Shown here: piece after piece, positions 1-64,000 of the stretch
Position numbering within the stretch: the first letter of the stretch is position 1
Layout of the letters: every line of letters starts with the position of its first letter
Source of the DNA: Escherichia phage kaaroe
Strand: one strand, 5' to 3'
Sequence record: MN850574.1
DNA length: 64,000 bases
Program-made: the position numbers and the translations under genes
The notes under the pieces: model-generated
Seen by the model: the letters and a program-made list of their open reading frames with translations, nothing else
What the model was told of the DNA's origin: nothing
Database searches by the model: none

Positions 1-422
1 AGACCAAATATATGACGATTAAAACTCATGAGTTAGCGAGTAAGGTCTATGGTCTTGAACGAGCCGATCCGAGTAAACCAGTGTATTTCTTAGAAGGTCC
101 GATCGATTCATTGTTTATTGATAACGGGTGTGCAATTACTGGCGGTACTTTGGGATTAGATGAAATTCCTTTCCCTGATCAGCGAGTGTTTGTACTTGAT
201 GCGGAACCACGGTCTGCCGATACAATGCACCGACTGGAAAAGTTTATCAATGCAGGGGAAAAGATTGTATTGTGGGACCGTTGCCCGTGGCATTCTAAAG
301 ACGTTAACGCCATGATTCAAGACGAGGGCGCTACACGCGACCAGATCATGGAATATATCAAAGAGAACACCGTACAAGGTCTGATGGCTAAAATGCGGTT
401 TATGAAATATTGTAAATTTTAA
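1..422 (+). CDS. 61: DNA primase gp61, C-terminal part (5' end lies outside window)
   Basis: ORF open to window start; Toprim-like acidic motifs (FLEGPIDS, VLDAEPR); position next to gene 56 as in T4-like genomes. Confidence 0.65.
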   Translation, partial: TKYMTIKTHELASKVYGLERADPSKPVYFLEGPIDSLFIDNGCAITGGTLGLDEIPFPDQRVFVLDAEPRSADTMHRLEKFINAGEKIVLWDRCPWHSKDVNAMIQDEGATRDQIMEYIKENTVQGLMAKMRFMKYCKF

Positions 423-436
423 TTAATGAGGTGAAT

Positions 437-955
437 ATGTCAGAATTTAATTCTTGTGCTGGTCTGGTTAACGAAAAAGATATTAACGCGGCTATCGCCG
501 CATATCATCACGCGATTGCAGAAGGTAAAGATCCGTTTCAGGTGATGCTCGAAATGCAAACTGGTTTGCAGGTTGCATTATCCGAAAAATTTGATTGGGT
601 CCCAAATCCAACTAAGCTAGAGACTTGCGGTGAAATGCTGGATTGGATGCAACGGATGGATGACGCTATCGCAGACGAAACACGAGAGCTTTACACATCG
701 CTGGGTGGAATGTCCAATGGTAAAGATGCAAGTGCAATCTGGAAAATGTGGAAAAAGAACCACGGAGAAGCGCGAGCGCGTAAATTCTCTGAACTGTCAC
801 CGGAAGATCAGCTTGAAGTGAAATTTGAATTTGTGGACGCGATCCACTTCATTCTGTCAAAGATGATCCCGCTGGGTATTGACGCTCAAGAACTCTTTAT
901 TCTGTACTATCTGAAAAATGCTGAAAACTTCGCCCGTCAAGAACGCGGCTACTAA
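437..955 (+). CDS. 56: dCTP pyrophosphatase (dCTPase) gp56
   Basis: KDPFQVMLEMQ, MSPEDQLEVKFE, YYLKNAENFARQERGY closely match T4 gp56; SD GAGGTG before ATG 437. Confidence 0.9.
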   Translation: MSEFNSCAGLVNEKDINAAIAAYHHAIAEGKDPFQVMLEMQTGLQVALSEKFDWVPNPTKLETCGEMLDWMQRMDDAIADETRELYTSLGGMSNGKDASAIWKMWKKNHGEARARKFSELSPEDQLEVKFEFVDAIHFILSKMIPLGIDAQELFILYYLKNAENFARQERGY

Positions 956-991
956 AAATTAGTTGACACTACTCTATAATGGTTTTATTAT

Positions 992-1024
992 GCCTCCCGT
1001 CGAAAGATTGGAGGCTTTTTTATT
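992..1024 (+). terminator. rho-independent terminator (hairpin GCCTCC..GGAGGC + T-run)
   Basis: GC stem followed by TTTTTTATT directly after gene 56; GGAGG of stem may double as SD for ATG 1025. Confidence 0.6.
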
Positions 1025-1528
1025 ATGCAATTTACACCAGAAGAACTTAACATCATTGATGAAGTGATGAACTCTAAAGAAAATATCGATATGTCGATCC
1101 TTAATGGATTGATCGAAAAGACTGAGCGGTTAGTGCATCATGAAGCCTTGTATCGCGGTGTGAGCAAAAGAGAAGGCCGTAAGCTGGATACCTTAATTGT
1201 TGGTGATTCTTTCGTTGTAGAGCGTCCTATGAGCTTTACGCCACTGCAATCAACAGCAGAGGACTTTGCAACCGATGTTTATGCAACAGGAAAGATTATT
1301 GCAATAAAACCTACCAAGCCTTGCATGAATTATTACGAACATGCTATTGACCGAGTGGTGTCTAAAGAGTATGACAATCCGACTACTCGACTGTCTTTGT
1401 ATGCTATGTTGGCAGATGAGCGCGAGTGCATATACAAGACAGGGACGACCATGATCCTTGATGAGATCGAGGAAGTTTACGCGTGTAACGGCGATCTGAT
1501 AGAGATTTACAAATTTTCTTTAATTTAA
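1025..1528 (+). CDS. putative ADP-ribosyltransferase (ModA/ModB-like)
   Basis: R-S-ExE-like triad (ALYRG ... MSFT ... ERECIY) resembling the Alt catalytic motifs in this window; position between 56 and dda as modA/modB in T4. Confidence 0.5.
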   Translation: MQFTPEELNIIDEVMNSKENIDMSILNGLIEKTERLVHHEALYRGVSKREGRKLDTLIVGDSFVVERPMSFTPLQSTAEDFATDVYATGKIIAIKPTKPCMNYYEHAIDRVVSKEYDNPTTRLSLYAMLADERECIYKTGTTMILDEIEEVYACNGDLIEIYKFSLI

Positions 1529-1531
1529 GTG

Positions 1532-1560
1532 TTGACAGGACAAACCAGATAGACAATAAT
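1532..1560 (+). promoter_or_regulatory. sigma70-type early promoter
   Basis: TTGACA-17-AATAAT, then conserved leader ACACACATACC..AAGGAGAATCAA and ATG 1590. Confidence 0.6.
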
Positions 1561-1589
1561 ACACACATACCAACTAAGGAGAATCAATT

Positions 1590-2345
1590 ATGAAACTGTT
1601 TGCTTTTAAATCTAACGAAGAATTGGCGCTGGTTGTTTTCCGGCTGAACTCTATCATGGCTGGCGCTTCACGTCGCAACAAAGACTTCTCTATGAGCTTA
1701 GTCACTGTGCGTAACATTTACCGTCAGACTCATTGCGCCTATTCAGGTGAAGCGTTCGGTGAAGGTGATGATGGACTCTCCTTAGAGCGCATTGATTGCA
1801 ATCTGGGATATGTTGATGGCAATGTAATTCCGGTTAAACTGAAATACAATTCTTTCCGTGGAAATCACACTATCGAATCTCTTAAAGAGATCCAGGAACT
1901 GGGAACTAACGGTAAACTTTCTGATGATGAAATTGCCCTACGTGCGAAGTACATCGAGTGGATCGAACTTAACGAGAATCGCATCAAAAATCAGGAAATG
2001 GCAATCGAAGAAAAGAAATTAGCAATCGAGCGCCACAAAAAGCACAACGAACCGGAGAAAGCAGAGGCAGCCGAGCGAGCGATTAAAAATACTCTCTTCC
2101 GTATGGAAGAACGTTATCAGAAAATTGCAGATCTCAAGCAAGCACTTAGCGAAATCAACAAGAAAGAAGAAAAACTTAAGGCTATTGCAAACAATACCGA
2201 AATCGTGCTAAAATATACCAGCGTTTTGATTGAATCTCTTTCTAAGTATGAGAACTTAACGCCAGCACAAAAAGAACGCGTGAAATACGGGCTTCCGATT
2301 GATGCGTCGTGGATTGAATTGATGAAAGCGAAGGTAGGTTTATAA
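1590..2345 (+). CDS. hypothetical protein (srd-position); degenerate HNH-like N-terminus plus K/E-rich coiled-coil C-terminus
   Basis: Complete ORF with promoter and SD; CAYSGE...ERIDCNLGYVDGNVIPV resembles an inactivated HNH motif. Confidence 0.55.
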   Translation: MKLFAFKSNEELALVVFRLNSIMAGASRRNKDFSMSLVTVRNIYRQTHCAYSGEAFGEGDDGLSLERIDCNLGYVDGNVIPVKLKYNSFRGNHTIESLKEIQELGTNGKLSDDEIALRAKYIEWIELNENRIKNQEMAIEEKKLAIERHKKHNEPEKAEAAERAIKNTLFRMEERYQKIADLKQALSEINKKEEKLKAIANNTEIVLKYTSVLIESLSKYENLTPAQKERVKYGLPIDASWIELMKAKVGL

Positions 2346-2659
2346 TGCATGTATTTGCTGTATGTTATCGTGATAAAGACGGATTCTTTCAATACTCAGT
2401 GGACGCGAAAGGTCGCGTCCTAACTTGCGAAACACATGATGCTGCGTTAGCGTCAATGTGTGATCAGATAGATTATTGTGAGAGTCTATTGGCGGGTGAA
2501 CCGAAATACAAGGTTGTACCTAAACGAAAATTTGGCATAATCCGGTCTTCTGAAATTGTTCGGGATGGTATCGAATATAAAATTCCTGAATATGAAAAAG
2601 AACGGGTACGGCGAGAACTCAATACTATCTGTGTTCGCAAGGTGAGGATTTTAGGATAA
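2345..2659 (+). CDS. hypothetical protein
   Basis: ORF start overlaps upstream stop (ATAATG); coupled to dda. Confidence 0.5.
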   Translation: MHVFAVCYRDKDGFFQYSVDAKGRVLTCETHDAALASMCDQIDYCESLLAGEPKYKVVPKRKFGIIRSSEIVRDGIEYKIPEYEKERVRRELNTICVRKVRILG

Positions 2660-4050
2660 TGAGCAGAGTATTAACTTTCGATATGTTAACAGACGGGCAA
2701 AAACATGCTTTTGATGTTCTAATGAAACGCATTGAACAAAAGAAGCATACAACTGTCCGTGGTGCGGCGGGTACTGGTAAAACCGCAATGATGAAATTCA
2801 TTGTTCAGGAAATGGTCCGCCGTGGTGTAACTGGTGTGGTTTTGGCAACGCCTACCCACCAGGCTAAAAAAGTTTTGAGTAAAGCGGTAGGTCGTCAAGC
2901 ATTTACTTTACATGCACTACTGCGACTAAACCCGACCAACTATGAAGATACTCAAGTATTTGAGCAAAAAGATACTCCTAAGCTAGATGATGTTCAGATC
3001 ATCATTGTTGATGAAGCGAGTATGGTCGATAAGAAACTATTTGATATTCTCATGAAGAGTATCAACGGTCGAATTGTTATTATTGCCGTGGGTGATCTGT
3101 ACCAGTTACGACCAGTTGATCCGAGCGGTGCAACGTCGATCTCTCCTTTCTTCACCGATGAAAGGTTTCAGAATGTAGAACTTACAGAGATTAAACGATC
3201 TAATGCGCCAATAATTGATGTGGCGACCGCTGTCCGTAATGGTAAATGGGTATTCGAAAAGCAGTGCGGTAACGAGGGTGTATTCCATAGCTCAACTCTG
3301 CCGGAGTTTATGAAGCATTATTTCGAAACCGTTAAAACGCCGGAAGACCTTCTAGAAAACCGTATTCTGGCCTACACTAACAAGAGCGTCGAAAAACTCA
3401 ATGAAATTGTGCGTAAGCGCGTTTATAACACCGATGAACCAGTGATTGTAGATGAAATTCTGGTTACTCAGGAACCATTGATCGAATATCTGCGAGATGA
3501 ACGCGGGAAGAAGATTCCCAATGTTATTTTTAACAATGGTGAGATGATCCGAGTTAAAGAGGTCATCCCGCGTGAATTTACATTACGTTGCACGGGGGTA
3601 GATCCGCAACCAGTTTTAGGATATACTCTGAAAGTGGAAAGCGTCGATGATGACGAAGACAAAGAAATCCTAAATCAGAAAGTCGGTTTAGATGCAGTCG
3701 GAATCACTACAGATAAACCAGATTTAGTAGAAATCAACATTCTGACAGAACAACGTCAGAAGAACATTTTCTCTATCTATCTGAATACGGTCGCCGGACA
3801 ATATCGCGAAATGAAGAAAGAGAATCCAAAATTTAAACCAGATTGGGATTCCTTCTGGACGATGAAGCGTATGTTCTTGAATGTAAAAGCATTACCAGCT
3901 TGCACCATTCATAAGTCACAAGGGATCAGCGTAGACCGCGTGTTCCTGTATACTCCTTGCATGTGTACAGACAATGTTGACTTTGAACTGGCAATGCAGT
4001 TATTATATGTGGGTGTTACCCGTGCGCGGTATCGAGTAGACTATATTTGA
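2659..4050 (+). CDS. dda: Dda DNA helicase (SF1)
   Basis: Walker A GAAGTGKT, APTHQAKKVL, TEIKRSNAPIIDVATAVRNGKW, LLYVGVTRARY match T4 Dda. Confidence 0.93.
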   Translation: MSRVLTFDMLTDGQKHAFDVLMKRIEQKKHTTVRGAAGTGKTAMMKFIVQEMVRRGVTGVVLATPTHQAKKVLSKAVGRQAFTLHALLRLNPTNYEDTQVFEQKDTPKLDDVQIIIVDEASMVDKKLFDILMKSINGRIVIIAVGDLYQLRPVDPSGATSISPFFTDERFQNVELTEIKRSNAPIIDVATAVRNGKWVFEKQCGNEGVFHSSTLPEFMKHYFETVKTPEDLLENRILAYTNKSVEKLNEIVRKRVYNTDEPVIVDEILVTQEPLIEYLRDERGKKIPNVIFNNGEMIRVKEVIPREFTLRCTGVDPQPVLGYTLKVESVDDDEDKEILNQKVGLDAVGITTDKPDLVEINILTEQRQKNIFSIYLNTVAGQYREMKKENPKFKPDWDSFWTMKRMFLNVKALPACTIHKSQGISVDRVFLYTPCMCTDNVDFELAMQLLYVGVTRARYRVDYI

Positions 4051-4060
4051 GGAAATTATT

Positions 4061-4228
4061 ATGATTATGCGAAGTATCCCAGAATTTAATGATGTGACGG
4101 TAAGCCGTCACAATGGAACTGTTACCATGTGCTTTAGATGGGGTCTATACGGCTGGAACGTGTCCGGCGATAGTGAAGCTGCATGTATCAATAAAATGAT
4201 CGAGCATTTCACTAAGCGAGGGTTTTGA
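4061..4228 (+). CDS. hypothetical small protein (55 aa)
   Basis: ATG 4061 after SD GAGGAA; below the ORF-track size cutoff, translated manually. Confidence 0.4.
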   Translation: MIMRSIPEFNDVTVSRHNGTVTMCFRWGLYGWNVSGDSEAACINKMIEHFTKRGF

Positions 4229-4229
4229 T

Positions 4230-4472
4230 ATGGTTGTTATTAATAATGTGGCTAATGTAATACATCTACAATCAATTGTCGCGTGGAACCGTCAAAAGAT
4301 TCATTGTGACTATGCACAACATGTAATGAATTTTAACAACAAAGTACGCGCATACATGGCAACGGAACGACTGTTAACCGATAATTACGGTAACGGGATT
4401 ATTGATTGTAGCGGTTTCATTCTGGATAAAAACGATCTGGAGTTGTTCCGGCATATCGCGGAGGATATTTAA
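4230..4472 (+). CDS. hypothetical protein
   Basis: ORF tightly packed between small ORF and dexA. Confidence 0.45.
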   Translation: MVVINNVANVIHLQSIVAWNRQKIHCDYAQHVMNFNNKVRAYMATERLLTDNYGNGIIDCSGFILDKNDLELFRHIAEDI

Positions 4473-4473
4473 A

Positions 4474-5142
4474 ATGCTTCCAGTGGATTTAATGATTGAC
4501 TTTGAAAGTTTAGGTTATCCGCCTGATGGGGCGGTTATCAATATGGCGGCAATCGGATTTAAAGAAGATCCGCACAATCCACCTACATTTAAAGAACTGG
4601 TTGGCAATTCCTTTCTGGTAAAATTTGATATTCCTTCCCAGAAAGGTGTAAGGGTGTTTGATCATGGTGTGGTTGAATGGTGGAAGAATACCACCTCAGA
4701 AGGCATGAGAAAGCAATTAATCACAAATGGTACGGAAGTATCAACTAAAGAAGGTTTAGCGCGTTTTAACGCATTCTGTGAAGCCGTAGGAGTAGATCCG
4801 GTTAAATCCGTATTGTGGTCACGCGGTAATGCGTTTGATATTCCGTTACTAGTTGATATGATCCGCCGTGCACACAATACACGAGAGACGTTCAGCCTTG
4901 AACCTGTGCGATTCTGGAATATCCGAGATGTTCGCACCGCCATTGAGCGTACATTGATGCATCGCGGGATGTGTGAGTGTCCGTTACCAATGGGTACGCT
5001 AGATGGTTTTATCGCACATGATGCAATTCATGATTGCGCTCGCGATATTCTTATGCTAATCTATGCACAACGTTATGCTATGGGTCTGGAAGACCTACCA
5101 GAAAATCCAGATCCAAATTCAGTTAAGAAACAAAGGGGATAA
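4474..5142 (+). CDS. dexA: exonuclease A (DexA)
   Basis: DFESLG, KFDIPSQKG, VEWWKN, FDIPLLVDMIRR match T4 DexA (DEDD exonuclease). Confidence 0.88.
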   Translation: MLPVDLMIDFESLGYPPDGAVINMAAIGFKEDPHNPPTFKELVGNSFLVKFDIPSQKGVRVFDHGVVEWWKNTTSEGMRKQLITNGTEVSTKEGLARFNAFCEAVGVDPVKSVLWSRGNAFDIPLLVDMIRRAHNTRETFSLEPVRFWNIRDVRTAIERTLMHRGMCECPLPMGTLDGFIAHDAIHDCARDILMLIYAQRYAMGLEDLPENPDPNSVKKQRG

Positions 5143-5143
5143 T

Positions 5144-5317
5144 ATGCCATTATACGATTATTCTTGTGAAGAACACGGTCAATTTCAGAAAATCCGCAAA
5201 ATTTCCGAGCGTGAAAAGGCAGAATGCCCTGAATGCGGTAAAGAATGCAAACAGGGATTGACTGCCCCGCGCGGGATTAATGGCGGGTACTATGATAAAA
5301 ATGTGCGCGTGTCATGA
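5144..5317 (+). CDS. FmdB-like zinc-ribbon protein
   Basis: MPLYDYSCEEHG...CPECG: CxxC...CxxC zinc ribbon; start overlaps dexA stop. Confidence 0.55.
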   Translation: MPLYDYSCEEHGQFQKIRKISEREKAECPECGKECKQGLTAPRGINGGYYDKNVRVS

Positions 5318-5416
5318 GTCATATACTTGACAATCACTCAATTTTTAATATGATTGTTGCAGCCGTCTTTGTGGCGGTTGCAGTAAGTTATGGTTATGTT
5401 ATGAAGAGGTTTAATA

Positions 5417-7240
5417 ATGAGTGAGTTTCGCATTTTATCTGATCGTGAACATGTCCTTAAGCGTGCAGGAATGTATATAGGATCAACAACTTACGAAGAA
5501 CATCAACGTTTCCTGTTCGGTAAATGGACAAAAATTTCATACGTTCCTGGACTGGTTAAAATCATTGATGAGATCATCGACAACTCTGTAGACGAGGCGA
5601 TCCGCACTAACTTTGAATTTGCCAATGTGATTAGCGTCGATATCCAAAACAATATTGTTACTGTAACAGACAATGGTCGCGGTATTCCTCAACATATGGT
5701 TACTACCCCAGAGGGTACGCAGATTCCGCAACCTGTCGCCGCATGGACACGAACAAAAGCAGGGTCTAACTTTGATGATACCAATCGATTAACGCAAGGG
5801 ATGAACGGTGTGGGGTCGTCGTTGTCAAATTTCTTTAGCGATTGGTTTACTGGTGTGACCTGTGACGGCGAAACAGAAATGACCGTTCAATGTACAAACG
5901 GTGCTGAAAATATCACATGGTCATCGAAACCATCAAAATTGAAGGGAACAAAGGTTACATTTTGCCCAGACTTCGACCACTTCGAAGGTTATATGATGGG
6001 CAACTCTGTTTTAGATATTGTTCATGATCGTCTGCAATCATTGAGCGTAATATTTCCTAAGATCACGTTTAAGTTTAATGGTAAACGTATTGTTAGTAAG
6101 TTCAAGGATTATGCTAAACTATACAATGATGATCCGTTTGTCATTGAAGATAAAAACTTTTCACTTGCCCTAGTTCCTGCGGTCGAGGGAGAAGGTTTTA
6201 AATCAGTATCCTTTGCTAATGGTCTGTTTACCAAAAACGGGGGAACACACGTTGATTATGTGACAGATGATCTTTGTGAAGAGATTGTAAAACGAATCAA
6301 GAAAGAATATAAGGTTGATGTTACTAAAGCTGCGGTTAAGTCTGGATTGACCTGTATTCTTATTGTTCGTGAATTGCCTAACCTTCGTTTTGATTCACAG
6401 ACAAAAGAACGATTGACTAATCCAACTGGTGATATCAAGCGTCATATTGATCTTGATTTTAAAAAGCTGGCTAAAGTCATTGCTAAGAAAGAAAACATTA
6501 TCATGCCTATTATTGCTGTAGTCCTGGCACGCAAAGAGGCAGCAGATAAAGCGGCAGCGACTAAGGCAGCAAAGGCAGCGAAACGGGCTAAGGTGGCAAA
6601 ACACGTTAAAGCTAACCTTATTGGAACTGACGCAGAAACTACCCTGTTTTTGACGGAAGGTGATTCCGCGATCAACTATCTGATCTCTGTACGTGATCAA
6701 GATTTACATGGAGGTTTCCCGTTGCGAGGCAAAACTCTTACAACGTGGGAACAACCGGAGGCAAAGATCGTTAAGAACGCCGAAATTTTTAACATCATGG
6801 CGATCACTGGCTTGCAATTTGGTGTTGATGCATTGGAAGTTATGCAATACAAAAATATTGCGATTATGACCGACGCTGATACTGACGGGATCGGGTCTAT
6901 TAAACCTAGTCTGATCTCTTTCTTTGCACGTTGGCCTGAATTGTTCGAAGATGGACGAATCCGGTTTATCAAAACACCTATTATCATTGCGGAACCAAAG
7001 AAAGGTGATGATGTTCGATGGTATTATGACCTAGAAGATTTCGAGAACGACCGAGATAATATCAAAGGTTACAACATTCGATATATCAAAGGTTTAGCAT
7101 CGCTCACAGAATCAGACTATCATCGCGTGATCAACGATCCTGTCATGGAGATCATCACGTTACCGGAAAACTATAAAGAGCTATTCGATTTGCTCTATAG
7201 TGAAGATGCAGATCAGCGCAAAATTTGGATGCAATCATAA
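5417..7240 (+). CDS. 39: DNA topoisomerase II large subunit, fused gp39+gp60 (GHKL ATPase + Toprim)
   Basis: N-terminal GyrB-like ATPase motifs (IDNSVDE, DNGRGIP, GLNGVG-like) and C-terminal Toprim (EGDSA, DADTDG) in one 607-aa ORF. Confidence 0.93.
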   Translation: MSEFRILSDREHVLKRAGMYIGSTTYEEHQRFLFGKWTKISYVPGLVKIIDEIIDNSVDEAIRTNFEFANVISVDIQNNIVTVTDNGRGIPQHMVTTPEGTQIPQPVAAWTRTKAGSNFDDTNRLTQGMNGVGSSLSNFFSDWFTGVTCDGETEMTVQCTNGAENITWSSKPSKLKGTKVTFCPDFDHFEGYMMGNSVLDIVHDRLQSLSVIFPKITFKFNGKRIVSKFKDYAKLYNDDPFVIEDKNFSLALVPAVEGEGFKSVSFANGLFTKNGGTHVDYVTDDLCEEIVKRIKKEYKVDVTKAAVKSGLTCILIVRELPNLRFDSQTKERLTNPTGDIKRHIDLDFKKLAKVIAKKENIIMPIIAVVLARKEAADKAAATKAAKAAKRAKVAKHVKANLIGTDAETTLFLTEGDSAINYLISVRDQDLHGGFPLRGKTLTTWEQPEAKIVKNAEIFNIMAITGLQFGVDALEVMQYKNIAIMTDADTDGIGSIKPSLISFFARWPELFEDGRIRFIKTPIIIAEPKKGDDVRWYYDLEDFENDRDNIKGYNIRYIKGLASLTESDYHRVINDPVMEIITLPENYKELFDLLYSEDADQRKIWMQS

Positions 7241-7244
7241 CACT

Positions 7245-7271
7245 TGACATACAAGGGAGATTCTCTATAAT
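7245..7271 (+). promoter_or_regulatory. sigma70-type early promoter
   Basis: TTGACA-15-TATAAT; inverted repeat GGGAGA/TCTCCC flanks the -10. Confidence 0.45.
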
Positions 7272-7305
7272 GGGAGTCTCCCTTTTCTTTTATGAGGATT
7301 TAACG

Positions 7306-7605
7306 ATGAGCAAAAAGAATAACATGATGATGAGTATGGCAAAGTTCATGGAAGCAGACCTGATCAAAAATACAGTACAGCATGAACGCCAGCGAGAAGC
7401 CGCAGTGATTGCAGAACAAGGTTTTCAGGTTATCCGCAATCCACCTAAAGATACGATTAAATCGAAATACAGAGAAGATCTGAAAGACCATGAAGTACGG
7501 GAACTGGTTAATGATCTGCGTGACATTGCCATCAAATATCATGGTTATCAGTGCTTACGAGAACTGATCGCAGAGCGAGTAATGGATGCATTGAAAAAAG
7601 ATTAA
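7306..7605 (+). CDS. hypothetical protein
   Basis: ATG 7306 with SD GAGGA; preceded by promoter. Confidence 0.55.
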   Translation: MSKKNNMMMSMAKFMEADLIKNTVQHERQREAAVIAEQGFQVIRNPPKDTIKSKYREDLKDHEVRELVNDLRDIAIKYHGYQCLRELIAERVMDALKKD

Positions 7606-7612
7606 AAATCTG

Positions 7613-7641
7613 TTGACACTGGATCGGGGATATATCATAAT
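7613..7641 (+). promoter_or_regulatory. sigma70-type early promoter
   Basis: TTGACA-17-CATAAT with GGGGAT/ (A)TCCCC dyad around -10. Confidence 0.55.
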
Positions 7642-7671
7642 GTCCCCATCGAAAACAAAAGGTTGACTTAT

Positions 7672-7866
7672 ATGAAACCGTTTAAGAATGAAGAAACTCA
7701 AAAATTTTGTGAAAAAATTGCAGAAATCTACTTGACAGGGAATAAGGAAAAAGCTAATATTATGTTCAAAGAGTCAGTTTCCATGATGAAAGTAGCACGC
7801 TGGGAACTGATCGCAATGCAAGACCAAATTCGTTATCTAGTAACAAAGGAGAATCAAAATGCGTAA
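7672..7866 (+). CDS. hypothetical protein
   Basis: ATG 7672 downstream of promoter. Confidence 0.5.
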   Translation: MKPFKNEETQKFCEKIAEIYLTGNKEKANIMFKESVSMMKVARWELIAMQDQIRYLVTKENQNA

Positions 7867-8053
7867 CCATTACATCGAATTGGCAAGCCGTAAAGTTTCA
7901 GACCTGAAAGGCGTAATTGCTTACTATGAAGAAGTCCTGAAAAACGAAATTGCCGAGTGGGAACGTAAAGAATACAGCAAGTGCTTAGAGAAAAGCCGCG
8001 CTGAACTGGTTGACGCAGAAGCCCATCTGCAATGGGTAATTGAAAATGTATAA
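7859..8053 (+). CDS. hypothetical protein
   Basis: SD AAGGAGA before ATG 7859; overlaps previous stop. Confidence 0.5.
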   Translation: MRNHYIELASRKVSDLKGVIAYYEEVLKNEIAEWERKEYSKCLEKSRAELVDAEAHLQWVIENV

Positions 8054-8064
8054 GGAGTAGAAAA

Positions 8065-8322
8065 ATGAGTCGAAGTTTTGATTTTATGATCGCCAAGTGT
8101 CATAGAGAAAAGAAATCGATGGACCTATTTATGAAATGTCTGAGATATGAATATGCGCACCTTCGTAAACACAAAATTGACCCGCAAGTTTCCTACGAAA
8201 ACATCAAGAAATATGCGAAAGAAGTGATTGACAACGATTGCACCGTGACATATAATGCGTTTATTGATTTATGGGCGTGGGATGTAATCTACGCAGAGAT
8301 GGACAAAGAAGATTTTAATTAA
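8065..8322 (+). CDS. hypothetical protein
   Basis: SD AAGGAG before ATG 8065. Confidence 0.5.
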   Translation: MSRSFDFMIAKCHREKKSMDLFMKCLRYEYAHLRKHKIDPQVSYENIKKYAKEVIDNDCTVTYNAFIDLWAWDVIYAEMDKEDFN

Positions 8323-8336
8323 GTGAGGATTATATT

Positions 8337-10445
8337 ATGAAAATGCATATTGATAATGAAGAAGTATTTGGCAGTGACTTGAGCGGTGCGGTTGATTTTT
8401 CACTGAAAGCAAGTAGCAAGGCTTTTATGGTGCTTTCTAAGAACACTTATCAATATTGTGAACGTGCTTGCGTCCGTGAGTATTCGTGCAATGCTACCGA
8501 CACTCACAAAGAAGCCGGAACCTTAGATCGTCCGTTTGATATTCATTTACCGACTGCAATCGAACCGTATTTTTCTGTGCGTGATTATGGTACTGGTATT
8601 CCGTCTAAGAAAGAATTAGAACAACTGTTTACGGTTTACTTTGAATCAACAAAAGACCAGACTAATGATTATATCGGATCTTTTGGTTTAGGTGCGAAAT
8701 CTGCTTATAGCTATACCGACACCTTTACAATCGTAAACTATTACAATGGTCGCGCTTATGGCTTTACGGCATTTGTGCAAAACTCTATGCCGAAAATGGT
8801 GCAGATTTTCGACGAACCGACCTATGAAGACAACGGTCTGAAAATCACTATTCCGGTGAAAGAAAAAGACATTCAGACATGGCATCGAGAAGCGCAATTT
8901 GTACTGCGTCATTTTGGGGAACACAAACCTAATATCAATGCAATCGAAATTAATTATTTCCCTAGCTTTGATAATTATTATGTGTGTAATGGGCGTGATA
9001 ACGATTCCTATGTAGTATATGCAATCATGGGTAAGATCCAGTATCCGATCCCGTATGAATATGTTCGCGGAACATGGTTAGAAGCTGTAAACCGCCAGCA
9101 CCAGACCATTTACATTAATTTTGAGTTGGGTGATCTGGACCTTATGCCATCGCGTGAAGAAGTTCACTTGTCAATTGAGACTAAAGCGAACATCGAAAAA
9201 CGCATTGCAGAAATCAATGAAATGATGTTGGAAAAGGTTAAAGAAAAGATCGCCAACATTAAAACAGAGCGTAAACTTGCGCAATTTATGAGCGAGTATT
9301 CATCGACTCAACGCAATATTATTAGCAAGATGGGTAAGATCGGACAATGGGACGATCCGGTAGCAATCTATAATAAGTTTGTTAATGCGGGTAAAGATTC
9401 GCCTAATGACGTAGAAGGTCAGGTGTATACTCTGTATCGTACTCGTCACACAATAAGTAAATTGCGCCCTGCTTTCGTTAGCAGTCAATACAACATTACG
9501 CATTTTGTATGGATGCATAAAGAAGATATTACGTGTCTTATTGATGATACCGATAAACCGAAACTGCGTGCACTGACTCTTAACGGCATGGTCCAGGAAT
9601 ACGGCATCAATAAAAAGGTACTGGTGTTCCGTCAGAAAAACGAAAAACATATGGAGACTTTCGAGTACATCAAACAGTATTATGATGATTCTGAAATGAC
9701 CGTGATTAAAGTGTCTGAGGCCGATGATCTGCGTGCTAAAGCAGTTAAACCGGAGAAGACCGAGCGTACACAACGTGAAGCGACTCCTAAGCTGCCTAAC
9801 GTGTATATCATGGAAAAGATTGGTGACAGTTGGCATAAAACCAGCCATCACATGAAAGCGGCAGAGATTCGCGAGTTATCAGGCTTGCACATGTTCCGCG
9901 TAGGTGATGCATTCGAAAGCCGTAGTCGTAAATCGATCCATAGTGAAAATACATTACACACGGCGCTTGACTACTTCGGGGTAACAAAGTATATTATTAC
10001 TCGAAACGAGACACAAAAATATCTCGTTGACGAACAATTGGAATGTGCGCTAGAATTTGTTCGCGGTAAGCTGGCTGGTCTGGCTAAGAAGGTTAAGACC
10101 AATCATCTGGGGTATGGCGAATATCTGGGTGTGATCACTATGTTGTTTCATGACGATGAACTAGAACGCTGTGTTCCAGAATTTATTGACAGACTGTACG
10201 GTCGTCATTATAATAAAGAGGTTTCCAAGTTACTCCTTCGTACTCGTTGGATTATGGACGCAGAAACTAAAAAGATTTGTGATGAAAAATTCACGGTAGC
10301 AAACGAACGAATTAAAGCAGTTTGTGCGAAGTTTAAAGAGAATAGCCCGTTACTGTATGATATTGTAGATAACTGGTATCGTATTCTGCATAATGACAAA
10401 CGCGCACAAGACTTTATGAAACTGGTTAAGAATGTTAAATTTTAA
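8337..10445 (+). CDS. rIIA: rIIA membrane-associated protein (GHKL ATPase-like)
   Basis: 702 aa (T4 rIIA ~725); N-terminal HATPase-like motifs (DYGTGIP, GSFGLGAKSAY); followed by rIIB. Confidence 0.85.
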   Translation: MKMHIDNEEVFGSDLSGAVDFSLKASSKAFMVLSKNTYQYCERACVREYSCNATDTHKEAGTLDRPFDIHLPTAIEPYFSVRDYGTGIPSKKELEQLFTVYFESTKDQTNDYIGSFGLGAKSAYSYTDTFTIVNYYNGRAYGFTAFVQNSMPKMVQIFDEPTYEDNGLKITIPVKEKDIQTWHREAQFVLRHFGEHKPNINAIEINYFPSFDNYYVCNGRDNDSYVVYAIMGKIQYPIPYEYVRGTWLEAVNRQHQTIYINFELGDLDLMPSREEVHLSIETKANIEKRIAEINEMMLEKVKEKIANIKTERKLAQFMSEYSSTQRNIISKMGKIGQWDDPVAIYNKFVNAGKDSPNDVEGQVYTLYRTRHTISKLRPAFVSSQYNITHFVWMHKEDITCLIDDTDKPKLRALTLNGMVQEYGINKKVLVFRQKNEKHMETFEYIKQYYDDSEMTVIKVSEADDLRAKAVKPEKTERTQREATPKLPNVYIMEKIGDSWHKTSHHMKAAEIRELSGLHMFRVGDAFESRSRKSIHSENTLHTALDYFGVTKYIITRNETQKYLVDEQLECALEFVRGKLAGLAKKVKTNHLGYGEYLGVITMLFHDDELERCVPEFIDRLYGRHYNKEVSKLLLRTRWIMDAETKKICDEKFTVANERIKAVCAKFKENSPLLYDIVDNWYRILHNDKRAQDFMKLVKNVKF

Positions 10446-10456
10446 GAGGTGATATT

Positions 10457-10588
10457 ATGACTAAACTGACCGCTATCCAGAAAGAAACCATCCGTAAACA
10501 ATACGCTCGCGGCTTGACTAAAGGCGAACTGGCACGAATCTATAATGTATCAGACCGCACAATCCGCAAGGTTGTCGAAGCAAAATAA
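10457..10588 (+). CDS. small helix-turn-helix protein (43 aa)
   Basis: TKGELARIYNVSDRTIRKVV HTH-like; manually translated, below ORF-track cutoff. Confidence 0.4.
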   Translation: MTKLTAIQKETIRKQYARGLTKGELARIYNVSDRTIRKVVEAK

Positions 10589-10650
10589 TTCTGGTATAAT
10601 GATGTGAATCGGGCGGCGATAGTCGCCCAACTAATAGAGGAATGAATACT

Positions 10651-11643
10651 ATGACTAAAGCAAAAATCACCGTCTCTGACCGTAACGTTCAATGCCTGGA
10701 TTCTGAAAAACAAATCAAACTGGCTAAACAGTGGGGCGAAGGTAAGTTTACTACCCGCGAAGCACTTGCGGCAGCATTTGGGGTATCTCGTCGTACTGCC
10801 TCCCGTGTATTACTGATTCAGAAAGACGCAGTAGCGGAAGGTCGCAAGGCACTAGAAAAACGTAAAGCACGCCGTAAAACCAGTAAAGGAAAAGGCGGTG
10901 AACGCGCAAAAAAGCCCGTGACTACTTCCTCAAAAATCGTAGCAATAGCCTCAACTAAGTTTATTACTATTACATGTGGTGACATTGTTTATACTGCTGA
11001 TCCATCGCATGTTAACTTTAATGAAGCACTGGAAGCGATTAAACATAATGATTTCATCAAAGCTATTACGCTGATTGACATTAAGAAAGCGGTTGAAGTA
11101 TATTATCACGGCGCTTTCCGTATCGAAAATGGTATTGTGTATTATCATAATATTGTTCTTGATAATAATCTGACTCGTCGAGTTGTGGAGTCGATTAAAG
11201 AGAATAAGCCATATACGCACTATCTGAACTTCTTTGAGAAGTGCAAGAAGAATCCTAGCCGTAAGGCGGTAGATCGTCTGTTTGACTTCTTAGAGCACAA
11301 CGACATTGAGATCGGGGAAGATGGTTGTTTCTATGCATGGAAACGTGTTGATGTTGATTATAAAGATTTCTTTACGCATACGTTTGATAATAGCCCAGGG
11401 CGCACGGTTAAAATGAAGCGTAAAGACGTGGACCCAGATGATGATCGCACTTGCTCTAATGGCCTCCACGTTGCAGCGAAACACTATATTCCTCACTATG
11501 GCGGTGGACGAGGCCGAATCATTAAATGCAAAGTTGATCCGCGTCACGTTGTAAGTATCCCGAAAGATTATGCGAATGCCAAAATGCGCTGCCATCGTTA
11601 CTATGTGGTTGAAGATGTAACCGAAGGTTTTAGCCATTACTAA
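10651..11643 (+). CDS. rIIB: rIIB protein
   Basis: SRLFDFLEHNDIEIGEDGCFYAWKRV, FDNSPGRTVKM, VSIPKDYANAKMRCHRYYVVEDVTE match T4 rIIB; alternative ATG at 10642. Confidence 0.93.
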   Translation: MTKAKITVSDRNVQCLDSEKQIKLAKQWGEGKFTTREALAAAFGVSRRTASRVLLIQKDAVAEGRKALEKRKARRKTSKGKGGERAKKPVTTSSKIVAIASTKFITITCGDIVYTADPSHVNFNEALEAIKHNDFIKAITLIDIKKAVEVYYHGAFRIENGIVYYHNIVLDNNLTRRVVESIKENKPYTHYLNFFEKCKKNPSRKAVDRLFDFLEHNDIEIGEDGCFYAWKRVDVDYKDFFTHTFDNSPGRTVKMKRKDVDPDDDRTCSNGLHVAAKHYIPHYGGGRGRIIKCKVDPRHVVSIPKDYANAKMRCHRYYVVEDVTEGFSHY

Positions 11644-11657
11644 CAGAGGAATTAATT

Positions 11658-11984
11658 ATGGTTGATATGAAAGTTACTTGCGAAAGTGCACATGTTGAAG
11701 TTGAAAGTAGCCAATATTCATTGCGTCCGTCCGGTCGCGTTACTGTGACTATGGATGATGTTGATTTGGTTAATAATGTTAGTGTTGAAGATATCGTTAA
11801 TGAGTATGATCATAGCGAACTACTAGACGCAATTCCTGAACATGTTGTGATCCAGCACGTAGTAAGCAATAATGATCCATCGACTTTCATTAAAGAATAT
11901 GGCGCTGATGAAATGCTCGATGAAATTGGCGAAAAGATTGTTATTGCATGGCTTGAAAACAACGGTTATACTGTAGAACAATAA
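11658..11984 (+). CDS. hypothetical strongly acidic protein
   Basis: About 23 D/E versus about 5 K/R in 108 aa. Confidence 0.5.
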   Translation: MVDMKVTCESAHVEVESSQYSLRPSGRVTVTMDDVDLVNNVSVEDIVNEYDHSELLDAIPEHVVIQHVVSNNDPSTFIKEYGADEMLDEIGEKIVIAWLENNGYTVEQ

Positions 11985-11992
11985 TCAACATA

Positions 11993-12015
11993 GGCCGCTT
12001 TGCGCGGCCTTTCTT
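11993..12015 (+). terminator. rho-independent terminator
   Basis: GGCCGC-TTTG-GCGGCC hairpin followed by TTTCTT. Confidence 0.55.
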
Positions 12016-12029
12016 AGAGGGAATACATT

Positions 12030-12323
12030 ATGACGGTCACGGTTATTACCAAATACGACGACGAAAATGTGATTTACGGTGACGTGGTTGTTGTTCACGG
12101 TCGTAGCATGAAAGTTACTGGTAATTGTAAAGATGGTGCTATTATTTGCGGTGAATTGGTGAGAACAGTCAATCCTATCACCGACGAACAAAAGCGAGTC
12201 ATTATCAGAAAACTTAAAGACAGTGGATATTGTAACGTCGTGGTGATTCAAGAAAAAATTGAAGTAGGTCACTTATACACAAATCAGAAAACAATTCCTG
12301 TATCAATGGTTAAAGGCGGTTAA
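12030..12323 (+). CDS. hypothetical protein
   Basis: SD GAGGGAA before ATG 12030. Confidence 0.5.
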   Translation: MTVTVITKYDDENVIYGDVVVVHGRSMKVTGNCKDGAIICGELVRTVNPITDEQKRVIIRKLKDSGYCNVVVIQEKIEVGHLYTNQKTIPVSMVKGG

Positions 12324-12325
12324 TA

Positions 12326-12688
12326 ATGCTAGGTCATTCTAAAATAGAAGATTGCTCATTCAGAGCAATGAAAGATGATTTTTCGGTCCTGTACGCGTCT
12401 ATCCGAGAGTTGTTTGTAGATTTTAAGCAATTCAGAGAATACAAAGGCGTTAAGATGCGGGAGTGGGTATTCTGGCCTTTCTATATCATTACTCTGTTTT
12501 CTATGGTATTTTGTTTTGTCGGGATCACTATCGCTAGTTTTGTCACTTGCGTTTTCCTGATTATCAGGTGTATCATGTTTGCTTTGATTGCTGCCCCGTT
12601 TATTGTGTCAATCCTTCCGTTAAAATGGCTATTGGATTGGGCTGATAAATCTGATAAAGTAAAGAATGTGATTTGTAAGCGTGTATGA
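12326..12688 (+). CDS. hypothetical membrane protein
   Basis: Long hydrophobic segments (FYIITLFSMVFCFVGITIASFVTCVFLIIRCIMFALIAAPFIVSILPL). Confidence 0.5.
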   Translation: MLGHSKIEDCSFRAMKDDFSVLYASIRELFVDFKQFREYKGVKMREWVFWPFYIITLFSMVFCFVGITIASFVTCVFLIIRCIMFALIAAPFIVSILPLKWLLDWADKSDKVKNVICKRV

Positions 12689-12695
12689 GGTGAAG

Positions 12696-14042
12696 ATGAA
12701 TAAATCAGTTACTTACCGCAGCCTTGAAAGCATTGTACATAATGAAGCTAAGGAATATGCGATCTATTCTGCCGAGGAACGCGGGATTCCTCAATTAGTG
12801 GATGGGCTTAAACCAGTGCAACGCTTTGTTATGGAGTGCGCACTTCAAAAGAGTAAAGGTGACCGTAAGAAATTCCGTAAGATGGCAGATATTGGATCTG
12901 GTGTTGCTGAGTTGGGGTATCACCACGGCGAAACTAATGCCGTAGAAGCCGGATCACTCATGGCGAATACATGGAGCAATAATACTCCACTGCTTGACGG
13001 TCAAGGTAACTTCGGATCGCGTTTAGTCCAGAAAGCAGGTGCGGCACGTTATATCTTTGCTCGCGTGCATGAAAACTTCTTTAAAATCTATAAAGATATG
13101 AATTGCGCACCTAAGCACGAAGATCTGGAACACATCCCGCCAGCGTTCTACTTGCCAGTTGTGCCAATGGTATTGGCTAACGGTATTAGTGGTATTGCTA
13201 CAGGGTATAAAACTGACATTTTACCGCATTCACTGGAAAGCCTTATTGAATGCACAGAGCTAGCACTTGCCGGAAAACTGGATAAAGAACCTAGTGTTCA
13301 ATTCCCGAAATTCACGGGTAAAGTTATCCCGCGAGATGATCGCGATGGTGTGATTCTTGAGGGTACATATGAACTAAACGGCAAGACTAAACTGACAATA
13401 TCAGAAGTTCCTTATAAGTTCGACCGTGAAGAATATGTAGCGGTACTGGATGCACTGGAAGAAAAAGATCTGATTGTATCGTATAATGACCGTTGCTCTA
13501 AGGACGGATTCAGATTTGAAGTAACACTGAAACGCGATTATTTCAAAAGCGAAGATGAATCCGCTCGACATGAGCAAATCATGAAGGATTTTAAACTAAC
13601 GCAGTTAGTAGCCCAGAATATCGTAGTAGTTAACGAACGTGGTTTAGTAGAAGTATTCGAGAAAGCGAGCGATCTGATCCGTCGATTCGTCGAAATCCGA
13701 TTAGGGTATGTCGATAAACGCATTGAATTGATGCAAGCGGAAACGCTGGAAGCATACAATTATGCAATGGCTAAAGCCGAATTTATCGATCGCGTAATTA
13801 AGGGCGAAATCGAGCTACAGGGCAAGAAAAAGGCCGAGGTAATGCAATCCATCAATGGACATGAAAAACTGCGTCCATACGCCGATAAGCTAGTTTCTAT
13901 GCCATTGTATAGCGTTACTCAAGAAGAGTATGATCGACTGGTCAAAGATGCCGATAAACATCATAGTGAATATGAGTATTGGACAAAGACGACCGCAATG
14001 AAGGAATATAAGAAAGATCTTAAAGAACTTAAGAAGGGTTGA
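12696..14042 (+). CDS. 52: DNA topoisomerase II medium subunit gp52 (GyrA-like)
   Basis: KPVQRFV, GYHHGE, LLDGQGNFGSR, ARYIFARV, IPPAFYLP match T4 gp52. Confidence 0.93.
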   Translation: MNKSVTYRSLESIVHNEAKEYAIYSAEERGIPQLVDGLKPVQRFVMECALQKSKGDRKKFRKMADIGSGVAELGYHHGETNAVEAGSLMANTWSNNTPLLDGQGNFGSRLVQKAGAARYIFARVHENFFKIYKDMNCAPKHEDLEHIPPAFYLPVVPMVLANGISGIATGYKTDILPHSLESLIECTELALAGKLDKEPSVQFPKFTGKVIPRDDRDGVILEGTYELNGKTKLTISEVPYKFDREEYVAVLDALEEKDLIVSYNDRCSKDGFRFEVTLKRDYFKSEDESARHEQIMKDFKLTQLVAQNIVVVNERGLVEVFEKASDLIRRFVEIRLGYVDKRIELMQAETLEAYNYAMAKAEFIDRVIKGEIELQGKKKAEVMQSINGHEKLRPYADKLVSMPLYSVTQEEYDRLVKDADKHHSEYEYWTKTTAMKEYKKDLKELKKG

Positions 14043-14044
14043 TT

Positions 14045-14242
14045 ATGAAAGAATATCCAGAAGGCGGTTATATTGCATTTGTGTACAACAATAAAAAGAT
14101 TGTGCCAATGGTCGTTGAGACTATGGAAGAAGCCAACCGGATCACTATTGAATCTCTGAGCAAATTAGCAGAGATGACAAACACACCAGAACACAGAGCA
14201 AAGATCGACAGCTTGATGAAAGAATTTTCAGAGAGGAAATAA
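14045..14242 (+). CDS. hypothetical protein
   Basis: ATG immediately after gene 52 stop. Confidence 0.45.
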   Translation: MKEYPEGGYIAFVYNNKKIVPMVVETMEEANRITIESLSKLAEMTNTPEHRAKIDSLMKEFSERK

Positions 14243-14245
14243 ATT

Positions 14246-14641
14246 ATGACTGAACGACGCATTACTTCAAATGGTTTGGGTACTCATCATGCCTGGATGG
14301 TTGACCCAGACAAAAATCCTTATAAACTTTACGATACAACGATTAAACCGTGGAATAATGGCGTATGGAAAACACCACCCACAACAGCACCTATTATGAC
14401 TGATCAGAAACCGTTTAGCCCGATGGCGGAACCAGTACAGATTAAGCCGTTACCTTACCAGATAACGACGAATAGCATCACCAACAAACAAGAAAATGAT
14501 ATTGATATGATCTACGAGATGATTAAACTTTGGCGTGATGTTTATCTGGGTGTTCTCTGCAACACAGATAAAAGTGCACATGCGGCAGCGGTACTGGCAT
14601 CTCATGCAGTAGACGAAGCCAAAAAGAAATTTAGTAAGTAA
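14246..14641 (+). CDS. hypothetical protein
   Basis: SD AGAGGAAA before ATG; followed by terminator. Confidence 0.5.
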   Translation: MTERRITSNGLGTHHAWMVDPDKNPYKLYDTTIKPWNNGVWKTPPTTAPIMTDQKPFSPMAEPVQIKPLPYQITTNSITNKQENDIDMIYEMIKLWRDVYLGVLCNTDKSAHAAAVLASHAVDEAKKKFSK

Positions 14642-14651
14642 CTGATTATTA

Positions 14652-14680
14652 AGCCGATCCTTGTGGTCGGCTTTTTTATT
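14652..14680 (+). terminator. rho-independent terminator
   Basis: GCCGATCC..GGTCGGC hairpin followed by TTTTTTATTTT. Confidence 0.7.
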
Positions 14681-14690
14681 TTAAAAGTTG

Positions 14691-14719
14691 TTGACTTCCA
14701 TAATCCATCATTGCATAAT
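14691..14719 (+). promoter_or_regulatory. sigma70-type early promoter
   Basis: TTGACT-17-CATAAT plus conserved leader ACACACATACC..AGGAGAATCAAAG, ATG 14751. Confidence 0.6.
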
Positions 14720-14750
14720 ACACACATACCAAACAAAAGGAGAATCAAAG

Positions 14751-15023
14751 ATGAACAACGAAAACAGCAAAGTGTTGGCAATTGCAGATAAAGTAGGTTA
14801 CTGGAAATGCTGGGATGATATGGAGAAATTAGGCGGTCGCTATCTCGATAACTTAGAGTTGCATTATTGCCAAGCGCGTAATGCAGAAGTTGCGGGAGTA
14901 GCAATCGAAGATATTCCGTCTAAAGTCTTCGGATTCTCTAAAGATGATACTCTAGAATATGTTTTCAAGGCTGTTATGGATCAAGCATGGGAAGACGCAG
15001 AGACACGCGCTCTTGACTGGTGA
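14751..15023 (+). CDS. hypothetical protein
   Basis: ATG 13 nt after conserved RBS cassette. Confidence 0.55.
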   Translation: MNNENSKVLAIADKVGYWKCWDDMEKLGGRYLDNLELHYCQARNAEVAGVAIEDIPSKVFGFSKDDTLEYVFKAVMDQAWEDAETRALDW

Positions 15024-15027
15024 TAAT

Positions 15028-15198
15028 ATGAACTGGTATAAAATTTGGAAAAATCAGGTGGAGGCTTATCTAGGGTATAAGCCAACCGACGAAGAATTAC
15101 TTGAAGCAATGTACGAAGACGGCTTAAATCCGAAAGTAGCCGCGCAAGAATACGCGGAATGGGTGAAGGTCGAAGATAACCTAAAGGGGAAACTATGA
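15028..15198 (+). CDS. hypothetical protein
   Basis: ATG 15028 just after upstream stop. Confidence 0.45.
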   Translation: MNWYKIWKNQVEAYLGYKPTDEELLEAMYEDGLNPKVAAQEYAEWVKVEDNLKGKL

Positions 15199-15395
15199 AG
15201 AAAATGATTGCGATTGCTTTGCTGGCTAGTGCATGTACGGTAAATGCTAATACCGCAGCGATGGTCGCGGCTGTAACTGCTGCAAATGCGTCTGTTATGG
15301 CATCGCAAGAGGCAGCACGCCAGCAAGCACAACAAGAAGCCCAGCGAAAAGCACATGAGGCGACGAAAAATTTCACGAAAATAACAAAAAACTAG
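15195..15395 (+). CDS. hypothetical secreted small protein
   Basis: N-terminal signal-peptide-like MKKMIAIALLASACTVNA; start overlaps upstream stop. Confidence 0.5.
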   Translation: MKKMIAIALLASACTVNANTAAMVAAVTAANASVMASQEAARQQAQQEAQRKAHEATKNFTKITKN

Positions 15396-15396
15396 T

Positions 15397-15425
15397 TGAC
15401 GCCAAAGGTCATCGGTAGTATTATA
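15397..15425 (+). promoter_or_regulatory. sigma70-type early promoter
   Basis: TTGACG-17-TATTAT, leader CATACCGAAACGAACTGGAGG, ATG 15459. Confidence 0.55.
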
Positions 15426-15458
15426 CTCCCATACCGAAACGAACTGGAGGAAATAAAA

Positions 15459-15701
15459 ATGGTTAAAGTTAATGTTATCGAAGTTGCACTGTACGACGCT
15501 GGGATCTTCCTGAATGAAAAAGAAGCTGCCGTCCTCGACGAACTGAAAACTGTTTTTGTTCCTGTAGTAGAAGACGTAGAAGCAATCAAAATCGCTTCTC
15601 GTAAACTGTCCCGCGAAGCATTCGACATGATTGATCCGGTTTTCAAAGTTATGCACGAATGCGCGGTTATGATGACCGAAGAAGAAGCGAAAAATTTCTA
15701 A
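15459..15701 (+). CDS. hypothetical protein
   Basis: ATG after conserved leader. Confidence 0.55.
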   Translation: MVKVNVIEVALYDAGIFLNEKEAAVLDELKTVFVPVVEDVEAIKIASRKLSREAFDMIDPVFKVMHECAVMMTEEEAKNF

Positions 15702-15708
15702 AAACTAG

Positions 15709-15737
15709 TTGACGTAAAGATAAGGGAGTAGTAACAT
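15709..15737 (+). promoter_or_regulatory. sigma70-type early promoter with dyad over -10
   Basis: TTGACG-17-TAACAT; inverted repeat GGGAGTA/TACTCCC brackets the -10; ATG 15767. Confidence 0.55.
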
Positions 15738-15766
15738 ACTCCCATACCAAACGAAAGGAGAATCAC

Positions 15767-15976
15767 ATGAAATCTATCGAGCAAGTAGTAACAGAGTTTA
15801 TGAGCTACGAAGGAAACCGCATCTTTGGACGTTCTCAAGTTCGCGAGATCGTAGAAGAAGTTGCTGGAGAGTTTGCGGAATCTGGTCACATTATCACGCA
15901 AGAACGTAAAGAAGAAGCAGTAAACCAGATCATGGCTATACAGAAAATGCGTATTAATGCACGAGCGGGGGCTTAA
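15767..15976 (+). CDS. hypothetical protein
   Basis: ATG after AGGAGAATCA RBS. Confidence 0.55.
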   Translation: MKSIEQVVTEFMSYEGNRIFGRSQVREIVEEVAGEFAESGHIITQERKEEAVNQIMAIQKMRINARAGA

Positions 15977-15977
15977 A

Positions 15978-16277
15978 ATGAATTTTACCGATAAAGTTTT
16001 TGAAATTAGTCGCACTACTTCAATTAAAAATCTTAGGGCGGCTGCATTTATGGTTGATAAAGGGTTTAATATGGCATCGTCTGACGGTGTACCGTACTTT
16101 GCACCAACTTTCGTTGGCTGGATGACTGATCGTAAACGTGATTACACTAAAGCATATCCGCATATGGTACTTAGTAAAATTATCACTAAAGTGTATCCAC
16201 ATATGGTACTTAATGACGTTATCACGGACCACGATCACTTTACAAACTTTATTGTTTCCGGTGAATGGCGAAAATAA
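15978..16277 (+). CDS. hypothetical protein with internal direct repeat
   Basis: AYPHMVLSKIITKVYPHMVLNDVIT repeat; ATG 15978. Confidence 0.45.
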   Translation: MNFTDKVFEISRTTSIKNLRAAAFMVDKGFNMASSDGVPYFAPTFVGWMTDRKRDYTKAYPHMVLSKIITKVYPHMVLNDVITDHDHFTNFIVSGEWRK

Positions 16278-16288
16278 TTTAAAACTAG

Positions 16289-16317
16289 TTGACACCGGAT
16301 TAAGGGAGTAGTAACAT
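16289..16317 (+). promoter_or_regulatory. sigma70-type early promoter with dyad over -10
   Basis: TTGACA-17-TAACAT, GGGAGTA/TACTCCC dyad, ATG 16352. Confidence 0.55.
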
Positions 16318-16351
16318 ACTCCCATCAAGACAAAACACTGAGGAATATATT

Positions 16352-17110
16352 ATGAAAAACATTATCGCTGCTATCGTTCTTTCTGCTACTGCTTTCGGTG
16401 CTAACGCTGCGTCCTTTGATTGCGCTAAAGCTACTACCAAATCAGAGAAGTTTATTTGTGCTAATGAGTCTATCTCCGCACTGGACTCTAAACTTCATGA
16501 GGTGTATGTTAAGGCTGTTAAGATTGATCCGTCTCTGAAACAAGAGCAACGAAACTGGAATAAAACTGTTCGTGATACAATGATCAATATAGGGCAGATT
16601 CAGCCACTGGAGGCTGTATATAACGCTCAAATCCAAAACTTGATGAATGTATTACCTAAAGAAGAAACCGCGTCAGAAAGCGATTCAGAGACTTCTGCGA
16701 AGGTTGAAGAAGAACAACCGAAACAGGAAGCAAAAGTGGTAGAAGAACCGAAGGTCGAAACTTTTACCTATCAATGTACCGTTCGTTATGAGTGGAGTAT
16801 GAAAGATGGAATTTCCACAAAAATTAAAGAGGCTCCACTGTATGCAAAATATGGAAACCAGCCAGGGGATCTTAAAGTAACCATTAAAAATGGGAAGATG
16901 GTTGATTTTGTATACACTGATGAATACAACGTACACAAAGCAAACGTACAAGAAACCGTTATGACTAAAGGCGGGTTTTATAAGAATGTTGGCAAGAAAG
17001 ATCTATATGAATACTCCGTTTTCGAACCAAACGACGGAACTATTCGATTTGAAAAACGTCATCCTACATTCGGTGGAGCAATTGATGTAGATCAATACGT
17101 TTGCAAGTAA
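16352..17110 (+). CDS. secreted protein with LprI/DUF1311-like N-terminal domain
   Basis: Signal peptide MKNIIAAIVLSATAFGANA; FDCAKA..FICANE..LD..L..VY...Q..W...RD pattern. Confidence 0.6.
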   Translation: MKNIIAAIVLSATAFGANAASFDCAKATTKSEKFICANESISALDSKLHEVYVKAVKIDPSLKQEQRNWNKTVRDTMINIGQIQPLEAVYNAQIQNLMNVLPKEETASESDSETSAKVEEEQPKQEAKVVEEPKVETFTYQCTVRYEWSMKDGISTKIKEAPLYAKYGNQPGDLKVTIKNGKMVDFVYTDEYNVHKANVQETVMTKGGFYKNVGKKDLYEYSVFEPNDGTIRFEKRHPTFGGAIDVDQYVCK

Positions 17111-17121
17111 GAGGTTAAATT

Positions 17122-17409
17122 ATGCAATTCAATAACATGAAGATTACAAAAGATTGGTGGAAGGCGATGCAAGATACTCCAGAAACCAAATTAAGCGAGA
17201 CAACAACCACAATACAAGTTGATTACGAAGATCCGAAAGACATATACAGAGAGATTTTAATCAGAGAGCTTATAAAAGCTGGAAACTATCAAACACCAGA
17301 TGGCCTTATTGACATGATGGTTAAAGGTCTGTATAGTGGTAAAAATCCAGATATTTTACCGTGGTACGAGGGATATTTTAAAACATATCGTGACCACAAC
17401 CGAAAATAA
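17122..17409 (+). CDS. hypothetical protein
   Basis: SD GAGG before ATG 17122. Confidence 0.5.
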   Translation: MQFNNMKITKDWWKAMQDTPETKLSETTTTIQVDYEDPKDIYREILIRELIKAGNYQTPDGLIDMMVKGLYSGKNPDILPWYEGYFKTYRDHNRK

Positions 17410-17432
17410 GTTGTTGACGTGAGGATTATATT

Positions 17433-17624
17433 ATGGTAATTTTTAATCGCGATGGTATCATAGTTCGGCAGCATCCATTCCTTGAATACTATCAGGTTGA
17501 ACAATGGGGATATGGAGATTGCAACCGCTCATACGGTCAAAGCTGGGGATACCGTACAGTTTTTGAATCAACTAATATTGACAAAGTACGACAGAAAGTT
17601 TTAGAACTTCTTAACGATAAGTGA
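17433..17624 (+). CDS. hypothetical protein
   Basis: Preceded by recurrent GTGAGGATTATATT-ATG initiation cassette. Confidence 0.5.
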   Translation: MVIFNRDGIIVRQHPFLEYYQVEQWGYGDCNRSYGQSWGYRTVFESTNIDKVRQKVLELLNDK

Positions 17625-17634
17625 GGATTACATC

Positions 17635-18003
17635 ATGGAAATTCAAAACAATTACGAAAAATGTGTTATTATCAATGATTTGCAACGTCAATTGCACAAC
17701 TACGAAACCGATTATAAAACAGCAACCAAAACTGGAAAGCTGAAAGTGTGGGAAGTCTGGTATAACCGGAACTATCTGGGAAGCATCCACAAACTTGATC
17801 GCAGTGATGTTTATACAATGCATGTAGGCGCTTGTGGTGAATCGGATGTAGCATTTAATTTCATGGAAGCACTTGCATTCTATGTAGAATATCTGGTAGA
17901 CTATATCGAGTTGGAAGAGGAAGTTGTAGAATTGCTTCCTCCACCGGAAGAAGCGCCGGAAGCAACGATCCTGAAAGCATTAAAGAAAATCTTTGTTAAG
18001 TGA
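17635..18003 (+). CDS. hypothetical protein
   Basis: GTGAGGATTACATC-ATG cassette; acidic proline-rich C-terminus. Confidence 0.5.
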   Translation: MEIQNNYEKCVIINDLQRQLHNYETDYKTATKTGKLKVWEVWYNRNYLGSIHKLDRSDVYTMHVGACGESDVAFNFMEALAFYVEYLVDYIELEEEVVELLPPPEEAPEATILKALKKIFVK

Positions 18004-18011
18004 GGTGAACT

Positions 18012-18344
18012 ATGAAAAATGTACTGATTGTGTGGGAACTGATTCCAGAAACTACTGAATTATACATGGTACAGGTTGACAATAAAGAATTTGAAATTCT
18101 GAAACGCGTCAACTGCAAATATATTAACATTGATGACATGACCCCAGAAATGGACTATGTAAACTATGCTCTCATGCAGCCTAGTTGGATTATGGATGAA
18201 ACTAAAGCAGACGCCGAATCGCTGGGTGTACCGGAAGAAGTATTAGCGAAATGGCATCAATTCAAAGTTGAAATAAAAGAGGGCGAACCGTTTATTCCTA
18301 GCGGTAAGATCGATGCGGTGATCGTAACAGGTTTTCATCTGTAA
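18012..18344 (+). CDS. hypothetical protein
   Basis: SD GAGGTGAA before ATG. Confidence 0.5.
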   Translation: MKNVLIVWELIPETTELYMVQVDNKEFEILKRVNCKYINIDDMTPEMDYVNYALMQPSWIMDETKADAESLGVPEEVLAKWHQFKVEIKEGEPFIPSGKIDAVIVTGFHL

Positions 18345-18356
18345 GGAGATTATACA

Positions 18357-18689
18357 ATGTTTAACTATGACAAATATGAATCATGGAAAGCGACCGAATT
18401 GAAAGAGGCAGCGCGGTTAATCACACCGCGTCTTTATCCGGTGTTGTTTAGCGCAGATAAAGTAACAAGGGAAGTAAACGAGGCGCTATCGGTTTTAGGC
18501 TATCTGATCGATAAAGTAGAGAAAACATCGGTATTCACAAATAGCGTAGAATATACCCGGTATCGAGTGTTTTTAGATTCCTTGCTCGTTGTCATTAAGG
18601 CACTAAATGATCATAACTACACCATGAACATGACGAAAATAATCGACGAAGCAAGAATTATGACAGAGAATATTTTCGGTAAATTTTGA
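18357..18689 (+). CDS. hypothetical protein (paralog of 18804-19127)
   Basis: Shares EVN.A.., AR...EN.(F/Y)GKF C-terminal motifs with the next-but-one ORF. Confidence 0.5.
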   Translation: MFNYDKYESWKATELKEAARLITPRLYPVLFSADKVTREVNEALSVLGYLIDKVEKTSVFTNSVEYTRYRVFLDSLLVVIKALNDHNYTMNMTKIIDEARIMTENIFGKF

Positions 18690-18803
18690 TTATGAAAGAT
18701 GATGAATCATTGAAAATTGCACTGGTTATGCTATTACAAGGTATAGAATTAGCAAACCACGAAAAAATGTTGAAACAACAGCGTGAAATTATGAGAGGTG
18801 ATT

Positions 18804-19127
18804 ATGATCGAGTTTGAAATTGACAACTTTCACGAAAAAGCAGAAGACCTAACCAAAATTTTGATTAGTCGAGGTGCATATAATACGAAAGATATTATAA
18901 AAGAAGTTAATGTAGCGATGGACGCGATCCGAAAGGAATTTAAACATATTTCAGCGATTGGAGAAAATGGTCATCTTGAAGATGTTGAGCTGGTAGCACT
19001 GCGACGCTATTACTTCTTTGTTGATTGCATCATTGATCTAGCTAAAAATTATAGTCATTACATGAAAGATATTGTAAAAGATGCACGTAAGCTGGCAGAG
19101 AATGTTTACGGGAAGTTTCCAGAATGA
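18804..19127 (+). CDS. hypothetical protein (paralog of 18357-18689)
   Basis: ATG 18804 after SD GAGAGGTG; similar length and C-terminal motif. Confidence 0.5.
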   Translation: MIEFEIDNFHEKAEDLTKILISRGAYNTKDIIKEVNVAMDAIRKEFKHISAIGENGHLEDVELVALRRYYFFVDCIIDLAKNYSHYMKDIVKDARKLAENVYGKFPE

Positions 19128-19372
19128 AATTAGAACAAGCGATTGTATACTTTGAGATGGGCTATGATATTGCTCGTGTAGAGTGGGAAGATGGTGATTT
19201 TGTCCGATTGATTGATCTTCCAGAAACAGCTATTGCACTGGTCAAAGTAGAAAACGGCGTACAACGAAATTACGCGTTTTCTGACGAAGACAAACAAGCC
19301 GATGACTGGTACGCTACCTGTTTTCATCATACAGCGTCAAAATGCGATTCAGGCGCGTCTATGCGCCAATAA
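19124..19372 (+). CDS. hypothetical protein
   Basis: Start overlaps upstream stop (ATGA). Confidence 0.45.
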   Translation: MKLEQAIVYFEMGYDIARVEWEDGDFVRLIDLPETAIALVKVENGVQRNYAFSDEDKQADDWYATCFHHTASKCDSGASMRQ

Positions 19373-19375
19373 AAA

Positions 19376-19402
19376 GAAGGGGAGGCCGAAAGGCTTCCCC
19401 TT
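19376..19402. terminator. bidirectional hairpin terminator between convergent genes
   Basis: AGGGGAGGCC-GAAA-GGCTTCCCCT between + ORF (stop 19372) and minus-strand holin (stop 19407), T-runs on both sides. Confidence 0.6.
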
Positions 19403-19406
19403 TAAG

Positions 19407-20063
19407 TTATCTAATCCTTCCGAGGATTCTGGCAGATTGATTGCAAAGAGTATCTAAATTCTCAATGTCAATATCCGGTTTATTCTTCCATGAAATGGCG
19501 ATACTACCAGAATAGACATTATCGAGATTGAATATAGGACAAGAATACATGAAACCTATATCGATATTCTCTAATTTCTTTTCTCTTGATGGAATATACT
19601 GGAAATCTTTATCGGTAAAATATGATTTACCTAAAAGATGCCTACGATATTCTTCACTCGTTTTATTGATAGGGAATCCGCCTAAATTTTTTTCATCGAT
19701 TGTGTGAGGTAGCTTTCCTTCATATGCCACCAAATCAACAAAATAGTTTAGGTTTTTCGGACGAAAACTAAAAACAGCAGAAAAATCGGCATCAGCCGAC
19801 ACATGAACTATCTGTAACTGCTCCTGTGCTGCATTATCAAAATTGCGGTCTTTCTCTACCTGGAGAATGTGAGCATAAGTCTCATAACGAGTCTCTTTAT
19901 AAAGCGCAAATAACTCGTTTTTACTATAAACGACAAATGCTAATATGGACAACACGACGGCAGCAAAAACACGAAGTACGAGCAACTCCGTGCTTTTAGT
20001 TGTGAAAATAGCGCGCAGGACATTTGAGATAGCAAAGTCTTTCCCTTTTTCAGAAACTTGCAT
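19407..20063 (-). CDS. t: holin (T4 gpt family)
   Basis: LEQLQIVHVSADADFSAVFSFRPKNLNYFVDLVAYEGKLP, MYSCPIFNLDN, ICNQSARILGR match T4 holin T. Confidence 0.93.
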   Translation of the reverse strand: MQVSEKGKDFAISNVLRAIFTTKSTELLVLRVFAAVVLSILAFVVYSKNELFALYKETRYETYAHILQVEKDRNFDNAAQEQLQIVHVSADADFSAVFSFRPKNLNYFVDLVAYEGKLPHTIDEKNLGGFPINKTSEEYRRHLLGKSYFTDKDFQYIPSREKKLENIDIGFMYSCPIFNLDNVYSGSIAISWKNKPDIDIENLDTLCNQSARILGRIR

Positions 20064-20096
20064 ATAATGCCCTAAGATAACTATGACAGTGTACTC

Positions 20097-20336
20097 TTAT
20101 TTAGGTAGTTGACTATCACTAGGTTTATCTTGCTCGTTACTATCTTCTGACTGATCTTTATTAAACTCCTTATAAAGTTCTTCCACAAAACGATCATCAA
20201 TTGGCGTATTGGTATAAGCCGCAAGACGACGAGCGCAATAGAAGAAAATTTTAGTGAGCATCTTTTCACTAATTAACTTTGACAATAATTTCATTCCGAA
20301 ATTAGACAAAGCACCAATGACGATATTATAGACCAT
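20097..20336 (-). CDS. hypothetical small protein between gene 37 and holin
   Basis: SD AAGGAGA; hydrophobic N-terminus; occupies the position of gene 38 but is only 79 aa. Confidence 0.5.
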   Translation of the reverse strand: MVYNIVIGALSNFGMKLLSKLISEKMLTKIFFYCARRLAAYTNTPIDDRFVEELYKEFNKDQSEDSNEQDKPSDSQLPK

Positions 20337-20376
20337 AGCCGTTTCTCCTTAGTAGTTCCCTTCCCTGGGAGTTTCC

Positions 20377-23139
20377 TTAATTCTTTTTAAGTTCCGCTAG
20401 TTCAGCTTTAACGGCATTCAATTCTTCGCTCATTTCCTGAAACGCCTTAATTAAAAGAGCGTTGACAGCAGAGTTAGAAATTGTTAAGATCTCTTCTGGC
20501 TTATCGGGATCGCCGATGTTAGAAGTTGTTACTGCTTCCGGTAATTCTTTTTCAAGATCCTGAGCAATAATACCAACTTCATGAGCAATGACAGTACGGT
20601 CGGTTAAAGATTTAACCTTGTCATAGGTGTATACCGTCAAGCGATTAACTTTATCAGTGGCATTCTCCTTATACTCTTCCTTGTTGATTTTAAGGCGAGC
20701 ATCAGAGCGAATGTAAACGTCGTTAAAGTTACCATTGCGTCCAGCTTGGAAATCGCCGTTTTTATAGAAGGTAGTATTAGATTCAACACCAGAACCTTTA
20801 ACATGAACTCGCCATGAACCTTCATTAAGAAGCATACCCAACGAGAATGTTACTGCACCTTGAACATAACGTTGCTTGATCAAAGGAACATATGTAGACG
20901 CATCACCACGGTCTAAACGTTGGAAAATAGGTGCTTTGACGTTATCATCATGTTGAGATGCAAAAGAACCAGCACCCGCAGAACCAGAATCTATAGTAAT
21001 GACGCTAGCGCCGCGTTGAATAGCATTACCAAAATTCAGACTACCGCCTACGTTAGCATCGCTTCCGCTATAGAAAGAACCTGCAACAGAGAACTTAACC
21101 GGACCAGTTCCACCCGCAGTACGTTCGGTATACCAATGATAACTTGTTGCATCCGTACATTCAAAAACTTGTTTTCGTGATTCATTACCCCATGTATGGA
21201 GACTAAATTGCGAAGAAGAACCACGGTTAGCATGGAATGTAATTTCGCCAGATTCTACACGCACAAATCCTTTAAATCGCGCAGTAATTTCACCGGTTGC
21301 CATTTTACGTTCAGTTGTGAAGTGTGCACCGCTATTGTCTTCAAACTGCAAAATGTTATCACGGGCGTTATTGCTATCACCCCAATGGTTGATTTTAAAG
21401 AAATCACGAGATCCTAATCGTCCACTAGAGAAATGAAGGAAACCTTTTTCTACATAAACATCACCCGTAAAACGAGCGGCTTTGCTTGCACGTTCTAACG
21501 TTAATGCAGCTTCGTTACCGTCACCGCCTAATTGAACGTTACCGGAAGTCAAATCGTAAATGAATGGTCGGTTGCCGTTCCACCCACCAAAACGATCATT
21601 TTCGGCAGTAGAAAGAAGATAAACTTTAGTGCCGTCATTACGCCAGAATGCACCATAATTACCAAAGATCATACGGTATGCATCAGAATTGGCAGCTACA
21701 TATTGACCATTAGTGTATACAATTTTGGTTGCACCTGCGCTTAAAGATACTTGACCACTTGCTTCTAGCTTAACAAAGTTTTTACCTTCGTCACTATACC
21801 ATTGAAAATCGTTGGTTTCTGTAGAACCAAAACCAAACCAGCCTTGACGTTTATTAGCCCCGTCTCGCTGATCCATATATTCAAAATAGTTACTACAACC
21901 AGTAGGACGCCACATACGAATCGCGTTATTGCCTTGCAGATGAAGTCTATTGACAAATAAACCATCACTACCAACAATTTTTAATACTTCTTTTTGGTCG
22001 GTGGAACCAGTAGCCAAACGATACACATCACCTTGAACAGTTTCATGCCATATTGTTTCCGCCGCACGACTGCGGAATTTACGCATATATTTTTTATTGT
22101 TGTCTGGTACGTTATTAAGGCTCACAATATCATAGGTTGCTTGTGAGTTATTATCAAACATCAACGTTCCGGCTTTGTTTTCTGTGTTGAACATCGTAAT
22201 AACACGAGCATCAAATTTAGTTCCGGTTGCTGGTGCAGTCGCCGAAAATTCAGGAACATCATAAACAGTCAATGCGACGTCAACAGTTTTTCCAAACTCT
22301 ACAATAACGTTATCGGTGTAACGACCATAGTTAACATAAATGTCATAGTTATCACCGGAAGTATTAATTGCAAATACTTCATGGACGTTCAAAGAATTTC
22401 GACGATATGCAGCAATAGTAACACCTTTAGGATTTCCATTCCCACCACGAATCACGATTTCAAGGAAATCCACCTGGTCGTAGGATTTAACATTAAATCC
22501 GTTTCCACCATAGATACGAATAAATGCCATTTTTCCTTGCTGGGGGATCATTGCGGTTGCAATCTTAAAGTAGCCACGAGTTGCGTCACCGGAAGGAACA
22601 GACATTTTAACGTTCTTAACAAACATACGGTCAATTTCTTGTTTGCTATAAACGTTCAATTCTCCTGGAGTTGGTTTATCACCTTCGTGATACATTTTAT
22701 AACTAAATGCTTTTTGACCTTCTCTATTATAGCCATAAGTTTCTACACGCGATCCAGTGTGCCCATACTGGAAAGTAAATCCTCGACCATGTTGGACACC
22801 GGAAGAGTGAGGAACGTTTAGCGTGAGTTCGAGAAGACCATCAAGACCATTGGTACGGAAAGCGCCAAAGTAGTTAAGATCTCTCGCTGTCTGATCTTCC
22901 AGATAGTTAGCGGTTTTACTTAAGATATAATTATTACCTTTAACCTTACCCGCCATTGTAACATCGCGGTCATAAACCGGAGGACAACTTAAATTGATAA
23001 TAGTACCGGAATCATTTTTAGTAAGAAGATATTGATCCGCAAGGTTGATTGCCAATTCCCCCGGATTCATCGTACTAGCATCAGGTTTACGACCTTTAGT
23101 GCTAGTGCGTTTAAATTGGATTCTGCTTAAATCTGCCAT
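20377..23139 (-). CDS. 37: long tail fibre distal subunit gp37 with C-terminal intramolecular-chaperone-like domain
   Basis: N-terminus MADLSRIQFKR..GELAINL and GAGSFASQ..ASTYVPLIKQRYVQG match T4 gp37; C-terminal 100 aa resemble S74-type autoproteolytic chaperone domains. Confidence 0.9.
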   Translation of the reverse strand: MADLSRIQFKRTSTKGRKPDASTMNPGELAINLADQYLLTKNDSGTIINLSCPPVYDRDVTMAGKVKGNNYILSKTANYLEDQTARDLNYFGAFRTNGLDGLLELTLNVPHSSGVQHGRGFTFQYGHTGSRVETYGYNREGQKAFSYKMYHEGDKPTPGELNVYSKQEIDRMFVKNVKMSVPSGDATRGYFKIATAMIPQQGKMAFIRIYGGNGFNVKSYDQVDFLEIVIRGGNGNPKGVTIAAYRRNSLNVHEVFAINTSGDNYDIYVNYGRYTDNVIVEFGKTVDVALTVYDVPEFSATAPATGTKFDARVITMFNTENKAGTLMFDNNSQATYDIVSLNNVPDNNKKYMRKFRSRAAETIWHETVQGDVYRLATGSTDQKEVLKIVGSDGLFVNRLHLQGNNAIRMWRPTGCSNYFEYMDQRDGANKRQGWFGFGSTETNDFQWYSDEGKNFVKLEASGQVSLSAGATKIVYTNGQYVAANSDAYRMIFGNYGAFWRNDGTKVYLLSTAENDRFGGWNGNRPFIYDLTSGNVQLGGDGNEAALTLERASKAARFTGDVYVEKGFLHFSSGRLGSRDFFKINHWGDSNNARDNILQFEDNSGAHFTTERKMATGEITARFKGFVRVESGEITFHANRGSSSQFSLHTWGNESRKQVFECTDATSYHWYTERTAGGTGPVKFSVAGSFYSGSDANVGGSLNFGNAIQRGASVITIDSGSAGAGSFASQHDDNVKAPIFQRLDRGDASTYVPLIKQRYVQGAVTFSLGMLLNEGSWRVHVKGSGVESNTTFYKNGDFQAGRNGNFNDVYIRSDARLKINKEEYKENATDKVNRLTVYTYDKVKSLTDRTVIAHEVGIIAQDLEKELPEAVTTSNIGDPDKPEEILTISNSAVNALLIKAFQEMSEELNAVKAELAELKKN

Positions 23140-23185
23140 TTTATAAAATCCTTAAACGGTTATTAGAATAATATTATTTAGAAAA

Positions 23186-23204
23186 GCGGGGATTGTCTCC
23201 CCGC
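23186..23204 (-). terminator. hairpin (possible attenuator) between genes 36 and 37
   Basis: GCGGGGAGACAATCCCCGC followed by TTTTC on minus strand. Confidence 0.4.
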
Positions 23205-23209
23205 TAAAA

Positions 23210-24700
23210 TTAGAAAGTACCAAAATCAATCACCGCATTAAGTGGAACTGCGCCAACATCAGCCGGAGTAGGTTTATTACCTTCATGATAAAGCTGATAG
23301 CGGTCCACGGTTTGAGTATTGTTTCTAGAACGGAAAAACACGACCTTTGAGTCGTGGGTGATCCCCAGCTTTTCGGTCCCTTTAATATCACTAATGCGGT
23401 GAATCATAGCAGTACCATCAGCACCGCTTAACGCCGCATAACAGTTATCCCCGTTATAGTTAGTTTTAGCTGTTCTAACACCGTTTGCAGCCGGAACAGT
23501 TAACGGTCCTGTCATGGTATCGCCAGTGACGTTAACATAGCGAATATCAGCCAATTTACGGTGATCTACATAGTTCCATGCAGTCCATGATTCATTAGAA
23601 CACGAACGCCAGCACATCGGATGGTCAATAGATTCAGGATAATACACCTGAACAATTCGACGAGTACCAACAGCATCTTCTGGGCGATATACCATCAAAA
23701 CGCCGTTATAATAGCTATCAGACGGTTTATTAGTACCTGATCCAGCATTTTCCACACGATAGATACCGCGATTAATAAGAGTGTTCCAATCAACGTTTCC
23801 AATGATGGTTGGATTTGCTACCATTGATTTTCTCTCAAAGTAGCTCAAACGAACCAATTCATTAGGACCAGCAGGATCGTTTGTCGCCAACATTCTAGGC
23901 GCTTGCAAGTTACCTTCCATAATATCACCAGCACGTTTAACCTGTGCATCATTGGTGACATTGCCTAGCCCAACATCGGCTTTAGTTGGTTTATTGTTGG
24001 TGTGATAAAAACGACCTTCTCTGCCATTAACAAAAATGGTAGGCTCATCTTTACTTCGGAAGACCAACGTGTCAAGAACGTTACCATAATAGATCTTAGT
24101 CGCATCAAAATTAATTAAATCACGTTCCCTTGCAATTAATTTCGAATCAACCGATAGTTTAACAGTGACAGTGTTTAAATTATATGTTCCTGTGAGGGTA
24201 TCACCGCGACGAGACACCAAATCTAAATCATTATTCGTTGGTTTATTAACAGGGCTATAGACGCGTTGACCTGTGTCTTTAATGGTTGTCCCTTCGATAG
24301 TCCCTTTAGACTTAAATTCGCCCGTTGTGGTGTCAATATACGCCATAATAACGCCATCACGGGCATTAACAAAGCCGATTGACTTCCATGAATGCAAACC
24401 CCAGCTTACGCCGTCAAAATTAGCAGCGTCGCTCTGACCTTTAAAGATACCATTCTTTTTGGTTTCTCCAGCCGATGCGCTACCTACGCTTAAACCTTCC
24501 TCGAAATGAACTTGCTTTTGAAATGTGCCACCTTCGGATGCACTAACAGCATCAAAATCGGTAGCCGAAGGTCTATCAAAAGCGGTATAGATTTTATGAC
24601 CTTTGTAGAAAAGCTGATCCCCCGCTGGCTGGATCGTCAAGTTTCCTTGCGTCCAAATGGGAGATCCACCTACAGTAGATCCATATTTCAAATCTGCCAT
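23210..24700 (-). CDS. 36: long tail fibre subunit gp36 (extended, 496 aa)
   Basis: N-terminus MADLKYGSTVGGSPIWTQGN..PAGD matches T4 gp36 N-terminus. Confidence 0.85.
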   Translation of the reverse strand: MADLKYGSTVGGSPIWTQGNLTIQPAGDQLFYKGHKIYTAFDRPSATDFDAVSASEGGTFQKQVHFEEGLSVGSASAGETKKNGIFKGQSDAANFDGVSWGLHSWKSIGFVNARDGVIMAYIDTTTGEFKSKGTIEGTTIKDTGQRVYSPVNKPTNNDLDLVSRRGDTLTGTYNLNTVTVKLSVDSKLIARERDLINFDATKIYYGNVLDTLVFRSKDEPTIFVNGREGRFYHTNNKPTKADVGLGNVTNDAQVKRAGDIMEGNLQAPRMLATNDPAGPNELVRLSYFERKSMVANPTIIGNVDWNTLINRGIYRVENAGSGTNKPSDSYYNGVLMVYRPEDAVGTRRIVQVYYPESIDHPMCWRSCSNESWTAWNYVDHRKLADIRYVNVTGDTMTGPLTVPAANGVRTAKTNYNGDNCYAALSGADGTAMIHRISDIKGTEKLGITHDSKVVFFRSRNNTQTVDRYQLYHEGNKPTPADVGAVPLNAVIDFGTF

Positions 24701-24734
24701 AAAGTAACCTCAAAAAATTAGTTATAGTTCCGAG

Positions 24735-24742
24735 TATTTATA
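24735..24742 (-). promoter_or_regulatory. T4-type late promoter (TATAAATA)
   Basis: Minus-strand TATAAATA about 35 nt upstream of gene 36 ATG. Confidence 0.7.
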
Positions 24743-24872
24743 GAATGTTAACAAAATATCGCTTCGCGACGTGCCGTAGGCACTGGCTATTTTTTAACCG
24801 AAACAAATTTCTATTATTCTAAAGATCTTTCTTCGTTTTGGTTACATTTTAACCAACTGTATAAAAAATAAA

Positions 24873-24896
24873 GCCGACCACATGGGTCGGCTTGTT
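24873..24896 (-). terminator. rho-independent terminator after gene 35
   Basis: GCCGACCCATGTGGGTCGGC hairpin followed by TTTATTTTTT on minus strand. Confidence 0.7.
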
Positions 24897-24903
24897 AAAA
24901 ATG

Positions 24904-26043
24904 TTAATCAACATCGAACTCTTTAAAGTTGTTGGATGTGATGTGTTTATTATCTCTGGGTAGTTTAAGAAGACTCATTACAGGGTTAGTAAAATCACCG
25001 TTATCCTGAATATGAGTTGTTCTAACACCATTAACACCAAATGAAGTAGGACCAGTAGTTTTGACAACTCCACTGATCGGCGTTATTAGTATGTTTCTAA
25101 TTTTAACAATACCTTCATTGGAGTTGGTTGGATATCTGATACAACCAGTTACTACACTATCAACTCCTTCCGGTACGGTATAGACGGCTTCAAACTTTTC
25201 CCATTGGTCTTTTTTGCTGGCATTGTATCGAACACCAGTTTGATATTGTCCATCGGTGAAGTAGTTGTGATAGAAACGCGCTGTTACGTTGGCTGCGGCT
25301 GCGGCACTATCACGGAACAATTCAAAGGATATTGATAGTTTGTCACCTGCCTTTATGTTAAAATCCTCAAGTGGGGCGCTGGTCTCATCATGAGGCCATT
25401 GTATTAGCTCGAAATGTTCGGCATCTTCGCTAACATACTCAACCGGATAATCTAAAAATCGTTGTGGTGTTCCTGTTATAGCAAGATCATCTATAGTATC
25501 ATAGACTTTCTCAATTTGTATAGATGAATCTTGTCCTTCCCCGTGAGTTGCTTGCATCCCTTCGCACACAATTTTACCCATTTTAGTAGAATAAATTGCT
25601 GCATATGATACACGAGGCATTTGCTGTAGCAAAATGTGATTCGGGAATGATACAGATCCCAGCTTAGAGAATACACCATCACTGATCGGATCTGCAAACA
25701 ATTCTCCATGCGTTGCCATCGCAATGATATAGTCACCTTTCAGCAAAGAAAGATAATCACGCATTGCCAAAACAGCACCGCGACCATAGAATACCTTTTC
25801 TTCGTGTAGTTGTCCAGTTGGAGTAAGAACTTTAAAATTTAGGCCATTTTCATAGCCAGTGCCAACGATCTCCACTCCATTAAATCTAATCCTTGCTGGT
25901 TTGGTAGAATCCGCATTAGATCCGCGCACTTCCAGCTTATACATCACAGAGTTATTTTCTGAAATGCTGGTAAATGTCGCAGAGTCTTCGTCGAAATGCG
26001 CAAACCTAATTCCAGTGTTGCGTAATTCTATATCTTGTGTCAT
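24904..26043 (-). CDS. 35: long tail fibre hinge protein gp35
   Basis: SVMYKLEVRG, VSYAAIYSTK, SFGVNGVRT resemble T4 gp35; position between 34 and 36. Confidence 0.75.
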   Translation of the reverse strand: MTQDIELRNTGIRFAHFDEDSATFTSISENNSVMYKLEVRGSNADSTKPARIRFNGVEIVGTGYENGLNFKVLTPTGQLHEEKVFYGRGAVLAMRDYLSLLKGDYIIAMATHGELFADPISDGVFSKLGSVSFPNHILLQQMPRVSYAAIYSTKMGKIVCEGMQATHGEGQDSSIQIEKVYDTIDDLAITGTPQRFLDYPVEYVSEDAEHFELIQWPHDETSAPLEDFNIKAGDKLSISFELFRDSAAAAANVTARFYHNYFTDGQYQTGVRYNASKKDQWEKFEAVYTVPEGVDSVVTGCIRYPTNSNEGIVKIRNILITPISGVVKTTGPTSFGVNGVRTTHIQDNGDFTNPVMSLLKLPRDNKHITSNNFKEFDVD

Positions 26044-26051
26044 AATAACCC

Positions 26052-26067
26052 CATAGGGGGCTTTCGC
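26052..26067 (-). other. GNRA-tetraloop hairpin GGGGGCGAAAGCCCCC between genes 34 and 35
   Basis: Perfect 6-bp G/C stem with GAAA loop on the minus strand; identical element at 37780-37795 (+). Confidence 0.5.
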
Positions 26068-26076
26068 CCCCTTTAA

Positions 26077-29000
26077 TTAGTCTTCCCAGATAAAGTCTAC
26101 GGTACGAGTCAGATTATTGGCGATGATTTTAACATTACCAACTTTGATCCAATCACGAACCGTCATAGAGTTCATTAAACCACCTTCTGCAACTACTGCC
26201 CCGATTTCCTGAGCGGTAGGCTTATTCTGTTTGGTGTAAATTTCACCCCATGCTGTCCATTGACCACCAGTACCGGAACGGATATAATGTTTATGAGTAC
26301 CATCAGGGGACCAAAGCTGGGTAAGCCCGTCCGCGTCAGTACCCCATTGCATCAGAGTACCGTTTTTCTTCTCTGGATAAGTTTCTTTGATGTTCTGGGT
26401 AGTAACTCGCATATTCCAGAAACCGATGTTACCGATTGCCGGAGCGGTTGCCGCGCTAGCTTCATGCTTAACAGAAACAATAGGCGCATTATCCATAGTC
26501 AGCTTACCGACCATTGTATCGCCAGCATTCTTAACAAACTGACGGTTAAGAACTTCGTCGGCGTTTCCTGCGTGTACGATCTGATATTTCTGTCCGGCGA
26601 TCTCTGTAGTTAACGTTTGATGACCTGCCTTGATGTTAACACTTCCACCGTGACCGATATTCAGCATACCATCTGAGGAACGAGTCATTGCCGGATTAGA
26701 CTGGTCAACTATGTATAAACCGCCTTGTTTCGCATACAGGTTACGACCTGCAATAAAGTCTCTATATGCTGTCGCGTCGCCATTGTGTTTCATAGCAAAG
26801 GCGTAATGCTCAACGACTCCACCATCATTGATTTTACCGAAAGCGATAGCATCACTATCAACAACTTGCGCTGTTCCAGTACCACCAACGATAATAGACC
26901 AAGAGTTTTTCATGCCTTCCGATGCGGTTGTGCCATGCAGAGTAATTCCGGTGTGACCGTCAACTCCACGCTCACCCAACACCAGATGACCATTACTCGG
27001 AACATCGGTCGAGTTCTTAGTCACAGACAGAGTTTCAAAGGAACCTGATTTTAAGCACTCTAAATCGCCCTTCACGTTAACGTTTTTATTAAACGTGTAA
27101 TTGCTCTCTATGGTCTGATCAATGTCTCTACGCGCCCATTTAGCGGCCTCTACGTTACCCAATTTCAAACTATTCTGAGCGGTTGCCATCTTAGGTAAGA
27201 AATTAGCAAGTGCGTAGTTTAATCCTTTAGGGGTAACAGCAATTCCGTCATGCTGGTAGTTTCCTAGTTCTTGAGTAGAACCTTGCAGATTATCACCAAC
27301 AAAACAGTTTTCCTGAGTAGCAACTTTCAAGAAGCCACGACGCGCTTCGGTTGCTTTCCATGTATCCTCTGTCTGAACAACATATTTGAAGTTCTTCGGA
27401 GAAATTGCTACATTGTCCATAATACCAGCCACGGTTTCGGCTTGAGTACCAACTCGGATAATACCTTCTTTACCTTCGGTGGCCTTTTTGCCTTGCAGCT
27501 TTTTAGGCGTGATGATTGTAGTATCATCTTGACCAGCGTCAGTAAGCTGAGTAGTCGCAACTTTAGCGACACCTTTTGTATCTTCGGTTGCATCCAGACC
27601 GCTGATCATGATACCTTGCCACAAATCACCAGTAAGGTTAAGCCCCTGAGTCGGATCTACTTTCAAACGCTGTGCATTCTCAAAGAAGGTTTTAATCTTC
27701 AATGGGGTAGAAATGCGATCATCGTCACGACCTGCGTCAAATTCCGGCTGAGTTGCAATTTCTGCTAAACCGTGTAAAGTTTCCGTTGCGCGGCGAGTAT
27801 GCAACTTTTTAGGCGTGATGATATGGTTATCACTTTGACCTAAGTTTGTTTCTTCCTGAGTTGCAATTTCAGCGATACCAGTGCGCGATTCGGTAGCAGT
27901 ACGTTTCGTTAGCGTGCGAGTCGTGATGAGTAAAGCATCTTGCTGGGTTGATTCTGTAGCCCCTTGCACTTCCGCGTCAGTTGCCAGATAGCCAACACCA
28001 CGGGAAGTTTCGGTCGCCTTGACTTCGTTGATGTTTTTTGGCGTAACAATTTTAGCATGGTCATTGATGTTATAGATCCCTGTACCAGCTTCGCCACGTC
28101 GAGCGGCAGCACTGCCGCCAGCCTGAACAATTTCAGCAATACCAGCGAGATCTTCGGAAGCGCGACGTTCTTCTAATTTCTTAGGAGTAATAGCGCGGGT
28201 ATCGTCTAAACCTTCATTGGTTTCGTGCTGGGTTGCAATTTCCATCACACCACGACGGGCTTCGGTAGCAACACAGTCATTTAACTTTTTAGGCGTAACG
28301 ATAACATCATCCAGGAAGTTGGAACCAGTATCTTGATGCGTTTCCGCTTGAGTCGCAATGCGAGCAATACCGCGTCGAGTTTCGTTGGCGGTTTTATTAG
28401 CCAGCATTTTTGGTGTTACTGCAACTTCGTCGCTAGGATTCTCTTCATGGTTTTTATTCGTTTCAGTTTGGGTAGCCAGTGCAATTACACCAACACGATC
28501 TTTACGAGTCGGATCTACTCGTTCTACAATCGGGTGAGCATGTGCCACCAACCAGTATTTCTTACCATCATCACCTTCTGAATAAGAGAACTCCAGATAA
28601 GGTACATAATCATTTGCAGCGTTGAAAGACAATTCAGATACTCCCGTCCATGTATCGGTCCCATTGAATGGGTACTCGCTACGCTTAGGAAACTGAACCA
28701 TGTTTTTCTGCATAAGGATTTTTGTATCCTCTGTGGCGGTGATAATACGGCAATTCTGGTTTCCGTTCATATACTGCATAGAAACTTGAATACGATCACC
28801 CGGCTCGACATTGGTCGGCAGCGTCAGAGTAACATCACGACCACCAAATACAGCAACATAGCTATTAGGTTGCAAGCGAGTGTCATCGATGATCGGTTTA
28901 AGACGAACAGACTGATCACCATCCCACAAACGCCATAAGTTTTCCGTCTTGTCAAAGATGAATACACCATGACCGCTACGCTTACCGATAATCTCTTTTA

Positions 29001-29817
29001 GACCGGACGTGCCAATTGATTGTTCTTCTGCGTGCTCATGAACTTTAACCGTAACGTGGTTGGTTGCGGTTAATCCGTCAAGGTCTGTAGTCTGGATCAT
29101 GTCGCCATTGTTGGCAAACTTAGGAAGCACTAAGGTAATATTACCCAACGAACTACGACGAAATACCTGATCACCATTCTGCATTTGAATAGCATCAATC
29201 GCTGGCTGTGCGTACACACCGCGTGGCTCTGTTCCTGTCTGATAAACATGCCAACGATTACGAACAAAGATGAAATAGTTCATTGCATACGGGGTAGTGC
29301 AATACCATTTTCGGTTGTACACATTACCGTTATGGTAAAACTCATGTCCTGTACTCAAGAACGATAATTCGTTAACACCACACTTGCCACCGATATCTTT
29401 TACTGTTATAGTGTCTCCCTCTGCTGGTTTAGTTGGCATAGAGAAAGTCAAGTTTGCAAATTGACCATCTGCTGCGATATAATCACCAGACTGTAAAGGA
29501 GTATCACCGGAAGTTGCTGCAATATAATCCCAACGTGGGTCCGTGCGCAGTGCTTGCCATTTAGTCGGGTCAAAATCACCTGCTGGCTTTGTGATATCTT
29601 CTTTTGCATAATACGGACGGTTTTGATAGATTGTAGTTCCGTATTGATCATAACCGCGAGTTGTGTCATACTGAGTAATACCATTATGGTAATTGAAAAA
29701 TTCAACGTTGACCGCATCGGTGTTGACATTCTTATCAGCCAATGCTACATTGACGACCTTTTCATTACCAGCGTCAAAGCCAAATGTGGCCTTGAAATGT
29801 TGAGAAAAATCTGCCAT
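26077..29817 (-). CDS. 34: long tail fibre proximal subunit gp34
   Basis: KPAGDFDPTKWQALRTD, LTLPTNVEPGD, FPKRSEYP, RRGIARIATQ, ISTPLKIKT and C-terminal VKIIANNLTRTVDFIWED match T4 gp34. Confidence 0.93.
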   Translation of the reverse strand: MADFSQHFKATFGFDAGNEKVVNVALADKNVNTDAVNVEFFNYHNGITQYDTTRGYDQYGTTIYQNRPYYAKEDITKPAGDFDPTKWQALRTDPRWDYIAATSGDTPLQSGDYIAADGQFANLTFSMPTKPAEGDTITVKDIGGKCGVNELSFLSTGHEFYHNGNVYNRKWYCTTPYAMNYFIFVRNRWHVYQTGTEPRGVYAQPAIDAIQMQNGDQVFRRSSLGNITLVLPKFANNGDMIQTTDLDGLTATNHVTVKVHEHAEEQSIGTSGLKEIIGKRSGHGVFIFDKTENLWRLWDGDQSVRLKPIIDDTRLQPNSYVAVFGGRDVTLTLPTNVEPGDRIQVSMQYMNGNQNCRIITATEDTKILMQKNMVQFPKRSEYPFNGTDTWTGVSELSFNAANDYVPYLEFSYSEGDDGKKYWLVAHAHPIVERVDPTRKDRVGVIALATQTETNKNHEENPSDEVAVTPKMLANKTANETRRGIARIATQAETHQDTGSNFLDDVIVTPKKLNDCVATEARRGVMEIATQHETNEGLDDTRAITPKKLEERRASEDLAGIAEIVQAGGSAAARRGEAGTGIYNINDHAKIVTPKNINEVKATETSRGVGYLATDAEVQGATESTQQDALLITTRTLTKRTATESRTGIAEIATQEETNLGQSDNHIITPKKLHTRRATETLHGLAEIATQPEFDAGRDDDRISTPLKIKTFFENAQRLKVDPTQGLNLTGDLWQGIMISGLDATEDTKGVAKVATTQLTDAGQDDTTIITPKKLQGKKATEGKEGIIRVGTQAETVAGIMDNVAISPKNFKYVVQTEDTWKATEARRGFLKVATQENCFVGDNLQGSTQELGNYQHDGIAVTPKGLNYALANFLPKMATAQNSLKLGNVEAAKWARRDIDQTIESNYTFNKNVNVKGDLECLKSGSFETLSVTKNSTDVPSNGHLVLGERGVDGHTGITLHGTTASEGMKNSWSIIVGGTGTAQVVDSDAIAFGKINDGGVVEHYAFAMKHNGDATAYRDFIAGRNLYAKQGGLYIVDQSNPAMTRSSDGMLNIGHGGSVNIKAGHQTLTTEIAGQKYQIVHAGNADEVLNRQFVKNAGDTMVGKLTMDNAPIVSVKHEASAATAPAIGNIGFWNMRVTTQNIKETYPEKKNGTLMQWGTDADGLTQLWSPDGTHKHYIRSGTGGQWTAWGEIYTKQNKPTAQEIGAVVAEGGLMNSMTVRDWIKVGNVKIIANNLTRTVDFIWED

Positions 29818-29845
29818 TATTGGGTCTCCTTTTATAGTATGTTCA

Positions 29846-29853
29846 TATTTATA
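29846..29853 (-). promoter_or_regulatory. T4-type late promoter (TATAAATA)
   Basis: Minus-strand TATAAATA about 30 nt upstream of gene 34 ATG in the divergent 34/rnh intergenic region. Confidence 0.7.
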
Positions 29854-29891
29854 AAATAAGGCTTGATAGAAACAAAAGAGGATGATATATT

Positions 29892-30077
29892 ATGGTTAAA
29901 GTTGATTTGTCAGAAGGTGCAAAATGGGTAGTTGACAGAATCCCTGATAAGGATTACAATTATTTCCGCGCCGAATTAAACAATGCAATTCTGCGAGTTA
30001 TGGAGAAGTACGGGTATGACCGTGAAGTATCTAACTCGTTTGGCGAATATGTTGTTGTGAGAGTGGAGAGAACTTAA
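29892..30077 (+). CDS. hypothetical protein
   Basis: SD AAGAGGATGA before ATG. Confidence 0.45.
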   Translation: MVKVDLSEGAKWVVDRIPDKDYNYFRAELNNAILRVMEKYGYDREVSNSFGEYVVVRVERT

Positions 30078-30079
30078 TT

Positions 30080-31027
30080 ATGACGTATAACCCATTTACA
30101 AAAACGACCGCTACACTTAATGATTTCTTCGATGATCCAGAAGATAAACTGCCGGAAGGTGTGCATTTGATTGATATGTCGCAGCTTATGATTGCTACTA
30201 TCTCACATACCTTTAAACCGGAAGATCCTATTAATGAAGGTATGATCCGTCATCTTATCCTTGACACCATGCGTTATAATATGACAAAATTCAAAGAGCA
30301 ATACCCAATTACGGTACTTGCCTTTGATTCAAGCAAAGGTTACTGGCGACGTGATATCGCACCTTACTATAAACGCAACCGTAAGGAAAAACGAGACGCA
30401 GATCCGCGTGATTGGGAGATGATCTTTGCTGCGATCAATAAGATCACCGAAGAGTTTAAAGAGAACATGCCTTATCACGTTATTAAGGTTGACAAAGTTG
30501 AAGCGGATGATATAATCGCTGTGTTAACTAAAAAGTTTTCTGTCGAAGGTCGCCAGGTGCTGATCAACTCAGGCGATGGTGACTACACACAGTTACACAA
30601 ATACAAAAACGTGAAACAGTGGTCGCCAGTACAGAAAGCGTGGAAGAAATGCAAATATGGTAGCCCTTACAAAGACCTTATGGTAAAATGTGTTAAGGGT
30701 GACGCAAAAGACGGTGTAGCTTCTATCAAGTGCCGTAGTGATTTCATTATCTCACGACTGGAAGGAGAACGAGCTAAACCAATTGCAACCAAATGGTTAG
30801 AGCAAATTTTCGATGCCGAAGATCCAAAGTCTTTGATGACAGAGGAAGAAGCACGACGCTTTGACGAAAACCGCGAACTTATTGATTTTGAATTTATTCC
30901 TGATAACATCGAATATGAAATTTTGTTAGCATGGGAGAAATCTAAACCAGCACCACGCGGTAAAATTTATAACTATTTTGTAACAAATGCGTTAGTTAAA
31001 ATGTTGCAGAAAATTGGTGAGTTCTAA
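30080..31027 (+). CDS. rnh: RNase H / 5'-3' exonuclease (FEN family)
   Basis: KGYWRRDIAPYYKRNR, MPYHVIKVDKVEADDIIAVL, GDGDYTQLHKYKNVKQWSP, PRGKIYNYF match T4 RNase H. Confidence 0.93.
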   Translation: MTYNPFTKTTATLNDFFDDPEDKLPEGVHLIDMSQLMIATISHTFKPEDPINEGMIRHLILDTMRYNMTKFKEQYPITVLAFDSSKGYWRRDIAPYYKRNRKEKRDADPRDWEMIFAAINKITEEFKENMPYHVIKVDKVEADDIIAVLTKKFSVEGRQVLINSGDGDYTQLHKYKNVKQWSPVQKAWKKCKYGSPYKDLMVKCVKGDAKDGVASIKCRSDFIISRLEGERAKPIATKWLEQIFDAEDPKSLMTEEEARRFDENRELIDFEFIPDNIEYEILLAWEKSKPAPRGKIYNYFVTNALVKMLQKIGEF

Positions 31028-31037
31028 GGGTTGATAT

Positions 31038-31634
31038 ATGAAAGAACTTGAATTAAAATACTATGCACACTCACAAATTGGCGTCGAAACAATCTGTGAT
31101 TTGTGGGTAGCAATGTATGACGGGTACAATCTAGTAGATCGTGCTAACACTCTAAAACACGAATTTTATTATGATACCGAAGATCATGCACTGCGTCGAA
31201 AAGGAATTTATGCTCGACTTGACGTTAATAGATCATTGATCATGGTCAAAATAGGTGATAGTGAATCTGGACTCTTCAACCGAGAAGAAATTACTTTTTC
31301 AACAATGGATGATTTCTATCATTATGTTGATAGTCTAGGCGTAAACTCCGACCTTATCGTTCCTTTATTGCAAGTAATGACATACCGCAAGTCATTGACA
31401 CTTGACCTTGAGGGTGCTATAGTGGAAATGTGCAAAGACACTTTCTATTATTGCAAAGTCGGCGAAAGAATGGGAGAGGCTCACTATGAACTTGAGTTCG
31501 AGTTAAAATCAGGTGATGAAAAAGCACTTGACATTATCCGAGAAATGATGCTAGAATATGTTGGTGACGATTTAAGTCCTAGCGAATTTTCAAAAGCTGA
31601 ACGTGGTTTTCAATTAATGACGAAAGAGGGTTAA
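31038..31634 (+). CDS. hypothetical protein
   Basis: 198-aa ORF with no T4 counterpart recognised between rnh and dsbA. Confidence 0.5.
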   Translation: MKELELKYYAHSQIGVETICDLWVAMYDGYNLVDRANTLKHEFYYDTEDHALRRKGIYARLDVNRSLIMVKIGDSESGLFNREEITFSTMDDFYHYVDSLGVNSDLIVPLLQVMTYRKSLTLDLEGAIVEMCKDTFYYCKVGERMGEAHYELEFELKSGDEKALDIIREMMLEYVGDDLSPSEFSKAERGFQLMTKEG

Positions 31635-31638
31635 TATT

Positions 31639-31914
31639 ATGACTGAACAGAAAAAAGAAAAAGTAGTATTTGACGAAGCAGTGCACGGAAATACCCTGGC
31701 ACAACTGATTAAAGAAGCCAGCGATCAGAAAACCATTCAAGAAGCATATGGCGATAAGATCAAAGAGATCAAACAGCGTGCTAAAGAAGAATTAGGCGTA
31801 GATGGTAAAATGTGGGGCATTCTGTTTAAACTGTATCACCAGCAACAGCGCGAAACCTTCGAAGCAGAACGCGATGAAGCAGTAGAACTCTATGATCGGG
31901 TGTTCAATGCTTAA
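31639..31914 (+). CDS. dsbA: putative dsDNA-binding protein DsbA-like
   Basis: About 90 aa, position rnh-dsbA-33-59 as in T4; ELGVDGKMW and VELYDRVF recalled as DsbA-like. Confidence 0.5.
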   Translation: MTEQKKEKVVFDEAVHGNTLAQLIKEASDQKTIQEAYGDKIKEIKQRAKEELGVDGKMWGILFKLYHQQQRETFEAERDEAVELYDRVFNA

Positions 31915-32161
31915 TGAACATGCGGTAAAAGCCGCGAATAAAACAGCAAACGGTCTTGCAATCGAAAAACTGGTTGTTGAAGAGGGATTGACTTATCTTG
32001 AAGCGACAACTCAGTTTGTAGAGGAAAACTCTATAGAATATGGTCACTATCAGAAATATATTCCGGTGTCCATTATTGACAAGATCACACAAGAATGTAT
32101 AGTAAATAGAACGCTCAGGAAGGGAGTGATCGACGAACCGACCAACACTCTCGATATTTAA
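31907..32161 (+). CDS. 33: putative late transcription co-activator gp33 (position-based)
   Basis: Small ORF immediately upstream of gene 59, as gene 33 in T4; no sequence confirmation. Confidence 0.4.
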   Translation: MLNEHAVKAANKTANGLAIEKLVVEEGLTYLEATTQFVEENSIEYGHYQKYIPVSIIDKITQECIVNRTLRKGVIDEPTNTLDI

Positions 32162-32170
32162 GGGGTATGT

Positions 32171-32851
32171 ATGATCAGAAACCGTCTTCCTCCAGATCCA
32201 GATATGCGAATTAATGCTAAATCTGTGTATATGTTATATTGCATGATGAAAGCTCATATGAACGGGCGTTATGATTGCGTAAAATACAATTGGAGGATGC
32301 GGTTATCTGATGCCGCATTCAATAAACGCAGAGATAAGTATTATTTCGCGAAATTAGCGGAAAAGTACAATCTAAGAGAATTATACTTCCTATTCCTAAG
32401 CAATCTGGTAGCTAATACCGATGCATGGGTAGGTGAAATCACCGATGTTGACGCATACGGGTTTTACATGGAGTACATCGGTAAAATCACTGATGCGGCA
32501 ACACGATTTGACGATGACATTAAAAGTCTTGTATACTTCTCAGAGAAACGCGGGGTTACTCTTAAAGAGCTAATTACATACAATCCCGCAACCGAAACTA
32601 GCGGTATATTTAAACTACTGCAAAATCGGATTATATCGTTTGAGTCGTTTATGTTGTTAGATAGCTTTCTAAATATAATCGACGAACACGACAAGGTAGC
32701 CAAAGACTTGATTTGGCAAACTTATAGTGTTAAAATGAAGGCGTACAAGAAACTACTTGTTATTGACGCCGCAAAAGCAAGAGCATTATTTGTTAAAGTA
32801 GTTAAAGAGTGTAAAGAAATATCTCAATTAAAAGCCGAAACAAATAGTTGA
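32171..32851 (+). CDS. 59: helicase loader gp59
   Basis: KSVYMLYCMMKAHMNGRYDCVKYNWRMRLSDAAFNKRRDKYYF, LVANTDAWVGEI, ISFESFMLLDSFLNIIDEHD match T4 gp59. Confidence 0.93.
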   Translation: MIRNRLPPDPDMRINAKSVYMLYCMMKAHMNGRYDCVKYNWRMRLSDAAFNKRRDKYYFAKLAEKYNLRELYFLFLSNLVANTDAWVGEITDVDAYGFYMEYIGKITDAATRFDDDIKSLVYFSEKRGVTLKELITYNPATETSGIFKLLQNRIISFESFMLLDSFLNIIDEHDKVAKDLIWQTYSVKMKAYKKLLVIDAAKARALFVKVVKECKEISQLKAETNS

Positions 32852-32875
32852 CAAGTAAATTTAAATCTGTATAAT
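32848..32875 (+). promoter_or_regulatory. sigma70-type promoter upstream of gene 32
   Basis: TTGACA-16-TATAAT about 37 nt upstream of ATG 32912. Confidence 0.6.
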
Positions 32876-32911
32876 AGTCTAGTAAATTAATCAAAAGAAG
32901 GAATAGTGAAT

Positions 32912-33880
32912 ATGTTTAAACGCCAAGATTCTTCCAAACTGCAAGCTCAACTGGCCGCACTGAAAGGTGGCAACGGTTTCTCCAAAGAAGATCCGAAAGA
33001 GTGGAAGATTAAGACTGATGCAGCAGGTAACGGTGAAGCCCTGATTCGCTTCCTGCCGTCTAAGACAGAAGACGGTCTGCCGATTGTGAAACTGGTAAAC
33101 CATTCCTTCAAAGTTAATGGCAAATGGTATTGGGAAAACTGCTCAAGCACCCACGGTGATTTTGATTCTTGCCCTGTGTGCAAATATATTAACGAAAAAG
33201 ACTTGTACAATACCGATAAAACCGAATGGCAACTGATTAAGCGTAAAGCGTCTTACTACGCAAACATTCTGGTACTGAAAGATCCTCAAGCACCAGAAAA
33301 TGAAGGTAAGGTATTCAAATTCCGCTTCGGTCAGAAAATTTATGATAAGATCGTTGCAATGGTGAACGTGAATACCGATATGGGCGAAGTTCCGGTAGAT
33401 GTAACTTGTGTGTTCTCTGGTGCTAACTTCCTCCTGAAAGCTAAGAAGGTTGATAAACACCAGAACTATGATGATTCTCGTTTCATGCAGCAATCACAGC
33501 TTCCGAAAATTGAAGACGAAGCATATCAGAAATATCTGATGGAAAACATGGTTGATCTGAGTGAGATTGTAGCGCCTAGCCAGTTTAAACCGTTCGATGA
33601 ACTGGAAACCAAATTTAAGAAAACTATGGGCGTTTCTATGGTAGCTGGTGCTGCGGCTTCCAGTGCTGCGGCAGCGATTAACAGCCAGCTTGACGATTTT
33701 GACGCACAGATGAATGCATTCGATTCTGGTATGACCGCAGCTAGCACTGTAGTTGGTATTAACGCAGCTAGCACGGCGTTAGATTCTTCCGCTGATGACC
33801 TGATGGCATCTCTGGACCTGGGTGGCGGTACTTCCTCCGCTTCTGATCTGGATGATCTTGACGCTCTGTTAGGGATGTAA
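32912..33880 (+). CDS. 32: ssDNA-binding protein gp32
   Basis: [66 protein letters not shown] match T4 gp32; acidic C-terminus. Confidence 0.95.
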
Positions 33881-33891
33881 TGAATTTTACA

Positions 33892-33916
33892 GCCTCCCTT
33901 CGGGGAGGCTTTTTAT
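33892..33916 (+). terminator. rho-independent terminator after gene 32
   Basis: GCCTCCC-TTCG-GGGAGGC followed by TTTTTATT. Confidence 0.75.
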
Positions 33917-33942
33917 TGCCTAAAATTTTATGAAAAAAGATG

Positions 33943-33970
33943 TTGACATGTTGGCGAGGTAATGTATAAT
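33943..33970 (+). promoter_or_regulatory. sigma70-type promoter
   Basis: TTGACA-16-TATAAT, then SD GGAGGA and ATG 34001. Confidence 0.55.
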
Positions 33971-34000
33971 GAACTCATCGAAACAACGGAGGATAAAAAT

Positions 34001-35245
34001 ATGAAAACTTACTTTGCAAAAGATGTTTGTTATATTATCAAAAATAAATCCGTCTCAAAAACACCAGAACATTACGAGAATCGCTCAATAAATTATGCAT
34101 TGTCTCATGGTTTCGTTTATTTGGGGTTTATTGGAGAATATTCTGGATGCCAAACCTTGTCAAATTTTGAATGTAAAAGACATGGAACGTTTGCGGTCAG
34201 AGTACAAAATCTAAATCATGCTAAACATGGTTGCCCAAAATGTGCCATTGAGGATAGGGCAGAAAAAAGAAAATTGAGTATAGAAAAGATTTATAACGAC
34301 ATAAATCGAATCTGTGACGAGAACGGAACTATAGAATTAACAGAAATTAAAGGTGGGTATAAAACAACAAAAACACGAAATTTATTTTTTAAATGTAAAT
34401 TGTGTAATGGCATGTTTAATACATCACATGATCATTTAAAACGAGGTCAAGCATGTCCAAAATGTCGGTATAAAAAAATTTCTGTGTGTAATACTAGAAA
34501 CCAACTTGATATTGAACTTGACATAAAAATAGAATGTAAAAAAAGAAAAACCGTTGAATTTGTAGAATTTGAAAATGGATATTGCAGATACAAGTCAAAA
34601 AATTTAATAATGAGATGTTTGCGTGGACACGGAAATTACACAACAACAGCAAACGACTTTTTTAAGGGACGTGGTTGTCCTACATGCGGAGGAACGAAAA
34701 GACTAACAGAAAAACAAGCATCTGAACAAATGATAAAAGAGTGTGAAATTAGAGGTTATGATTTTTTGGGATTTTTTAATGGGTATAAAAAGTCGGCAGA
34801 ACCTAATGCAAAATTAAAATGTAAACGCAGTGGGGTAGTTTTTTATACATCACACAACAATTTTATGAAAGGACAAAACTGTAAGTGTTGCTCTGAATTT
34901 GGATATAGAACAACGAAATCTGGTGTTTTCTATGTACAGAAACTGTTAGAAAATAATATTTTTTGTGGTGTTAAATTTGGTGTAACCAATAGAACAACAA
35001 AAGAACGAATTGGAGGTCAATCTCGCCTTTCCAAATTCGACCACGAGATCTTTTATGAACTTACTTTACAAGACGGTCAAAAGATCTTAGACTTAGAGAA
35101 CAAGATCAAGGAAGCGATGAAAGGTAAAACTTCCTATATCTCAAAAGAAGATATGCCGGATGGCTACACAGAAACAGTAGCGCCGTCAGAATTGAGCACT
35201 ATCATGTATATCGTAAAAACTTTTGAAAAAGAGTTGACAGCGTAA
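34001..35245 (+). CDS. multi-zinc-ribbon protein with C-terminal GIY-YIG/T5orf172-like domain (putative homing endonuclease)
   Basis: Four repeats of HG.F...N...GCPKC-type CxxC ribbons; C-terminal GVFYV..KFGVTNR..R motif; inserted between genes 32 and frd. Confidence 0.6.
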   Translation: MKTYFAKDVCYIIKNKSVSKTPEHYENRSINYALSHGFVYLGFIGEYSGCQTLSNFECKRHGTFAVRVQNLNHAKHGCPKCAIEDRAEKRKLSIEKIYNDINRICDENGTIELTEIKGGYKTTKTRNLFFKCKLCNGMFNTSHDHLKRGQACPKCRYKKISVCNTRNQLDIELDIKIECKKRKTVEFVEFENGYCRYKSKNLIMRCLRGHGNYTTTANDFFKGRGCPTCGGTKRLTEKQASEQMIKECEIRGYDFLGFFNGYKKSAEPNAKLKCKRSGVVFYTSHNNFMKGQNCKCCSEFGYRTTKSGVFYVQKLLENNIFCGVKFGVTNRTTKERIGGQSRLSKFDHEIFYELTLQDGQKILDLENKIKEAMKGKTSYISKEDMPDGYTETVAPSELSTIMYIVKTFEKELTA

Positions 35246-35261
35246 CGCAATAGTGTATAAT
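35234..35261 (+). promoter_or_regulatory. sigma70-type promoter
   Basis: TTGACA-16-TATAAT overlapping 3' end of the endonuclease-like ORF; ATG 35293. Confidence 0.5.
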
Positions 35262-35292
35262 GTACATATCGAAACAAAGAGAGGATTATATT

Positions 35293-35622
35293 ATGTGGAC
35301 TGTAGAACAAATCGTAGATGAAAAAGTAAGTATTATCTCATGTGGCACTATTGAAGAATGCCTAAAAGCCGCCAATCGTGAATGTATTACGGTTTATGAA
35401 GCCCGTCGCGGGGATGGTACTGTGTTAACCAGCGACTATCGATATGAACCAAAAATGATTACCTTTCGTTTCTGGGAAAATGGTGTTAATGTTGGGGTAT
35501 CTCACTTAAAACGTTTTCGTGATTATTCTGACCGTTATTTCATCACACCGGATAACGGTCAAGAATTTAAGACAGCAATCACAGAAGAAAATGTAAACGA
35601 AAACTATTTCAAACTGATTTGA
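35293..35622 (+). CDS. hypothetical protein
   Basis: GAGAGGATTATATT-ATG cassette. Confidence 0.5.
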   Translation: MWTVEQIVDEKVSIISCGTIEECLKAANRECITVYEARRGDGTVLTSDYRYEPKMITFRFWENGVNVGVSHLKRFRDYSDRYFITPDNGQEFKTAITEENVNENYFKLI

Positions 35623-35637
35623 TGGGAGATTTATATT

Positions 35638-36207
35638 ATGATTCAATGTGTATTTGCGATTGGTGACACTAAAATGTCAGATGAAAACTGGGCTTTTGGT
35701 TTTAAAGGCGGTTTACCGTGGGGTCGTCCAATCAAAAAGGACATGGAAAACTTTAAAATGCGCACTATGGGAGATGTTGATCTTGCGGCGGTAGTAATGG
35801 GACGTAATACCTTTGAAAGTCTGCCTAAAGCACTGGAAGGTCGTCTTAATGTGGTTATTAGTACCGATGCCAGCAAGCCGACACCGAAAGCCAAAAACGG
35901 CGACCAGCCTAATGTGTATACTGGAATTGAATTAAAGGATCTGTTAAAAGTCCTGGAGAAAACGCAAGGTTTGGTAAGTGTTATCGGCGGACCTTCCCTG
36001 ATTGAAAAAGCGGTTGACTTTGCGGATCGTATTGTGTTAACGTATGTTCAACGTTCAGGAATCAACGATCCATTTGAATATGATGTTGGTATCTCTAAGG
36101 AAATGATTCAGGAATTATATTTTGACTTTGTAACCAAAGAAGAACATAATTACTTCCTTGATGATTACCTGATCAGCGAACAAATTTTAGAACGTAAGAA
36201 GGCGTAA
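35638..36207 (+). CDS. frd: dihydrofolate reductase
   Basis: AFGFKGGLPWG, MGRNTFESLP, VIGGPSL motifs of DHFR. Confidence 0.88.
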   Translation: MIQCVFAIGDTKMSDENWAFGFKGGLPWGRPIKKDMENFKMRTMGDVDLAAVVMGRNTFESLPKALEGRLNVVISTDASKPTPKAKNGDQPNVYTGIELKDLLKVLEKTQGLVSVIGGPSLIEKAVDFADRIVLTYVQRSGINDPFEYDVGISKEMIQELYFDFVTKEEHNYFLDDYLISEQILERKKA

Positions 36208-36208
36208 C

Positions 36209-36298
36209 ATGAAAATTCTGACAGATTATGAGTGCAAACATTGTGGTGAATCTTTGATGTTTGCTGGTAGTCGGTGTTTACACTGCGGACGGGAACAA
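36209..36298 (+). CDS. tiny zinc-ribbon peptide (29 aa)
   Basis: MKILTDYECKHCGESLMFAGSRCLHCGREQ; ATG overlaps frd stop; manually translated. Confidence 0.3.
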
Positions 36299-36300
36299 TA

Positions 36301-36570
36301 ATGAAAGTCGGTATTATTCAATTATGGACGGCTACCAGTGAAAACTACGCAGTAGCCGTAGATTATTACGGTTTACAATATCTCTATGATGAAGCGAGCG
36401 CATCATGGCTTCCTGTGCAAGAAAATAGCGATATATCAAGACCTGCTACTATATTCGACCGTGGCGTTGTCTTTATCGATATTGACGAGACAGTAGCAAA
36501 ACTGCGTAAGAAAGCAATCAATAAGAAAAAGGTGATGTGGGATGAAAGAATATTTGAAACTATTGCGTGA
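36301..36570 (+). CDS. hypothetical protein
   Basis: ATG 36301; 3' end overlaps td start. Confidence 0.4.
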   Translation: MKVGIIQLWTATSENYAVAVDYYGLQYLYDEASASWLPVQENSDISRPATIFDRGVVFIDIDETVAKLRKKAINKKKVMWDERIFETIA

Positions 36571-37774
36571 TGTTCTTGATAATGGATGGCCTCGTGAAGA
36601 CCGAACTGGGGTAGGTACGCTATCTAAATTCGGCGCAGAGATGCGAATTGATTTAAGCAAGGGTTTCCCATTACTGACCACTAAAAAGATGGCTACAGCC
36701 TCTGTAATTGGCGAATTGCTATGGTTTATGGAGGGATCACTTGACCGCCGTCGCTTACAGGAAATTACACGCGGTAAGTTTGACGAAGAAGCCTTCGACA
36801 TTTGGCGCGGCAACTGTCTTGATATGAAAGAAAAGAATCCTTTGCGATTCAATGGTTATAATGTCGGCAATATGTATGGTATGGCATGGCGACGCAAACC
36901 GATTCATCCACACGGTGAAATCAAAATTAAGCGCGTTAAGAGCAAATATGCACATACATTTAAGCACCCGTGGGTAGAAGACTTTACGCCAACCAATGAA
37001 ACAGAAGACCGTTTATGTGCTATCTGGCGTGGTATGCGTTATGAAGAGTTTGATTCTGAATATAATCAATTCTTAGTAGCAGACCACTGGAAGACTCAAT
37101 CTAATTTTGTTAATGATGCATATTGCTTGTGGGGATTCCAGGAATGGGTAGATGATGGTTATTTCGGTTATCTGCTTGATAGTGATTATCTGGGCGGGGA
37201 TATTTTAGCGCCAGATACCACGATCTTTGCTAGTATGGACGTAGACACATCGAGCACTAAAGACGATGAAGAATATGTCTATCGACCGAAGATTTGGGAA
37301 GACCAGTTACAAAACGTGATTGAACAAATTAAAAACAATCCAACGGATCGACGTATCATCATTGACTCATGGAACGTACAAGGAACACATAATGCTGTAT
37401 TAGGTGTATGTCATCCTTTCGTGCAATTCTACGTCAATGAAGGTAAACTGTCTTGTATGTGGTTTCAGCGAAGCGTAGACAGCTTTTTAGGCTTGCCCTT
37501 TAACGTCGCCAGCTATGCGCTGTTAACTCACATCATAGCGAAAATGTGTGATCTTGAGGTAGGAGAACTGATTTTCTCTGGTGGAGATACTCACATTTAC
37601 AAAAACCATTTTGATCAAGTTATGGAACAGTTAAGCCGTGTTCCGTTTGATAAACCAACGATTGAGTTGCCGGAATTTAAATCTTTAGATGAGGTATTGA
37701 CAAAGACTCCGAAAGACTTTAAAATTCACAACTATCAAAGCCATCCAGCAATCACCGCTCAAATGGCAGTATAA
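36542..37774 (+). CDS. td: thymidylate synthase with ~105-aa in-frame insertion, no intron
   Basis: DRTGVGT, LLTTKK, DRRIIIDSWN, CHPFVQFYV, QRSVDSFLGLPFNVASYALL, SGGDTHIYKNH conserved; 410 aa versus 286 in T4. Confidence 0.93.
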   Translation: MKEYLKLLRDVLDNGWPREDRTGVGTLSKFGAEMRIDLSKGFPLLTTKKMATASVIGELLWFMEGSLDRRRLQEITRGKFDEEAFDIWRGNCLDMKEKNPLRFNGYNVGNMYGMAWRRKPIHPHGEIKIKRVKSKYAHTFKHPWVEDFTPTNETEDRLCAIWRGMRYEEFDSEYNQFLVADHWKTQSNFVNDAYCLWGFQEWVDDGYFGYLLDSDYLGGDILAPDTTIFASMDVDTSSTKDDEEYVYRPKIWEDQLQNVIEQIKNNPTDRRIIIDSWNVQGTHNAVLGVCHPFVQFYVNEGKLSCMWFQRSVDSFLGLPFNVASYALLTHIIAKMCDLEVGELIFSGGDTHIYKNHFDQVMEQLSRVPFDKPTIELPEFKSLDEVLTKTPKDFKIHNYQSHPAITAQMAV

Positions 37775-37779
37775 ACAAA

Positions 37780-37795
37780 GGGGGCGAAAGCCCCC
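37780..37795 (+). other. GNRA-tetraloop hairpin GGGGGCGAAAGCCCCC downstream of td
   Basis: Perfect stem-loop without a T-run; identical to the minus-strand element at 26052-26067. Confidence 0.5.
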
Positions 37796-37842
37796 AATAT
37801 GGAGGATAAACTTGTTCCTGCTAAAATATGAAGTGAGGTAAT

Positions 37843-40086
37843 ATGATTAAAAATGTTGTTAAGTCTTCCGGTCTGACTGTTCCTTTTGAAAAAGAAAAAG
37901 TAATGAAAATTCTGGAAGCGGCAGCCGAAGGTCATAACGTTGATCCATATGAATTGTTTGATATGGTTGAACCACTTCTGACAGAAGGTATGTCTACCAA
38001 CGATATCCAGAAAGTATTGATTAAGGTCGCAGCAGATAACATTACTGTAGAAACACCCGATTATCAATATGTAGCAAGTAACCTTGCAATGTTCGCGCTT
38101 CGCAAATCAGTATACGGTCAATTCCAACCGATTGATTTTTACAGCCATATTGAGCGTAATATTGCAACCGGAAAATATGATCGCGAAATTCTGCAAAAGT
38201 ATTCCCGTGAAGAAGTGGAATATCTGGAGAAATTCATCGACCATAAACTTGATTTTAAAATGACCTATGCTGGTGCGATGCAGTTAAAAGAGAAATATCT
38301 TGTTCAAGATCGCAGCACTAAGAAAATCATCGAAACACCGCAATTTGCGTATATGCTGATCGGTATGTGCTTGCATCAAGAAGAGACAGAAAATCGACTT
38401 GAACATGTGATTGATTTTTATAATGCGGTTGCGAATAAGCAAATCTCTCTGCCTACTCCGATTATGGCAGGTGTGCGTACCCCAACACGCCAATTTAGTT
38501 CGTGTGTGGTGATTGAAAGTGATGACTCATTGCAGGGTATTAATGAAACCGCAAATGCAATCATCAAGTATATTAGCAAGCGTGCTGGTATCGGTATCAA
38601 CGCTGGCATGATTCGCGCGGAAGGATCTAAGATCGGGCATGGTGAAGTTCGTCATACTGGAGTTATCCCATTCTGGAAACATTTTCAGACTGCCGTTAAG
38701 TCATGCTCACAAGGCGGTATTCGTGGCGGGGCAGCGACACTCTATTACCCAATGTGGCATTTAGAGTTTGAAAGTCTGATTGTGTTAAAGAACAATAAGG
38801 GCGTGGAAGATAACCGCATTCGCCATCTTGACTACGGCGTACAGATTAATAACCTGATGGTAGAGCGATTCCTTAAACGGGATTACATTACTCTGTTTAG
38901 TCCAGATGTTGCGGGTGGCTTGTTGTGGGATCTGTACTTCCGAGACGAGGAAGGTTTCCGCCAACTTTACGAAAAACTGGAAAAAGATCCGAGTGTTCGT
39001 AAAACTCGTGTTAAAGCCGAAGACCTGTTTTTAGCGGTGGCAATTGAACGTTTTAACACTGGTCGAATCTATCCAACGTTCACAGACAACATGAACAATC
39101 ACGGGGCGTTTATTCGTAATGTAGCACCGATTAAACAATCTAACCTGTGTTGTGAAATTGCTCTGCCTACTAAACCGATGGGTCGTGATGATTCAGAGAT
39201 CAGCCTATGTACTTTGGCAGCATATGTTTTAGGAAACTTTGATATCGAAAATATGGAAGAAGTAGAACGCATTGCTATGGTTATGGTGCGTGCACTTGAC
39301 AACCTGTTAGATTATCAGGATTATCCTGTAGAGCAAGCTATGACAGCCAAAAAACGTCGCTCTCTGGGTGTTGGGGTGACTAACTTTGCATCGTATCTCG
39401 CGGATAATTTCTTCACATATGAAGACGCTAACGAGTTTACGCATAAAACGTTTGAACGCTTGCAATATGCTCTGATTAAGGCTAGTGTGCAACTGGCTAA
39501 AGAGAAGGGTGCTTGCGAACTGATGCACGAAACCCGCTATGGTCGCGGTGAACTGCCTATCGACTGGTACAAAAAGACAGTAGATGAACTGGTTGATCCG
39601 GTGTATGAGATGGATTGGGAAGAACTGCGCGAAGACCTGAAAAAATATGGCATTCGTAATAGTACGCTTTCGGCTCTGATGCCTTGTGAGTCGTCTTCTC
39701 AGGTATCTAACAGCACAAACGGTATTGAACCACCTCGCGGGATTGTATCGGTTAAAGGATCGAAAGAAGGGCAATTTAATCAGGTTATTCCGAACGTAGA
39801 GAATAATGCTGATGTTATTGACCTGCTTTGGACACTGATCAAGAAAGGTAACAAGCCCTATCTGACACTGGCAGCGATCATGCAGAAGTTTGTAGATCAG
39901 GCGATTAGTTCCAATACATCCTATGATCCAAGCACTTATAAGACTGGTAAAGTCGATATTGCTGATGTGTTAGATGATATGTTGTTCGCTCAACATTACG
40001 GTCTGAAAACCCTGTATTATGCGAACGTTCGCGACGGTGCAGATGGTACGGAAGACGCTAGCGAGTGCTCATCTTGCAAGCTGTAA
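37843..40086 (+). CDS. nrdA: ribonucleotide reductase large subunit (class Ia NrdA)
   Basis: ATP-cone N-terminus, SSCVVIE-like, ESSSQVSNSTNGIEP and other NrdA motifs; 747 aa. Confidence 0.95.
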   Translation: MIKNVVKSSGLTVPFEKEKVMKILEAAAEGHNVDPYELFDMVEPLLTEGMSTNDIQKVLIKVAADNITVETPDYQYVASNLAMFALRKSVYGQFQPIDFYSHIERNIATGKYDREILQKYSREEVEYLEKFIDHKLDFKMTYAGAMQLKEKYLVQDRSTKKIIETPQFAYMLIGMCLHQEETENRLEHVIDFYNAVANKQISLPTPIMAGVRTPTRQFSSCVVIESDDSLQGINETANAIIKYISKRAGIGINAGMIRAEGSKIGHGEVRHTGVIPFWKHFQTAVKSCSQGGIRGGAATLYYPMWHLEFESLIVLKNNKGVEDNRIRHLDYGVQINNLMVERFLKRDYITLFSPDVAGGLLWDLYFRDEEGFRQLYEKLEKDPSVRKTRVKAEDLFLAVAIERFNTGRIYPTFTDNMNNHGAFIRNVAPIKQSNLCCEIALPTKPMGRDDSEISLCTLAAYVLGNFDIENMEEVERIAMVMVRALDNLLDYQDYPVEQAMTAKKRRSLGVGVTNFASYLADNFFTYEDANEFTHKTFERLQYALIKASVQLAKEKGACELMHETRYGRGELPIDWYKKTVDELVDPVYEMDWEELREDLKKYGIRNSTLSALMPCESSSQVSNSTNGIEPPRGIVSVKGSKEGQFNQVIPNVENNADVIDLLWTLIKKGNKPYLTLAAIMQKFVDQAISSNTSYDPSTYKTGKVDIADVLDDMLFAQHYGLKTLYYANVRDGADGTEDASECSSCKL

Positions 40087-40094
40087 AATAAGTG

Positions 40095-40123
40095 TTGACG
40101 CGGGGAGAAATCCCCGCTATAAT
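40095..40123 (+). promoter_or_regulatory. sigma70-type early promoter with palindromic spacer
   Basis: TTGACG-17-TATAAT; spacer is CGGGGAGAAATCCCCG. Confidence 0.6.
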
Positions 40124-40154
40124 ACAACCATCAAAAACAAGTGAGGATTTTATT

Positions 40155-40323
40155 ATGACCAAATTAAAATGTGTTGCTGTAGATTTTTGAACTAGCTGAT
40201 AGCTTTGTTGTTGGTGATGAATATGATGCTCAACATGATGGGACTTGCTACTACGTCGAGGATGAATATGGTGTAGAATGGGCGATTCTTCCTGATGATA
40301 AATGTTTTGAGGTTGTCGGATAA
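40155..40323 (+). CDS. small ORF interrupted by +1 frame change at TTT-TGA (programmed frameshift or homopolymer error)
   Basis: MTKLKCVAVDF stops at UGA after UUU; +1 frame continues ELADSFVVGDEYDAQHDGTCYYVEDEYGVEWAILPDDKCFEVVG with no start codon of its own. Confidence 0.4.
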
Positions 40324-40496
40324 TGGCTACTGTATGGTTATTGATTGCAATCAGCAATTCAATGTATAATTACGGAAATATGTCAAGCATTGAATTTGCA
40401 ACAAAGCAGGATTGCGTTAAAGCTCGCGAGATTATCCGCGAAGACAATAAACGCTTTATGAATCTATATTGCGTTGAAAAACAAAAGGTGAACTAA
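40323..40496 (+). CDS. small hydrophobic-N-terminus protein (57 aa), tandem paralog A
   Basis: MATVWLLIAISNS...; start overlaps upstream stop (TAATG). Confidence 0.5.
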   Translation: MATVWLLIAISNSMYNYGNMSSIEFATKQDCVKAREIIREDNKRFMNLYCVEKQKVN

Positions 40497-40663
40497 TGGC
40501 TACATTATGGTTATTGCTTTCCGTTAGCGTAGGCTCATATAATAAAGGAACTGTTACCAGCGTGGAGTTTTCATCACATCAAAGCTGTTTTGAAGCCGTG
40601 CAGGAATTGCAACAGGATAACGAAATAAACAGAAATACTAAGTTCTTTTGTGTTAAAAAGTGA
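40496..40663 (+). CDS. small hydrophobic-N-terminus protein (55 aa), tandem paralog B
   Basis: MATLWLLLSVSVG..., same length and conserved Cys spacing as paralog A; TAATG overlap. Confidence 0.5.
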   Translation: MATLWLLLSVSVGSYNKGTVTSVEFSSHQSCFEAVQELQQDNEINRNTKFFCVKK

Positions 40664-40678
40664 TAGTGAGGTGAATTA

Positions 40679-41839
40679 ATGAGCGTATTTAACCGCGAAC
40701 ATGTTGATATTATGAACGAACCAATGTTTCTGGGTAGTGGGTTGGGTATCGCTCGCTATGATATTCAGCGTCATCAAGTATTTGAAGAACTGATCGAAAA
40801 GCAATTGTCATTTTTCTGGCGTCCAGAAGAAATTTCACTTGCAACCGACCGCATTCAATATCTTAATATGGGTGACGTTGAAAAGCGTTTCTTTACTGAA
40901 AACTTGAAGTATCAGACATTACTTGATTCTATTCAAGGTCGCGCACCGTCCGCAGCATTTGGTCCAATTGTATCTGATCCAACTCTCGATACATGGTTGC
41001 AAACATGGACATTCAGCGAAACGATTCATAGCCGAAGCTATACACACATTATGCGTAACTGTTTCATTGATCCGGCTAGTGAGTTCGACCAGATCATCGA
41101 TAACCCTGCTATCATGAAGCGAGCGGAATCTATCGGGAAATATTATGATGATGTTCTTTATTGGATTCGTAAGTATGAGAATGCAAAAGAAGATCTCCGC
41201 TATTGGGAAGAACGAGACGACCAGACAGCATTAGATGATGCAAGAAGATTTTTTGAAGATACAAAACGAGATCTGATGGCTTCGATTTATCTGTGTGCAC
41301 ACTGCGTCAATGCACTGGAAGCAATTCGTTTTTATGTGTCCTTTGCATGTACTTTCAGCTTTGCCGAACGTGGTTTACTGGAAGGTAACGCGAAGATCAT
41401 GAAATTTATTGCGCGTGATGAACAACTTCACTTAAAAGGCACACAATACATTATTCGTCAATGGCAAACGGGGGTTGATGGTGATGAGTGGAAACAGATT
41501 GCGGAAGAACTTGAAGGCGAAGCAACGAAAATCTTTCTGGATGTTGTCGAGCAAGAAAAAGAATGGGTAGACCACCTATTCGCAATGGGGGCAATTCCTA
41601 ACCTGTCACCGGAAATTCTGAAAACCTATGTAGAATACCTGGCAGATTCCCGTATGCGTGCTGCCGGACTGAAAAGCCCGTTTAGTGTTCGTCGTCATCC
41701 GTTACCGTGGATGCGTAAATGGTTGAACTCTGACGAAGTACAGAATGCAGCGCAGGAAGTAGAGATTATGTATCTGGTATCTCAGGTTAATACCGATTTA
41801 ACAGATGACGACTACAACCGATTCGGGAAATATCTATGA
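40679..41839 (+). CDS. nrdB: ribonucleotide reductase small subunit (NrdB)
   Basis: Diiron/tyrosyl radical motifs (FSETIHSRSYTHI, FACTFSFAERG, ARDEQLH); 386 aa, uninterrupted. Confidence 0.95.
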   Translation: MSVFNREHVDIMNEPMFLGSGLGIARYDIQRHQVFEELIEKQLSFFWRPEEISLATDRIQYLNMGDVEKRFFTENLKYQTLLDSIQGRAPSAAFGPIVSDPTLDTWLQTWTFSETIHSRSYTHIMRNCFIDPASEFDQIIDNPAIMKRAESIGKYYDDVLYWIRKYENAKEDLRYWEERDDQTALDDARRFFEDTKRDLMASIYLCAHCVNALEAIRFYVSFACTFSFAERGLLEGNAKIMKFIARDEQLHLKGTQYIIRQWQTGVDGDEWKQIAEELEGEATKIFLDVVEQEKEWVDHLFAMGAIPNLSPEILKTYVEYLADSRMRAAGLKSPFSVRRHPLPWMRKWLNSDEVQNAAQEVEIMYLVSQVNTDLTDDDYNRFGKYL

Positions 41840-42312
41840 TATATTTTGTCGATTTAGATTTTACGATCACAGATCCAACACATCGACTAGCAAAGATGCC
41901 AACCGAAAATCTTGATAAAGTCGAGTCATGGATCGAATATAACAAAGCATGTGGGGGAGATTCCCCCATTTACGATGTAATTCGTGTTATTAATGCTCTT
42001 TCCGACAACGGGCATTTGATTTACATCCTCACCGGACGAAGTTCACATGCTTACATGGAAACAATTGATTGGTTAATTTCTAACGGGGTGTGTTTTGATA
42101 AAATCTTTATGAGAGGCCGTACCGATTCCCGTAAAGATTATCACATCAAATTAGAGGTAATTAAATCCTTTGATAAAGATGAAGTTGTCGGAGTCTTTGA
42201 GGATAACCCAGAAGTGATTAAAGTTTTGCGTGAAAATGGTTATCGTGTCTTTGACGTAGGAAATCACAAAGATAAGACGCGAGCGGATATTGCAAATCAC
42301 GGTCATGATTAA
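41836..42312 (+). CDS. HAD-superfamily phosphatase-like protein
   Basis: N-terminal DxDxT motif (FVDLDFTIT); start overlaps nrdB stop. Confidence 0.6.
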   Translation: MIYFVDLDFTITDPTHRLAKMPTENLDKVESWIEYNKACGGDSPIYDVIRVINALSDNGHLIYILTGRSSHAYMETIDWLISNGVCFDKIFMRGRTDSRKDYHIKLEVIKSFDKDEVVGVFEDNPEVIKVLRENGYRVFDVGNHKDKTRADIANHGHD

Positions 42313-42323
42313 TGTTTGTTCAA

Positions 42324-42348
42324 AGTCGCCCATAGTGGCGACTTTTTT
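42324..42348 (+). terminator. rho-independent terminator
   Basis: GTCGCC-CATAGT-GGCGAC followed by TTTTTTGTT. Confidence 0.7.
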
Positions 42349-42359
42349 GTTATTGGGTG

Positions 42360-42388
42360 TTGACAATCTGATCTTGCCATAGCATAAT
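42360..42388 (+). promoter_or_regulatory. sigma70-type early promoter
   Basis: TTGACA-17-CATAAT, leader ACGCACATCGAAACGGAGGAA, ATG 42413. Confidence 0.6.
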
Positions 42389-42412
42389 ACGCACATCGAA
42401 ACGGAGGAACAT

Positions 42413-42631
42413 ATGGAAACAGAAGAACAAGTCATTGCATATTTTCATCGTAAAAAGATGAAACTTAGAATTGAAAAGCAGTACATCAATCACTACATTG
42501 ACCGAGTTCACTTAACAAGTACACCTTACCTATTCCGGTTGATAAACCCTAGAAAACGGTGGGAGAAGTTGGATAGAAACACAAAAATAATTGATAAGCT
42601 CACCCAGTGGTGGAATGAATACAACAAGTAA
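42413..42631 (+). CDS. hypothetical protein
   Basis: ATG after conserved leader. Confidence 0.55.
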   Translation: METEEQVIAYFHRKKMKLRIEKQYINHYIDRVHLTSTPYLFRLINPRKRWEKLDRNTKIIDKLTQWWNEYNK

Positions 42632-42638
42632 AAAGTAG

Positions 42639-42667
42639 TTGACACTGAATAACGGGGGTAGTAAGAT
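42639..42667 (+). promoter_or_regulatory. sigma70-type early promoter with dyad over -10
   Basis: TTGACA-17-TAAGAT; GGGGGTA/TACTCCC dyad; ATG 42701. Confidence 0.55.
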
Positions 42668-42700
42668 ACTCCCATCGAAACGAAACAAAGGAGAATCAAA

Positions 42701-42919
42701 ATGAAATTTACTTGCACCGACTCTATCAGCAAACACTTTGTAGTAGGCGAAGTATACGAATCTACTACCATTCGCCAGCGTGACCTGATGGGTCGCCTTT
42801 ACAATCAGCCAGTATTCATTATTGGCGAAGAATTGTTCTACATTGAAAACCGTCCGTGGGTTGCTTTCAATAAACGAGGACGCAAGGTAGCAAAATTCGA
42901 ACTTGTCATTAAAAAGTAG
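42701..42919 (+). CDS. hypothetical protein
   Basis: AGGAGAATCAAA-ATG cassette. Confidence 0.55.
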   Translation: MKFTCTDSISKHFVVGEVYESTTIRQRDLMGRLYNQPVFIIGEELFYIENRPWVAFNKRGRKVAKFELVIKK

Positions 42920-42948
42920 TTGACAGCATGAAACGGGGGTAGTAATAT
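42920..42948 (+). promoter_or_regulatory. sigma70-type early promoter with dyad over -10
   Basis: TTGACA-17-TAATAT; GGGGGTA/TACCCCC dyad; ATG 42987. Confidence 0.55.
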
Positions 42949-42986
42949 ACCCCCATCGAAACGAAATACACTTTAAGGAGAATCAA

Positions 42987-43136
42987 ATGAACAACTTTGA
43001 CGCGGTACTGAAAATGGCAATCGAAACTTACGCGGAGATCTCCGGCGAGAAAGTAGAGGACATTATCAAAGAATGTCAGAACTTTGAAAGCCAGACAGCC
43101 AAGAATGTTCAAATGTTGATGTTTGCGGTTGCATAA
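42987..43136 (+). CDS. hypothetical small protein (49 aa)
   Basis: AGGAGAATCAA-ATG cassette; manually translated. Confidence 0.45.
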   Translation: MNNFDAVLKMAIETYAEISGEKVEDIIKECQNFESQTAKNVQMLMFAVA

Positions 43137-43144
43137 AAAAGCAG

Positions 43145-43173
43145 TTGACAGCATATCACGGGAGTAGTAAGAT
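43145..43173 (+). promoter_or_regulatory. sigma70-type early promoter with dyad over -10
   Basis: TTGACA-17-TAAGAT; GGGAGTA/TACTCCC dyad; ATG 43207. Confidence 0.55.
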
Positions 43174-43206
43174 ACTCCCATACCAAAACAACTAAGGAGT
43201 ATCAAG

Positions 43207-43605
43207 ATGATTAAATTTCAAACTCGCAAAGATGTTCTGGACTTCGTTAAAGTTTTCGGTTACGCTGCATTGCAACATGCAATGGACAAAATGACCATCT
43301 CCCCAGATCAGACTATGCTGATCCGTATGGTTAAAGCAACCGCCTACAAAAACGACATTACCCTCTCAGAAATCAACGACGGTAATACTGTTCGCGAGGT
43401 AATTGTTTCTTTCGAATCACCGAAAATTGGCGGTTTTCATACCACGATGTTAGGTGAAATCACTGTCACTGTATACGGGCAAGGTGGCGGAGTGTTTACC
43501 GTCAAAGAAGCAATGGAAAATGGAACGCTGAACAAAGAAAAACTGGAATTTGTCCTGAAAATCATCAAGGAGCGTAACGAAGCTCGCGATATTCTGGAAA
43601 GTTAA
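43207..43605 (+). CDS. hypothetical protein
   Basis: AAGGAGTATCAAG-ATG cassette; followed by terminator. Confidence 0.55.
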   Translation: MIKFQTRKDVLDFVKVFGYAALQHAMDKMTISPDQTMLIRMVKATAYKNDITLSEINDGNTVREVIVSFESPKIGGFHTTMLGEITVTVYGQGGGVFTVKEAMENGTLNKEKLEFVLKIIKERNEARDILES

Positions 43606-43611
43606 TAAGGT

Positions 43612-43637
43612 GGGCGGGAGAAATCCCGCCTTTGTTG
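43612..43637 (+). terminator. rho-independent terminator
   Basis: GGGCGGGA-GAAA-TCCCGCC followed by TTTGTTG. Confidence 0.65.
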
Positions 43638-43655
43638 TGACGTGAGGAAAGGATA

Positions 43656-44117
43656 ATGATTAATGAGCTAATAGAAAACTATGGATTCGTTAAATATTCA
43701 TGTTTAGAGTGTAAAGATGGTGATGTGATTCTGCCGCCTCAGAAGAACCGTTTAAATGTTCTTTACGCTATTGTTGTTGATGATGAACTGGTATACATTG
43801 GTCAGACTGTCAATCTCAGAAAGCGGATCAATTATTACCGGACTAGCATTAACAGACAAACACCAACAGCGGATACTCGCAAGAGTAAGAATATTCATAA
43901 GGCGCTAGAGGAAGGTAAGACAGTAACATTCTATTACCGACAGTGCTTTGAGTTGTACATCGAGAATCCAACGGGTAAGGATATTATAAGCACTGCCGAT
44001 ATCGAAGAACCTGTTTTGATCACCAAATTTAAACCAGAATGGAACACAAATTATGTCAACAAAAGAAAACAACAAAAAAGTTTTAGCATTGTTCAAAAAT
44101 CTGATGGCACTATGTGA
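43656..44117 (+). CDS. GIY-YIG endonuclease (Seg-like homing endonuclease, short form)
   Basis: LYAIVVDDELVYIGQTVNLRKRINYYR contains GIY..YIG..NLRKR motif; 3' end overlaps rnlA by ~65 nt. Confidence 0.65.
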   Translation: MINELIENYGFVKYSCLECKDGDVILPPQKNRLNVLYAIVVDDELVYIGQTVNLRKRINYYRTSINRQTPTADTRKSKNIHKALEEGKTVTFYYRQCFELYIENPTGKDIISTADIEEPVLITKFKPEWNTNYVNKRKQQKSFSIVQKSDGTM

Positions 44118-45222
44118 CGGATCTGATACGTTCTATTACAAAGATGAAATTACGGCGATGCAAACCCGTATGCGCATTTTTAGTTATCTGTACTTGAGCA
44201 AACCGGAAATGTGGAATAAACCAGATGCGTTAGAGTGTCGCGGGATCATGTTTGAAATTGACGATAAAGGTCGTCCGGTCCGCATCGCATCTCGTCCTAT
44301 GGAGAAGTTTTTTAATTTGGGTGAGAATGATCGCGCTCGCTTTAAGCCGGAAGATGTGGAAATGGTCATGGACAAAATGGACGGTAGTCTAGTAAGCACA
44401 TACATTGATAACGGCTATGTTCAGTTGAAGTCTAAAGCGGCCTTGTACTCAAGCCAGGCAGAGAGAGCAAACGGTCTTCTGTATTCAGAGAAGTATGCGG
44501 ATCTACGCGCTAAGATTGCTGATATTGGGTCTGATTATACTTTCAACTTTGAATATACAGCGCCCAGCAACCGAATTGTTGTAGAATATTCTGAACCGTC
44601 GCTAACACTTCTGAATGTACGCCATAACGTCACAGGAGAGTACGTACCGCATCAAATGCTATTTTCTGACGCAATCCTACGTCCTCATCTGGTAAATGCG
44701 TTACAGGTTGATTCAGCGCGTTTTAGCAATATTCTTGATGAAGTTCGGACCGCAGAAGGTATCGAAGGAATTGTTGCACGCACTAAAGACGGTCAAATGT
44801 TCAAAGTGAAGAGTGAATGGTATATTGGTGTGCATAACATTAAAAACACATCGATGTTTCCTAATAACCTGATCTACTATGTCGTAGAAAGCGAAACCGA
44901 TGATTTGCGTGCTGCATATGAAGGCGAACCGGAAGCACTGGAACGAATCGAGCTATTCGAGGAAGCATTCAGGTCTATTCTTCGCAATGCCTTCACGACA
45001 GCAACAGAATTTTATAACGCACACGCGGGAGAAGACAGAAAGACATATGCATCAAATGCGACTATCGAATCACGTAAACATGGTGATGCACAAGCATATA
45101 TTTTCATGTGTCTGATGATTGCATTTGATGGTCTTGATTATGACCGTATTCTGGATTCAATGAAAACTTACTATCTACGGAATTATAAGAAACTTATTCC
45201 GGCTGATAAGATTGATTGGTAA
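44053..45222 (+). CDS. rnlA: RNA ligase 1 (Rnl1, gene 63)
   Basis: ALECRGIMFE, PVRIASRPMEKFFNLGEN, KMDGSLVSTY, NFEYTAPSNRIV, DRKTYA match T4 Rnl1. Confidence 0.93.
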   Translation: MSTKENNKKVLALFKNLMALCDGSDTFYYKDEITAMQTRMRIFSYLYLSKPEMWNKPDALECRGIMFEIDDKGRPVRIASRPMEKFFNLGENDRARFKPEDVEMVMDKMDGSLVSTYIDNGYVQLKSKAALYSSQAERANGLLYSEKYADLRAKIADIGSDYTFNFEYTAPSNRIVVEYSEPSLTLLNVRHNVTGEYVPHQMLFSDAILRPHLVNALQVDSARFSNILDEVRTAEGIEGIVARTKDGQMFKVKSEWYIGVHNIKNTSMFPNNLIYYVVESETDDLRAAYEGEPEALERIELFEEAFRSILRNAFTTATEFYNAHAGEDRKTYASNATIESRKHGDAQAYIFMCLMIAFDGLDYDRILDSMKTYYLRNYKKLIPADKIDW

Positions 45223-45228
45223 TAATAA

Positions 45229-45252
45229 GCGGGGCTAGTTCCCCGCCTTTTG
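45229..45252 (+). terminator. rho-independent terminator
   Basis: GCGGGG-CTAGTT-CCCCGC followed by CTTTTGTCG. Confidence 0.6.
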
Positions 45253-45266
45253 TCGTTGGGGGTAAT

Positions 45267-45590
45267 ATGTCAAAGCTGATATACATTGTTATCATCTCTG
45301 TGTTGCTAGGGGTAGGTGGTAATATGTGGTGGGAAAATAAAAAGGAGGTAGATCGACTGAATCAGGAATTTACAGAGTATAAGAAAAAGACAGATGAAAA
45401 GATGAAGGTCGTAGACTCACTACAAAAGGAGATGTACGGAATAAGAACTAAGTTTGCAGAAGAACAAAACAAAGCAATGAAAGACGCTACACGAGGCTAT
45501 GTAGTAGCACAAAAACCAAAGTTGGTAGAGAAACAGCTTAATGATTCATTTAAGGAGTTTACCGAAGAATTAAAGGAGGCTACTAAATGA
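45267..45590 (+). CDS. putative i-spanin (type II membrane protein with periplasmic coiled coil)
   Basis: N-terminal TM LIYIVIISVLLGVGG then K/E-rich helical region; adjacent to pseT as the T4 spanin pair. Confidence 0.5.
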   Translation: MSKLIYIVIISVLLGVGGNMWWENKKEVDRLNQEFTEYKKKTDEKMKVVDSLQKEMYGIRTKFAEEQNKAMKDATRGYVVAQKPKLVEKQLNDSFKEFTEELKEATK

Positions 45591-46039
45591 GCATAGAAAT
45601 ATTGCCTACACAAGAGCAGATAAGCAATTTTAATCTGGTTGATTATCTGTGGATAGGTGCAAGCATTATTATCCTGATGGTGTTTTCAATTTTCGTGATA
45701 CACTGGATGTTTAAGAAAGCACATAAGAATTTTCAGACCTCCATAATCCATGTCTTCGCTTTGCCTATTGTATTTGCGCTTTCTTCGTGTACAATGGACC
45801 ATTATTCACAGGAACCGAAATTACATCCTCCACTACCAGCACCAATAGAAAAAGTTGACATTGACCTGAAAGTGGATACAATAGACGGTAAACCTAGAGT
45901 TTCTATGTCGTGGGAGGACTCCCAAAAATTCAGAGTCTGGCTTGCGGATATTAAGAGATATACACTTGAAAGTAAGTTGATCATGTGTTATTATCGAAAA
46001 GAACTTAATGAGGAACGGTGCAAACCGAAGGAGAAATAA
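45587..46039 (+). CDS. putative o-spanin-like membrane/lipoprotein
   Basis: ATGA overlap with upstream ORF; hydrophobic segments and lipobox-like FALSSC; ends overlapping pseT start. Confidence 0.4.
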   Translation: MSIEILPTQEQISNFNLVDYLWIGASIIILMVFSIFVIHWMFKKAHKNFQTSIIHVFALPIVFALSSCTMDHYSQEPKLHPPLPAPIEKVDIDLKVDTIDGKPRVSMSWEDSQKFRVWLADIKRYTLESKLIMCYYRKELNEERCKPKEK

Positions 46040-46917
46040 TGCCGAAATGTGAAGTGATTTTAACCGTTGGTTGTTCTGGGTCCGGTAAAACTACATGGGC
46101 TATGGAAACGTGTAAACGGTTTAGTAATTATCGTAATGTGAATCGTGATGATCTTCGTCTTATGTTGTTTGGTGTTGACTCACATTTGAAATACAAGTAT
46201 ACTAAGGAAAAAGAAAAGCTGGTAGAGTCTATTCAGAGAATGATTGCTCGTGAGACTCTATCACGCGGATTGAGTATCATTATCTCCGATACCAACCTGA
46301 AAGAAAAACATCGTGTATTCTACAAAGAACTTGCAAAAGAATTTAACGCGGTGTATACTGAACAAGTGTTCAATGAATCATTTGAGACACTAAAGAAACG
46401 TAATTTCTATCGCGGCGAGAAAGCAATTCCACTTTCTCATTTGCGCAACCAATTTTATCTGATGCAGGAATATATGGGTCAAGAAGTATACAAACCGAAT
46501 ACTATGCTGCCAAAGGCAGTGATCTTTGATATTGATGGAACATTAGCGGATAAGGGCGGTCGTCATCCGTTTGACTGGACAAAGGTCAAAGAAGATAAAC
46601 CACGTCCGCAAGTGATCGAAATGCTTAAACTGTATCGTGATAATGGCTATCGTATCATTACATGCTCAGGTCGTGAGGATGTTTGCGAAGAAGATACTCT
46701 GCAATGGTTGCGTGAACAGGGTATTGAACCTAGTGATCACTTTCAACGTGAAACTAATGATCGTCGTCCTGATCATGAAGTAAAGAAAGAGATTTTCTTC
46801 TCTGAAATTGCACCGCGATATCATGTTGTTTTGGCAGTAGATGACCGTGATCAAGTGGTTGACATGTATCGCTCAATTGGTGTAGAATGTTTTCAGGTTA
46901 ACTACGGAGACTTTTAA
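46039..46917 (+). CDS. pseT: polynucleotide 5'-kinase / 3'-phosphatase
   Basis: GCSGSGKTTWA P-loop, IISDTNL, AVIFDIDGTLA HAD motif, AVDDRDQVVDMYRSIGVECFQV match T4 Pnkp. Confidence 0.93.
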   Translation: MPKCEVILTVGCSGSGKTTWAMETCKRFSNYRNVNRDDLRLMLFGVDSHLKYKYTKEKEKLVESIQRMIARETLSRGLSIIISDTNLKEKHRVFYKELAKEFNAVYTEQVFNESFETLKKRNFYRGEKAIPLSHLRNQFYLMQEYMGQEVYKPNTMLPKAVIFDIDGTLADKGGRHPFDWTKVKEDKPRPQVIEMLKLYRDNGYRIITCSGREDVCEEDTLQWLREQGIEPSDHFQRETNDRRPDHEVKKEIFFSEIAPRYHVVLAVDDRDQVVDMYRSIGVECFQVNYGDF

Positions 46918-47120
46918 TGTTTACCGATAAACTCAAGCAATTAGGCGAAGCACTTGCTAAACGTGGTTTTAATGTTGAAATTGAACCAGCACCAGTTAAC
47001 CCGTTTAGTGATGAGCGTCGCAGTGTGTATGTCATTATGAGCAATGATCATGGCGTGAATACATTCAATGTAAAACAGTATAGCGACGGATCAGTAGAAT
47101 ACTTTCGCGTATACGGTTAA
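46917..47120 (+). CDS. hypothetical protein
   Basis: ATG overlaps pseT stop (TAATG). Confidence 0.45.
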   Translation: MFTDKLKQLGEALAKRGFNVEIEPAPVNPFSDERRSVYVIMSNDHGVNTFNVKQYSDGSVEYFRVYG

Positions 47121-47141
47121 TTAATATGTGAGGATTATATT

Positions 47142-47648
47142 ATGTTGTCACAAACTTACATGCAGATCGCTTATCTAATCGCAAAGAACTCTAAATGCGT
47201 TTCGTGGAAGGTAGGCGCACTGATCGAAAAAGACGGGCGAATCATTTCTACTGGATTTAATGGCACTCCAGCAGGGCAAGTAAATTGTAGCTGTCATGCA
47301 CATAAAAGCGGTTGGCTGGATGATGACGGAAAAATGATCCCAGAAAAACGACCAGAACATAGTGCATGGTCACAGAAAAACGAGATCCATGCTGAATTAA
47401 ATGCTATTTTGTTTGCTGCCCGTAGCGGTGTATCGATTGAAGGCGCTAGTATGTGGTGTACTGCTTCACCGTGTCCAGATTGCGCTAAAGCAATTGCAAA
47501 CAGTGGTATTAAACATCTATACTATTGCGACACATATGATCGAAATGGTGGGCGTGATTGGGCTGATATTTTGGATAAAGCCGACATTACGGTTACTCGT
47601 ATTCCAAAAGCATTATTGTCTGATTTGAAGGTTATTGATAATGACTGA
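47142..47648 (+). CDS. cd: dCMP deaminase
   Basis: CDA zinc motifs HAE and CTASPCPDCAKAI. Confidence 0.9.
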   Translation: MLSQTYMQIAYLIAKNSKCVSWKVGALIEKDGRIISTGFNGTPAGQVNCSCHAHKSGWLDDDGKMIPEKRPEHSAWSQKNEIHAELNAILFAARSGVSIEGASMWCTASPCPDCAKAIANSGIKHLYYCDTYDRNGGRDWADILDKADITVTRIPKALLSDLKVIDND

Positions 47649-47955
47649 ACAAGTTGATAATATCGCACTTCGTGAAGCACTAAAGAAAATGTTTTCGGTC
47701 GGTACTCACTCTTTGCAGTTTACTAAGAAAGATGGTACTGTCCGTGAGATGATCGCCACGCGAGATCCGGCACTGATGCCTTTCGAAACATACGAAAAGT
47801 GGTTAGTTCCTAATGTTGAAAAACCGCGTAAAGAATCAGAAACATCTTTGCCAGTATATGAAATTGCAGTTGAAGGTTTCCGTAGTTTTGGGCTTGATAG
47901 TCTGATTAATGTAGACGGGCTGACTCCAGCGCAGATCGTCGAAATTTATAAATAA
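47641..47955 (+). CDS. hypothetical protein
   Basis: ATG 47641 overlaps cd stop. Confidence 0.45.
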   Translation: MTEQVDNIALREALKKMFSVGTHSLQFTKKDGTVREMIATRDPALMPFETYEKWLVPNVEKPRKESETSLPVYEIAVEGFRSFGLDSLINVDGLTPAQIVEIYK

Positions 47956-47996
47956 TTCATCATTAAACTGTATTGATTTGAAGAGGTAATAAAATT

Positions 47997-48320
47997 ATGA
48001 CCGTTAAAACTCCTAAAGCACTTGGTGACTATGTGATCATTGAAGCTAAAGCAGAAAGCGCAGGGACAGAAGTAAAAAGCTCTATGGGGATCATTATTGA
48101 GCAAAAGCGCACTATGGGCGAGATTCCGCTGGTAGGTAAGATTATTGATATCGGTGAAACGGTAGATAAAGAATTGCTGGGTAAAACTGTTTTACTGCCA
48201 CATGGCAAGATGAATAAAGTTCCTCATCCAGACGTTATTAACGGCGTTAAGAAGGAAGAAGAGATCGACCTGAAATGGACTGTAACGCACAAACAGAATA
48301 TTGTGGTAGTTTACGGTTAA
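47997..48320 (+). CDS. 31: co-chaperonin gp31 (GroES-like)
   Basis: GDYVIIEA, KVPHPDVI and ~110 aa as T4 gp31; position between cd and ligase. Confidence 0.8.
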   Translation: MTVKTPKALGDYVIIEAKAESAGTEVKSSMGIIIEQKRTMGEIPLVGKIIDIGETVDKELLGKTVLLPHGKMNKVPHPDVINGVKKEEEIDLKWTVTHKQNIVVVYG

Positions 48321-48330
48321 TGATTTTAAA

Positions 48331-48358
48331 CGGCGGGAAATAATCCCGCCTATATTTT
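48331..48358 (+). terminator. rho-independent terminator
   Basis: GGCGGGA-AATAA-TCCCGCC followed by TATATTTTG. Confidence 0.6.
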
Positions 48359-48403
48359 GACTATATGATTTTGTAAGTTATTGATTATTAAGGAAATTTT
48401 ATT

Positions 48404-48568
48404 ATGAAAACTATGAATGTAAACATCCACGAAATCCATACCGAAGTATTCACCGAAGAAGACCAGTTTGGTGTATGGGTAAACCCTCATTCGATTACTA
48501 TCGATATTCCTAATGACGATTATGATCCGTTCTCTCTGATTAGCGAGATTAGTTTCAATGACTTCTGA
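48404..48568 (+). CDS. hypothetical small protein (54 aa)
   Basis: ATG after AAGGAAATTTTATT; manually translated; 3' end overlaps NADAR ORF. Confidence 0.35.
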   Translation: MKTMNVNIHEIHTEVFTEEDQFGVWVNPHSITIDIPNDDYDPFSLISEISFNDF

Positions 48569-49037
48569 AATTGATATCTATGCGGGTGGACCTTATCCAT
48601 CGGGTGAATTGAGTAATTTCAATAAAAGACCATTCCGTCTATTTGGTTGCGATATTAACAGCACAGAAGGATTTTTACAGGGGCTAAGATTTAAGAACCC
48701 TCAGAGACAAAGAGAAATCTTTTTGATGCACGGTGGCAAAGCAAAAAGAACCGGAAGAACTGAAAAGATTGAGAATCACATGTTATATTTTCAGGGTCGC
48801 CAGATTCATCGAATGAGTGAGCATTATTACAGACTGGTACATCTGGCATTTGTTACGATGGCACGGAATAACCCAGAATTTTGTAAAGCATTACTCTCTA
48901 CCGGAAATAAGAAATTACGTCATAGCATAGGTGGAACTGATCCGTTAAAGACTATATTGACTGAATCGGAATTTTGTAGTATCCTCAATGATATTCGTGA
49001 ACGTTTAACAAAACGAGGTGAAAATGTCAATTCTTAA
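48558..49037 (+). CDS. NADAR-domain (YbiA/DUF1768-like) protein
   Basis: IDIYAGGPYPSGELSNFNKRPFRLFGCDINSTEGFLQGLRF parallels the YbiA N-terminal SNF...EH.FQ..KF core. Confidence 0.65.
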   Translation: MTSEIDIYAGGPYPSGELSNFNKRPFRLFGCDINSTEGFLQGLRFKNPQRQREIFLMHGGKAKRTGRTEKIENHMLYFQGRQIHRMSEHYYRLVHLAFVTMARNNPEFCKALLSTGNKKLRHSIGGTDPLKTILTESEFCSILNDIRERLTKRGENVNS

Positions 49038-50520
49038 TATCATTAATCAGCTTGCAGCAACAGACAAAACATCGCTGAAAGAAAAGATTCTGAAAGAATC
49101 CGCGAGCAATGAAACGCTGAAAGAATGCTTTTATCTGGCATATTGCAAACAGGTTACGTTTGGCGTAAAGAAATACGATAAACCGTCTCGCTATTCGTCT
49201 GTATTGTCTTTATCCGGTGCATTACAGGTCTTTAAAAATAAACTTGCCACGCGTCAAGTAACTGGTAATGCAGCATTACAGCTAGTTACCGATACTCTGA
49301 CTTGCTTGTCAGAAAATGATGCTAAAGTTGCAATGATGGTCCTGAATCGTGATCTGGAATGTGGTTGTTCCGCTACTACTGCAAACAAGGTATGGAAGAA
49401 ACTGATCCCTCAGCAACCGTGCCACCTTGCATCGTCATGTTCTGATAAGACTATTGCTAATATCAAGTATCCGGCGTATGCACAACTTAAAAGCGATGGC
49501 GCTCGTGGTATGGCTGATATTGACGGGGAAACATTAGCAATCTATACCCGCTCAGGTAATACCTATCAAGGGCTTGATGATTTGTTTGCGGTTTTAGAGC
49601 GTCTACGAGGCCGTGGAATTGTTCTAGATGGCGAATTGGTATATATGCCTACCCTTTCGCAAACACCAGCGCAGAACTTCGTTGAAAGCGTTTATGATGG
49701 TACTCTGTCATGGATATTTGAAGAAGAGGAAATGCCATTAACGCCAGTAGCGGAAGCAGTGAAAGAATCCGTTGTTGCAGATCGTCAGACCGGAAATGGT
49801 ATCCTCAACAAATCACTTAAAGGAACTATTCCAAAAGAAGAAGCCCAATGTATTGTTTACACTGTCTGGGATGTTATCGACCGTGATGTGTATTACGGAA
49901 ACGAGAAAGCAACGAAGCAATATAAAGATCGATTCGAAGAACTAAAACAGATTGTTGAAGAACTTAACGATCCTCGTGTTCAGATCATCGAAAACACTGT
50001 AGTTAACAATATCGATGAAGCTCGCGAAGTATATCATCGTTATGTCAACATGGGCTTAGAAGGTATTATCCTTAAAAATTTACATGGTGTATTTGAAGAT
50101 CGCCGTAGTAAAGATCAGGTTAAATTTAAAGAAGTGATTGACTTCGACGCGGAAATTGTTGATGTATATCCGCATAGTAAAGACCCCAATAAGGTAGGCG
50201 GTTTTACTGTCCGTAGTGCGTGCGGACGAATGATGACTAACACCGGATCGGGATTAACCGACACTACAACCGAAAAAGGTGATGATGGTATCGAACGTGT
50301 AATTCCGTTCGATCGTCGAAATGAACTCGACCGAGAAATGTTATGGGCTGACCGTCATAACCTGATTGGAAAAGTCATTGAGATGACATGCAACGGGTAT
50401 ATCCGCAGCAAATCACGTAAAGAAGATGAACCGGAGTTCTCTTTATTTCTCCCAATCATCAAACGTATTCGCTACGACAAGACCACTGCAAATACAGTAA
50501 AAGAGGTATTCGATGTGTGA
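49024..50520 (+). CDS. 30: ATP-dependent DNA ligase gp30
   Basis: AQLKSDGARG, LDGELVY, ANKVWKKLIPQQP, GLEGIILKN, GSGLTD match T4 DNA ligase. Confidence 0.93.
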   Translation: MSILNIINQLAATDKTSLKEKILKESASNETLKECFYLAYCKQVTFGVKKYDKPSRYSSVLSLSGALQVFKNKLATRQVTGNAALQLVTDTLTCLSENDAKVAMMVLNRDLECGCSATTANKVWKKLIPQQPCHLASSCSDKTIANIKYPAYAQLKSDGARGMADIDGETLAIYTRSGNTYQGLDDLFAVLERLRGRGIVLDGELVYMPTLSQTPAQNFVESVYDGTLSWIFEEEEMPLTPVAEAVKESVVADRQTGNGILNKSLKGTIPKEEAQCIVYTVWDVIDRDVYYGNEKATKQYKDRFEELKQIVEELNDPRVQIIENTVVNNIDEAREVYHRYVNMGLEGIILKNLHGVFEDRRSKDQVKFKEVIDFDAEIVDVYPHSKDPNKVGGFTVRSACGRMMTNTGSGLTDTTTEKGDDGIERVIPFDRRNELDREMLWADRHNLIGKVIEMTCNGYIRSKSRKEDEPEFSLFLPIIKRIRYDKTTANTVKEVFDV

Positions 50521-50989
50521 TAATGAAGGGGCGAAAGCCCCTAAACCTAAAAAATTGTCAAAGAAAGAGCAACGCCAGATCCTGAAAATGAAATATGGTG
50601 GACGTTGTGCCTATTGTGGCGAGGAACTAGGGGATCGCTGGCACGCGGACCACATCAAACCAGTATTGCGACGCTCAAAGGTAGTCTATGATGAAAATGG
50701 ACGAATTGCCCGTAATGATGATGGATCATGGAAATATAAGGTTGTAGGAATGCATAAACCGGAGCATGATATACTTGATAACATGAATCCGGCGTGTGTG
50801 CAATGCAATCTTTATAAAAGCTGTATGGGCTTAGAATACTGGCGTAAGTGTATACGCGAGAACTTCCAGAAGTACATTCAGCGCAATATGGGATTGCGAG
50901 CGGCTAAACGCTTTGGCTTGCTGTCAATCCACGACCAGCCAGTAGAATTTTATTTCGAAAAGTACGATCGCGAGCATCAAGAAAAATAA
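50513..50989 (+). CDS. HNH endonuclease
   Basis: CAYCGEEL...HADHIKPV...N...CVQCNLYK zinc-finger HNH motif; start overlaps ligase stop. Confidence 0.75.
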   Translation: MCDNEGAKAPKPKKLSKKEQRQILKMKYGGRCAYCGEELGDRWHADHIKPVLRRSKVVYDENGRIARNDDGSWKYKVVGMHKPEHDILDNMNPACVQCNLYKSCMGLEYWRKCIRENFQKYIQRNMGLRAAKRFGLLSIHDQPVEFYFEKYDREHQEK

Positions 50990-51002
50990 TTCAAAAAGTT
51001 GT

Positions 51003-51031
51003 TGACAGGGGATCGGTGATCCCCTATACTA
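51003..51031 (+). promoter_or_regulatory. early promoter cassette with palindromic spacer
   Basis: TTGACA-GGGGATCGGTGATCCCC-TATACT, conserved leader, ATG 51076. Confidence 0.65.
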
Positions 51032-51075
51032 CACACATCAAAACGAAACACACTTTCTTAAACGGAGAATCAAAA

Positions 51076-51387
51076 ATGAAATACATCGTAACGCTGCCAA
51101 TGATTGACTTCGACGGAACCATGAACACCCAGAAGACCATGAGCGCGGAGAACCAACTGAAAAACGCTACCCTGATTCGTGAAGTTCGCAAGGCACTGGC
51201 AAAAGAATTTAACACCAAAATTCATTCTGTAACTGGCGAACGTTTCGCGGATCATCTTGATATCAACATCAAACCAGTGCGCAACGGTGTTATCTCTGTA
51301 ACAACCAGCCGCCCACATGCTGACGCTGATAATCTGACCGCTCGCGCAGAAGATGTAATTATGACCGTTATCATGGAAAAACTTTAA
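51076..51387 (+). CDS. hypothetical protein
   Basis: GGAGAATCAAAA-ATG cassette. Confidence 0.55.
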   Translation: MKYIVTLPMIDFDGTMNTQKTMSAENQLKNATLIREVRKALAKEFNTKIHSVTGERFADHLDINIKPVRNGVISVTTSRPHADADNLTARAEDVIMTVIMEKL

Positions 51388-51395
51388 AAAAGTTG

Positions 51396-51424
51396 TTGAC
51401 AGGGGATCACCGATCCCCTATACT
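51396..51424 (+). promoter_or_regulatory. early promoter cassette with palindromic spacer
   Basis: TTGACA-GGGGATCACCGATCCCC-TATACT, ATG 51459. Confidence 0.65.
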
Positions 51425-51458
51425 ACACACATACCGAAACGAACTAGGAGAATCAATT

Positions 51459-51638
51459 ATGAACTTCAACGAAATCATCGCTAAAATCCGCTACAACGAA
51501 GAAACCATTGAACTGATGCAAAACAATATCACCAATGGCTATATGATTGCAGCGTCACAAGAAATCATTGATTTGACGGTAGCAGAAAATGCTCAGTTGA
51601 AACATCAACTTTCAACGGCTGGCGTGATTGTTATGTAA
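51459..51638 (+). CDS. hypothetical small protein (59 aa)
   Basis: Conserved leader/RBS then ATG 51459. Confidence 0.5.
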   Translation: MNFNEIIAKIRYNEETIELMQNNITNGYMIAASQEIIDLTVAENAQLKHQLSTAGVIVM

Positions 51639-51655
51639 TAAAGAGAGGTGACTAA

Positions 51656-51958
51656 ATGGCAAAAGTTCAGGTAGGTGAGGTCTTCAAAATGGAAGACCAC
51701 ACCGTGGAAGAGATGAAAGGCGCAGTATTGAAAGTAATTAATTCAATGTGGCGTAGTGTGCTTTACATCAACTTTATCGACGGTGATGTGTGGTGGGCTA
51801 GCGATAGCGATAAATGGGATATCAAGTTCTACAAAGGTCATACTCACTGGTTAGGATCAGAGGATGTTGTAGAAGTTCTTGCGGTTGATGTTATGCCAGG
51901 AGAGATCGAGAATCTTAGCGGAACAGCAAAAGAAGCATTGACACGCCATTTTGCGTAA
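51656..51958 (+). CDS. hypothetical protein, member of HxHW...AVDV paralog family
   Basis: GHTHWLGSEDVVEVLAVDV motif shared with four other ORFs (53007, 53709, 54034, 54731). Confidence 0.55.
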   Translation: MAKVQVGEVFKMEDHTVEEMKGAVLKVINSMWRSVLYINFIDGDVWWASDSDKWDIKFYKGHTHWLGSEDVVEVLAVDVMPGEIENLSGTAKEALTRHFA

Positions 51959-52014
51959 TGTAGTATAACAATAATCGGGAGGGTAATACTCTCCCACAAA
52001 TTGAGGATAATATT

Positions 52015-52206
52015 ATGTGTGGTCTTAAAATGGTTGCTGAATATAAGCGAACTGGTAATGTTATGATGTATCGACGCAATACCAACGAAGAATGGAAACC
52101 TTCAAACCGCATTAAATCCATCCAGACGTTTATGAATAACATAAAAGAAAACCTTTTCGTTAAGCGTGCTGGTGTTGGACATTGGGAAGTTTACGAAGCT
52201 GTATAA
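52015..52206 (+). CDS. hypothetical protein
   Basis: TTGAGGATAATATT-ATG cassette; upstream dyad GGGAGGGTAATACTCTCCC. Confidence 0.5.
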   Translation: MCGLKMVAEYKRTGNVMMYRRNTNEEWKPSNRIKSIQTFMNNIKENLFVKRAGVGHWEVYEAV

Positions 52207-52222
52207 TTTTGAGGAAAATACT

Positions 52223-52516
52223 ATGGAACATACTAATTTGTTTGTAGCCGAACCTTTCGTTGAAGGCAATAAAAATCTGGCTAATACCGTTATTCTTTAT
52301 GAAGATTGGATCTTTTACATCGACGAGCATTTAGATGTATTTTGTCGCACAGATAAAAGTGACCAATTTCCAATTGAAAAAAATCGAACATCAAATCATT
52401 GGTACGGCGGGAATGACGAAACCGACCTAGCTATTGTTCTAGAATCAGGCGTAGAATCTGAACATGCCAATGAAGTGGCAGACAAATTTATGAAATACGC
52501 ATATAAAGCATTATAA
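52223..52516 (+). CDS. hypothetical protein
   Basis: SD GAGGAAAATACT then ATG 52223. Confidence 0.5.
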   Translation: MEHTNLFVAEPFVEGNKNLANTVILYEDWIFYIDEHLDVFCRTDKSDQFPIEKNRTSNHWYGGNDETDLAIVLESGVESEHANEVADKFMKYAYKAL

Positions 52517-52521
52517 AGTTG

Positions 52522-52550
52522 TTGACAGGGGATCGGTGATCCCCTATAAT
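52522..52550 (+). promoter_or_regulatory. early promoter cassette with palindromic spacer
   Basis: TTGACA-GGGGATCGGTGATCCCC-TATAAT, ATG 52583. Confidence 0.65.
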
Positions 52551-52582
52551 GCACACATACCAACGAGATAGGAGAATCAAAA

Positions 52583-52750
52583 ATGTTCCAGACTAAAGCA
52601 GAATGCGAAGCATACATTGTAGCAAACCACGGTGAAGACTACCTGAAATTCGATATCGTAGTAGCACAGAAGATCACCGGAATGGTTGCAAAATATCTGG
52701 GTGTTAAAGAAGGTTACTATCCGAGCAACGCACCGGAAATCAACAAATAA
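52583..52750 (+). CDS. hypothetical small protein (55 aa), near-identical paralog of 55863-56030
   Basis: MFQTKAECEAYIVANHGEDYLKFDIVVAQKITGMVAKYLGVKEGYYPSNAPEINK versus MFETKAACEAYIIETHGEDYLKFDIVVAQKIVGMVAKYLGVKEGYYPSNAPEINK. Confidence 0.55.
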   Translation: MFQTKAECEAYIVANHGEDYLKFDIVVAQKITGMVAKYLGVKEGYYPSNAPEINK

Positions 52751-52753
52751 TAG

Positions 52754-52782
52754 TTGACAATGATTAAAGGGAGTAGTAAGAT
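52754..52782 (+). promoter_or_regulatory. early promoter cassette
   Basis: TTGACA-17-TAAGAT with GGGAGTA/ TACTC remnant dyad, ATG 52815. Confidence 0.55.
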
Positions 52783-52814
52783 ACTCACATCAAGACAACA
52801 AACGGAGAATCAAA

Positions 52815-52994
52815 ATGAAAGCTATCGAAGTTCAGAAGTACATGGAACTCATCATTGAAGGTAAAGCACATACAGTATTGACTACCCACGTAGGATATGA
52901 TAAAAATGTGCATATGCTGGTAGACAATATCGGCTGGATGAAGTTTAACCCTAACGAGAACGTACAAGCTCAAGAAATGACCATCCCTTTCTAA
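52815..52994 (+). CDS. hypothetical small protein (59 aa)
   Basis: GGAGAATCAAA-ATG cassette. Confidence 0.5.
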   Translation: MKAIEVQKYMELIIEGKAHTVLTTHVGYDKNVHMLVDNIGWMKFNPNENVQAQEMTIPF

Positions 52995-53006
52995 GAGGAA
53001 TATATT

Positions 53007-53285
53007 ATGATGCGAATTACTGCAACGCTGGATAAGACACACAAAGAAAGATTTTTCGGTATGATCTTAAAAACGCCGATTTTCGATAATTACCTTTATG
53101 TTGACTATGAAGGTCACATTAGCTATAAATGTAAAAATGATATTCGTGATTCCTTTGGTGATAAATCACAAGCTGATATTCATGACCACTGGTGGAACCA
53201 TGACGAACCTTTACGAGTTATCGCAGTTGATGTAAAAACAACAAAAGAAGCTGATAAGGTAGTGAATGATTATGAGCAAATTTAA
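53007..53285 (+). CDS. hypothetical protein, HxHW...AVDV paralog family
   Basis: IHDHWWNHDEPLRVIAVDV motif. Confidence 0.55.
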   Translation: MMRITATLDKTHKERFFGMILKTPIFDNYLYVDYEGHISYKCKNDIRDSFGDKSQADIHDHWWNHDEPLRVIAVDVKTTKEADKVVNDYEQI

Positions 53286-53529
53286 AGAATACAAAGCATA
53301 TCAACAGATCCTGCGAGTATACGCACCAGAGTTCGCCGAAAAGATGATGGAAGATGCATCAAAATGCCCGTCCTTTTCTGGAAACAAAAACCATTATTCT
53401 ACTCGTATTGTATCATGGAAAGAAACATGTTACACTCAACAGTGGATAAACGTTTTCTCAAAAACAATTGGTTGGAATGGTGTTAATTATGGGTATTCAG
53501 AGTCAATTCAAAGATTATCGAGTGTATAA
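53266..53529 (+). CDS. hypothetical protein (paralog pair with 53489-53707)
   Basis: FKEYKAY...AEKMMEDASKCPSF...NK..IV.W shared with next ORF. Confidence 0.5.
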   Translation: MIMSKFKEYKAYQQILRVYAPEFAEKMMEDASKCPSFSGNKNHYSTRIVSWKETCYTQQWINVFSKTIGWNGVNYGYSESIQRLSSV

Positions 53530-53707
53530 AGAAATCTGTGCTGTATTTGATGAGAAAACAGCAGATAAAATGATGAAAGAAGCGTCACAATGTTCATCTT
53601 TTGTTGATAACAAAGATTTAAGAGTAAATGAGATCGTGTGCTGGAGCGACACGAAACATGAAATTGTATGGCGTACCGTGTACTATAGCCGCGACCGAGG
53701 ATTATAA
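53489..53707 (+). CDS. hypothetical protein (paralog pair with 53266-53529)
   Basis: FKDYRVY...ADKMMKEASQCSSF; ATG 53489 inferred from paralog alignment. Confidence 0.45.
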   Translation: MGIQSQFKDYRVYKEICAVFDEKTADKMMKEASQCSSFVDNKDLRVNEIVCWSDTKHEIVWRTVYYSRDRGL

Positions 53708-53708
53708 A

Positions 53709-54029
53709 ATGAAATTAACTAAAAAGATTTTCCCAGAATTGCGTAACTGTCTGTTACTGGTTACTGAATATAAACCTTATACGATCTATTTGTACGTTGA
53801 TGAAAATCTGAAAATCCGTTACTATGATTATACGTCTCCAGTGATGAAATCATTTGCTCACTCGATCGCAAATAACTGTATGAATCACAATCATTGGGTA
53901 TCAGAAACGGATGACGATGCGTCAGAAGTTGTAGTGGTTGCATGGAATCTATCACCAGCGGAAGCAGATCAAGCACGCATTAAGCATTATGCGAAAAACA
54001 ATTGGTTTGACCTTATAAATGAGGACTAA
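53709..54029 (+). CDS. hypothetical protein, HxHW...AVDV paralog family
   Basis: MNHNHWVSETDDDASEVVVVAWNL motif variant. Confidence 0.5.
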   Translation: MKLTKKIFPELRNCLLLVTEYKPYTIYLYVDENLKIRYYDYTSPVMKSFAHSIANNCMNHNHWVSETDDDASEVVVVAWNLSPAEADQARIKHYAKNNWFDLINED

Positions 54030-54033
54030 TATT

Positions 54034-54312
54034 ATGTTCAAAGTAGGTGATAAGTTTATTCTTAGTCGTGATATTCTCCCTAATCTGAAAGGTTGTATCA
54101 TCAATCCTAGTAAAAATTCATGGTTTTATCTGTTTATCGATGATGATCTAAATGTACGCGCCGAATATAAAGAAGGTCTTCGTACTGGTCTTGGTTTCTT
54201 TCACGATCATGACCATAGCCATTGGCTAAACGGTGGATTCGAAGCAACGGTGATAGCGGTTGATGTGGATTACACAAACATCATAGAAAAATATCAAAAA
54301 ATTATTTTATAA
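54034..54312 (+). CDS. hypothetical protein, HxHW...AVDV paralog family
   Basis: HDHDHSHWLNGGFEATVIAVDV motif. Confidence 0.55.
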   Translation: MFKVGDKFILSRDILPNLKGCIINPSKNSWFYLFIDDDLNVRAEYKEGLRTGLGFFHDHDHSHWLNGGFEATVIAVDVDYTNIIEKYQKIIL

Positions 54313-54318
54313 AAAGTG

Positions 54319-54347
54319 TTGACATAAGATCGGGTGTATAGCATAAT
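54319..54347 (+). promoter_or_regulatory. early promoter cassette with dyad over -10
   Basis: TTGACA-17-CATAAT; perfect inverted repeat GGGTGTAT/ATACACCC brackets -10; ATG 54394. Confidence 0.6.
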
Positions 54348-54393
54348 ACACCCATCGAAACGAGATACACTTTCTAACTAGGAGAATCAAATT

Positions 54394-54681
54394 ATGGCAT
54401 ACATTACTATCACTCTGAAAGTTAACAAATTTGCTCACGCTGCACACGAAACCGATAATGCAATCCGTAACAACAAGTTCGCACGTCTGGTACGCGATGC
54501 AGTAGCTAAAGAGTTCAACTTCAAATTTGCAGATGGTAAAGTTATCACTAAATGGACTCATGACGGCGAAACTAAAGTAGAACTTGCTGACAACTTCGCA
54601 AATCAGGAATATGCACACCGTCGCATTAATGAAATCATCAGCGATGAACTCTACTACGGTGTACAGGAAGGACTGTTTTAA
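54394..54681 (+). CDS. hypothetical protein
   Basis: Conserved leader/RBS, followed by terminator. Confidence 0.55.
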   Translation: MAYITITLKVNKFAHAAHETDNAIRNNKFARLVRDAVAKEFNFKFADGKVITKWTHDGETKVELADNFANQEYAHRRINEIISDELYYGVQEGLF

Positions 54682-54684
54682 TAT

Positions 54685-54708
54685 ACGGGGCGTTAAGCCC
54701 CCTTTTCA
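54685..54708 (+). terminator. rho-independent terminator
   Basis: GGGGCGTTAAGCCCC hairpin followed by CTTTTCATC; same hairpin recurs at 58887. Confidence 0.65.
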
Positions 54709-54730
54709 TCCAACTATTGAGGATAATACT

Positions 54731-55039
54731 ATGAAAGATAATATCTTTGAATTTACCCGCGAAAATCTCCCAATGTTCCGAAAGTCTCTGCTTAAACTAG
54801 AGAACAGCAATTACGATGTATATTTTTACATCACCGAAGATCTAGAGATCCTTTACGCTGATTACCCAGGTCCGATCCGTACCTTCGAAGAAGCATCGCA
54901 GTATAAAAATGTTCACGGTCATGAGCACTGGTTACGAGAAAACCCAGGTCGCAAGAAAGCACGCGTTAAAGTGATTGCGATTGACGTAACACCAGCATAC
55001 GCCGACCGGATTGCACTGAATGATTATTTGTCTAAATGA
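54731..55039 (+). CDS. hypothetical protein, HxHW...AVDV paralog family
   Basis: HGHEHWLRENPGRKKARVKVIAIDV motif. Confidence 0.55.
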   Translation: MKDNIFEFTRENLPMFRKSLLKLENSNYDVYFYITEDLEILYADYPGPIRTFEEASQYKNVHGHEHWLRENPGRKKARVKVIAIDVTPAYADRIALNDYLSK

Positions 55040-55047
55040 TTTTATTA

Positions 55048-55075
55048 GCCGACCTTAGCGTCGGCTTTTTTATTG
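55048..55075 (+). terminator. rho-independent terminator
   Basis: AGCCGACC-TTAG-CGTCGGCT followed by TTTTTTATT. Confidence 0.75.
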
Positions 55076-55095
55076 CATAAAATTAAAAAAAAGAA

Positions 55096-55124
55096 TTGAC
55101 ACCAGATCACGCCTATAGCATAAT
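55096..55124 (+). promoter_or_regulatory. early promoter cassette
   Basis: TTGACA-17-CATAAT, leader ACACCCATCGAAACGAG.., ATG 55165. Confidence 0.6.
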
Positions 55125-55164
55125 ACACCCATCGAAACGAGATACCACTTAGGAGAATCAAACA

Positions 55165-55434
55165 ATGGCACTGACTAAAACCACTACCAACTTTGCAAAA
55201 CGTCACGGCTTCGACATTGAAATCAATAGCTTTAACGATTACACTCTTCTGTGTGTATATGAAATCGAAAATGATTGCGAGTGGATGTTCAGCTATCGCG
55301 TAAACGAAGACGGATCTTTCACTTGGAACGGAAATATCTATCTTGCACAGGAAGTAAAAGAAGAACTTCCGGCGAATATCAAAGATGAGAAACATTTACG
55401 TCAAGTTTTAAAATTTATTTCTGAAAATATCTAA
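55165..55434 (+). CDS. hypothetical protein
   Basis: AGGAGAATCAAACA-ATG cassette. Confidence 0.55.
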   Translation: MALTKTTTNFAKRHGFDIEINSFNDYTLLCVYEIENDCEWMFSYRVNEDGSFTWNGNIYLAQEVKEELPANIKDEKHLRQVLKFISENI

Positions 55435-55442
55435 AAAAGTTG

Positions 55443-55471
55443 TTGACACCAAAGTAAGAACATAGCATAAT
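55443..55471 (+). promoter_or_regulatory. early promoter cassette
   Basis: TTGACA-17-CATAAT, ATG 55505. Confidence 0.6.
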
Positions 55472-55504
55472 ACACCCATACCGAAACGAACTGGAGAATC
55501 AAAA

Positions 55505-55786
55505 ATGAAATTCATCAAAGCAACCGAAATCCTGAAAAACAAAGAAGCATACATCGGAAACATCGTTGGTATGAACATTCGCGGCGCTGGTAGCCAGTGG
55601 ACCAAACTGGTTGATGTTAAAGCTAAAGGCGATAAAATTGAGTTCACTGTAAAAATGCTTACTCATAACGCACATATGGGTATCAAGACAAAAACGATGG
55701 CAGCAGATAAAAGCATTAACTATCAGGGTCTGGGTGATTGGCTGAACTGGTGCAAAATGCACAATATCGAAACTAATCACGAATAA
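55505..55786 (+). CDS. hypothetical protein
   Basis: Conserved leader/RBS. Confidence 0.55.
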   Translation: MKFIKATEILKNKEAYIGNIVGMNIRGAGSQWTKLVDVKAKGDKIEFTVKMLTHNAHMGIKTKTMAADKSINYQGLGDWLNWCKMHNIETNHE

Positions 55787-55800
55787 TTTTAAAAAAGTTG

Positions 55801-55829
55801 TTGACGGGGATCGGGAGATCCCCTATAAT
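55801..55829 (+). promoter_or_regulatory. early promoter cassette with palindromic spacer
   Basis: TTGACG-GGGATCGGGAGATCCCC-TATAAT, ATG 55863. Confidence 0.65.
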
Positions 55830-55862
55830 ACACACATAACGAAACGAAATAGGAGAATCAAA

Positions 55863-56030
55863 ATGTTCGAGACTAAAGCAGCATGTGAAGCATATATCAT
55901 TGAAACCCACGGCGAAGATTATCTGAAATTTGACATTGTAGTAGCACAGAAGATTGTAGGGATGGTTGCAAAATATCTGGGTGTTAAAGAAGGTTACTAT
56001 CCGAGCAACGCACCAGAAATTAACAAATAA
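55863..56030 (+). CDS. hypothetical small protein (55 aa), near-identical paralog of 52583-52750
   Basis: See 52583 entry; about 90 percent identical at protein level by eye. Confidence 0.55.
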   Translation: MFETKAACEAYIIETHGEDYLKFDIVVAQKIVGMVAKYLGVKEGYYPSNAPEINK

Positions 56031-56044
56031 TTTTATAAAAAGTA

Positions 56045-56073
56045 TTGACAGGGGAGGATAACTCCCCTACAAT
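56045..56073 (+). promoter_or_regulatory. early promoter cassette with palindromic spacer (operon 56114-58346)
   Basis: TTGACA-GGGGAGGATAACTCCCC-TACAAT, ATG 56114; no further promoter until 58355. Confidence 0.65.
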
Positions 56074-56113
56074 ACAACCATCAAGACGAGATACCACTTA
56101 GGAGAATCAAACA

Positions 56114-56365
56114 ATGGCTAACATCGAAACCGCAAAGAAAATCGCTAAAGACCTGAACGTTAAAGGCTTCCGTAAACTGAAATTACAGCGTGTACGCTAC
56201 ACCATCGGCAAACAGTGCTCTTTCATGAGCGAAGAAGTTGCTAACAGCCTCATTGATAACCTGATTGCGGCTGGCTGGGAAGTTGCGGATCTGAAAACTT
56301 GCCGCGAACTGGCTAACAAAGGTCTTTTAGATTCTGTTACTATCAAACCAATGGGGGCAGCGTGA
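56114..56365 (+). CDS. hypothetical protein (operon gene 1)
   Basis: Conserved leader/RBS. Confidence 0.55.
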   Translation: MANIETAKKIAKDLNVKGFRKLKLQRVRYTIGKQCSFMSEEVANSLIDNLIAAGWEVADLKTCRELANKGLLDSVTIKPMGAA

Positions 56366-56607
56366 AAAGAAAATTAATTAAACGCAATAAGGAATTTCTT
56401 AATAACTGCATTAAGGCCGCTAATGGTTGGCCTTTGTGCCTCTTCCTTTATGATTGGTATTCTAAACAATCAGTTGAGGAAACACGACACTATAAGAAGA
56501 TCAGAAAAGAATCATATACAAAACAAGGCCGCATTAACGGACTTTACTTAATGTGGCACGGCAAAGAACCTTCTAAAATCTGCGTTGGATTAAAGGGGCG
56601 TATATGA
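56362..56607 (+). CDS. hypothetical protein (operon gene 2, GTG start)
   Basis: GTGA overlap with upstream stop; ORF track 56362-56607. Confidence 0.45.
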   Translation: MKRKLIKRNKEFLNNCIKAANGWPLCLFLYDWYSKQSVEETRHYKKIRKESYTKQGRINGLYLMWHGKEPSKICVGLKGRI

Positions 56608-57320
56608 AACAAAAATTAATATTCTGTAACTTTGACGGATCGGGGATAATGGGGCTAGAATGGGCTAAAGCAGGTCATAAGGTGATCTGCTTTAATGCTG
56701 ACGATGGCGACCACGGCACATACAAAAAGTATAATACCAGATTTGAACACCCAAACATTACCTATGTAAACACATGGATTGATTTGAACTGGCTAGAAAG
56801 AGCAATGGACCTTGAATGGGGGAAACCGGATATTATCTTTGCATTCCCACCGTGCACCAATTTAGCTGTTAGTGGCGCTGCACACTTTGAACGAAAGAAA
56901 CGAGAACAAGGACCATTGATTCAAGTTCATGATGTAAGGGCAGCTAAAATAACCGCTTATTTGGGTGAATGGCTAGGAGTTCCCTACATGATAGAGAATC
57001 CTGTAAGCGTTATCTCTAGCATGTGGCGTAAGCCTGATTACATGTTCCACCCGTGGGAATATGGCGGTTATTTGCCGGAAGATGATAAACATCCTACTTT
57101 TCCTGAGTATATCGCCGCCCGTGATATGTACCCGAAAAAGACTTGCTTATGGACCGGACAAGGCTTTATAATGCCAGAAAAGAAACCGTTGCAGATTAAT
57201 AAAGGGTACAGTAAACAGCATTCTAAGCTAGGCGGGAAAGGAACGAAAACAAAGACTATCAGGTCACTTACCCCGCGAGGATTCGCAAAGGCAGTATTTG
57301 AAGCAAATAAGGATCTATGA
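56604..57320 (+). CDS. C5-cytosine-methyltransferase-like catalytic core protein (operon gene 3)
   Basis: Motif-I-like FDGSGIMG, motif-IV-like FPPCTNLAVSG, motif-VI-like IENPVS; 238 aa, no obvious target-recognition domain. Confidence 0.45.
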   Translation: MKQKLIFCNFDGSGIMGLEWAKAGHKVICFNADDGDHGTYKKYNTRFEHPNITYVNTWIDLNWLERAMDLEWGKPDIIFAFPPCTNLAVSGAAHFERKKREQGPLIQVHDVRAAKITAYLGEWLGVPYMIENPVSVISSMWRKPDYMFHPWEYGGYLPEDDKHPTFPEYIAARDMYPKKTCLWTGQGFIMPEKKPLQINKGYSKQHSKLGGKGTKTKTIRSLTPRGFAKAVFEANKDL

Positions 57321-57655
57321 TGAGATTGTTTAAGTATTCGCTAACGTCAAATTACGATAAACAAGGTCATTGCATCCGTTGCCCTGATTGTCATAGCCAT
57401 AACATCGAAAGCAAGATCACCGATCATATTGATGGACTTTGGTCGCCAGCAAGTGAAATAGAATACTATTGCGCTGATTGTGGAATTGTAGTAGCATATT
57501 GGGCATACGGATCATATGATCCATACTTCCAGATGGGAGAACGTTCAATCCCTGCGCTTATCTGGAGAATTAAGAACAATATCCGCTATTCATGGGATGA
57601 GTTCTTAAAAGATATTGATTTACGTGATGATCCATTCAGGAGAACTATATTATGA
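57317..57655 (+). CDS. zinc-ribbon protein (operon gene 4)
   Basis: CIRCPDCHSH ... CADCG; ATGA overlap with upstream stop. Confidence 0.5.
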   Translation: MMRLFKYSLTSNYDKQGHCIRCPDCHSHNIESKITDHIDGLWSPASEIEYYCADCGIVVAYWAYGSYDPYFQMGERSIPALIWRIKNNIRYSWDEFLKDIDLRDDPFRRTIL

Positions 57656-57831
57656 TAACACCACAACTACACGGTAAAGAGATTTGCGATCTTACTTGGG
57701 AAGAGTTGGTCATGTATCGCGACACCTACAAATGGTTTGAATCCATGAAAGAATTTGTAGCAGCAGTACGAGAAGAAATGAGCATTCGCCAGTATGCGGA
57801 CGCATATATTGAAAAGGTAAGCACACTATGA
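57652..57831 (+). CDS. hypothetical small protein (59 aa, operon gene 5)
   Basis: ATGA overlaps at both ends; manually translated. Confidence 0.4.
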   Translation: MITPQLHGKEICDLTWEELVMYRDTYKWFESMKEFVAAVREEMSIRQYADAYIEKVSTL

Positions 57832-58346
57832 ACCGTTTAACGCCTAAACGCCGTTACTATACCAATACTAAAAACTTTGTCATCTCTGTTTATGAGGCGT
57901 GGTTAGAAGATGGCTTTATCAACATGAACCCAGATTATCAGCGTCCTTTGGTATGGGACACCGAAAACAAACGTATGTTTATCGAAAACCTGATTAATGA
58001 TTTTCCGGTTGGTGCTATCGCAATGGCTAAGATTGATGATGGCTCTCGCTATGAGATCGAAATCGTGGACGGTAAACAGCGTTTAAACGCAATATTCTCC
58101 TTCATGAAGGATGAGTTTAGCATTGCTGGTAATGATGATTCTATGTTGTATTACAGTGATTTTACGCCAGCAGAAAAGCGACGTTTCCGAAATCTCGGAC
58201 TACCCGCGATCATGATGGAAGAGAGCACACGAGAAGACCGATTAGAGTATTTCTACAAAACAAACTTTTTCGGTGTGCCTCAATCGGAAGAACATCGCCA
58301 GCATGTGATTGCCCTATTGCAAGATGAGCAATTAAAAAATAACTAA
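57828..58346 (+). CDS. DUF262/ParB-like nuclease-domain protein (operon gene 6)
   Basis: NPDYQRPLVW and IVDGKQRLNAIF (DGQQR-type) motifs typical of DUF262, the GmrSD N-terminal domain. Confidence 0.6.
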   Translation: MNRLTPKRRYYTNTKNFVISVYEAWLEDGFINMNPDYQRPLVWDTENKRMFIENLINDFPVGAIAMAKIDDGSRYEIEIVDGKQRLNAIFSFMKDEFSIAGNDDSMLYYSDFTPAEKRRFRNLGLPAIMMEESTREDRLEYFYKTNFFGVPQSEEHRQHVIALLQDEQLKNN

Positions 58347-58354
58347 AAAAGTTG

Positions 58355-58383
58355 TTGACAGGGGATCATCGATCCCCTATAAT
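58355..58383 (+). promoter_or_regulatory. early promoter cassette with palindromic spacer
   Basis: TTGACA-GGGGATCATCGATCCCC-TATAAT, ATG 58418. Confidence 0.65.
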
Positions 58384-58417
58384 ACACACATACCGAAACG
58401 AACTAGGAGAATCAAAC

Positions 58418-58597
58418 ATGAAACACTTAACCATCGAATCGGCAATCATCGCAATCGCTAAAGTTCAAGCGGCTTATAATTGCACTGACATTGAAGCCAT
58501 TTCAAAAATGCAAGCAGAAGCAGCAAAAGCGGGTGACGAGAAATCTTTAGATGTTCTCTGCGAAATCAAAGCAGAATTGATTTCAAAAATGTTCTAA
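58418..58597 (+). CDS. hypothetical small protein (59 aa)
   Basis: Conserved leader/RBS. Confidence 0.5.
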   Translation: MKHLTIESAIIAIAKVQAAYNCTDIEAISKMQAEAAKAGDEKSLDVLCEIKAELISKMF

Positions 58598-58603
58598 AAG
58601 TTG

Positions 58604-58632
58604 TTGACATAACAGAGGGTGTATATCACAAT
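58604..58632 (+). promoter_or_regulatory. early promoter cassette with dyad over -10
   Basis: TTGACA-17-CACAAT; inverted repeat GGGTGTAT/ATACACCC; ATG 58669. Confidence 0.6.
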
Positions 58633-58668
58633 ACACCCATACCGAAACGAACTACTAAGGAGTATCAA

Positions 58669-58881
58669 ATGGCTAACATCGAAATCATCATTACCGACGT
58701 AACTTATGACCGCATTAACGAAATCGGTACTGCATTACTGGAAGATGGAACAACTCGTACCATCAACTACGCAGAATACGTTGAAATGCGCGGTTGTATT
58801 AAACGAGTAGGAAAATATATCCTGATTGAAAAAGACTATTCAGGATACACCTTAGAGCAATTGCTCGATGGTGCATTATAA
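58669..58881 (+). CDS. hypothetical protein
   Basis: AAGGAGTATCAA-ATG cassette. Confidence 0.55.
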   Translation: MANIEIIITDVTYDRINEIGTALLEDGTTRTINYAEYVEMRGCIKRVGKYILIEKDYSGYTLEQLLDGAL

Positions 58882-58885
58882 TAAA

Positions 58886-58908
58886 TGGGGGCGTTAAGCC
58901 CCTTTTTC
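58886..58908 (+). terminator. rho-independent terminator
   Basis: GGGGCGTTAAGCCCC hairpin followed by TTTTTCAT. Confidence 0.7.
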
Positions 58909-58948
58909 ATAAATATAGGTTTATAGGTTATCAACTAGAGGATATAAA

Positions 58949-61000
58949 ATGTTTAACTTAGAAATCGACGATCTAATGATTGAATCTTTCGAGAAATGGC
59001 TGTTGACGGAAGAGGAAGAAAACTTTGGCAGTATTGCTCCGGTACAGTGCTTAAAGCCTAAGCAGAATCCTAAACAGCTTTTTGCAGTACAGACACGCGA
59101 TAAAGATGTGATTGTCCGTCTTTGTAACTTCACCAACAAAACACCTAAAATCATTCGTATGGGTGACAAGACCGCACATGTTGTACTGTGCGAAATGAAC
59201 AAAAGCGGTCGTATTGTACAGCTTAAAAATGGTCTAGGCGATAACCCGATTGCAGTTATGTCAAGTGCTTTTGATGTGGTTATGGAAACAGCCCGTAAAG
59301 CGCAATTAGACGCTGTTATGTTCCGTTTTAACGTATCCCGCATGAAAGGTAAGACCGAACTGGTTAAGCGCGTTATAGAGCGTTTGGTGCGTCGTACACC
59401 GAAGTTTGAAGTATTCCAGCAGGAAGTAATGACCAGCAAAAAGATCGCTTTAGTTGTTGTCAAGCGTCGCGGGATGGCGATTGATAAGATTAAAGGTATT
59501 AAACTTGATGAATCCTTGTTCACTAAAGTAGAAAGTGATTTAGGTGATCGCTGGGTATCTAAGGCTACTGGTGAATCTCTGACTAAAGATGAGGCATATG
59601 CGGCTAGTCTTGTGTCAGAAGAAGAACGAAACGCGGAAGCAGAACAACGCGTAGCGGCTAAATCTCGTTTGACTAAAGAAGAAATGCTGAAAACTCAAGC
59701 GACATATAACAGCGACTACGTGAATCATCCAGAAAAAATTAATCTTAAACCGGAAGAAGATATCACCGAAGCAGAACCTAAGAAACAGTTTAATACTCTG
59801 ATTGACCGTCAAGCCTTAGAACGTTCAACCGCCCGTTCTCTGAATGACTGGACAAGTGATATTATCACTCGCTATGGTTTCATGCGTACTATTTTTGAAA
59901 GCGAAGCCGATGCAAAATACGCAGTAAGCGAACTGGTAAAAGTTCAGGATCAATATGATCCATTGTCTGCGGAAGTTATCGCAGCCTCGGTCAAACGCTT
60001 AAAAGAAATCATGAGCGAGGAAGTATTCGAAAACAAGATCACCGCCCTGGCAATGGATCGAGTAGACCAGTCTATGCCAGCAGATGTAAAAGCTGAAATG
60101 CTGCGTAGTCATATCACCCAGATTAAAACAGATGCCCTACGTAATATTGCCTCCGGTATGTTTGAAGCAATTGCTAGCAACATGGGTGAAATGATGGCAG
60201 ATATTGATCTTGATCTGCCGGGCGCGGAAGGTTTTGTGTTGAGCGAATATGCCGATGCAGCATACATCAATATGAACAACTTCCTAACCGACCGTAAGCT
60301 GGAAGAGTTTGAAGGCATCGCAGATCCAGAAGAATTGGTCAAGATGTGCGATGCACTGGATAATGCCTTCTCCAACTATGGCGTTAAACTTGATCCGGGT
60401 ACTATTCTGTATCGTGGTATGGACTTCCGGTCGCAAATGTGGGAAACTGCACGTAAGCAAAAAGCGTTTTACTTTAAAAACTATGTGAGCACTTCCCTTG
60501 CACCTAACATTTTTGGCGGCTGGAATGCAAACGTGGCTAGTGCCGTTGCTGGTGTTGATTCTATGGCTGGCTCTCGCGGTGAAGGTGGCGCTAATGTTGC
60601 TTTCTCCATTGCTGGCGCGGAAAACATCCCTGTATTGCCAGTAGGTAACAAAGCATTTGCTTACAAAGAATGCGAGATTTTACTTCCTCGCGGTGTTGTG
60701 TTATCCTTTGATACGGTAACTCGTGCTACGGCATCGACGGATTCACAAGAAACTTATTACATCGAGGCACATATTATGAACAAAAATGAACTGGCAGCAT
60801 TACAAGAATCTGGCGAGATGATCGCGGACGGTGATGCATTCATCCGTGAAGGTGTTGTTAAACCGGCTTCTGACCTGTCTTTCTCCAGCTTCATTAGCGA
60901 AGCTAAAACCGAACGTAAGAAAGCAGATAAGGCAACTCTACGTCAGCTTATCGCTGATCTGGTATCTGTAGACGCAATGCCAGATAAATTTAAAATGTAA
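58949..61000 (+). CDS. alt: ADP-ribosyltransferase Alt (virion-packaged)
   Basis: 683 aa (T4 Alt 682); SLFTKVESDLGD, LYRGMDFRS, FYFKNYVSTSLAPNIFGG, ECEILLPRG (R-S-ExE) match T4 Alt. Confidence 0.9.
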   Translation: MFNLEIDDLMIESFEKWLLTEEEENFGSIAPVQCLKPKQNPKQLFAVQTRDKDVIVRLCNFTNKTPKIIRMGDKTAHVVLCEMNKSGRIVQLKNGLGDNPIAVMSSAFDVVMETARKAQLDAVMFRFNVSRMKGKTELVKRVIERLVRRTPKFEVFQQEVMTSKKIALVVVKRRGMAIDKIKGIKLDESLFTKVESDLGDRWVSKATGESLTKDEAYAASLVSEEERNAEAEQRVAAKSRLTKEEMLKTQATYNSDYVNHPEKINLKPEEDITEAEPKKQFNTLIDRQALERSTARSLNDWTSDIITRYGFMRTIFESEADAKYAVSELVKVQDQYDPLSAEVIAASVKRLKEIMSEEVFENKITALAMDRVDQSMPADVKAEMLRSHITQIKTDALRNIASGMFEAIASNMGEMMADIDLDLPGAEGFVLSEYADAAYINMNNFLTDRKLEEFEGIADPEELVKMCDALDNAFSNYGVKLDPGTILYRGMDFRSQMWETARKQKAFYFKNYVSTSLAPNIFGGWNANVASAVAGVDSMAGSRGEGGANVAFSIAGAENIPVLPVGNKAFAYKECEILLPRGVVLSFDTVTRATASTDSQETYYIEAHIMNKNELAALQESGEMIADGDAFIREGVVKPASDLSFSSFISEAKTERKKADKATLRQLIADLVSVDAMPDKFKM

Positions 61001-61017
61001 TTTTTAAGAAATAATGG

Positions 61018-61046
61018 TTGACTCAAACGGGGACTAGTTTTATACT
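61018..61046 (+). promoter_or_regulatory. promoter with dyad flanking -10
   Basis: TTGACT-17-TATACT; CGGGGACTAGT / ACTAGCCCCG inverted repeat; ATG 61079. Confidence 0.55.
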
Positions 61047-61078
61047 AGCCCCGTTTTCTGTTATATGGGAGGTTTAAA

Positions 61079-61903
61079 ATGTTCAAGAAATTACAGGATT
61101 TTCGTCTTTCAGAAGAATCACGCGAATCAATGATGGAACGTATGGATAATTACATCGAAACATATGACATTGAGGGGATTAATGGTTACATGATCACTGA
61201 GATGATCAGCGATCAGATTAACTTTGATGATTATGTGAAGGTTATCCGCTTCCTTGAGCGCGAGACACAAGATTATGGATTTGTAAAGAAAATCATTAAT
61301 GTGATGTATGAAGTACACTCCGAAGACTTTGGAGATAATGTATTCAAACATTACAAACATAACAACATAACCCCAGCAGAATATAATGCAATCTGTGATT
61401 ATGTGTCTGAACAATACGAATGGGTAAATGGTGCTCTCTTAGGGGAAGAAGACATGACCGATGAGATATCAGAGATTGTTGATTTGATGGATTGTGTCAT
61501 GGATAAAACCGAAAAGTTAAACGGTACTCTTTATCGAGGTCAACATCTTGACATTCAGACAATAGAGCGTATCATTGAAGATAAGGAGTTTACCTTTAAA
61601 AACTTTGTATCTACCAGCATGACACCGATCATCTTTGGAGGATGGCTATCAAACAGCACTAGCCTTTATTGTGAGAATCGATATGAATCAATGACCGGAA
61701 AGATGCAACATTCTTGTAATGTATCATGGGTAATTGACGTAAAAGATCATAAAGGTTTTGTTGTTGGGTCAATTGCATGGAACCCTTGCGAATGTGAAGT
61801 AATTTTACCGCGAGGGACTTGCGTCAAGGTAAACGACGTAGTAGAATCTTTCGGCGATGAGAATCGTAGACAATTTACAATTTTCGGTGAGGTGACTAAA
61901 TGA
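61079..61903 (+). CDS. second ADP-ribosyltransferase (Alt/Mod-like paralog)
   Basis: LYRGQHLD, FKNFVSTSMTPIIFGG, ECEVILPRG triad aligned to the Alt C-terminal domain. Confidence 0.75.
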   Translation: MFKKLQDFRLSEESRESMMERMDNYIETYDIEGINGYMITEMISDQINFDDYVKVIRFLERETQDYGFVKKIINVMYEVHSEDFGDNVFKHYKHNNITPAEYNAICDYVSEQYEWVNGALLGEEDMTDEISEIVDLMDCVMDKTEKLNGTLYRGQHLDIQTIERIIEDKEFTFKNFVSTSMTPIIFGGWLSNSTSLYCENRYESMTGKMQHSCNVSWVIDVKDHKGFVVGSIAWNPCECEVILPRGTCVKVNDVVESFGDENRRQFTIFGEVTK

Positions 61904-62385
61904 AAATGATTAAACTGATTGGTCTTGCGGCTGCATTCATGCTTACTGGTTGTGCCAACATGGAAGCTATGATGAATGCTAAATCAGATCCGGTTTTCTT
62001 GCTTCGTGAATGTAAAGCAGCATATGCAAGTGATGATCAGATCGAATCATGCTTTATTTCTAAAATGGAACGTCGAGACGTAGATCGAGTTAAAGTTGGT
62101 TTAGCACCACAAACGCAGATGTTCAAGGAGGCAATCAAAGAAGCGCGGGAAGAGAAAGCACAAGAAGAAAAGAAGCGTCAAGAAGAATTGCGCAAGCAGA
62201 AAGAAGAGTCTATACAACTTGAGAAGATGAAAGCGCGGGATCGCTGTATTATCATGTCTGACATGCAGATAGAGCAAGAAGCAAGAAAGGCAGCATTAAA
62301 CGGTGATTATGACCGTTATGAAGAACTTAACAGCGCAGAATTTCAAACTAAGGCACTAAAATATTGCAATGATTTAGCAAAATAA
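61900..62385 (+). CDS. putative lipoprotein with K/E-rich C-terminus
   Basis: Signal peptide with lipobox LTGC (MKMIKLIGLAAAFMLTGC); ATGA overlap with upstream ORF. Confidence 0.55.
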   Translation: MKMIKLIGLAAAFMLTGCANMEAMMNAKSDPVFLLRECKAAYASDDQIESCFISKMERRDVDRVKVGLAPQTQMFKEAIKEAREEKAQEEKKRQEELRKQKEESIQLEKMKARDRCIIMSDMQIEQEARKAALNGDYDRYEELNSAEFQTKALKYCNDLAK

Positions 62386-62388
62386 AAA

Positions 62389-62412
62389 GGCGGGGATAAT
62401 CCCCGCCTTTCG
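62389..62412. terminator. bidirectional hairpin terminator between convergent genes
   Basis: GGCGGGGA-TAA-TCCCCGCC flanked by A-run upstream and TTTCGC downstream; between + ORF and minus-strand gene 54. Confidence 0.7.
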
Positions 62413-62416
62413 CTTA

Positions 62417-63349
62417 TCAGAACCAGTTAGTGACAGTATTCACCACACGCCCACCAACGCCATTTAGACGCGATAAAGCATTACCAGCAGCAGATAACCC
62501 ACTATCAAGTAAATTATTGCCGAAAGTGTTTGTTATTGCGTTTATTGCCTTATCCTCAATCCATTCTCGCGCGGCTTGCTCTCCTACAGCACCAGTTTGC
62601 ATAGTCCTATACGCAAAAGTAACATCGAATGTTGTAATTTCGTTGTTATTTTCATAGGTTAATTCCGGTGCACTCACACCAACAGGAACACAACCATTAA
62701 ACATCATGATCGTGTGAGGAACTCCCATTCGGTTATGTAAGTTAACCTGAATATCTGCTTCAACGTCAACAGGAAGCGCACGAAGCCCTGTAACGGGGTC
62801 TTCTACTGAGTTAACCCAATCCTGCATTGCTCTATAGTTTGATGCGCTAGAGTCCATTCTAAAGCTCAATACAAGCGGATCGAAATCACGTCCGGTAATT
62901 CGAATGTTTGGCGCATTGTGGTTACGGTCCATTTCATAATTCAATCTGTTTTCTGGAACCTTAACAGCATACACCAGAAGACCGCTTGTCTTATATGCCA
63001 TATTGAACCAGTCAAGCGCATATGTACCAACATCAAATTGCCCCAGAAGAGATTGAACTACGCGGGATGACATTGCACCTAAAAGATACTTTTTGACACC
63101 GGATGAATCAACAGCACGCCTAACACCCTGTACAGCAAGATTTGTTAATGCGTCAGTATAATCACCACGAGTAATCCCGAAATAGTCATTTAATGCATTT
63201 GGTATAATATCATATACCGCACCGCCCATACTTTCTAGGATCGCTTGTGTCTTATTACTTGGAGTGGTGGCAAATGCCACGCTGAATAAGTTAGATCGCT
63301 GAAAGTCAAGGTTAGCGGCTTGTTCGTTAAAATCATTTAAATCAAACAT
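62417..63349 (-). CDS. 54: baseplate tail-tube initiator gp54
   Basis: FNMAYKTSGLLVYAVKVPENRLNYE, NIRITGRDFDPLVLSFRMDS, NYRAMQDWVNSVEDPVTGLRALP match T4 gp54. Confidence 0.93.
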   Translation of the reverse strand: MFDLNDFNEQAANLDFQRSNLFSVAFATTPSNKTQAILESMGGAVYDIIPNALNDYFGITRGDYTDALTNLAVQGVRRAVDSSGVKKYLLGAMSSRVVQSLLGQFDVGTYALDWFNMAYKTSGLLVYAVKVPENRLNYEMDRNHNAPNIRITGRDFDPLVLSFRMDSSASNYRAMQDWVNSVEDPVTGLRALPVDVEADIQVNLHNRMGVPHTIMMFNGCVPVGVSAPELTYENNNEITTFDVTFAYRTMQTGAVGEQAAREWIEDKAINAITNTFGNNLLDSGLSAAGNALSRLNGVGGRVVNTVTNWF

Positions 63350-64000
63350 TATACCACACTCCCAAATATAGTACCACGGGAAAGTGTCAAGATCTCTCTA
63401 AATGATACTTCCAGAACAAATGTACTAGGCAAGTTAGGAGAAATAGCAAGGCCATTAAACTTACCATCAGGCGACTTGTCCAGACGTACACTTGAGATCT
63501 GAGCGGGACCAAATGCATCGCTACGCCCTTCAAACGATGTACGCTTGCCGAAGTTAGAGATCATCCATATTGTCGGGTTAGATACAGTAATTGCGTTTGA
63601 TAGAAAATCGGTGATCCCTTCAAACAGAGTATCATTTCTCTTCGCTTCCTCTGGGGTGGATTTTCTCAATAGTGTATTTTTATACCACGCATCAACTTCC
63701 GCTTTTAATTCTTTTGCGGTGCTGGAAATACCACTAGACCCATAAGACAACTCTAAAAACGTTTCGTATATGATCAGAATATTGCGAAGGTCTTCAATAC
63801 TACGTGGGGTTAGATGCCATACGTAGTTTTTAGTTCGTGCGTCAGCACCAGCATACATGCTTCGCGCAGTATTATAAATCTGTTCACCGTGATCGGCAAG
63901 GTATCCACCAGTAATACTTTCGATACCACCAAAAACGGCAGTAGATGCCATATTAGAAAGAGCACCGCCTAAAGTACCACCACCGCGAGAAATAACAGAT
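63349..64000 (-). CDS. 48: baseplate tail-tube cap gp48, C-terminal part (N-terminus outside window)
   Basis: Minus-strand frame stays open to the window edge; stop overlaps gene 54 start (TAATG); position as gene 48 in T4. Confidence 0.6.
   Translation of the reverse strand, partial: SVISRGGGTLGGALSNMASTAVFGGIESITGGYLADHGEQIYNTARSMYAGADARTKNYVWHLTPRSIEDLRNILIIYETFLELSYGSSGISSTAKELKAEVDAWYKNTLLRKSTPEEAKRNDTLFEGITDFLSNAITVSNPTIWMISNFGKRTSFEGRSDAFGPAQISSVRLDKSPDGKFNGLAISPNLPSTFVLEVSFREILTLSRGTIFGSVV

Follow-up and report, generated by a model that had tools for sequence, protein, structure and literature searches.

What are the GC-rich dyads for that are built into a series of promoters between positions 51003 and 58632 of Escherichia phage kaaroe (MN850574.1)? 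An earlier note had proposed that they bind a dimeric repressor or activator, that they fold in nascent RNA or in single-stranded DNA (ssDNA), or that they tie promoter activity to Dam methylation. We examined these proposals across the whole 64,000-nucleotide stretch analysed (hereafter the window).

The cassettes are PeSLs

The window comes from a Krischvirus, an RB49/phi1-like T4-type coliphage. Its 51003-58632 region shares 97.5% identity with Krischvirus genomes and runs collinear with phi1 ORF212 to ORF185; over this region phi1 and the present genome share about 93.5% identity, with alleles that differ in loops and stems. The cassettes found here are the promoter-early stem-loops (PeSLs) of RB49/phi1-type T4-like coliphages, and promoter-hairpin cassettes of this kind are already known (Arbiol et al. 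2010, PMC2839356; Comeau et al. 2014, PMC4122927). Indeed, this is the region in which PeSLs were first studied, and the published tested elements are orthologous to cassettes of the window: those at 51002, 52522 and 55801 correspond to PeSL211/210, PeSL206/205 and the 193/191 junction. The published definition (Gn-loop-Cn plus TTGACA-N17-TATAAT; Comeau et al. 2014, PMC4122927) and the two hairpin positions already in the literature, between -35 and -10 or overlapping -10 (PMC2839356, PMC4122927), describe our cassettes. Every feature tested matches, from the genus and the hyperplastic region (phi1 ORF212 to ORF185) to the order of stop codon in an AT-rich tract, promoter, nested stem-loop, SD and ATG. 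There is no essential difference; the isolate is a different one, and loop and stem alleles vary. What our analysis adds to the published PeSLs is the absence of U-tracts, the exclusion with upstream canonical terminators, and the tolerance of G·T but not of A·C on the sense strand.

We counted 11 promoter cassettes in 51003-58632 and 24 in the window, all on the + strand. Over about 90 bp, each runs from an AT-rich tract that holds the upstream ORFan's stop codon through TTGACA, a 17-bp spacer and a TATAAT-like -10 to a conserved 5'UTR and then the following ORFan's SD and ATG. The promoter is a near-consensus sigma-70 early promoter (TTGACA-N17-TATAAT), and its A-rich tract is UP-like. A perfect 7-8 bp GC-rich dyad is present in 8 of the 11 in-range cassettes, one is degraded and two (55096, 55443) have none; in the window 16 cassettes bear a dyad and 8 do not. 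The dyad either fills the 17-bp spacer or brackets the -10, so that the two structural classes had been rightly described. The dyads themselves are real, since every sequence quoted in the earlier note was located in the window. Most lie in the range given for them, namely GGGGATCGGTGATCCCC (51008-51024 and 52528-52544), GGGGATCATCGATCCCC (58361-58377), GGGGAGGATAACTCCCC (56051-56067) and GGGTGTAT-agCATAAT-ACACCC (54332-54353, with another copy at 58617-58638), but CGGGGAGAAATCCCCG (40101-40116) and the perfect GGGAGTA-gTAACAT-ACTCCC (15724-15743 and 16304-16323) fall outside it, the in-range copy of the latter (52769-52788) being degraded to ACTCAC. The features are as follows, the first two cassettes flanking the ORFan210 homologue.

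50990..51078, +: PeSL cassette 5' of the ORF210 homologue, orthologue of PeSL211/210; -35 51002-51007; spacer hairpin AGGGGATC-ggt-GATCCCCT 51007-51025; -10 TATACT 51025-51030; ATG 51076
51383..51461, +: PeSL cassette; -35 51396-51401; spacer hairpin AGGGGATC-acc-GATCCCCT 51401-51419; -10 51419-51424; ATG 51459
52511..52585, +: PeSL cassette, orthologue of PeSL206/205; -35 52522-52527; spacer hairpin 52527-52545; -10 TATAAT 52545-52550; ATG 52583
52744..52817, +: PeSL cassette with degraded -10-bracketing dyad; -35 52754-52759; GGGAGTA 52769-52775 against TACTCAC 52782-52788, a G/A mismatch (perfect TACTCCC in relatives); -10 TAAGAT 52777-52782; ATG 52815
54306..54396, +: PeSL cassette; -35 54319-54324; hairpin GGGTGTAT-agcata-ATACACCC 54332-54353, enclosing most of the -10 and ending at -1; -10 CATAAT 54342-54347; ATG 54394
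55047..55167, +: canonical intrinsic terminator AGCCGAC-cttagc-GTCGGCT (hairpin 55047-55066) with T-run, then dyad-less PeSL-type promoter; -35 55096-55101; -10 55119-55124; ATG 55165
55430..55507, +: PeSL-type cassette with neither dyad nor upstream terminator; -35 55443-55448; -10 55466-55471; ATG 55505
55787..55865, +: PeSL cassette between ORF193 and ORF191 homologues (phi1 topology, ORF192 absent); -35 TTGACG 55801-55806; hairpin GGGGATC-ggga-GATCCCC 55806-55823; -10 55824-55829; ATG 55863
56031..56116, +: PeSL cassette; -35 56045-56050; spacer hairpin AGGGGAG-gataa-CTCCCCT 56050-56068; -10 TACAAT 56068-56073; ATG 56114
58344..58420, +: PeSL cassette; -35 58355-58360; spacer hairpin AGGGGATC-atc-GATCCCCT 58360-58378; -10 TATAAT 58378-58383; ATG 58418
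58591..58671, +: PeSL cassette; -35 58604-58609; hairpin GGGTGTAT-atcaca-ATACACCC 58617-58638 around the -10; -10 CACAAT 58627-58632; ATG 58669
7602..7660, +: PeSL cassette; hairpin GGGGATAT-atcata-ATGTCCCC 7626-7647, with a sense-strand T·G wobble
15696..16362, +: two PeSL cassettes outside the range; GGGAGTA-gtaaca-TACTCCC around the -10 (15724-15743, 16304-16323)
40082..40167, +: PeSL cassette outside the range; -35 TTGACG 40095-40100; spacer hairpin GCGGGGA-gaaa-TCCCCGC 40100-40117
42630..43212, +: three PeSL cassettes whose hairpins bracket the -10; stems GGGGGTA/TACTCCC 42654-42673 (sense-strand G·T wobble), GGGGGTA/TACCCCC 42935-42954 and GGGAGTA/TACTCCC 43160-43179

Stems are conserved in structure rather than in sequence

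The dyads occur far beyond chance. Dinucleotide shuffling of its own 32-nt core matched each perfect stem in 0-1.3% of cases, and RNA folding of the perfect-stem cores gave -11.9 to -14.9 kcal/mol (z -2.7 to -5.2). The folding check proposed for both strands bore the dyads out as DNA as well: each strand gave energies of -6.9 to -8.0 kcal/mol (z -3 to -4), whereas the two copies without a dyad came out at about 0. Furthermore, of the roughly 27 perfect GC-rich hairpins with stems of 7 bp or more in the 64-kb window, 13 lie within the promoter cores, which total 864 bp; block-shuffled windows yielded about 3.4 listed GC-rich hairpins in total.

The stems are built from at least six unrelated arms (GGGGATC, GGGGAG, GCGGGGA, GGGTGTAT, GGGGATAT and GGGAGTA/GGGGGTA), in three pairing registers and with loops of 3-6 nt. 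The same diversity of arms and registers, with free loops, was seen in the 53 perfect stems of 7 bp or more among 96 distinct promoter cores, drawn from 200 cassettes, and across 21 genomes or contigs stems persist and loops drift. Orthologues of the 54306..54396 cassette in phi1, GEC-3S and RB49 carry GGGGATAT/ATATCCCC where the present genome has GGGTGTAT/ATACACCC, that is, two compensated pairs. The compensatory changes sought by the earlier note are therefore present, but they are few: both sides had changed at three pairs in class 2a and at one in class 2b, and formal covariation is modest, with few independent events (the observed score was reached by 5/500 and 67/500 shuffles).

Mismatches within sense-strand stems comprise eight internal G·T and no internal A·C. 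Wobble copies fold better as + than as - strand RNA (-12.4 versus -8.5 kcal/mol for the 7602..7660 cassette and -11.0 versus -7.1 for another). Most of the G·T excess comes from a single kind of change, sense-strand A to G, and mutation bias or gene conversion could contribute to it, since three cases are the same GGGGATC change.

Hairpins and canonical terminators

A canonical hairpin with a T-run lies directly 5' of the -35 in 4 of the 8 dyad-less cassettes of the window and in none of the 16 dyad-bearing ones; in the pooled set the figures are 16/28 and 8/95. Four dyad-less loci (1532, 15396, 35234, 55443) have neither hairpin nor terminator. PeSL hairpins fill the same niche as the canonical terminators 5' of dyad-less cassettes and, like Rho-independent terminators, are GC-rich, 7-8 bp long and start about 17-30 nt past the upstream stop codon. 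In contrast to these, they overlap an active promoter, lack a U-tract and are missed by a pattern scan. Indeed, no U-tract was found 3' of the dyad hairpins, whose T-tract scores (0.1-1.55) match those of random positions (0.78 +/- 0.72), against 2.0-4.35 for canonical terminators of the same window, and a scan of the window's + strand for terminators called none of them. In the -10-bracketing class, AUACCGAAAC comes next. The lack of a U-tract rules the hairpins out as classical intrinsic terminators and, together with the scan, makes classical intrinsic termination unexpected, most of all in the -10-bracketing class. In a published plasmid lacZ fusion, which assayed one element only, the PeSL211/210 stem-loop lowered expression downstream of it to the same extent as rrnB T1, and lacZ evidence made PeSL206/205 a very strong promoter (Arbiol et al. 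2010, PMC2839356).

A probable RNA boundary nested in a promoter

We favour a strand-specific structural role for the hairpins, as insulators between single-gene cassettes, because stems are unrelated and use three registers, a few compensatory changes exist, G·T is found without A·C, and the dyads and upstream canonical terminators exclude each other. The 7-8 bp G(n)-loop-C(n) hairpin is written into promoter positions that sigma-70 does not read, either the whole 17-bp spacer or a part of it paired with the C-rich discriminator. As both classes stop at or before -1, the hairpin is missing from the cassette's own mRNA and can fold only in ssDNA or in RNA that reads through from the cassette upstream; of the mechanisms in the earlier note, only folding in nascent RNA or ssDNA thus fits, with the promoter's own transcript excepted. 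Most likely it is the read-through RNA that folds. The hairpin would then mark the 3' boundary of the upstream transcript, attenuating read-through and/or blocking 3'-exonuclease trimming, adjacent cassettes would be insulated, and the promoter would initiate the next message. We consider it probable that the PeSL hairpin is such an RNA-level boundary in cassettes that are also exchange sites; we infer both the action at the RNA level and its exact biochemical step, termination or 3'-end protection. Being near-identical repeats of about 90 bp, the cassettes would double as places where homologous exchange shuffles ORFans.

It is rather unlikely that the hairpins act mainly as DNA, forming in ssDNA during T4-type recombination-dependent replication to stall or redirect synthesis, with the PeSL as an exchange hot spot that excises, inserts or swaps ORFans (minicircles) and any effect on transcription secondary. 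Both strands do fold as DNA (-7 to -8 kcal/mol), presence or absence of ORFs among relatives falls exactly between cassettes (RB49 ORF192 against the single cassette 55801 here), and orthologous loci appear to swap whole cassette types. Sequencing polymerases were blocked by the stem-loops unless betaine was added, and one RB49 minicircle crossover lay inside the loop, whereas the phi1 crossover lay outside the stem-loop (Arbiol et al. 2010, PMC2839356). The near-identical repeat, however, suffices for T4-type homologous recombination without a hairpin, dyad-less cassettes are equally conserved, and a purely DNA role predicts neither the sense-strand bias for G·T over A·C nor the exclusion with upstream RNA terminators. 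It seems improbable that the dyads serve no purpose of their own, having been copied across the genome from a few ancestral palindromic spacers as recombination and gene conversion multiplied the cassettes. Many copies are near-identical paralogues (five GGGGATC in 7.6 kb) and covariation statistics are weak, but copying from a single ancestor cannot explain recurring independent stems and registers; retention of stems in the 21 genomes or contigs despite loop drift, the compensated changes at one orthologous locus, the complementary distribution of dyads and terminators, and the published functional assay (Arbiol et al. 2010, PMC2839356) argue likewise.

We give little credence to regulation of the cassette's own promoter, whether through extrusion under supercoiling or through a protein of phage or host origin (a repressor or activator acting as a dimer, or one that recognises the structure), to help shut off early transcription in a phage group lacking MotA. 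The dyads do sit exactly within the promoter in a register fixed to the -35 or -10, all stems share a G-run/C-run polarity, how early promoters are turned off in T4-type phages is said to be incompletely understood (PMC3014915), and a motA orthologue was not found in RB49 (PMC1524935). Against a dimeric site, the at least six unrelated arms in three registers offer no common half-site, half-site spacing is not fixed given the loops of 3-6 nt, tolerated G·T wobbles spoil the symmetry of duplex DNA, and one third of the cassettes are promoters of the same early class without a dyad. Arms of 7-8 bp would also be short for cruciform extrusion. In T4/PST and nt-1, the equivalents sit 5' of the promoter, outside it (Comeau et al. 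2014, PMC4122927). Scarcely credible is the coupling to Dam methylation, for instance through SeqA on hemimethylated post-replication DNA. RB49 has a Dam methylase gene, several copies of the -10-bracketing and dyad-less kinds share the spacer position of GATC with the palindromic class, spacer GATC occurs in 9 of the 24 cassettes (two copies in five), and the 864 bp of promoter core hold 14 GATC where the window average predicts about 4.9, although these counts are not independent, the copies being paralogous. GATC is nevertheless bound to particular subfamilies, being absent from the GGGAGTA/GGGGGTA, GGGGAG and GCGGGGA hairpins; paired GATCs arise automatically from one GATC in a palindrome arm; none falls in a -35 or -10 hexamer; and over the whole window GATC is about as frequent as expected, with an observed/expected ratio of 1.05.

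PeSLs of T4/PST and KVP40/nt-1 also combine a repeated early promoter, a stem-loop and an SD flanking variable ORFs of hyperplastic regions, but their stem-loop lies just 5' of a promoter of weaker consensus (TTTACW or TTGYVH), whereas here it is nested inside (Comeau et al. 2014, PMC4122927). Lambdoid-phage morons (promoter-gene-terminator units) are likewise autonomously expressed single-gene units, delimited by a promoter and a stop signal of their own; unlike PeSLs, they have no conserved flanking repeat, and promoter and terminator are separate elements. The early promoters of phage N4 also carry a short GC-rich hairpin with a small loop, but there the hairpin is itself the promoter for the virion RNA polymerase, whereas PeSLs have a textbook sigma-70 site for whose identity the hairpin would be dispensable.

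Identity and architecture of the cassettes

The GC-rich dyads lie in a cassette of ~90 bp that occurs 11 times, from 50990-51078 through 58591-58671, in the order AAAAAGTTG-TTGACA-17 bp-TATAAT-ACACAC-ATACCGAAACGAAC...AGGAGAATCAAA-ATG. With a profile made from these 11 copies we found 24 cassettes in the 64-kb window, every one of them on the + strand. The promoter is of the sigma-70 type: the spacer measures 17 bp in 11/11 copies and the hexamers agree with the consensus at 10-12 of 12 positions (at least 11 in nine copies). Ahead of the -35 hexamer, an AT-rich or A-rich tract (for example ...TAAAAAAGTTG-TTGACA) holds the stop codon that ends the preceding small ORF 5-20 nt before the hexamer, and a Shine-Dalgarno sequence and start codon, AGGAGAATCAAA-ATG, close each cassette. 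Products of the downstream ORFs measure 55-103 aa, most of them without a Pfam match. In the GEC-3S record, promoters are annotated at 11 matching sites. Taking the -10 hexamer as positions -12 to -7, the discriminator consists of six bases, ACACAC or ACNCCC. The 5' ends were reportedly mapped by Desplats et al. in 2002. The predicted RB49 promoter consensus fits mapped 5' ends, with C favoured at -3 to -1 (Nolan et al. 2006, PMC1524935); from that work and the spacing to the -10, transcription would start at the A of ATACCG or ATCGAA. The leader at 51037-51075, like the corresponding 5'UTR of every other cassette, finishes with AGGAGAATCAAA, a GGAG with an A-rich tract behind it; the T4 RegB endoribonuclease cleaves early mRNAs at sites of this type (PMC3014915). 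If RegB acts on these leaders, cleavage would leave the upstream hairpin as the structure nearest the 3' end of the message.

These cassettes are almost certainly the promoter-early stem-loops (PeSLs) of Arbiol et al. 2010, of which RB49 and phi1 carry about 50 per genome (PMC2839356). The two structural classes recognised in the earlier note, a palindromic spacer and a dyad bracketing the -10, are borne out by the copies found here and occupy the published positions (Arbiol et al. 2010, PMC2839356); the RB49/phi1 PeSL was later restated as Gn-loop-Cn with TTGACA-N17-TATAAT (Comeau et al. 2014, PMC4122927). PeSLs of T4/PST and KVP40/nt-1 differ from the RB49 type in having the stem-loop ahead of the promoter (Comeau et al. 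2014, PMC4122927) and not nested inside it.

The stretch from 50.9 to 58.7 kb is 93.5-97.5% identical to genomes of Krischvirus, a genus of T4-type coliphages (RB49, phi1, GEC-3S, JSE, kvi and others), whose records have the opposite orientation, the + strand of the window being their - strand. It belongs to the hyperplastic region and is collinear with phi1 from ORF212 to ORF185 and also with RB49 and GEC-3S, and the collinearity with phi1 allows published PeSLs to be placed on the window. PeSL211/210, with a stem-loop assayed as a terminator in published lacZ work, has its ortholog in cassette 51002 (cassettes are named by the start of the -35); the ortholog of PeSL206/205, assayed as a promoter (about 13,000 Miller units), is 52522 (Arbiol et al. 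2010, PMC2839356). The homologue of ORFan210, a minicircle-forming ORFan (Arbiol et al. 2010, PMC2839356), is bounded by cassettes 51002 and 51396, and 55801 corresponds to the single phi1 PeSL at the position where RB49 has ORF192. In the phage collection searched, the cassette family was found only in Krischvirus (58 records, 7-12 places each); Rfam holds no family for the cassettes, its sole match being a chance snoRNA (E 0.31). The element is already known and characterised at this same locus and, since PeSLs have been published for this phage group, our finding adds no new element.

Occurrence and variation of the hairpins

Between 51003 and 58632, a Gn-loop-Cn stem-loop is perfect in 8 of the 11 cassettes and degraded in one. 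Across the window 13/24 cassettes have a perfect hairpin, three have an imperfect one, and four others have a canonical terminator upstream.

Hairpins of the 11 cassettes between 51003 and 58632
51002, 51396, 52522, 55801, 56045, 58355 (+ strand): hairpin filling the spacer
54319, 58604 (+ strand): 8-bp hairpin around the -10
52754 (+ strand): degraded hairpin of the -10 class, ACTCAC where relatives have ACTCCC
55096, 55443 (+ strand): no hairpin

All the dyad sequences quoted in the earlier note are present in the window and most lie at 51003-58632 as claimed, but two fall elsewhere: CGGGGAGAAATCCCCG occupies 40101-40116, and GGGAGTA...TACTCCC in its perfect form occurs at 15724 and 16304. 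Folded as DNA, both strands reach about -7 to -8 kcal/mol (z -3 to -4), as against about 0 for dyad-less copies, that is, cassettes with no internal hairpin; as RNA, the perfect stems fold at -11.9 to -14.9 kcal/mol. When each core was shuffled by dinucleotides, its perfect stem was equalled in 0-1.3% of the shuffles, and the promoter cores, although they make up 1.35% of the window bases, hold 13 of its ~27 GC-rich perfect hairpins. The earlier observation is correct, and the dyads are non-random.

A loose cassette pattern run against IMG/VR hit mostly unrelated contigs by chance; a protein-anchored scan yielded two Krischvirus loci and a single metagenome scan six. As these yields were small, related sequence was drawn mainly from GenBank phage records. 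The pooled set comprises the window and 20 related loci (GEC-3S, phi1, ECD7, RB49, JSE, JK32, phiS, FL38, Brandy, G2494, 011D4 and several metagenome or IMG/VR contigs); its 200 cassettes have 96 distinct promoter cores between them.

Stems in the 96 distinct promoter cores of the pooled set
Perfect stem of at least 7 bp: 53/96
Perfect 6-bp stem: 7/96
Stem with one internal G·T: 8/96
Stem with one other mismatch: 2/96
Weak stem or none: 26/96

Comparison of these copies indicates that pairing, rather than sequence, is conserved in the hairpins. Arms of the spacer class read GGGGATC, GGGGAG, GCGGGGA or AGGGGA and those of the -10 class GGGTGTAT, GGGGATAT, GGGAGTA or GGGGGTA; three pairing registers are used, and the loops vary widely (ggt, acc, atc, aca, gcc, ggc, ggga, gcga, cacgt, gataa, gttaaa, acacc, gaaa). 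In one place the window carries GGGTGTAT/ATACACCC and the orthologous locus of phi1, GEC-3S and RB49 carries GGGGATAT/ATATCCCC, two adjacent pairs being compensated. The covariation check proposed in the earlier note was positive in that both sides change at 3/8 pairs in class 2a and 1/7 in class 2b, with G·U intermediates among the pair changes, but its scores were modest, being reached by 5/500 and 67/500 shuffles. The covariation is thus genuine, with few events behind it. Members of the -10 class share a nearly invariant 3' arm (ATACNCCC), dyad-less copies included, and variation lies in the 5' arm, which suggests that this hairpin arose by the fitting of a free spacer to a pre-existing C-rich discriminator.

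Single internal transition mismatches in the pooled cores are G·T on the sense strand in 8/8 cases and A·C in none; one near-terminal A·C occurs, in ECD7. RNA folds of the wobble copies give -12.4 vs -8.5 and -11.0 vs -7.1 kcal/mol for the + and - strands. This bias argues for a sense strand acting in single-stranded form and disfavours a protein site in duplex DNA, although most G·T cases represent a sense-strand change from A to G, three of them identical in GGGGATC, so that mutation bias or gene conversion could contribute.

Two hairpins with GGGGATC arms have loops that are exact reverse complements, ggt (51016-51018) and acc (51410-51412), and the same holds for two further copies, L091:35479 and L084:2817. 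This suggests inversion of the palindrome. We rejected it as proof of hairpin inversion, since the single-step intermediates, ggc and gcc, are found in relatives and three substitutions can also account for the difference.

Relation to terminators and possible role

The spacer hairpins stop at the first base of the -10 and those bracketing it stop at -1. Ending at or before -1, the hairpins are absent from the transcript of their own promoter and can fold only in read-through RNA, arriving from an upstream cassette, or in single-stranded DNA. The earlier proposal of folding in nascent RNA or single-stranded DNA therefore stands for a folding nucleic acid but not for the promoter's own transcript.

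PeSL hairpins lack the U-tract of an intrinsic terminator, with 1-3 T in the 8 nt past the stem vs 5-7 in canonical terminators. The T-tract score over the 15 nt past them is 0.1-1.55, against 0.78 +/- 0.72 for random positions and 2.0-4.35 for canonical terminators within the window. A terminator pattern scan of the + strand called no PeSL hairpin and called canonical ones at 54687, 55047 and 58887. Ordinary terminators are clearly part of this phage's repertoire, and what it uses at PeSL hairpins differs from them. A terminator role on the minus strand was rejected: three dyads are called there, but no genes are encoded on that side and the T-run begins about 10 nt after the stem.

A canonical hairpin with a T-run lies upstream of 4/8 dyad-less window cassettes (14691, 33943, 42360 and 55096), ending 18-38 nt ahead of the -35, and of 0/16 dyad-bearing ones (Fisher about 0.007). 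In the pooled set the counts are 16/28 and 8/95, a comparison inflated by orthology. Given this complementary distribution, internal hairpin and upstream terminator seem to be alternatives, which is what the published terminator/attenuator idea predicts. The lacZ assay in the literature likewise speaks for a lowering of downstream transcription by the stem-loop; the T-tract scores and the + strand scan speak against it.

We consider it fairly probable that the hairpins act as insulators at the RNA level. The spacer-class hairpin may attenuate weakly, the -10 (UAUAAU) serving as a poor U-tract; a hairpin may also shield the processed upstream message at its 3' end, or work jointly with RNA polymerase bound at the strong promoter. 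A PeSL would then superimpose on a sigma-70 promoter, within about 30 bp, a second signal, the hairpin bounding the upstream transcript. Cassette types appear to be swapped between orthologous loci, and a role of the hairpins in recombination at the DNA level seems unlikely beside their complementary distribution with terminators. That they have no function of their own is quite improbable. We are similarly doubtful that the hairpins, having no U-tract, are not terminators at all but structure-specific sites, regulatory or recombinational: a phage protein could recognise the hairpin or cruciform and shut off the near-consensus early promoters in a lineage without MotA, or a structure-specific nuclease could recognise the hairpin and launch PeSL minicircle formation.

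Regulation by the hairpin of the very promoter in which it is nested is highly unlikely. The site for a dimeric repressor or activator that had been envisaged was not upheld: no common half-site and no fixed spacing are found, the copies showing at least six unrelated arms, loops of 3-6 nt and three registers, and the G·T wobbles and dyad-less copies also speak against a dimeric operator. Hairpin promoters like those of N4 were rejected as well, the promoters here being plain sigma-70 sites. Coupling to Dam methylation through GATC, likewise put forward earlier, we regard as extremely improbable. RB49 encodes Dam, so the sites would be methylated, but nothing indicates regulation through methylation. 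GATC occurs in 9/24 cassettes, is subfamily-specific and confined to spacers, and never falls in a -35 or -10 hexamer; it is absent from the GGGAGTA, GGGGGTA, GGGGAG and GCGGGGA hairpins and is doubled in cassettes solely because it lies in a palindrome arm. The window holds 359 GATC sites vs 340.6 expected. What our analysis adds to the published PeSLs (no U-tract, internal hairpins and canonical terminators excluding one another, a preference for G·T on the sense strand) narrows, without settling, how such a hairpin lowers downstream expression, and bears on why RB49-type phages nest it in the promoter and other T4-like phages place it upstream.

ORFans and neighbouring sequences

A repeated regulatory cassette can serve as a portable linker, shuffling accessory genes. 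ORF content between cassettes varies among relatives, with ORF192 in RB49 and additional ORFs in JSE, FL38 and G2494; like the swapped cassette types, this is an indirect sign of recombination between cassettes, which would yield ORFan indels and minicircles. The ORFans (small variable ORFs between cassettes) at 52583-52750 and 55863-56030 are paralogues with 89% identity over 55 aa, those at 53272 and 53489 share 39% identity, and five proteins of ~100 aa within 51656-55039 (starts at 51656, 53007, 53709, 54034 and 54731) form a distant family with 25-32% identity. The ORFs after cassettes 56045 and 58604 share the start ATGGCTAACATCGAAA (MANIE...; 56114-56129 and 58669-58684), so that the repeat unit extends 16 nt into coding sequence, an extension consistent with recombination joints inside ORF starts.

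A terminator hairpin, GGGGCGTTAAGCCCC with a T-run, occurs twice (54687-54701 and 58888-58902), after ORFs ending at 54681 and 58881; modular copying seems to apply to terminators as it does to promoters. Two convergent ORFs, with ends at 62385 (+) and 62417 (-), are separated by a perfect hairpin of 11 bp, AAAGGCGGGGA-taa-TCCCCGCCTTT (62386-62410), which probably terminates transcription in both directions.

A GmrSD_N (DUF262) domain (E 5e-20) is present in the 172-aa protein encoded at 57828-58346. For the 238-aa protein encoded at 56604-57320, relatives carry the annotation Dcm or DNA methyltransferase, but it has no Pfam match at E < 0.01. Over the window (1-64000) GGCC is strongly depleted, with 26 sites observed vs 71.6 expected from trinucleotides (ratio 0.36), the ratios of AGCT, GCGC and GATC being 0.66, 0.73 and 1.05; the depletion looks like restriction-site avoidance in a phage with unmodified cytosine.

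Follow-up and report, generated by a model that had tools for sequence, protein, structure and literature searches.

Six diverged paralogs of one small acidic protein with an invariant His-Trp pair in the hyperplastic region of Escherichia phage kaaroe

Krischvirus phages such as RB49, phi1, JSE, GEC-3S and their relatives serve both as model phages and as components of therapy cocktails, and their early accessory genes are mostly blank. In T4-type phages, the hyperplastic regions contain cassettes of ORFans that differ between close phages by presence, absence and replacement; in RB49 such a region covers ORFs 189-212 and includes PeSL elements (PMC2839356, PMC4122927). These elements are defined by near-consensus sigma-70 -35 and -10 boxes with a 17-nt spacer and a stem-loop of a G-run and a C-run, as well as by an AT-rich upstream part and an intergenic site in the hyperplastic region; shuffling of cassettes and formation of mini-circles are known from this region (PMC2839356). 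Judged by a term search, PMC2839356 and PMC4122927 do not speak of these ORFans as paralogs, and no description of the family treated here was found in the literature on Krischvirus paralogs or RB49 anti-defence. The PHROG database splits it into five separate entries without annotation (9345, 15972, 17255, 16486 and 15965, all of 'unknown function'), to which the proteins are orthologous with E values of 1e-49 to 1e-63. Only two of the proteins, C and E, share an entry, which B and D touch weakly. Here all six are joined, so that six 'hypothetical proteins' from five database families become a single conserved superfamily in which a His-Trp patch is invariant.

The window analysed is a stretch of 64,000 nucleotides from Escherichia phage kaaroe (MN850574.1). 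The region has the same ORFan cassettes and PeSL elements as described for RB49, with the same kind of presence, absence and replacement differences between close phages, and as in other Krischvirus the family genes come after DNA ligase and an HNH endonuclease. All of them are on the + strand. Member A (51656..51958, 100 aa) has HTHW at nt 51839-51850, member F (52223..52516, 97 aa) a degenerate SNHW at nt 52391-52402, member B (53007..53285, 92 aa) HDHW at nt 53181-53192, and member C (53709..54029, 106 aa) HNHW at nt 53886-53897 with the strand VVVVAWNL. Member D (54034..54312, 92 aa) has HDHDHSHW (core nt 54214-54225) and member E (54731..55039, 102 aa) HGHEHW (core nt 54920-54931). In the order A, F, B, C, D and E, they are orthologs of RB49 p208, p206, p203, p200, p199 and p197, with 92, 98, 100, 99, 97 and 90% identity. 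The starts used for A to E are those annotated in RB49 for p208, p203, p200, p199 and p197; in the case of C, D and E these are internal ATGs of the ORFs 53628-54029, 54019-54312 and 54584-55039. A first-pass annotation, made from the sequence alone, had described a family of five. These five ORFs are all real and on the + strand at the coordinates it gave, but the sixth member (52223-52516, RB49p206) had been missed, and the motif strings of the last three ORFs were rotated: ORF 54034 has HDHDHSHW...VIAVDV, ORF 54731 has HGHEHW...VIAIDV and ORF 53709 has NHNHW...VVVAWNL.

Eight PeSL copies are present in the window, starting at 50976, 51370, 52496, 54293, 55083, 55430, 55775 and 56019, each with 11-12 of 12 promoter matches and the sequence features of the element. 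Three of them, all on the + strand, head the family genes. The copy at 51370..51432 (TTGACA-17-TATACT, with a GGGGATC...GATCCCC stem-loop in the spacer) is followed by p209, A, p207 and F, and the PeSL206/205 copy at 52496..52558, with a perfect TTGACA-17-TATAAT, by p205, p204, B, p202, p201, C and D. The copy at 54293..54355 (TTGACA-17-CATAAT) heads p198 and E, and directly after E there is an intrinsic-terminator-like hairpin on the same strand (55047..55066, AGCCGAC...GTCGGCT plus T-run). Unlike the ORFans that are individually flanked by PeSL elements, most family members come second or further down in their unit. Fused to lacZ, the RB49 counterpart of PeSL206/205 reached ~13,000 Miller units, which makes it a very strong promoter (PMC2839356). 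All members lie 3' of near-perfect sigma-70 promoters of this type, which agrees with their earlier description as early genes, and they would probably be transcribed right after infection by the unmodified host RNA polymerase. Three further small paralog pairs are found within the same 5 kb, and the window contains neither tRNA genes nor Rfam matches.

Judged by their sequences, the six genes form one real, lineage-restricted superfamily. Pairwise identity among the members is low (22-32%), and the first-pass annotation had named a shuffled-sequence control as the result that could overturn its claim of paralogy. The claim holds, as alignment, leave-one-out HMM searches and motif counts all go well beyond chance. 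With Smith-Waterman alignment and 1000 shuffles, eight of ten pairs gave z = 5.7-20.3; the weaker pairs were A-C (z 3.9) and B-C (z 2.2), and the closest paralog of C is E (32% identity, z 20). When each of the five members was left out of the HMM in turn, it was always the top non-training match among the window's 620 ORF segments with a length of 40 aa or more (E values 5.4e-6, 6.9e-10, 7.3e-13, 1.4e-9 and 2.5e-16), and F was the next match every time (E 1.5e-4 to 0.058). The intermediate P0084 provides a further link between F and the family: F matches it at 1e-19 in BLASTP, and it in turn matches the profile derived from the five members. Against the broad profile F scores 66 bits, a value that is not independent because F was among the training sequences. 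The pattern H.HW occurs five times in the 620 segments, always within a family member, compared with 0.65 on average after residue shuffling, and the proteins of RB49 ORFs 197, 199, 200, 203, 206 and 208 show mutual profile similarity over their full length (~95 aa). That a chance motif in unrelated or non-coding ORFs could explain all this is vanishingly improbable. The low pairwise identity is the one point in its favour, and this reading was ruled out by the shuffle, HMM, dN/dS and motif-count results; the purifying selection and the conserved homologs in other phages count against it as well.

The family is restricted in its distribution, as had been proposed: when 1.84e9 representatives were searched exhaustively by HMM, there were only 17 matches, and among deposited phages it is confined to Krischvirus. 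In the ligase-alt region of T4 (30.x, alt.1; 122-136 kb of NC_000866) there is no counterpart, the best ORF reaching E 0.22 and 4.9 bits, and H.HW is absent from this region. The paralog types A, B, C/E, D and F are already present in relatives whose members are 30-50% identical, and in the one such relative contig that carries a ligase, the ligase is 72% identical. All copies have dN/dS values of 0.07-0.24, with no gene-wide sign of positive selection. The idea of an arms-race expansion, for which a dN/dS analysis had been suggested as a check, is therefore not supported: the types predate the split of the lineages and every copy is under purifying selection. The six genes are paralogs of ancient divergence, and the small acidic protein that they encode has a compact alpha/beta domain.

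All six copies are retained in eight of nine other genomes examined; the ninth, JSE, has a frameshifted E in two pieces alongside six intact family genes. This bears on the possibility that the proteins have no host-directed role, the His and Trp merely stabilising the fold of what would be cargo multiplying in the recombination-prone PeSL region or phage-internal housekeeping proteins. Such an account would fit a region that shuffles cassettes and forms mini-circles (PMC2839356) and that holds the three other small paralog pairs, as well as a frameshifted copy in JSE without loss of phage viability. We consider it unlikely, as the retention of the copies, the dN/dS well below 1 and the persistence of the paralog types over a lineage split with only 72% ligase identity all speak against it, and neutral cargo would be expected to decay under the head-full packaging limit. 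If the proteins are nevertheless not effectors, the locus would show that tandem duplication and allele swapping, beyond PeSL excision alone, fill the hyperplastic region. C and D are directly tandem with a gap of 4 nt, and together with contig L004 this arrangement indicates plain tandem duplication; five family domains are found back to back on a related contig. The family thus appears to have originated by local tandem duplication, after which the types were kept distinct and whole alleles were swapped between phages. Single-locus allele replacement is seen, and microdiversity is high in E, F and A; along with the frameshift in JSE, this is compatible with an accessory or adaptive role.

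The conserved part of the proteins, which are 92-106 aa long with a negative net charge, has a fixed order: (H)-x-H-W, then a hydrophobic strand V-x-V-[IL]-A-x-[DN]-V, then an E-A-D helix start. No signal peptide or membrane segment was evident on inspection by eye, and the proteins are predicted to be cytoplasmic. Across 19 representatives at 70% identity, just two residues never vary, the second His and the Trp. About 80% of representatives have the first His, and five of the six window members have H-x-H; in part of the F clade the first His is replaced by Ser or Asp (Ser in the window F, Asp in P0103). The window F combines SNHW with the strand AIVLESGV, and the alternative F allele in Phi1, PHB13, LF73P4, Brandy and JK32 carries THNHW. 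Position x is occupied by T, D, N, S or E, and a third His is in register only in D and E. With 3-5 His per member, and a His run (HDHDHSH) in D only, the earlier label "His-rich" was overstated.

The metal site proposed on the strength of these His residues does not find support in the alignment. A monomeric site is unlikely because the first His is variable and the family alignment has no invariant third ligand or Cys, Cys being absent or scarce; the Asp of YID and the Asp of AVDV are each substituted in several members. As each chain offers two conserved ligands, a complete site would need two subunits, in a homo- or a heterodimer where two HxH give four His, and such a dimeric site is speculation. 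Binding of Zn2+ or Ni2+ by H-x-H, stabilising an oligomer or serving as a cofactor, could coexist with the host-directed binding discussed below and is doubtful rather than far-fetched. It would account for the frequency of H-x-H and for the extra flanking His in D and E, and P0077, in which two domains are naturally fused in a single ORF of 203 aa, hints at domains working in pairs. P0077 is known, however, from a single short metagenomic contig, and its AF2 model from a single sequence has a pLDDT of 34. In the AF2 model of E the motif is in a short helical turn in which residues i and i+2 face different sides, but this is the part with the lowest confidence (pLDDT 64-73). Alpha-carbonic anhydrase binds zinc through an H-F-H-W segment on a beta-strand, with a third His ~23 residues later in a beta-sheet domain of ~260 aa. 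The resemblance is a lead only: the family has no third conserved His and no Pfam, PDB or fold match to support a zinc site of this type.

Searches of Pfam, NCBIfam and PDB sequences with the single proteins and the family profile returned nothing significant, and no similarity in sequence or fold to a characterised inhibitor, anti-defence protein or enzyme was detectable. Other H-x-H motifs used for comparison were those of metallo-beta-lactamases (HxHxDH), HIT proteins (HhHhHhh) and cupins. The proteins lack the HxHxDH with distal His/Asp and the alpha-beta/beta-alpha sandwich of at least ~200 aa of the metallo-beta-lactamase fold, as well as the complete GNAT acetyltransferase fold (beta1-alpha1-alpha2-beta2-4-alpha3-beta5-alpha4-beta6) with its Q/RxxGxG/A acetyl-CoA loop. 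The HIT motif (H-h-H-h-H-h-h, in a dimer-forming alpha+beta fold of ~110 aa) does not fit, as the x positions are not hydrophobic and there is no Pfam match. The KOW / Spt5-NusG name on the metagenomic ortholog P0069 could not be reproduced by a KOW profile or an SH3-like barrel, and its match to an archaeal dCTP deaminase/dUTPase (E 0.4) was treated as chance because the GGF segment behind it occurs only in D-type members. Profile matches to P0085, a 2878-aa repeat surface protein without HW, and to the repeat protein P0083 are spurious or unrelated.

It is nevertheless worth considering small enzymes or sponges for nucleotide-type molecules, in which the pair of His would serve as general acid and base, or the His and a stacking Trp as a pocket, with six paralogs tuned to different substrates, for instance RNA ends or nucleotides of immune signalling. 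A polar catalytic-type His and an aromatic Trp as sole invariants in freely diverging sequence are typical of active or ligand sites, and the genes are accessory and, by their promoters, early. This remains an improbable reading, given a very small domain, a negative net charge that disfavours binding of anionic nucleotides, and searches by sequence and by fold that showed no resemblance to 2H phosphoesterases, metallo-beta-lactamases, HIT proteins, RNases or known sponges.

The reading we prefer, with a probability of roughly 40%, is that the paralogs are non-essential, host-directed binding proteins that block or modulate host factors in takeover or counter-defence. Each paralog would bind a host factor and then modulate or block it. 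The invariant His-Trp, usually with the preceding His-x, would form a common functional patch between two variable loops, in contact with a protein, a small ligand or a metal, the last perhaps bound between two subunits, and the diverged surface around it would let different copies recognise different partners. Small acidic inhibitors that act early against host proteins or defences, such as T4 Arn, anti-CRISPRs and T6SS-type immunity proteins, offer a functional analogy only, with no significant sequence or fold similarity to the family; the same is true of known anti-defence proteins such as Tad2/DUF2829 and AcrIIA7. Compared with pure binders such as Arn and the anti-CRISPRs, the invariant patch is unusual: invariant polar residues are a more typical mark of ligand-binding or catalytic sites than of proteins that inhibit purely by protein-protein contact. 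A further point against this reading is that dN/dS shows no gene-wide sign of positive selection. Less probably, the genes could encode an unrecognised fold family of counter-defence or takeover effectors with a shared His/Trp site and six specificity surfaces. The site would then be an intersubunit metal site or a pocket for a small signalling molecule, and one phage would carry a panel of inhibitors, sponges or hydrolases against different E. coli targets. Host-directed effectors of either kind would extend the takeover or anti-defence repertoire of T4-type phages by a new protein family. The family has no known fold relative, and joining its members turns scattered ORFans into a single tractable target.

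A fixed two-gene module of phrog_7474 (p210/p198) and an HxHW gene was rejected, because L002 has the two genes in the opposite order and, in the window, p209 lies between them. Member A is present here as a short allele; many Krischvirus carry an insertion of 6-10 aa ahead of the motif.

The stretch of the window behind the DNA ligase gene carries a six-member, lineage-restricted and anciently expanded family of real genes in an early accessory region, and this much is firmly established. Five of the ORFs, here called A (51656), B (53007), C (53709), D (54034) and E (54731), had been proposed as paralogs sharing an HxHW motif in a first-pass annotation, and all five are present in the ORF list as described there. 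The motif strings quoted for them also exist, but those given for 53709, 54034 and 54731 were rotated with respect to their true owners. Pairwise identity among the five is only 22-32%, but the similarity exceeds chance. In Smith-Waterman comparisons, eight of ten pairs score above all of 1000 shuffles (z 5.7-20.3), the weaker pairs being A-C (z 3.9) and B-C (z 2.2). When the HMM is trained on four members, the fifth is always the best remaining match (E 5.4e-6 to 2.5e-16) among all 620 window ORF segments of 40 aa or more. The pattern H.HW is present five times in these segments, in each case within a family member; shuffles give a mean of 0.65.

The next match in every leave-one-out search is ORF 52145-52513 (E 1.5e-4 to 0.058), which corresponds to RB49p206 with a start at 52223 and is called F here. 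Its motif reads SNHW, followed by the strand AIVLESGV. A metagenomic protein with HNHW and VEVLATNV, P0084, matches a profile built without F; its identity to F itself is 37% (BLASTP 1e-19). At the same locus, PHB13, LF73P4, Phi1, Brandy and JK32 have a 69-71% identical allele with a complete THNHW. Taken together, these matches, the P0084 link and the THNHW alleles make F a true member that has lost the first histidine in the window's allele. HMM searches of the 64-kb window found no members beyond these six.

Positions 51000-56100 share 98% identity with Escherichia phage FL37 and 96% with RB49, and are matched by 58 deposited phages, all of Krischvirus type (T4-like, Straboviridae). The RB49 counterpart is ORFs 189-213 (numbered p189 and so on below), every one a "hypothetical protein", in a stretch bounded by DNA ligase gp30 with an HNH endonuclease at one end and by a DNA methyltransferase at the other. 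The matching ORFs in the window are at 49018-50520, 50513-50989 and 56604-57320, respectively, and all genes from ligase to methyltransferase are on the plus strand. The endonuclease gene, likely of the homing type, shares 8 nt with the end of the ligase gene, is found at the same place in RB49, phi1 and JK32, and forms the boundary at which the hyperplastic region begins. Elsewhere, GC skew turns negative between about 20 and 30 kb (20000-30000), which suggests a minus-strand gene block within an otherwise plus-strand window.

A repeat of about 63 nt occurs eight times in 5.8 kb (50976-51038, 51370-51432, 52496-52558, 54293-54355, 55083-55145, 55430-55492, 55775-55837 and 56019-56081). Every copy contains a near-perfect sigma-70 promoter, with TTGACA, a 17-nt spacer and a TATAAT-like hexamer (11-12 of 12 matches). 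The spacer holds a G-run/C-run hairpin of the GGGGATC...GATCCCC type in six of the eight copies, clearest in the five of repeat family D1. Behind the promoter stands a conserved leader that ends in TAGGAGAATCAA, then an ATG. These repeats are the PeSL ("promoter-early stem-loop") cassettes, a mobile regulatory element described for RB49 and phi1; the hyperplastic region and its PeSLs are already published. The cassettes also account for the "SFRWVYYAI" peptides that recur in minus frames of the ORF list. The RB49/phi1 study reports about 13,000 Miller units for PeSL206/205, and termination as good as that of rrnB T1 for the PeSL211/210 hairpin (PMC2839356). The PeSL at 51370 heads p209, A, p207 and F; PeSL206/205 (52496) heads p205, p204, B, p202, p201, C and D; and the PeSL at 54293 heads p198, E and a terminator (55047). 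Because PeSL cassettes head these units, the family genes can on good grounds be expected to be expressed early.

Outside the window, a word-indexed search of 5.8e9 proteins gave 75 clusters, and a broader profile 63. The long contigs bearing cluster members are 160-176 kb, and the names attached are only phages or E. coli assemblies holding a phage genome. An exhaustive HMMER scan of 1.84e9 representatives returned only 17 proteins at E <= 1e-3, of which P0085 is spurious and P0083 probably so too. In the latter, a repeat protein of 218 aa, the segment "(Y)HGHWLRQK(S/R)CI(T/V)VIGWD" occurs four times and is hit by the profile's motif block (E 2.5e-5); the segment resembles HxHW...VIAxD, but the protein is probably unrelated to the family. 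Tblastn searches of 50,697 phage records with two distant members matched Krischvirus only, and the T4 ligase-alt region yielded no family counterpart. The distant members derive from uncultured relatives. On one contig (L002, 20 kb), cd, 30.3 and ligase are followed by ORFans and then by two Alt-type ADP-ribosyltransferases; two F-like members lie behind the ligase, as in the window, and the ligase is 72% identical to that of the window. On another (L004, 2.1 kb), four adjacent genes encode five family domains, 33-48% identical to the corresponding paralogs, in the conserved order p209, A-like, p204, D-like(+), B-like, C-like. Since these relatives carry distinct types at low identity, the paralog types predate the genus, and the expansion is therefore old and maintained. 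The lineage-specific expansion proposed earlier holds as a restriction to the Krischvirus-type lineage; it is no recent burst. The L004 genes include a two-domain fusion, P0077 (823-1434, a 203-aa ORF from metagenome SRR8048117), in which DHNHWFG and NHNHWYS domains are joined by a Lys/Asp-rich linker, apparently because the stop codon separating two tandem genes was lost. Seen only on this one 2.1-kb contig, the fusion hints that the domains may pair.

The six members are found at conserved positions in eight of nine compared genomes. Pooled dN/dS against nine other Krischvirus genomes is 0.07 for A, 0.23 for F, 0.20 for B, 0.24 for C, 0.17 for D and 0.23 for E, inside the 0.00-0.37 of the neighbouring ORFans. 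In JSE (NC_012740), the E ortholog is frameshifted and split into ORFs of 80 and 22 aa, and a second C-like gene (motif GFANHNHWVEI) stands in place of D (JSE contig L011, 1871-2178 and 2588-3261); this is natural evidence that single copies are dispensable and replaceable. Strongly divergent alleles occur at single loci (F 69-71% identity in five phages, B 57% in Phi1, C 54% in JSE). Clustering at 90% gives 37 variants of E, 22 of A, 21 of F and 5-11 of B, D and C. In E orthologs HxHW never varies, and positions immediately ahead of the motif and in the loop behind it are among those that do. Such divergence, replacement and variant counts fit dispensable, adaptive accessory genes. Member A (51656-51958) is a short allele of 100 aa; RB49 and many relatives have 6-10 more residues (e.g. 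EEGSLI) in the loop just before HTHW (compared with contig L001, 2176-2496).

Each of the six proteins is acidic, with a pI in the range 4.5-6.3 and a net charge between -1 and -11, and has 0-2 cysteines and 3-5 histidines. A set of 19 representatives (70% identity) keeps the second His and the Trp without exception, and the first His in about 80% of cases. Also well kept are the hydrophobic features YLYID and V-x-V-L-A-x-D-V, and the A-D that starts the helix; the Asp residues of YID and AVDV are each substituted in several members. An AF2 model of E from a 15-sequence alignment (pLDDT 83, pTM 0.78) has a beta strand, a short helix, a beta-beta-beta meander, a helix, the HxHW turn, a beta strand and a C-terminal helix; the motif lies in a short helical turn, where confidence is lowest (pLDDT 64-73). 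Pfam, NCBIfam and PDB sequence searches gave no significant matches, and PHROGs divides the family among five unannotated groups.

Phage proteins that bind and neutralise host factors are typically small, acidic, expressed early, dispensable, subject to allele swapping and microdiverse. The family fits this profile, and its members may bind and neutralise such factors, a reading to which we give a probability of roughly 40%. The invariant His-Trp patch between variable loops suggests one common functional site, around which specificity would have diverged. The metal site proposed in the first-pass annotation could form only between subunits, as a monomer offers at most two ligands and not even these are invariant; an inter-subunit site would be compatible with host-factor binding but is rather doubtful. 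A His-dyad enzyme or small-molecule sponge is improbable. A family with no host-directed role at all is likewise a long shot. More than 50 deposited genomes already carry these genes, annotated as hypothetical proteins. Literature searches, with term look-ups in the two PeSL papers (PMC2839356 and PMC4122927), gave no description of the paralogy, the sixth member, the motif or the missing fold relative. The family is of the same kind as other multi-copy ORFan families of phage hyperplastic regions. Moderate interest attaches to it for its experimental tractability and a possible new fold.

Duplication is common in this region, and three further paralog pairs lie in the same 5 kb: p210/p198 (phrog_7474), p202/p201 (phrog_8471) and p205/p191 (phrog_8009). 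Both p210 (51076-51387) and p198 (54394-54681) match their PHROG at E about 1e-43, and BLASTP between the two gives no match at 1e-3. Gene p198 is directly upstream of E, and p210 is the second gene ahead of A, separated from it by p209; a fixed pairing with an HxHW gene was rejected, as the p198 homolog in L002 comes after a family member. The adjacent p202 (53266-53529) and p201 (53489-53707) overlap and are 40% identical. Alleles of p201 are at 62% in most other Krischvirus and 40% in JSE, and p202 has 87 aa in the window and RB49 versus about 70 elsewhere. Finally, a 172-nt direct duplication (52580-52751 and 55860-56031, 87% nucleotide identity) encodes p205 and p191, of 55 aa each, which are 89% identical in amino acids and each directly behind a PeSL; this duplication is far more recent than those of the HxHW genes.

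Follow-up and report, generated by a model that had tools for sequence, protein, structure and literature searches.

The 64-kb stretch of DNA analyzed here (the window) is that of a Krischvirus, an RB49-like, T4-type coliphage, and exhibits 95-98% identity to Krischvirus genomes. Two open reading frames of 55 codons each, referred to as copies A and B, are present on its plus strand precisely where a preliminary description had placed them (Table 1). Copy A maps to RB49p205 and copy B to RB49p191, and the two genes are thus orthologs of RB49 ORF205 and ORF191; RB49 ORF192, ORF195 and ORF196 are without a counterpart in the window. Both copies sit on promoter-early stem-loop (PeSL) cassettes in the hyperplastic region of the Krischvirus genome; the modular shuffling of such cassettes has been described for RB49 and phi1 (Arbiol, Comeau, Kutateladze, Adamia, Krisch 2010, PMC2839356; Comeau et al. 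2014, PMC4122927).

Table 1. Genes and PeSL cassettes at the copy A/copy B locus.
Feature	Coordinates	Strand	Description
Fifth class-1 cassette	50989..51051	+	hairpin GGGGATCGGTGATCCCC identical to cassette A hairpin
Same-class PeSL cassette	51385..51463	+	precedes unrelated gene
PeSL cassette of copy A	52509..52582	+	ortholog of RB49/Phi1 PeSL206/205
Copy A	52583..52750	+	55-aa ORFan, RB49 ORF205 ortholog, PHROG 8009
Inter-unit interval	52751..55789	+	~3.0 kb, 11 small ORFs, homologs of RB49 ORF204-193
Different-class PeSL cassette	52754..52814	+	repeat family D4; starts 3 nt past copy A stop codon
PeSL cassette of copy B	55790..55862	+	hairpin promoter, leader, SD before copy B
Copy B	55863..56030	+	55-aa ORFan, RB49 ORF191 ortholog, PHROG 8009
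PeSL cassette 3' of copy B	56032..56113	+	TTGACA at 56045, hairpin GGGGAG-GATAA-CTCCCC, -10 TACAAT
Same-class PeSL cassette	58344..58422	+	before another unrelated gene; 94-95% identical to 51385 cassette, 86-88% to A and B

The two proteins share 49 of their 55 residues in an alignment without gaps (BLASTP E=1e-37), in agreement with the roughly six differences that had been counted by eye, and their coding sequences are identical at 146 of 168 nt (86.9%), with 13 synonymous and 6 non-synonymous codon differences. A repeat search of the window aligned positions 52580-52751 with 55860-56031 (87%, spacing 3280), and, promoter cassettes apart, the window has no other long dispersed direct repeat. 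The similarity sets in at AAAGTTGTTGAC, in generic cassette sequence some 70 nt 5' of the ATG, and extends to one base past the stop codon (TAAT); from there on, the two loci carry cassettes of different classes.

Each copy possesses its own palindromic-spacer promoter, as had been noted before: the 17-bp spacer between the sigma-70 -35 and -10 hexamers holds a GGGGATC...GATCCCC hairpin. The AT-rich 5' end of cassette A contains an upstream stop codon and reads TAAAGCATTATAAAGTTG...; it is followed by a promoter matching the consensus at 12 of 12 positions (TTGACA-17-TATAAT, 52522-52550), which consists of the -35 hexamer TTGACA (52522-52527), the hairpin GGGGATC-GGT-GATCCCC (52528-52544) and the -10 hexamer TATAAT (52545-52550), and then by the leader ACACATACCAACGAGATA and the Shine-Dalgarno sequence GGAGAATCAAA at 52571-52581. 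Cassette B, likewise AT-rich and with an upstream stop codon at its 5' end (reading GAATAATTTTAAAAAAGTTG...), carries a promoter with an 11/12 consensus match (TTGACG-17-TATAAT, 55801-55829), composed of the -35 hexamer TTGACG (55801-55806), the hairpin GGGGATC-GGGA-GATCCCC (55806-55823), whose first G falls inside the -35 hexamer, and the -10 hexamer TATAAT (55824-55829); the leader ACACATAACGAAACGAAATA and the Shine-Dalgarno sequence GGAGAATCAAA (55852-55862) complete it. In both copies the latter element stands 1-2 nt before the ATG. The stem in each spacer is a 7-bp G+C-rich palindrome with a minimum free energy of -14.1 kcal/mol in cassette A and -14.9 kcal/mol in cassette B (z -2.7 and -2.8, respectively), and a strict sigma-70 promoter pattern occurs 13 times in the window versus 0.24 expected. 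Both cassettes therefore contain the elements by which a PeSL is defined, namely promoter hexamers, a stem-loop, an AT-rich 5' end, and the Shine-Dalgarno sequence and ATG of an ORFan. Cassette A is nearly identical to its RB49 counterpart, from which it is a 2-nt TA indel apart; the RB49 PeSL206/205 cassette yielded about 13,000 Miller units in a lacZ fusion and is a very strong promoter (PMC2839356). To judge from their near-consensus promoters, both copies would be transcribed early by the host sigma-70 RNA polymerase. A function of the stem-loop as transcription terminator or attenuator has been published only for PeSL211/210 (PMC2839356); the hairpins of A and B are not followed by a T-run, and a terminator scan of the plus strand does not call them.

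The near-identity of the two upstream cassettes had been counted as a sign of the duplication. The likeness itself is real (58 of 67 positions, 87%), but it is not specific to the pair: cassettes A and B are 86% and 88% identical, respectively, to the cassette at 58355, and the cassettes at 51396 and 58355, both of which drive unrelated genes, are 94% identical to each other. Cassette identity is hence a property of the family and not of the A/B pair. Since the same cassette class precedes unrelated genes, near-identical cassettes cannot delimit the duplication, and their identity was rejected as a marker of its boundary. The partly degenerate cassette downstream of copy A, with its hairpin over the -10 region, closes the A unit on its right-hand side and drives an ORF204 homolog (52815-52994), while that downstream of copy B drives an ORF190 homolog (56114-56365). 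Repeat families D1-D6 and D9 account for at least 20 sites, which form clusters at about 7.6, 15-16, 40-43 and 51-58.6 kb of the window, and the genes downstream of the clustered cassettes belong to PHROGs of unknown function.

The duplication is an old one that has been conserved genus-wide. Between the copies, dS amounts to 0.67 in the window and to 0.93-1.18 in six other genomes, versus an ortholog mean of 0.08-0.11, and dN is about 0.05 (omega 0.05-0.08); A orthologs are 97.7% and B orthologs 98.2% identical among themselves (dS about 0.1). Both copies are present in RB49, Phi1, JSE, GEC-3S and ECD7, and in about 51 of 58 Krischvirus records, a figure that was derived by arithmetic on record matches and in which GenBank/RefSeq duplicates are counted; the base-level alignment covered 12 genomes. 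In a neighbor-joining tree rooted on a siphovirus homolog, the A and B sequences form separate clades (92% and 98% bootstrap, respectively), and A and B together exclude the outgroup P0003 with 86% bootstrap, a monophyly that rests on 150 nt. Paralog divergence thus exceeds ortholog divergence and the pair is found genus-wide, which is not the picture of a recent segmental duplication. Copy B probably occupies the ancestral position, with copy A being derived from it: on the outgroup contig L014 the homolog lies directly 3' of an ORF194-family gene (43% identity, E=3e-25), copy B likewise follows an ORF194-family gene, save for one inserted cassette, and P0003 has 45 residues in common with B and 42 with A. 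This direction is read from one outgroup contig and a difference of three residues.

Cassette-mediated recombination, the process invoked in the preliminary description, does act at this locus, as seen from the chimeric cassettes at natural deletion junctions in Cognac, FL04, Brandy, UPWr_E1 and MIZ4; what does not hold is the recent date given to the duplication. Cognac and FL04 are without one unit and the interval, about 3.28 kb in all, with the crossovers inside the cassette. Cognac, which is closest to the two-copy genome of ECD7 on both flanks, has an A-type cassette joined to a B-type Shine-Dalgarno sequence and coding region, and the crossover in FL04 switches earlier than that of Cognac, in the hairpin loop. 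We rejected the Cognac/FL04 arrangement as the ancestral one, for their flanking sequences nest among those of two-copy genomes and they do not share a crossover point. In Brandy and UPWr_E1 only copy B has been lost, and a chimeric PeSL remains at the 193/190 junction, the cassette 3' of copy B (Table 1) being the right-hand partner in these deletions. In the natural deletions mapped here, the crossovers lie between the -10 region and the ATG, like those published for PeSL mini-circles (PMC2839356). Tracts of the other paralog's bases are found as well: Brandy copy A contains six contiguous B-type sites (P about 9e-5), and copy B of the window carries A-type bases at positions 108-141 of its coding sequence, a contiguous tract in the 3' third that looks like an exchange tract. 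Constraint alone was rejected as the cause of the low 3' divergence, since 5-7 differences occur there in other genomes. Such short exchange tracts between the copies contribute to the apparent near-identity of the pair, which looks unusually similar in the window.

For the 55-amino acid protein, no match was obtained in Pfam, PADLOC or PDB sequence searches, and no fold match was found outside its own family; the structure model was confident in one of five runs. A word-indexed protein search returned only five matches, two of them chimeric, and an exhaustive profile search of 1.84 billion representatives returned only three genuine clusters. The gene family also occurs in unrelated phages (Swiduovirus, Sashavirus and the L014 contig), and no multi-gene module in common with the siphoviruses swi2 and Sasha was found, since the neighbors of the swi2 and Sasha homologs are without homologs in the window. 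The long retention of both copies argues that this early protein is useful to the phage, and we infer that both proteins are functional.

How the pair arose can be read in several ways. With at least five cassettes of one class within 7.6 kb, equally alike before unrelated genes, the resemblance of A and B could be sought in a shared promoter and ribosome-binding cassette plus a chance or compositional likeness of two unrelated short ORFs. This explanation is untenable: with the cassette masked, the coding sequences alone are still 87% identical, with the nucleotide and protein matches given above, and copies A and B match the PHROG 8009 profile end to end (residues 1-55 of 55; E=1.2e-38 and 6.8e-38). 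Copies A and B are true paralogs. According to the preliminary description, they were copied recently within the phage lineage, in early regions that actively amplify genes, and the 89% protein identity, the similar cassettes and the last 66 nt of the coding sequence, which differ at only two sites in the window, all point that way. We regard a recent origin as very improbable nonetheless, given synonymous divergence far above that of the orthologs, orthology of both copies across the genus (RB49, Phi1 and JSE included), reciprocally monophyletic A and B clades, and a 3' likeness that is lineage-specific and fits an exchange tract. Neither do the other gene pairs cited for active amplification bear it out; the pair at 53266/53489 is 40% identical and that at 18357/18804 is 37% identical over 43 amino acids. 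These pairs, and a five-member family in the same region (21-25% identical), are all old duplications.

Given that the sequences show the paralogy and its age, the selection on the copies, the anatomy of the cassettes, and both exchange tracts and deletion junctions, we consider it probable that A and B are old paralogs on PeSL cassettes that stem from one duplication in the stem lineage, are maintained by purifying selection and continue to recombine. A single cassette-plus-ORF unit of about 235 bp was likely duplicated once in the stem lineage of the genus. For the mechanism of this event, of which no diagnostic junction is left, we infer homologous recombination between PeSL cassettes, either by unequal exchange between concatemeric genomes or by re-insertion of a PeSL mini-circle. 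Strong purifying selection has since kept both copies in place, and they and their cassettes still serve as recombination substrates, with short patches being exchanged between the copies and cassette-by-cassette crossovers deleting copy B alone or the whole 3.3-kb interval. The second copy might instead be a pseudo-paralog, a diverged allele that arrived via a PeSL mini-circle or a co-infecting relative; an insertion of the Campbell type, into either the cassette or the gene already present, would place diverged direct repeats on the two sides of the imported block. Integration of a circle by homology would make such flanking repeats automatically, encapsidated PeSL mini-circles are known from this very region, including a sequenced one that bears ORFs 191-194 (PMC2839356), the gene family moves between the unrelated phages named above, and the cassettes are mosaics of sub-elements common to several genomes. 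An allele of foreign origin is nevertheless unlikely, as neither A nor B has a closer relative than the other among the sequences found in the 1.84 billion representatives, no known lineage has only an A-type gene at a different locus, and the single-copy genomes can be accounted for by deletions nested among two-copy relatives. Because the cassettes are too homogenized and mosaic, unequal crossing-over, mini-circle re-insertion and acquisition of a second allele are inseparable.

The locus is an ordinary example of an already described gene-shuffling system. Phage genus, hyperplastic region and cassettes (as orthologs) are those of the PeSL system of RB49 and phi1, and so is the anatomy: an AT-rich stretch with a stop codon, sigma-70 boxes with a GGGG...CCCC hairpin between them, the Shine-Dalgarno sequence and the ATG of an ORFan. 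The promoter of copy A corresponds to the tested PeSL206/205, and copy B to ORF191 on the 191-194 mini-circle. The PeSL papers describe insertions, deletions and replacements (PMC2839356, PMC4122927); gene duplication, ORF191/ORF205 paralogy and inter-paralog exchange are absent from their main texts, and an earlier description of this paralogy is found neither there nor in Nolan et al. 2006. What the locus contributes is a pair of paralogs, borne on cassettes, that behaves as a 3.3-kb direct repeat. A similar make-up is known from morons (Hendrix et al. 2000) and integron cassettes, which comprise one small accessory gene with its own promoter and transcription stop between other genes, and the same gene family turns up in unrelated phages; however, the insertion of morons is not thought to depend on conserved flanks, and integrons need an integrase and attC sites, whereas the mobility determinant of PeSL units is homology of the regulatory cassette, with no dedicated recombinase known (PMC2839356). 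Concerted evolution, together with unequal crossing-over of dispersed paralogs, also leaves short contiguous tracts of the other paralog's bases, as in Brandy copy A and the window's copy B, and deletes the interval between direct repeats in some genomes; here, in contrast, the tracts measure 25-50 bp, homogenization is far from complete, and dS is about 1 over most of the length.

A more far-reaching reading, which we hold to be rather doubtful, is that the pair is kept as two specialized early proteins and that the two units serve as 3.3-kb direct-repeat "bookends" of a mobile block. The six fixed A/B differences fall mostly within predicted helix 1 (residues 7, 13, 14 and 15) and could reflect the targeting of two variants of a host or defense factor, and the bookends may let the 11 accessory genes plus one copy of the 55-amino acid gene excise as one mini-circle. 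If this were true, the excised block would move between co-infecting phages, and cassette-borne duplication would be a way to build larger mobile modules.

The weight of the finding is modest, and the result raises no new question and reveals no new kind of element. The locus is a natural case that shows the PeSL shuffling model, as published, in a clean form: one cassette family is seen to promote the clean loss of one gene, the removal, on two independent occasions, of 12 genes in a 3.3-kb block, and patchy exchange between paralogs. To this model it makes a small addition: cassette-borne ORFans can duplicate and then persist for long under purifying selection.

Small plus-strand open reading frames are densely packed across positions 52300-56300 of the kaaroe sequence, a region with 95-98% identity to the genomes of Krischvirus, the RB49-like T4-type coliphages of the Straboviridae. 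Two of them, designated copy A and copy B, encode proteins that are identical at 49 of their 55 positions in a gap-free alignment (E=1e-37); in Phi1, the two copies correspond to ORF205 and ORF191 just as they do in RB49. The coding sequences share 146 of 168 nucleotides, with 13 synonymous and 6 non-synonymous codon differences, and the segments 52580-52751 and 55860-56031 (87% identity, spacing 3280 bp) form the sole long dispersed non-cassette repeat in a survey of the whole window. Each copy possesses its own promoter, TTGACA-17-TATAAT for A and TTGACG-17-TATAAT for B (12/12 and 11/12 matches to the sigma-70 consensus, respectively), with a GGGGATC-loop-GATCCCC palindrome within the spacer (fold of -14 to -15 kcal/mol) and a GGAGAATCAAA motif 3' of the palindrome, immediately upstream of the ATG. 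The preliminary description of a near-identical 55-aa gene pair, each member with its own palindromic-spacer promoter, was correct in every particular.

Coordinates of the 55-aa gene pair and associated features in the window
Feature	Position	Strand	Remarks
Copy A	52583-52750	+	55 aa; RB49 ORF205 equivalent
Copy B	55863-56030	+	55 aa; RB49 ORF191 equivalent
Same-class cassettes	50991, 51396, 52522 (A), 55801 (B), 58355		five within 7.6 kb
Listed ORFs starting in a cassette	51393-51638, 58352-58597	+	begin at TTG of the -35 box
Terminator-like hairpins	54687-54701, 58887-58903	+	about 4.2 kb between
HxHW paralog family	51656-51958, 53007-53285, 53709-54029, 54034-54312, 54731-55039	+	five members, 92-106 aa
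Paralog pair	53266-53529, 53489-53707		tandem, overlapping; both phrog_8471
Paralog pair	18357-18689, 18804-19127
ORF194 homolog	55165-55434
DNA methyltransferase homolog	56604-57320	+	RB49 ORF189 homolog
'DGKQRL' protein	57828-58346	+	172 aa
Direct repeats, families D8 and D11	27494-28251		41-43 nt

Arbiol et al. (2010; PMC2839356) described promoter-early stem-loop (PeSL) motifs in RB49 and phi1, about 50 to a genome, and defined them by an AT-rich stretch that includes the upstream stop codon, boxes of the sigma-70 consensus, a hairpin of polyG and polyC mostly between -35 and -10, and the Shine-Dalgarno sequence (SD) and ATG of an ORFan; all of these sequence features are present in the A and B cassettes. 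In that study, PeSL206/205, the promoter of copy A, yielded about 13,000 Miller units as a lacZ fusion, and a mini-circle obtained by inverse PCR and sequenced contained ORFs 191-194, hence copy B, with the crossover between the -10 box and the ATG. The main texts of this paper and of its 2014 sequel (Comeau et al., PMC4122927) make no mention of duplication, paralogs or gene conversion.

From the -35 box to the ATG, the A and B cassettes are 87% identical to each other and 86% and 88% identical, respectively, to the cassette at 58355, which in turn is 94% identical to that at 51396; the genes downstream of the latter two bear no relation to the 55-aa gene. Since the cassettes are equally alike in front of unrelated genes, the coding sequence is the only homology specific to the pair. 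The A/B similarity stops one base past the stop codon; from there on, each copy is followed by a cassette of a different class. The two listed ORFs that begin within a cassette truly begin at the ATG that follows the SD; their spurious identical N-termini ('MLTGDHRSPI.HTYRNELGES') are translated PeSL cassette, an artefact also found in the database protein P0004. A further repeated regulatory element, smaller than the cassettes, is apparently represented by two hairpins that resemble intrinsic terminators: both have the core GGGGCGTTAAGCCCC, and a T-run follows each.

The near-identity of the proteins and of their cassettes had been taken as a sign of recent duplication, a reading that the synonymous sites contradict. 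Both copies from seven two-copy genomes (the window included) and single copies from five others were compared. Between A and B, the Nei-Gojobori dS is 0.67 in the window and 0.93-1.18 in the other six two-copy genomes (dN about 0.05; omega 0.05-0.08), whereas it is 0.11 between A orthologs and 0.08 between B orthologs (mean identities 97.7% and 98.2%). Tblastn against 50,697 phage records located the gene at 109 places in 58 Krischvirus records, which implies about 51 two-copy and 7 one-copy records, and found single homologs at 44-68% identity in 12 siphovirus records. In a neighbour-joining tree rooted with the Swiduovirus homolog, A and B form separate clades (bootstrap 92% and 98%), and their grouping to the exclusion of the next relative, the database protein P0003, receives 86%. 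Taken together, the paralog and ortholog dS values, the genus-wide spread and the separate clades place the duplication before the sampled radiation of the genus, with a roughly tenfold gap in synonymous divergence. Judged from these coding sequences, both copies have been maintained by purifying selection.

Part of the near-identity noticed earlier has a different source. A scan for exchange used the 26 sites at which the A and B consensus differ. In copy A of phage Brandy, six B-type sites stand in a row (CDS positions 51-75; chance of six foreign sites being contiguous about 9e-5); Brandy itself no longer possesses copy B. At 108, 114, 117 and 120, copy B of the window has A-type bases; it also has G141 in common with the window's copy A. 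Because of these A-type bases, the window pair has few 3' mismatches: 20 fall in nt 1-99 and 2 in nt 100-165 (binomial P=0.0016), compared with 5-7 in the latter segment in other genomes. The window pair is the most similar among the seven genomes (86.9% vs 83.9-85.7%), and the alignments indicate that a lineage-specific tract accounts for part of this likeness.

The preliminary description also proposed cassette-mediated recombination. This is how the published PeSL system works, and deletion junctions in natural variants support such recombination at the present locus. Cognac and FL04, the only 2 of 63 matching records with such a 206/190 junction, have one 55-aa gene flanked by the homologs of ORF206 and ORF190, without the 3.3-kb block. 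The Cognac flanks are closest to those of the two-copy phage ECD7 (98.8% identity on the left, 98.6% on the right) and less similar to those of FL04 (93.0% and 97.1%). Compared with the ECD7 units, the Cognac unit is A-type over the -35 box, hairpin, -10 box and leader (one base of the -10 hexamer excepted, which is B-type) and changes to B-type at the SD; in FL04, the switch occurs earlier, at the hairpin loop. Two independent deletions, each by a crossover between the two cassettes, are the best reading of Cognac and FL04. In Brandy and UPWr_E1, copy B alone is missing, and the 193/190 junction holds a chimeric PeSL (5' half from PeSL193/191, 3' half from PeSL191/190); MIZ4, with a bigger deletion, likewise has a chimeric cassette. 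Variants of the cassette loop (GGT/ACC/GGGA), the -10 box (TATAAT/TATACT) and the leader assort independently across genomes. RB49 ORF192 is absent from the window and from Phi1, and the window also lacks ORFs 195, 196 and 196.1 (window 55786-55863 vs RB49, L001:9709-10327); this indel is the example with which Arbiol et al. (PMC2839356) illustrated PeSL-mediated excision.

P0003, a protein of 54 aa, is encoded on L014, a 7.6-kb phage contig (Logan SRR5584643) that, judged from its gene content, is not T4-like, because a phrog_57 small terminase is present. At L014:5484-5926, the end of an ORF194-family gene (phrog_6147; 43% identical to the window homolog, E=3e-25) overlaps the 54-aa gene with no cassette between them. 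The two genes form one overlapping operon preceded by a terminator and a promoter, whereas PeSL cassettes keep both families apart in Krischvirus. In the window, the ORF194 homolog is followed by one inserted cassette gene (an ORF193 homolog) and then by copy B. Copy B shares 45 residues with P0003 and copy A 42; this small difference and the gene order on one contig suggest that copy B may occupy the original position and that copy A is derived.

Copies A and B match PHROG 8009 end to end and have no sequence match in Pfam, PADLOC or PDB; only three genuine clusters emerged when 1.84 billion representatives were searched exhaustively with a profile. The best AlphaFold model (pLDDT 92.7; the remaining four runs 52-72) is a small alpha/beta domain (predicted H5-16, H18-22, E28-31, H34-39, E44-47), and of the six residues that distinguish the paralogs, four (7, 13, 14, 15) lie in predicted helix 1, a hint of putative specialisation. 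The family occurs in unrelated coliphages and Salmonella phages. We provisionally infer a putative small early host-takeover or anti-defence accessory protein because of the early sigma-70 promoter, the hyperplastic region, purifying selection and the spread among unrelated phages. In the siphoviruses swi2 (L012:3001-3358) and Sasha (L013:2992-3386), the homolog adjoins terminase genes; downstream of it is a conserved partner of 68-70 aa ('...PKCLREIPK.K.KPR.QAIKEAKIEAFNIAISII...') that has no counterpart in the window. In the metagenome-derived proteins P0004 and P0005, N-terminal parts of copy A (40 aa and 22 aa) are joined to sequence unrelated to it, which in P0005 is a histidine-kinase ATPase domain (PF02518); the two proteins are probably assembly chimeras, and conceivably real recombinants. 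A short way downstream of copy B lie the methyltransferase homolog and the protein with the 'DGKQRL' motif, which may resemble DUF262/ParB-like nucleases.

Other paralogs do not bear out the notion of active gene amplification. The pairs cited for it are 40% identical (the phrog_8471 pair) and 37% identical across 43 C-terminal residues (the 18357/18804 pair; E=6e-8), and the five-member family, four members of which are situated between copies A and B, shows 21-25% mutual identity and an invariant H-x-H-W...V-x-A motif ('HxHW...VIAVDV'); one member (54034-54309) scanned against Pfam gave nothing above the curated cutoff. These identities show that genes were duplicated more than once in the early regions, but long ago; ongoing amplification is not shown. 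Elsewhere, the D8 and D11 repeats (63-80% identical, 100-370 nt apart) suggest a gene with internal repeats.

The PeSL shuffling system is already known; to it, the present analysis makes minor additions, namely the paralogy of ORF191 and ORF205, the patchy exchange between them, and the part that the two play as a 3.3-kb direct repeat.
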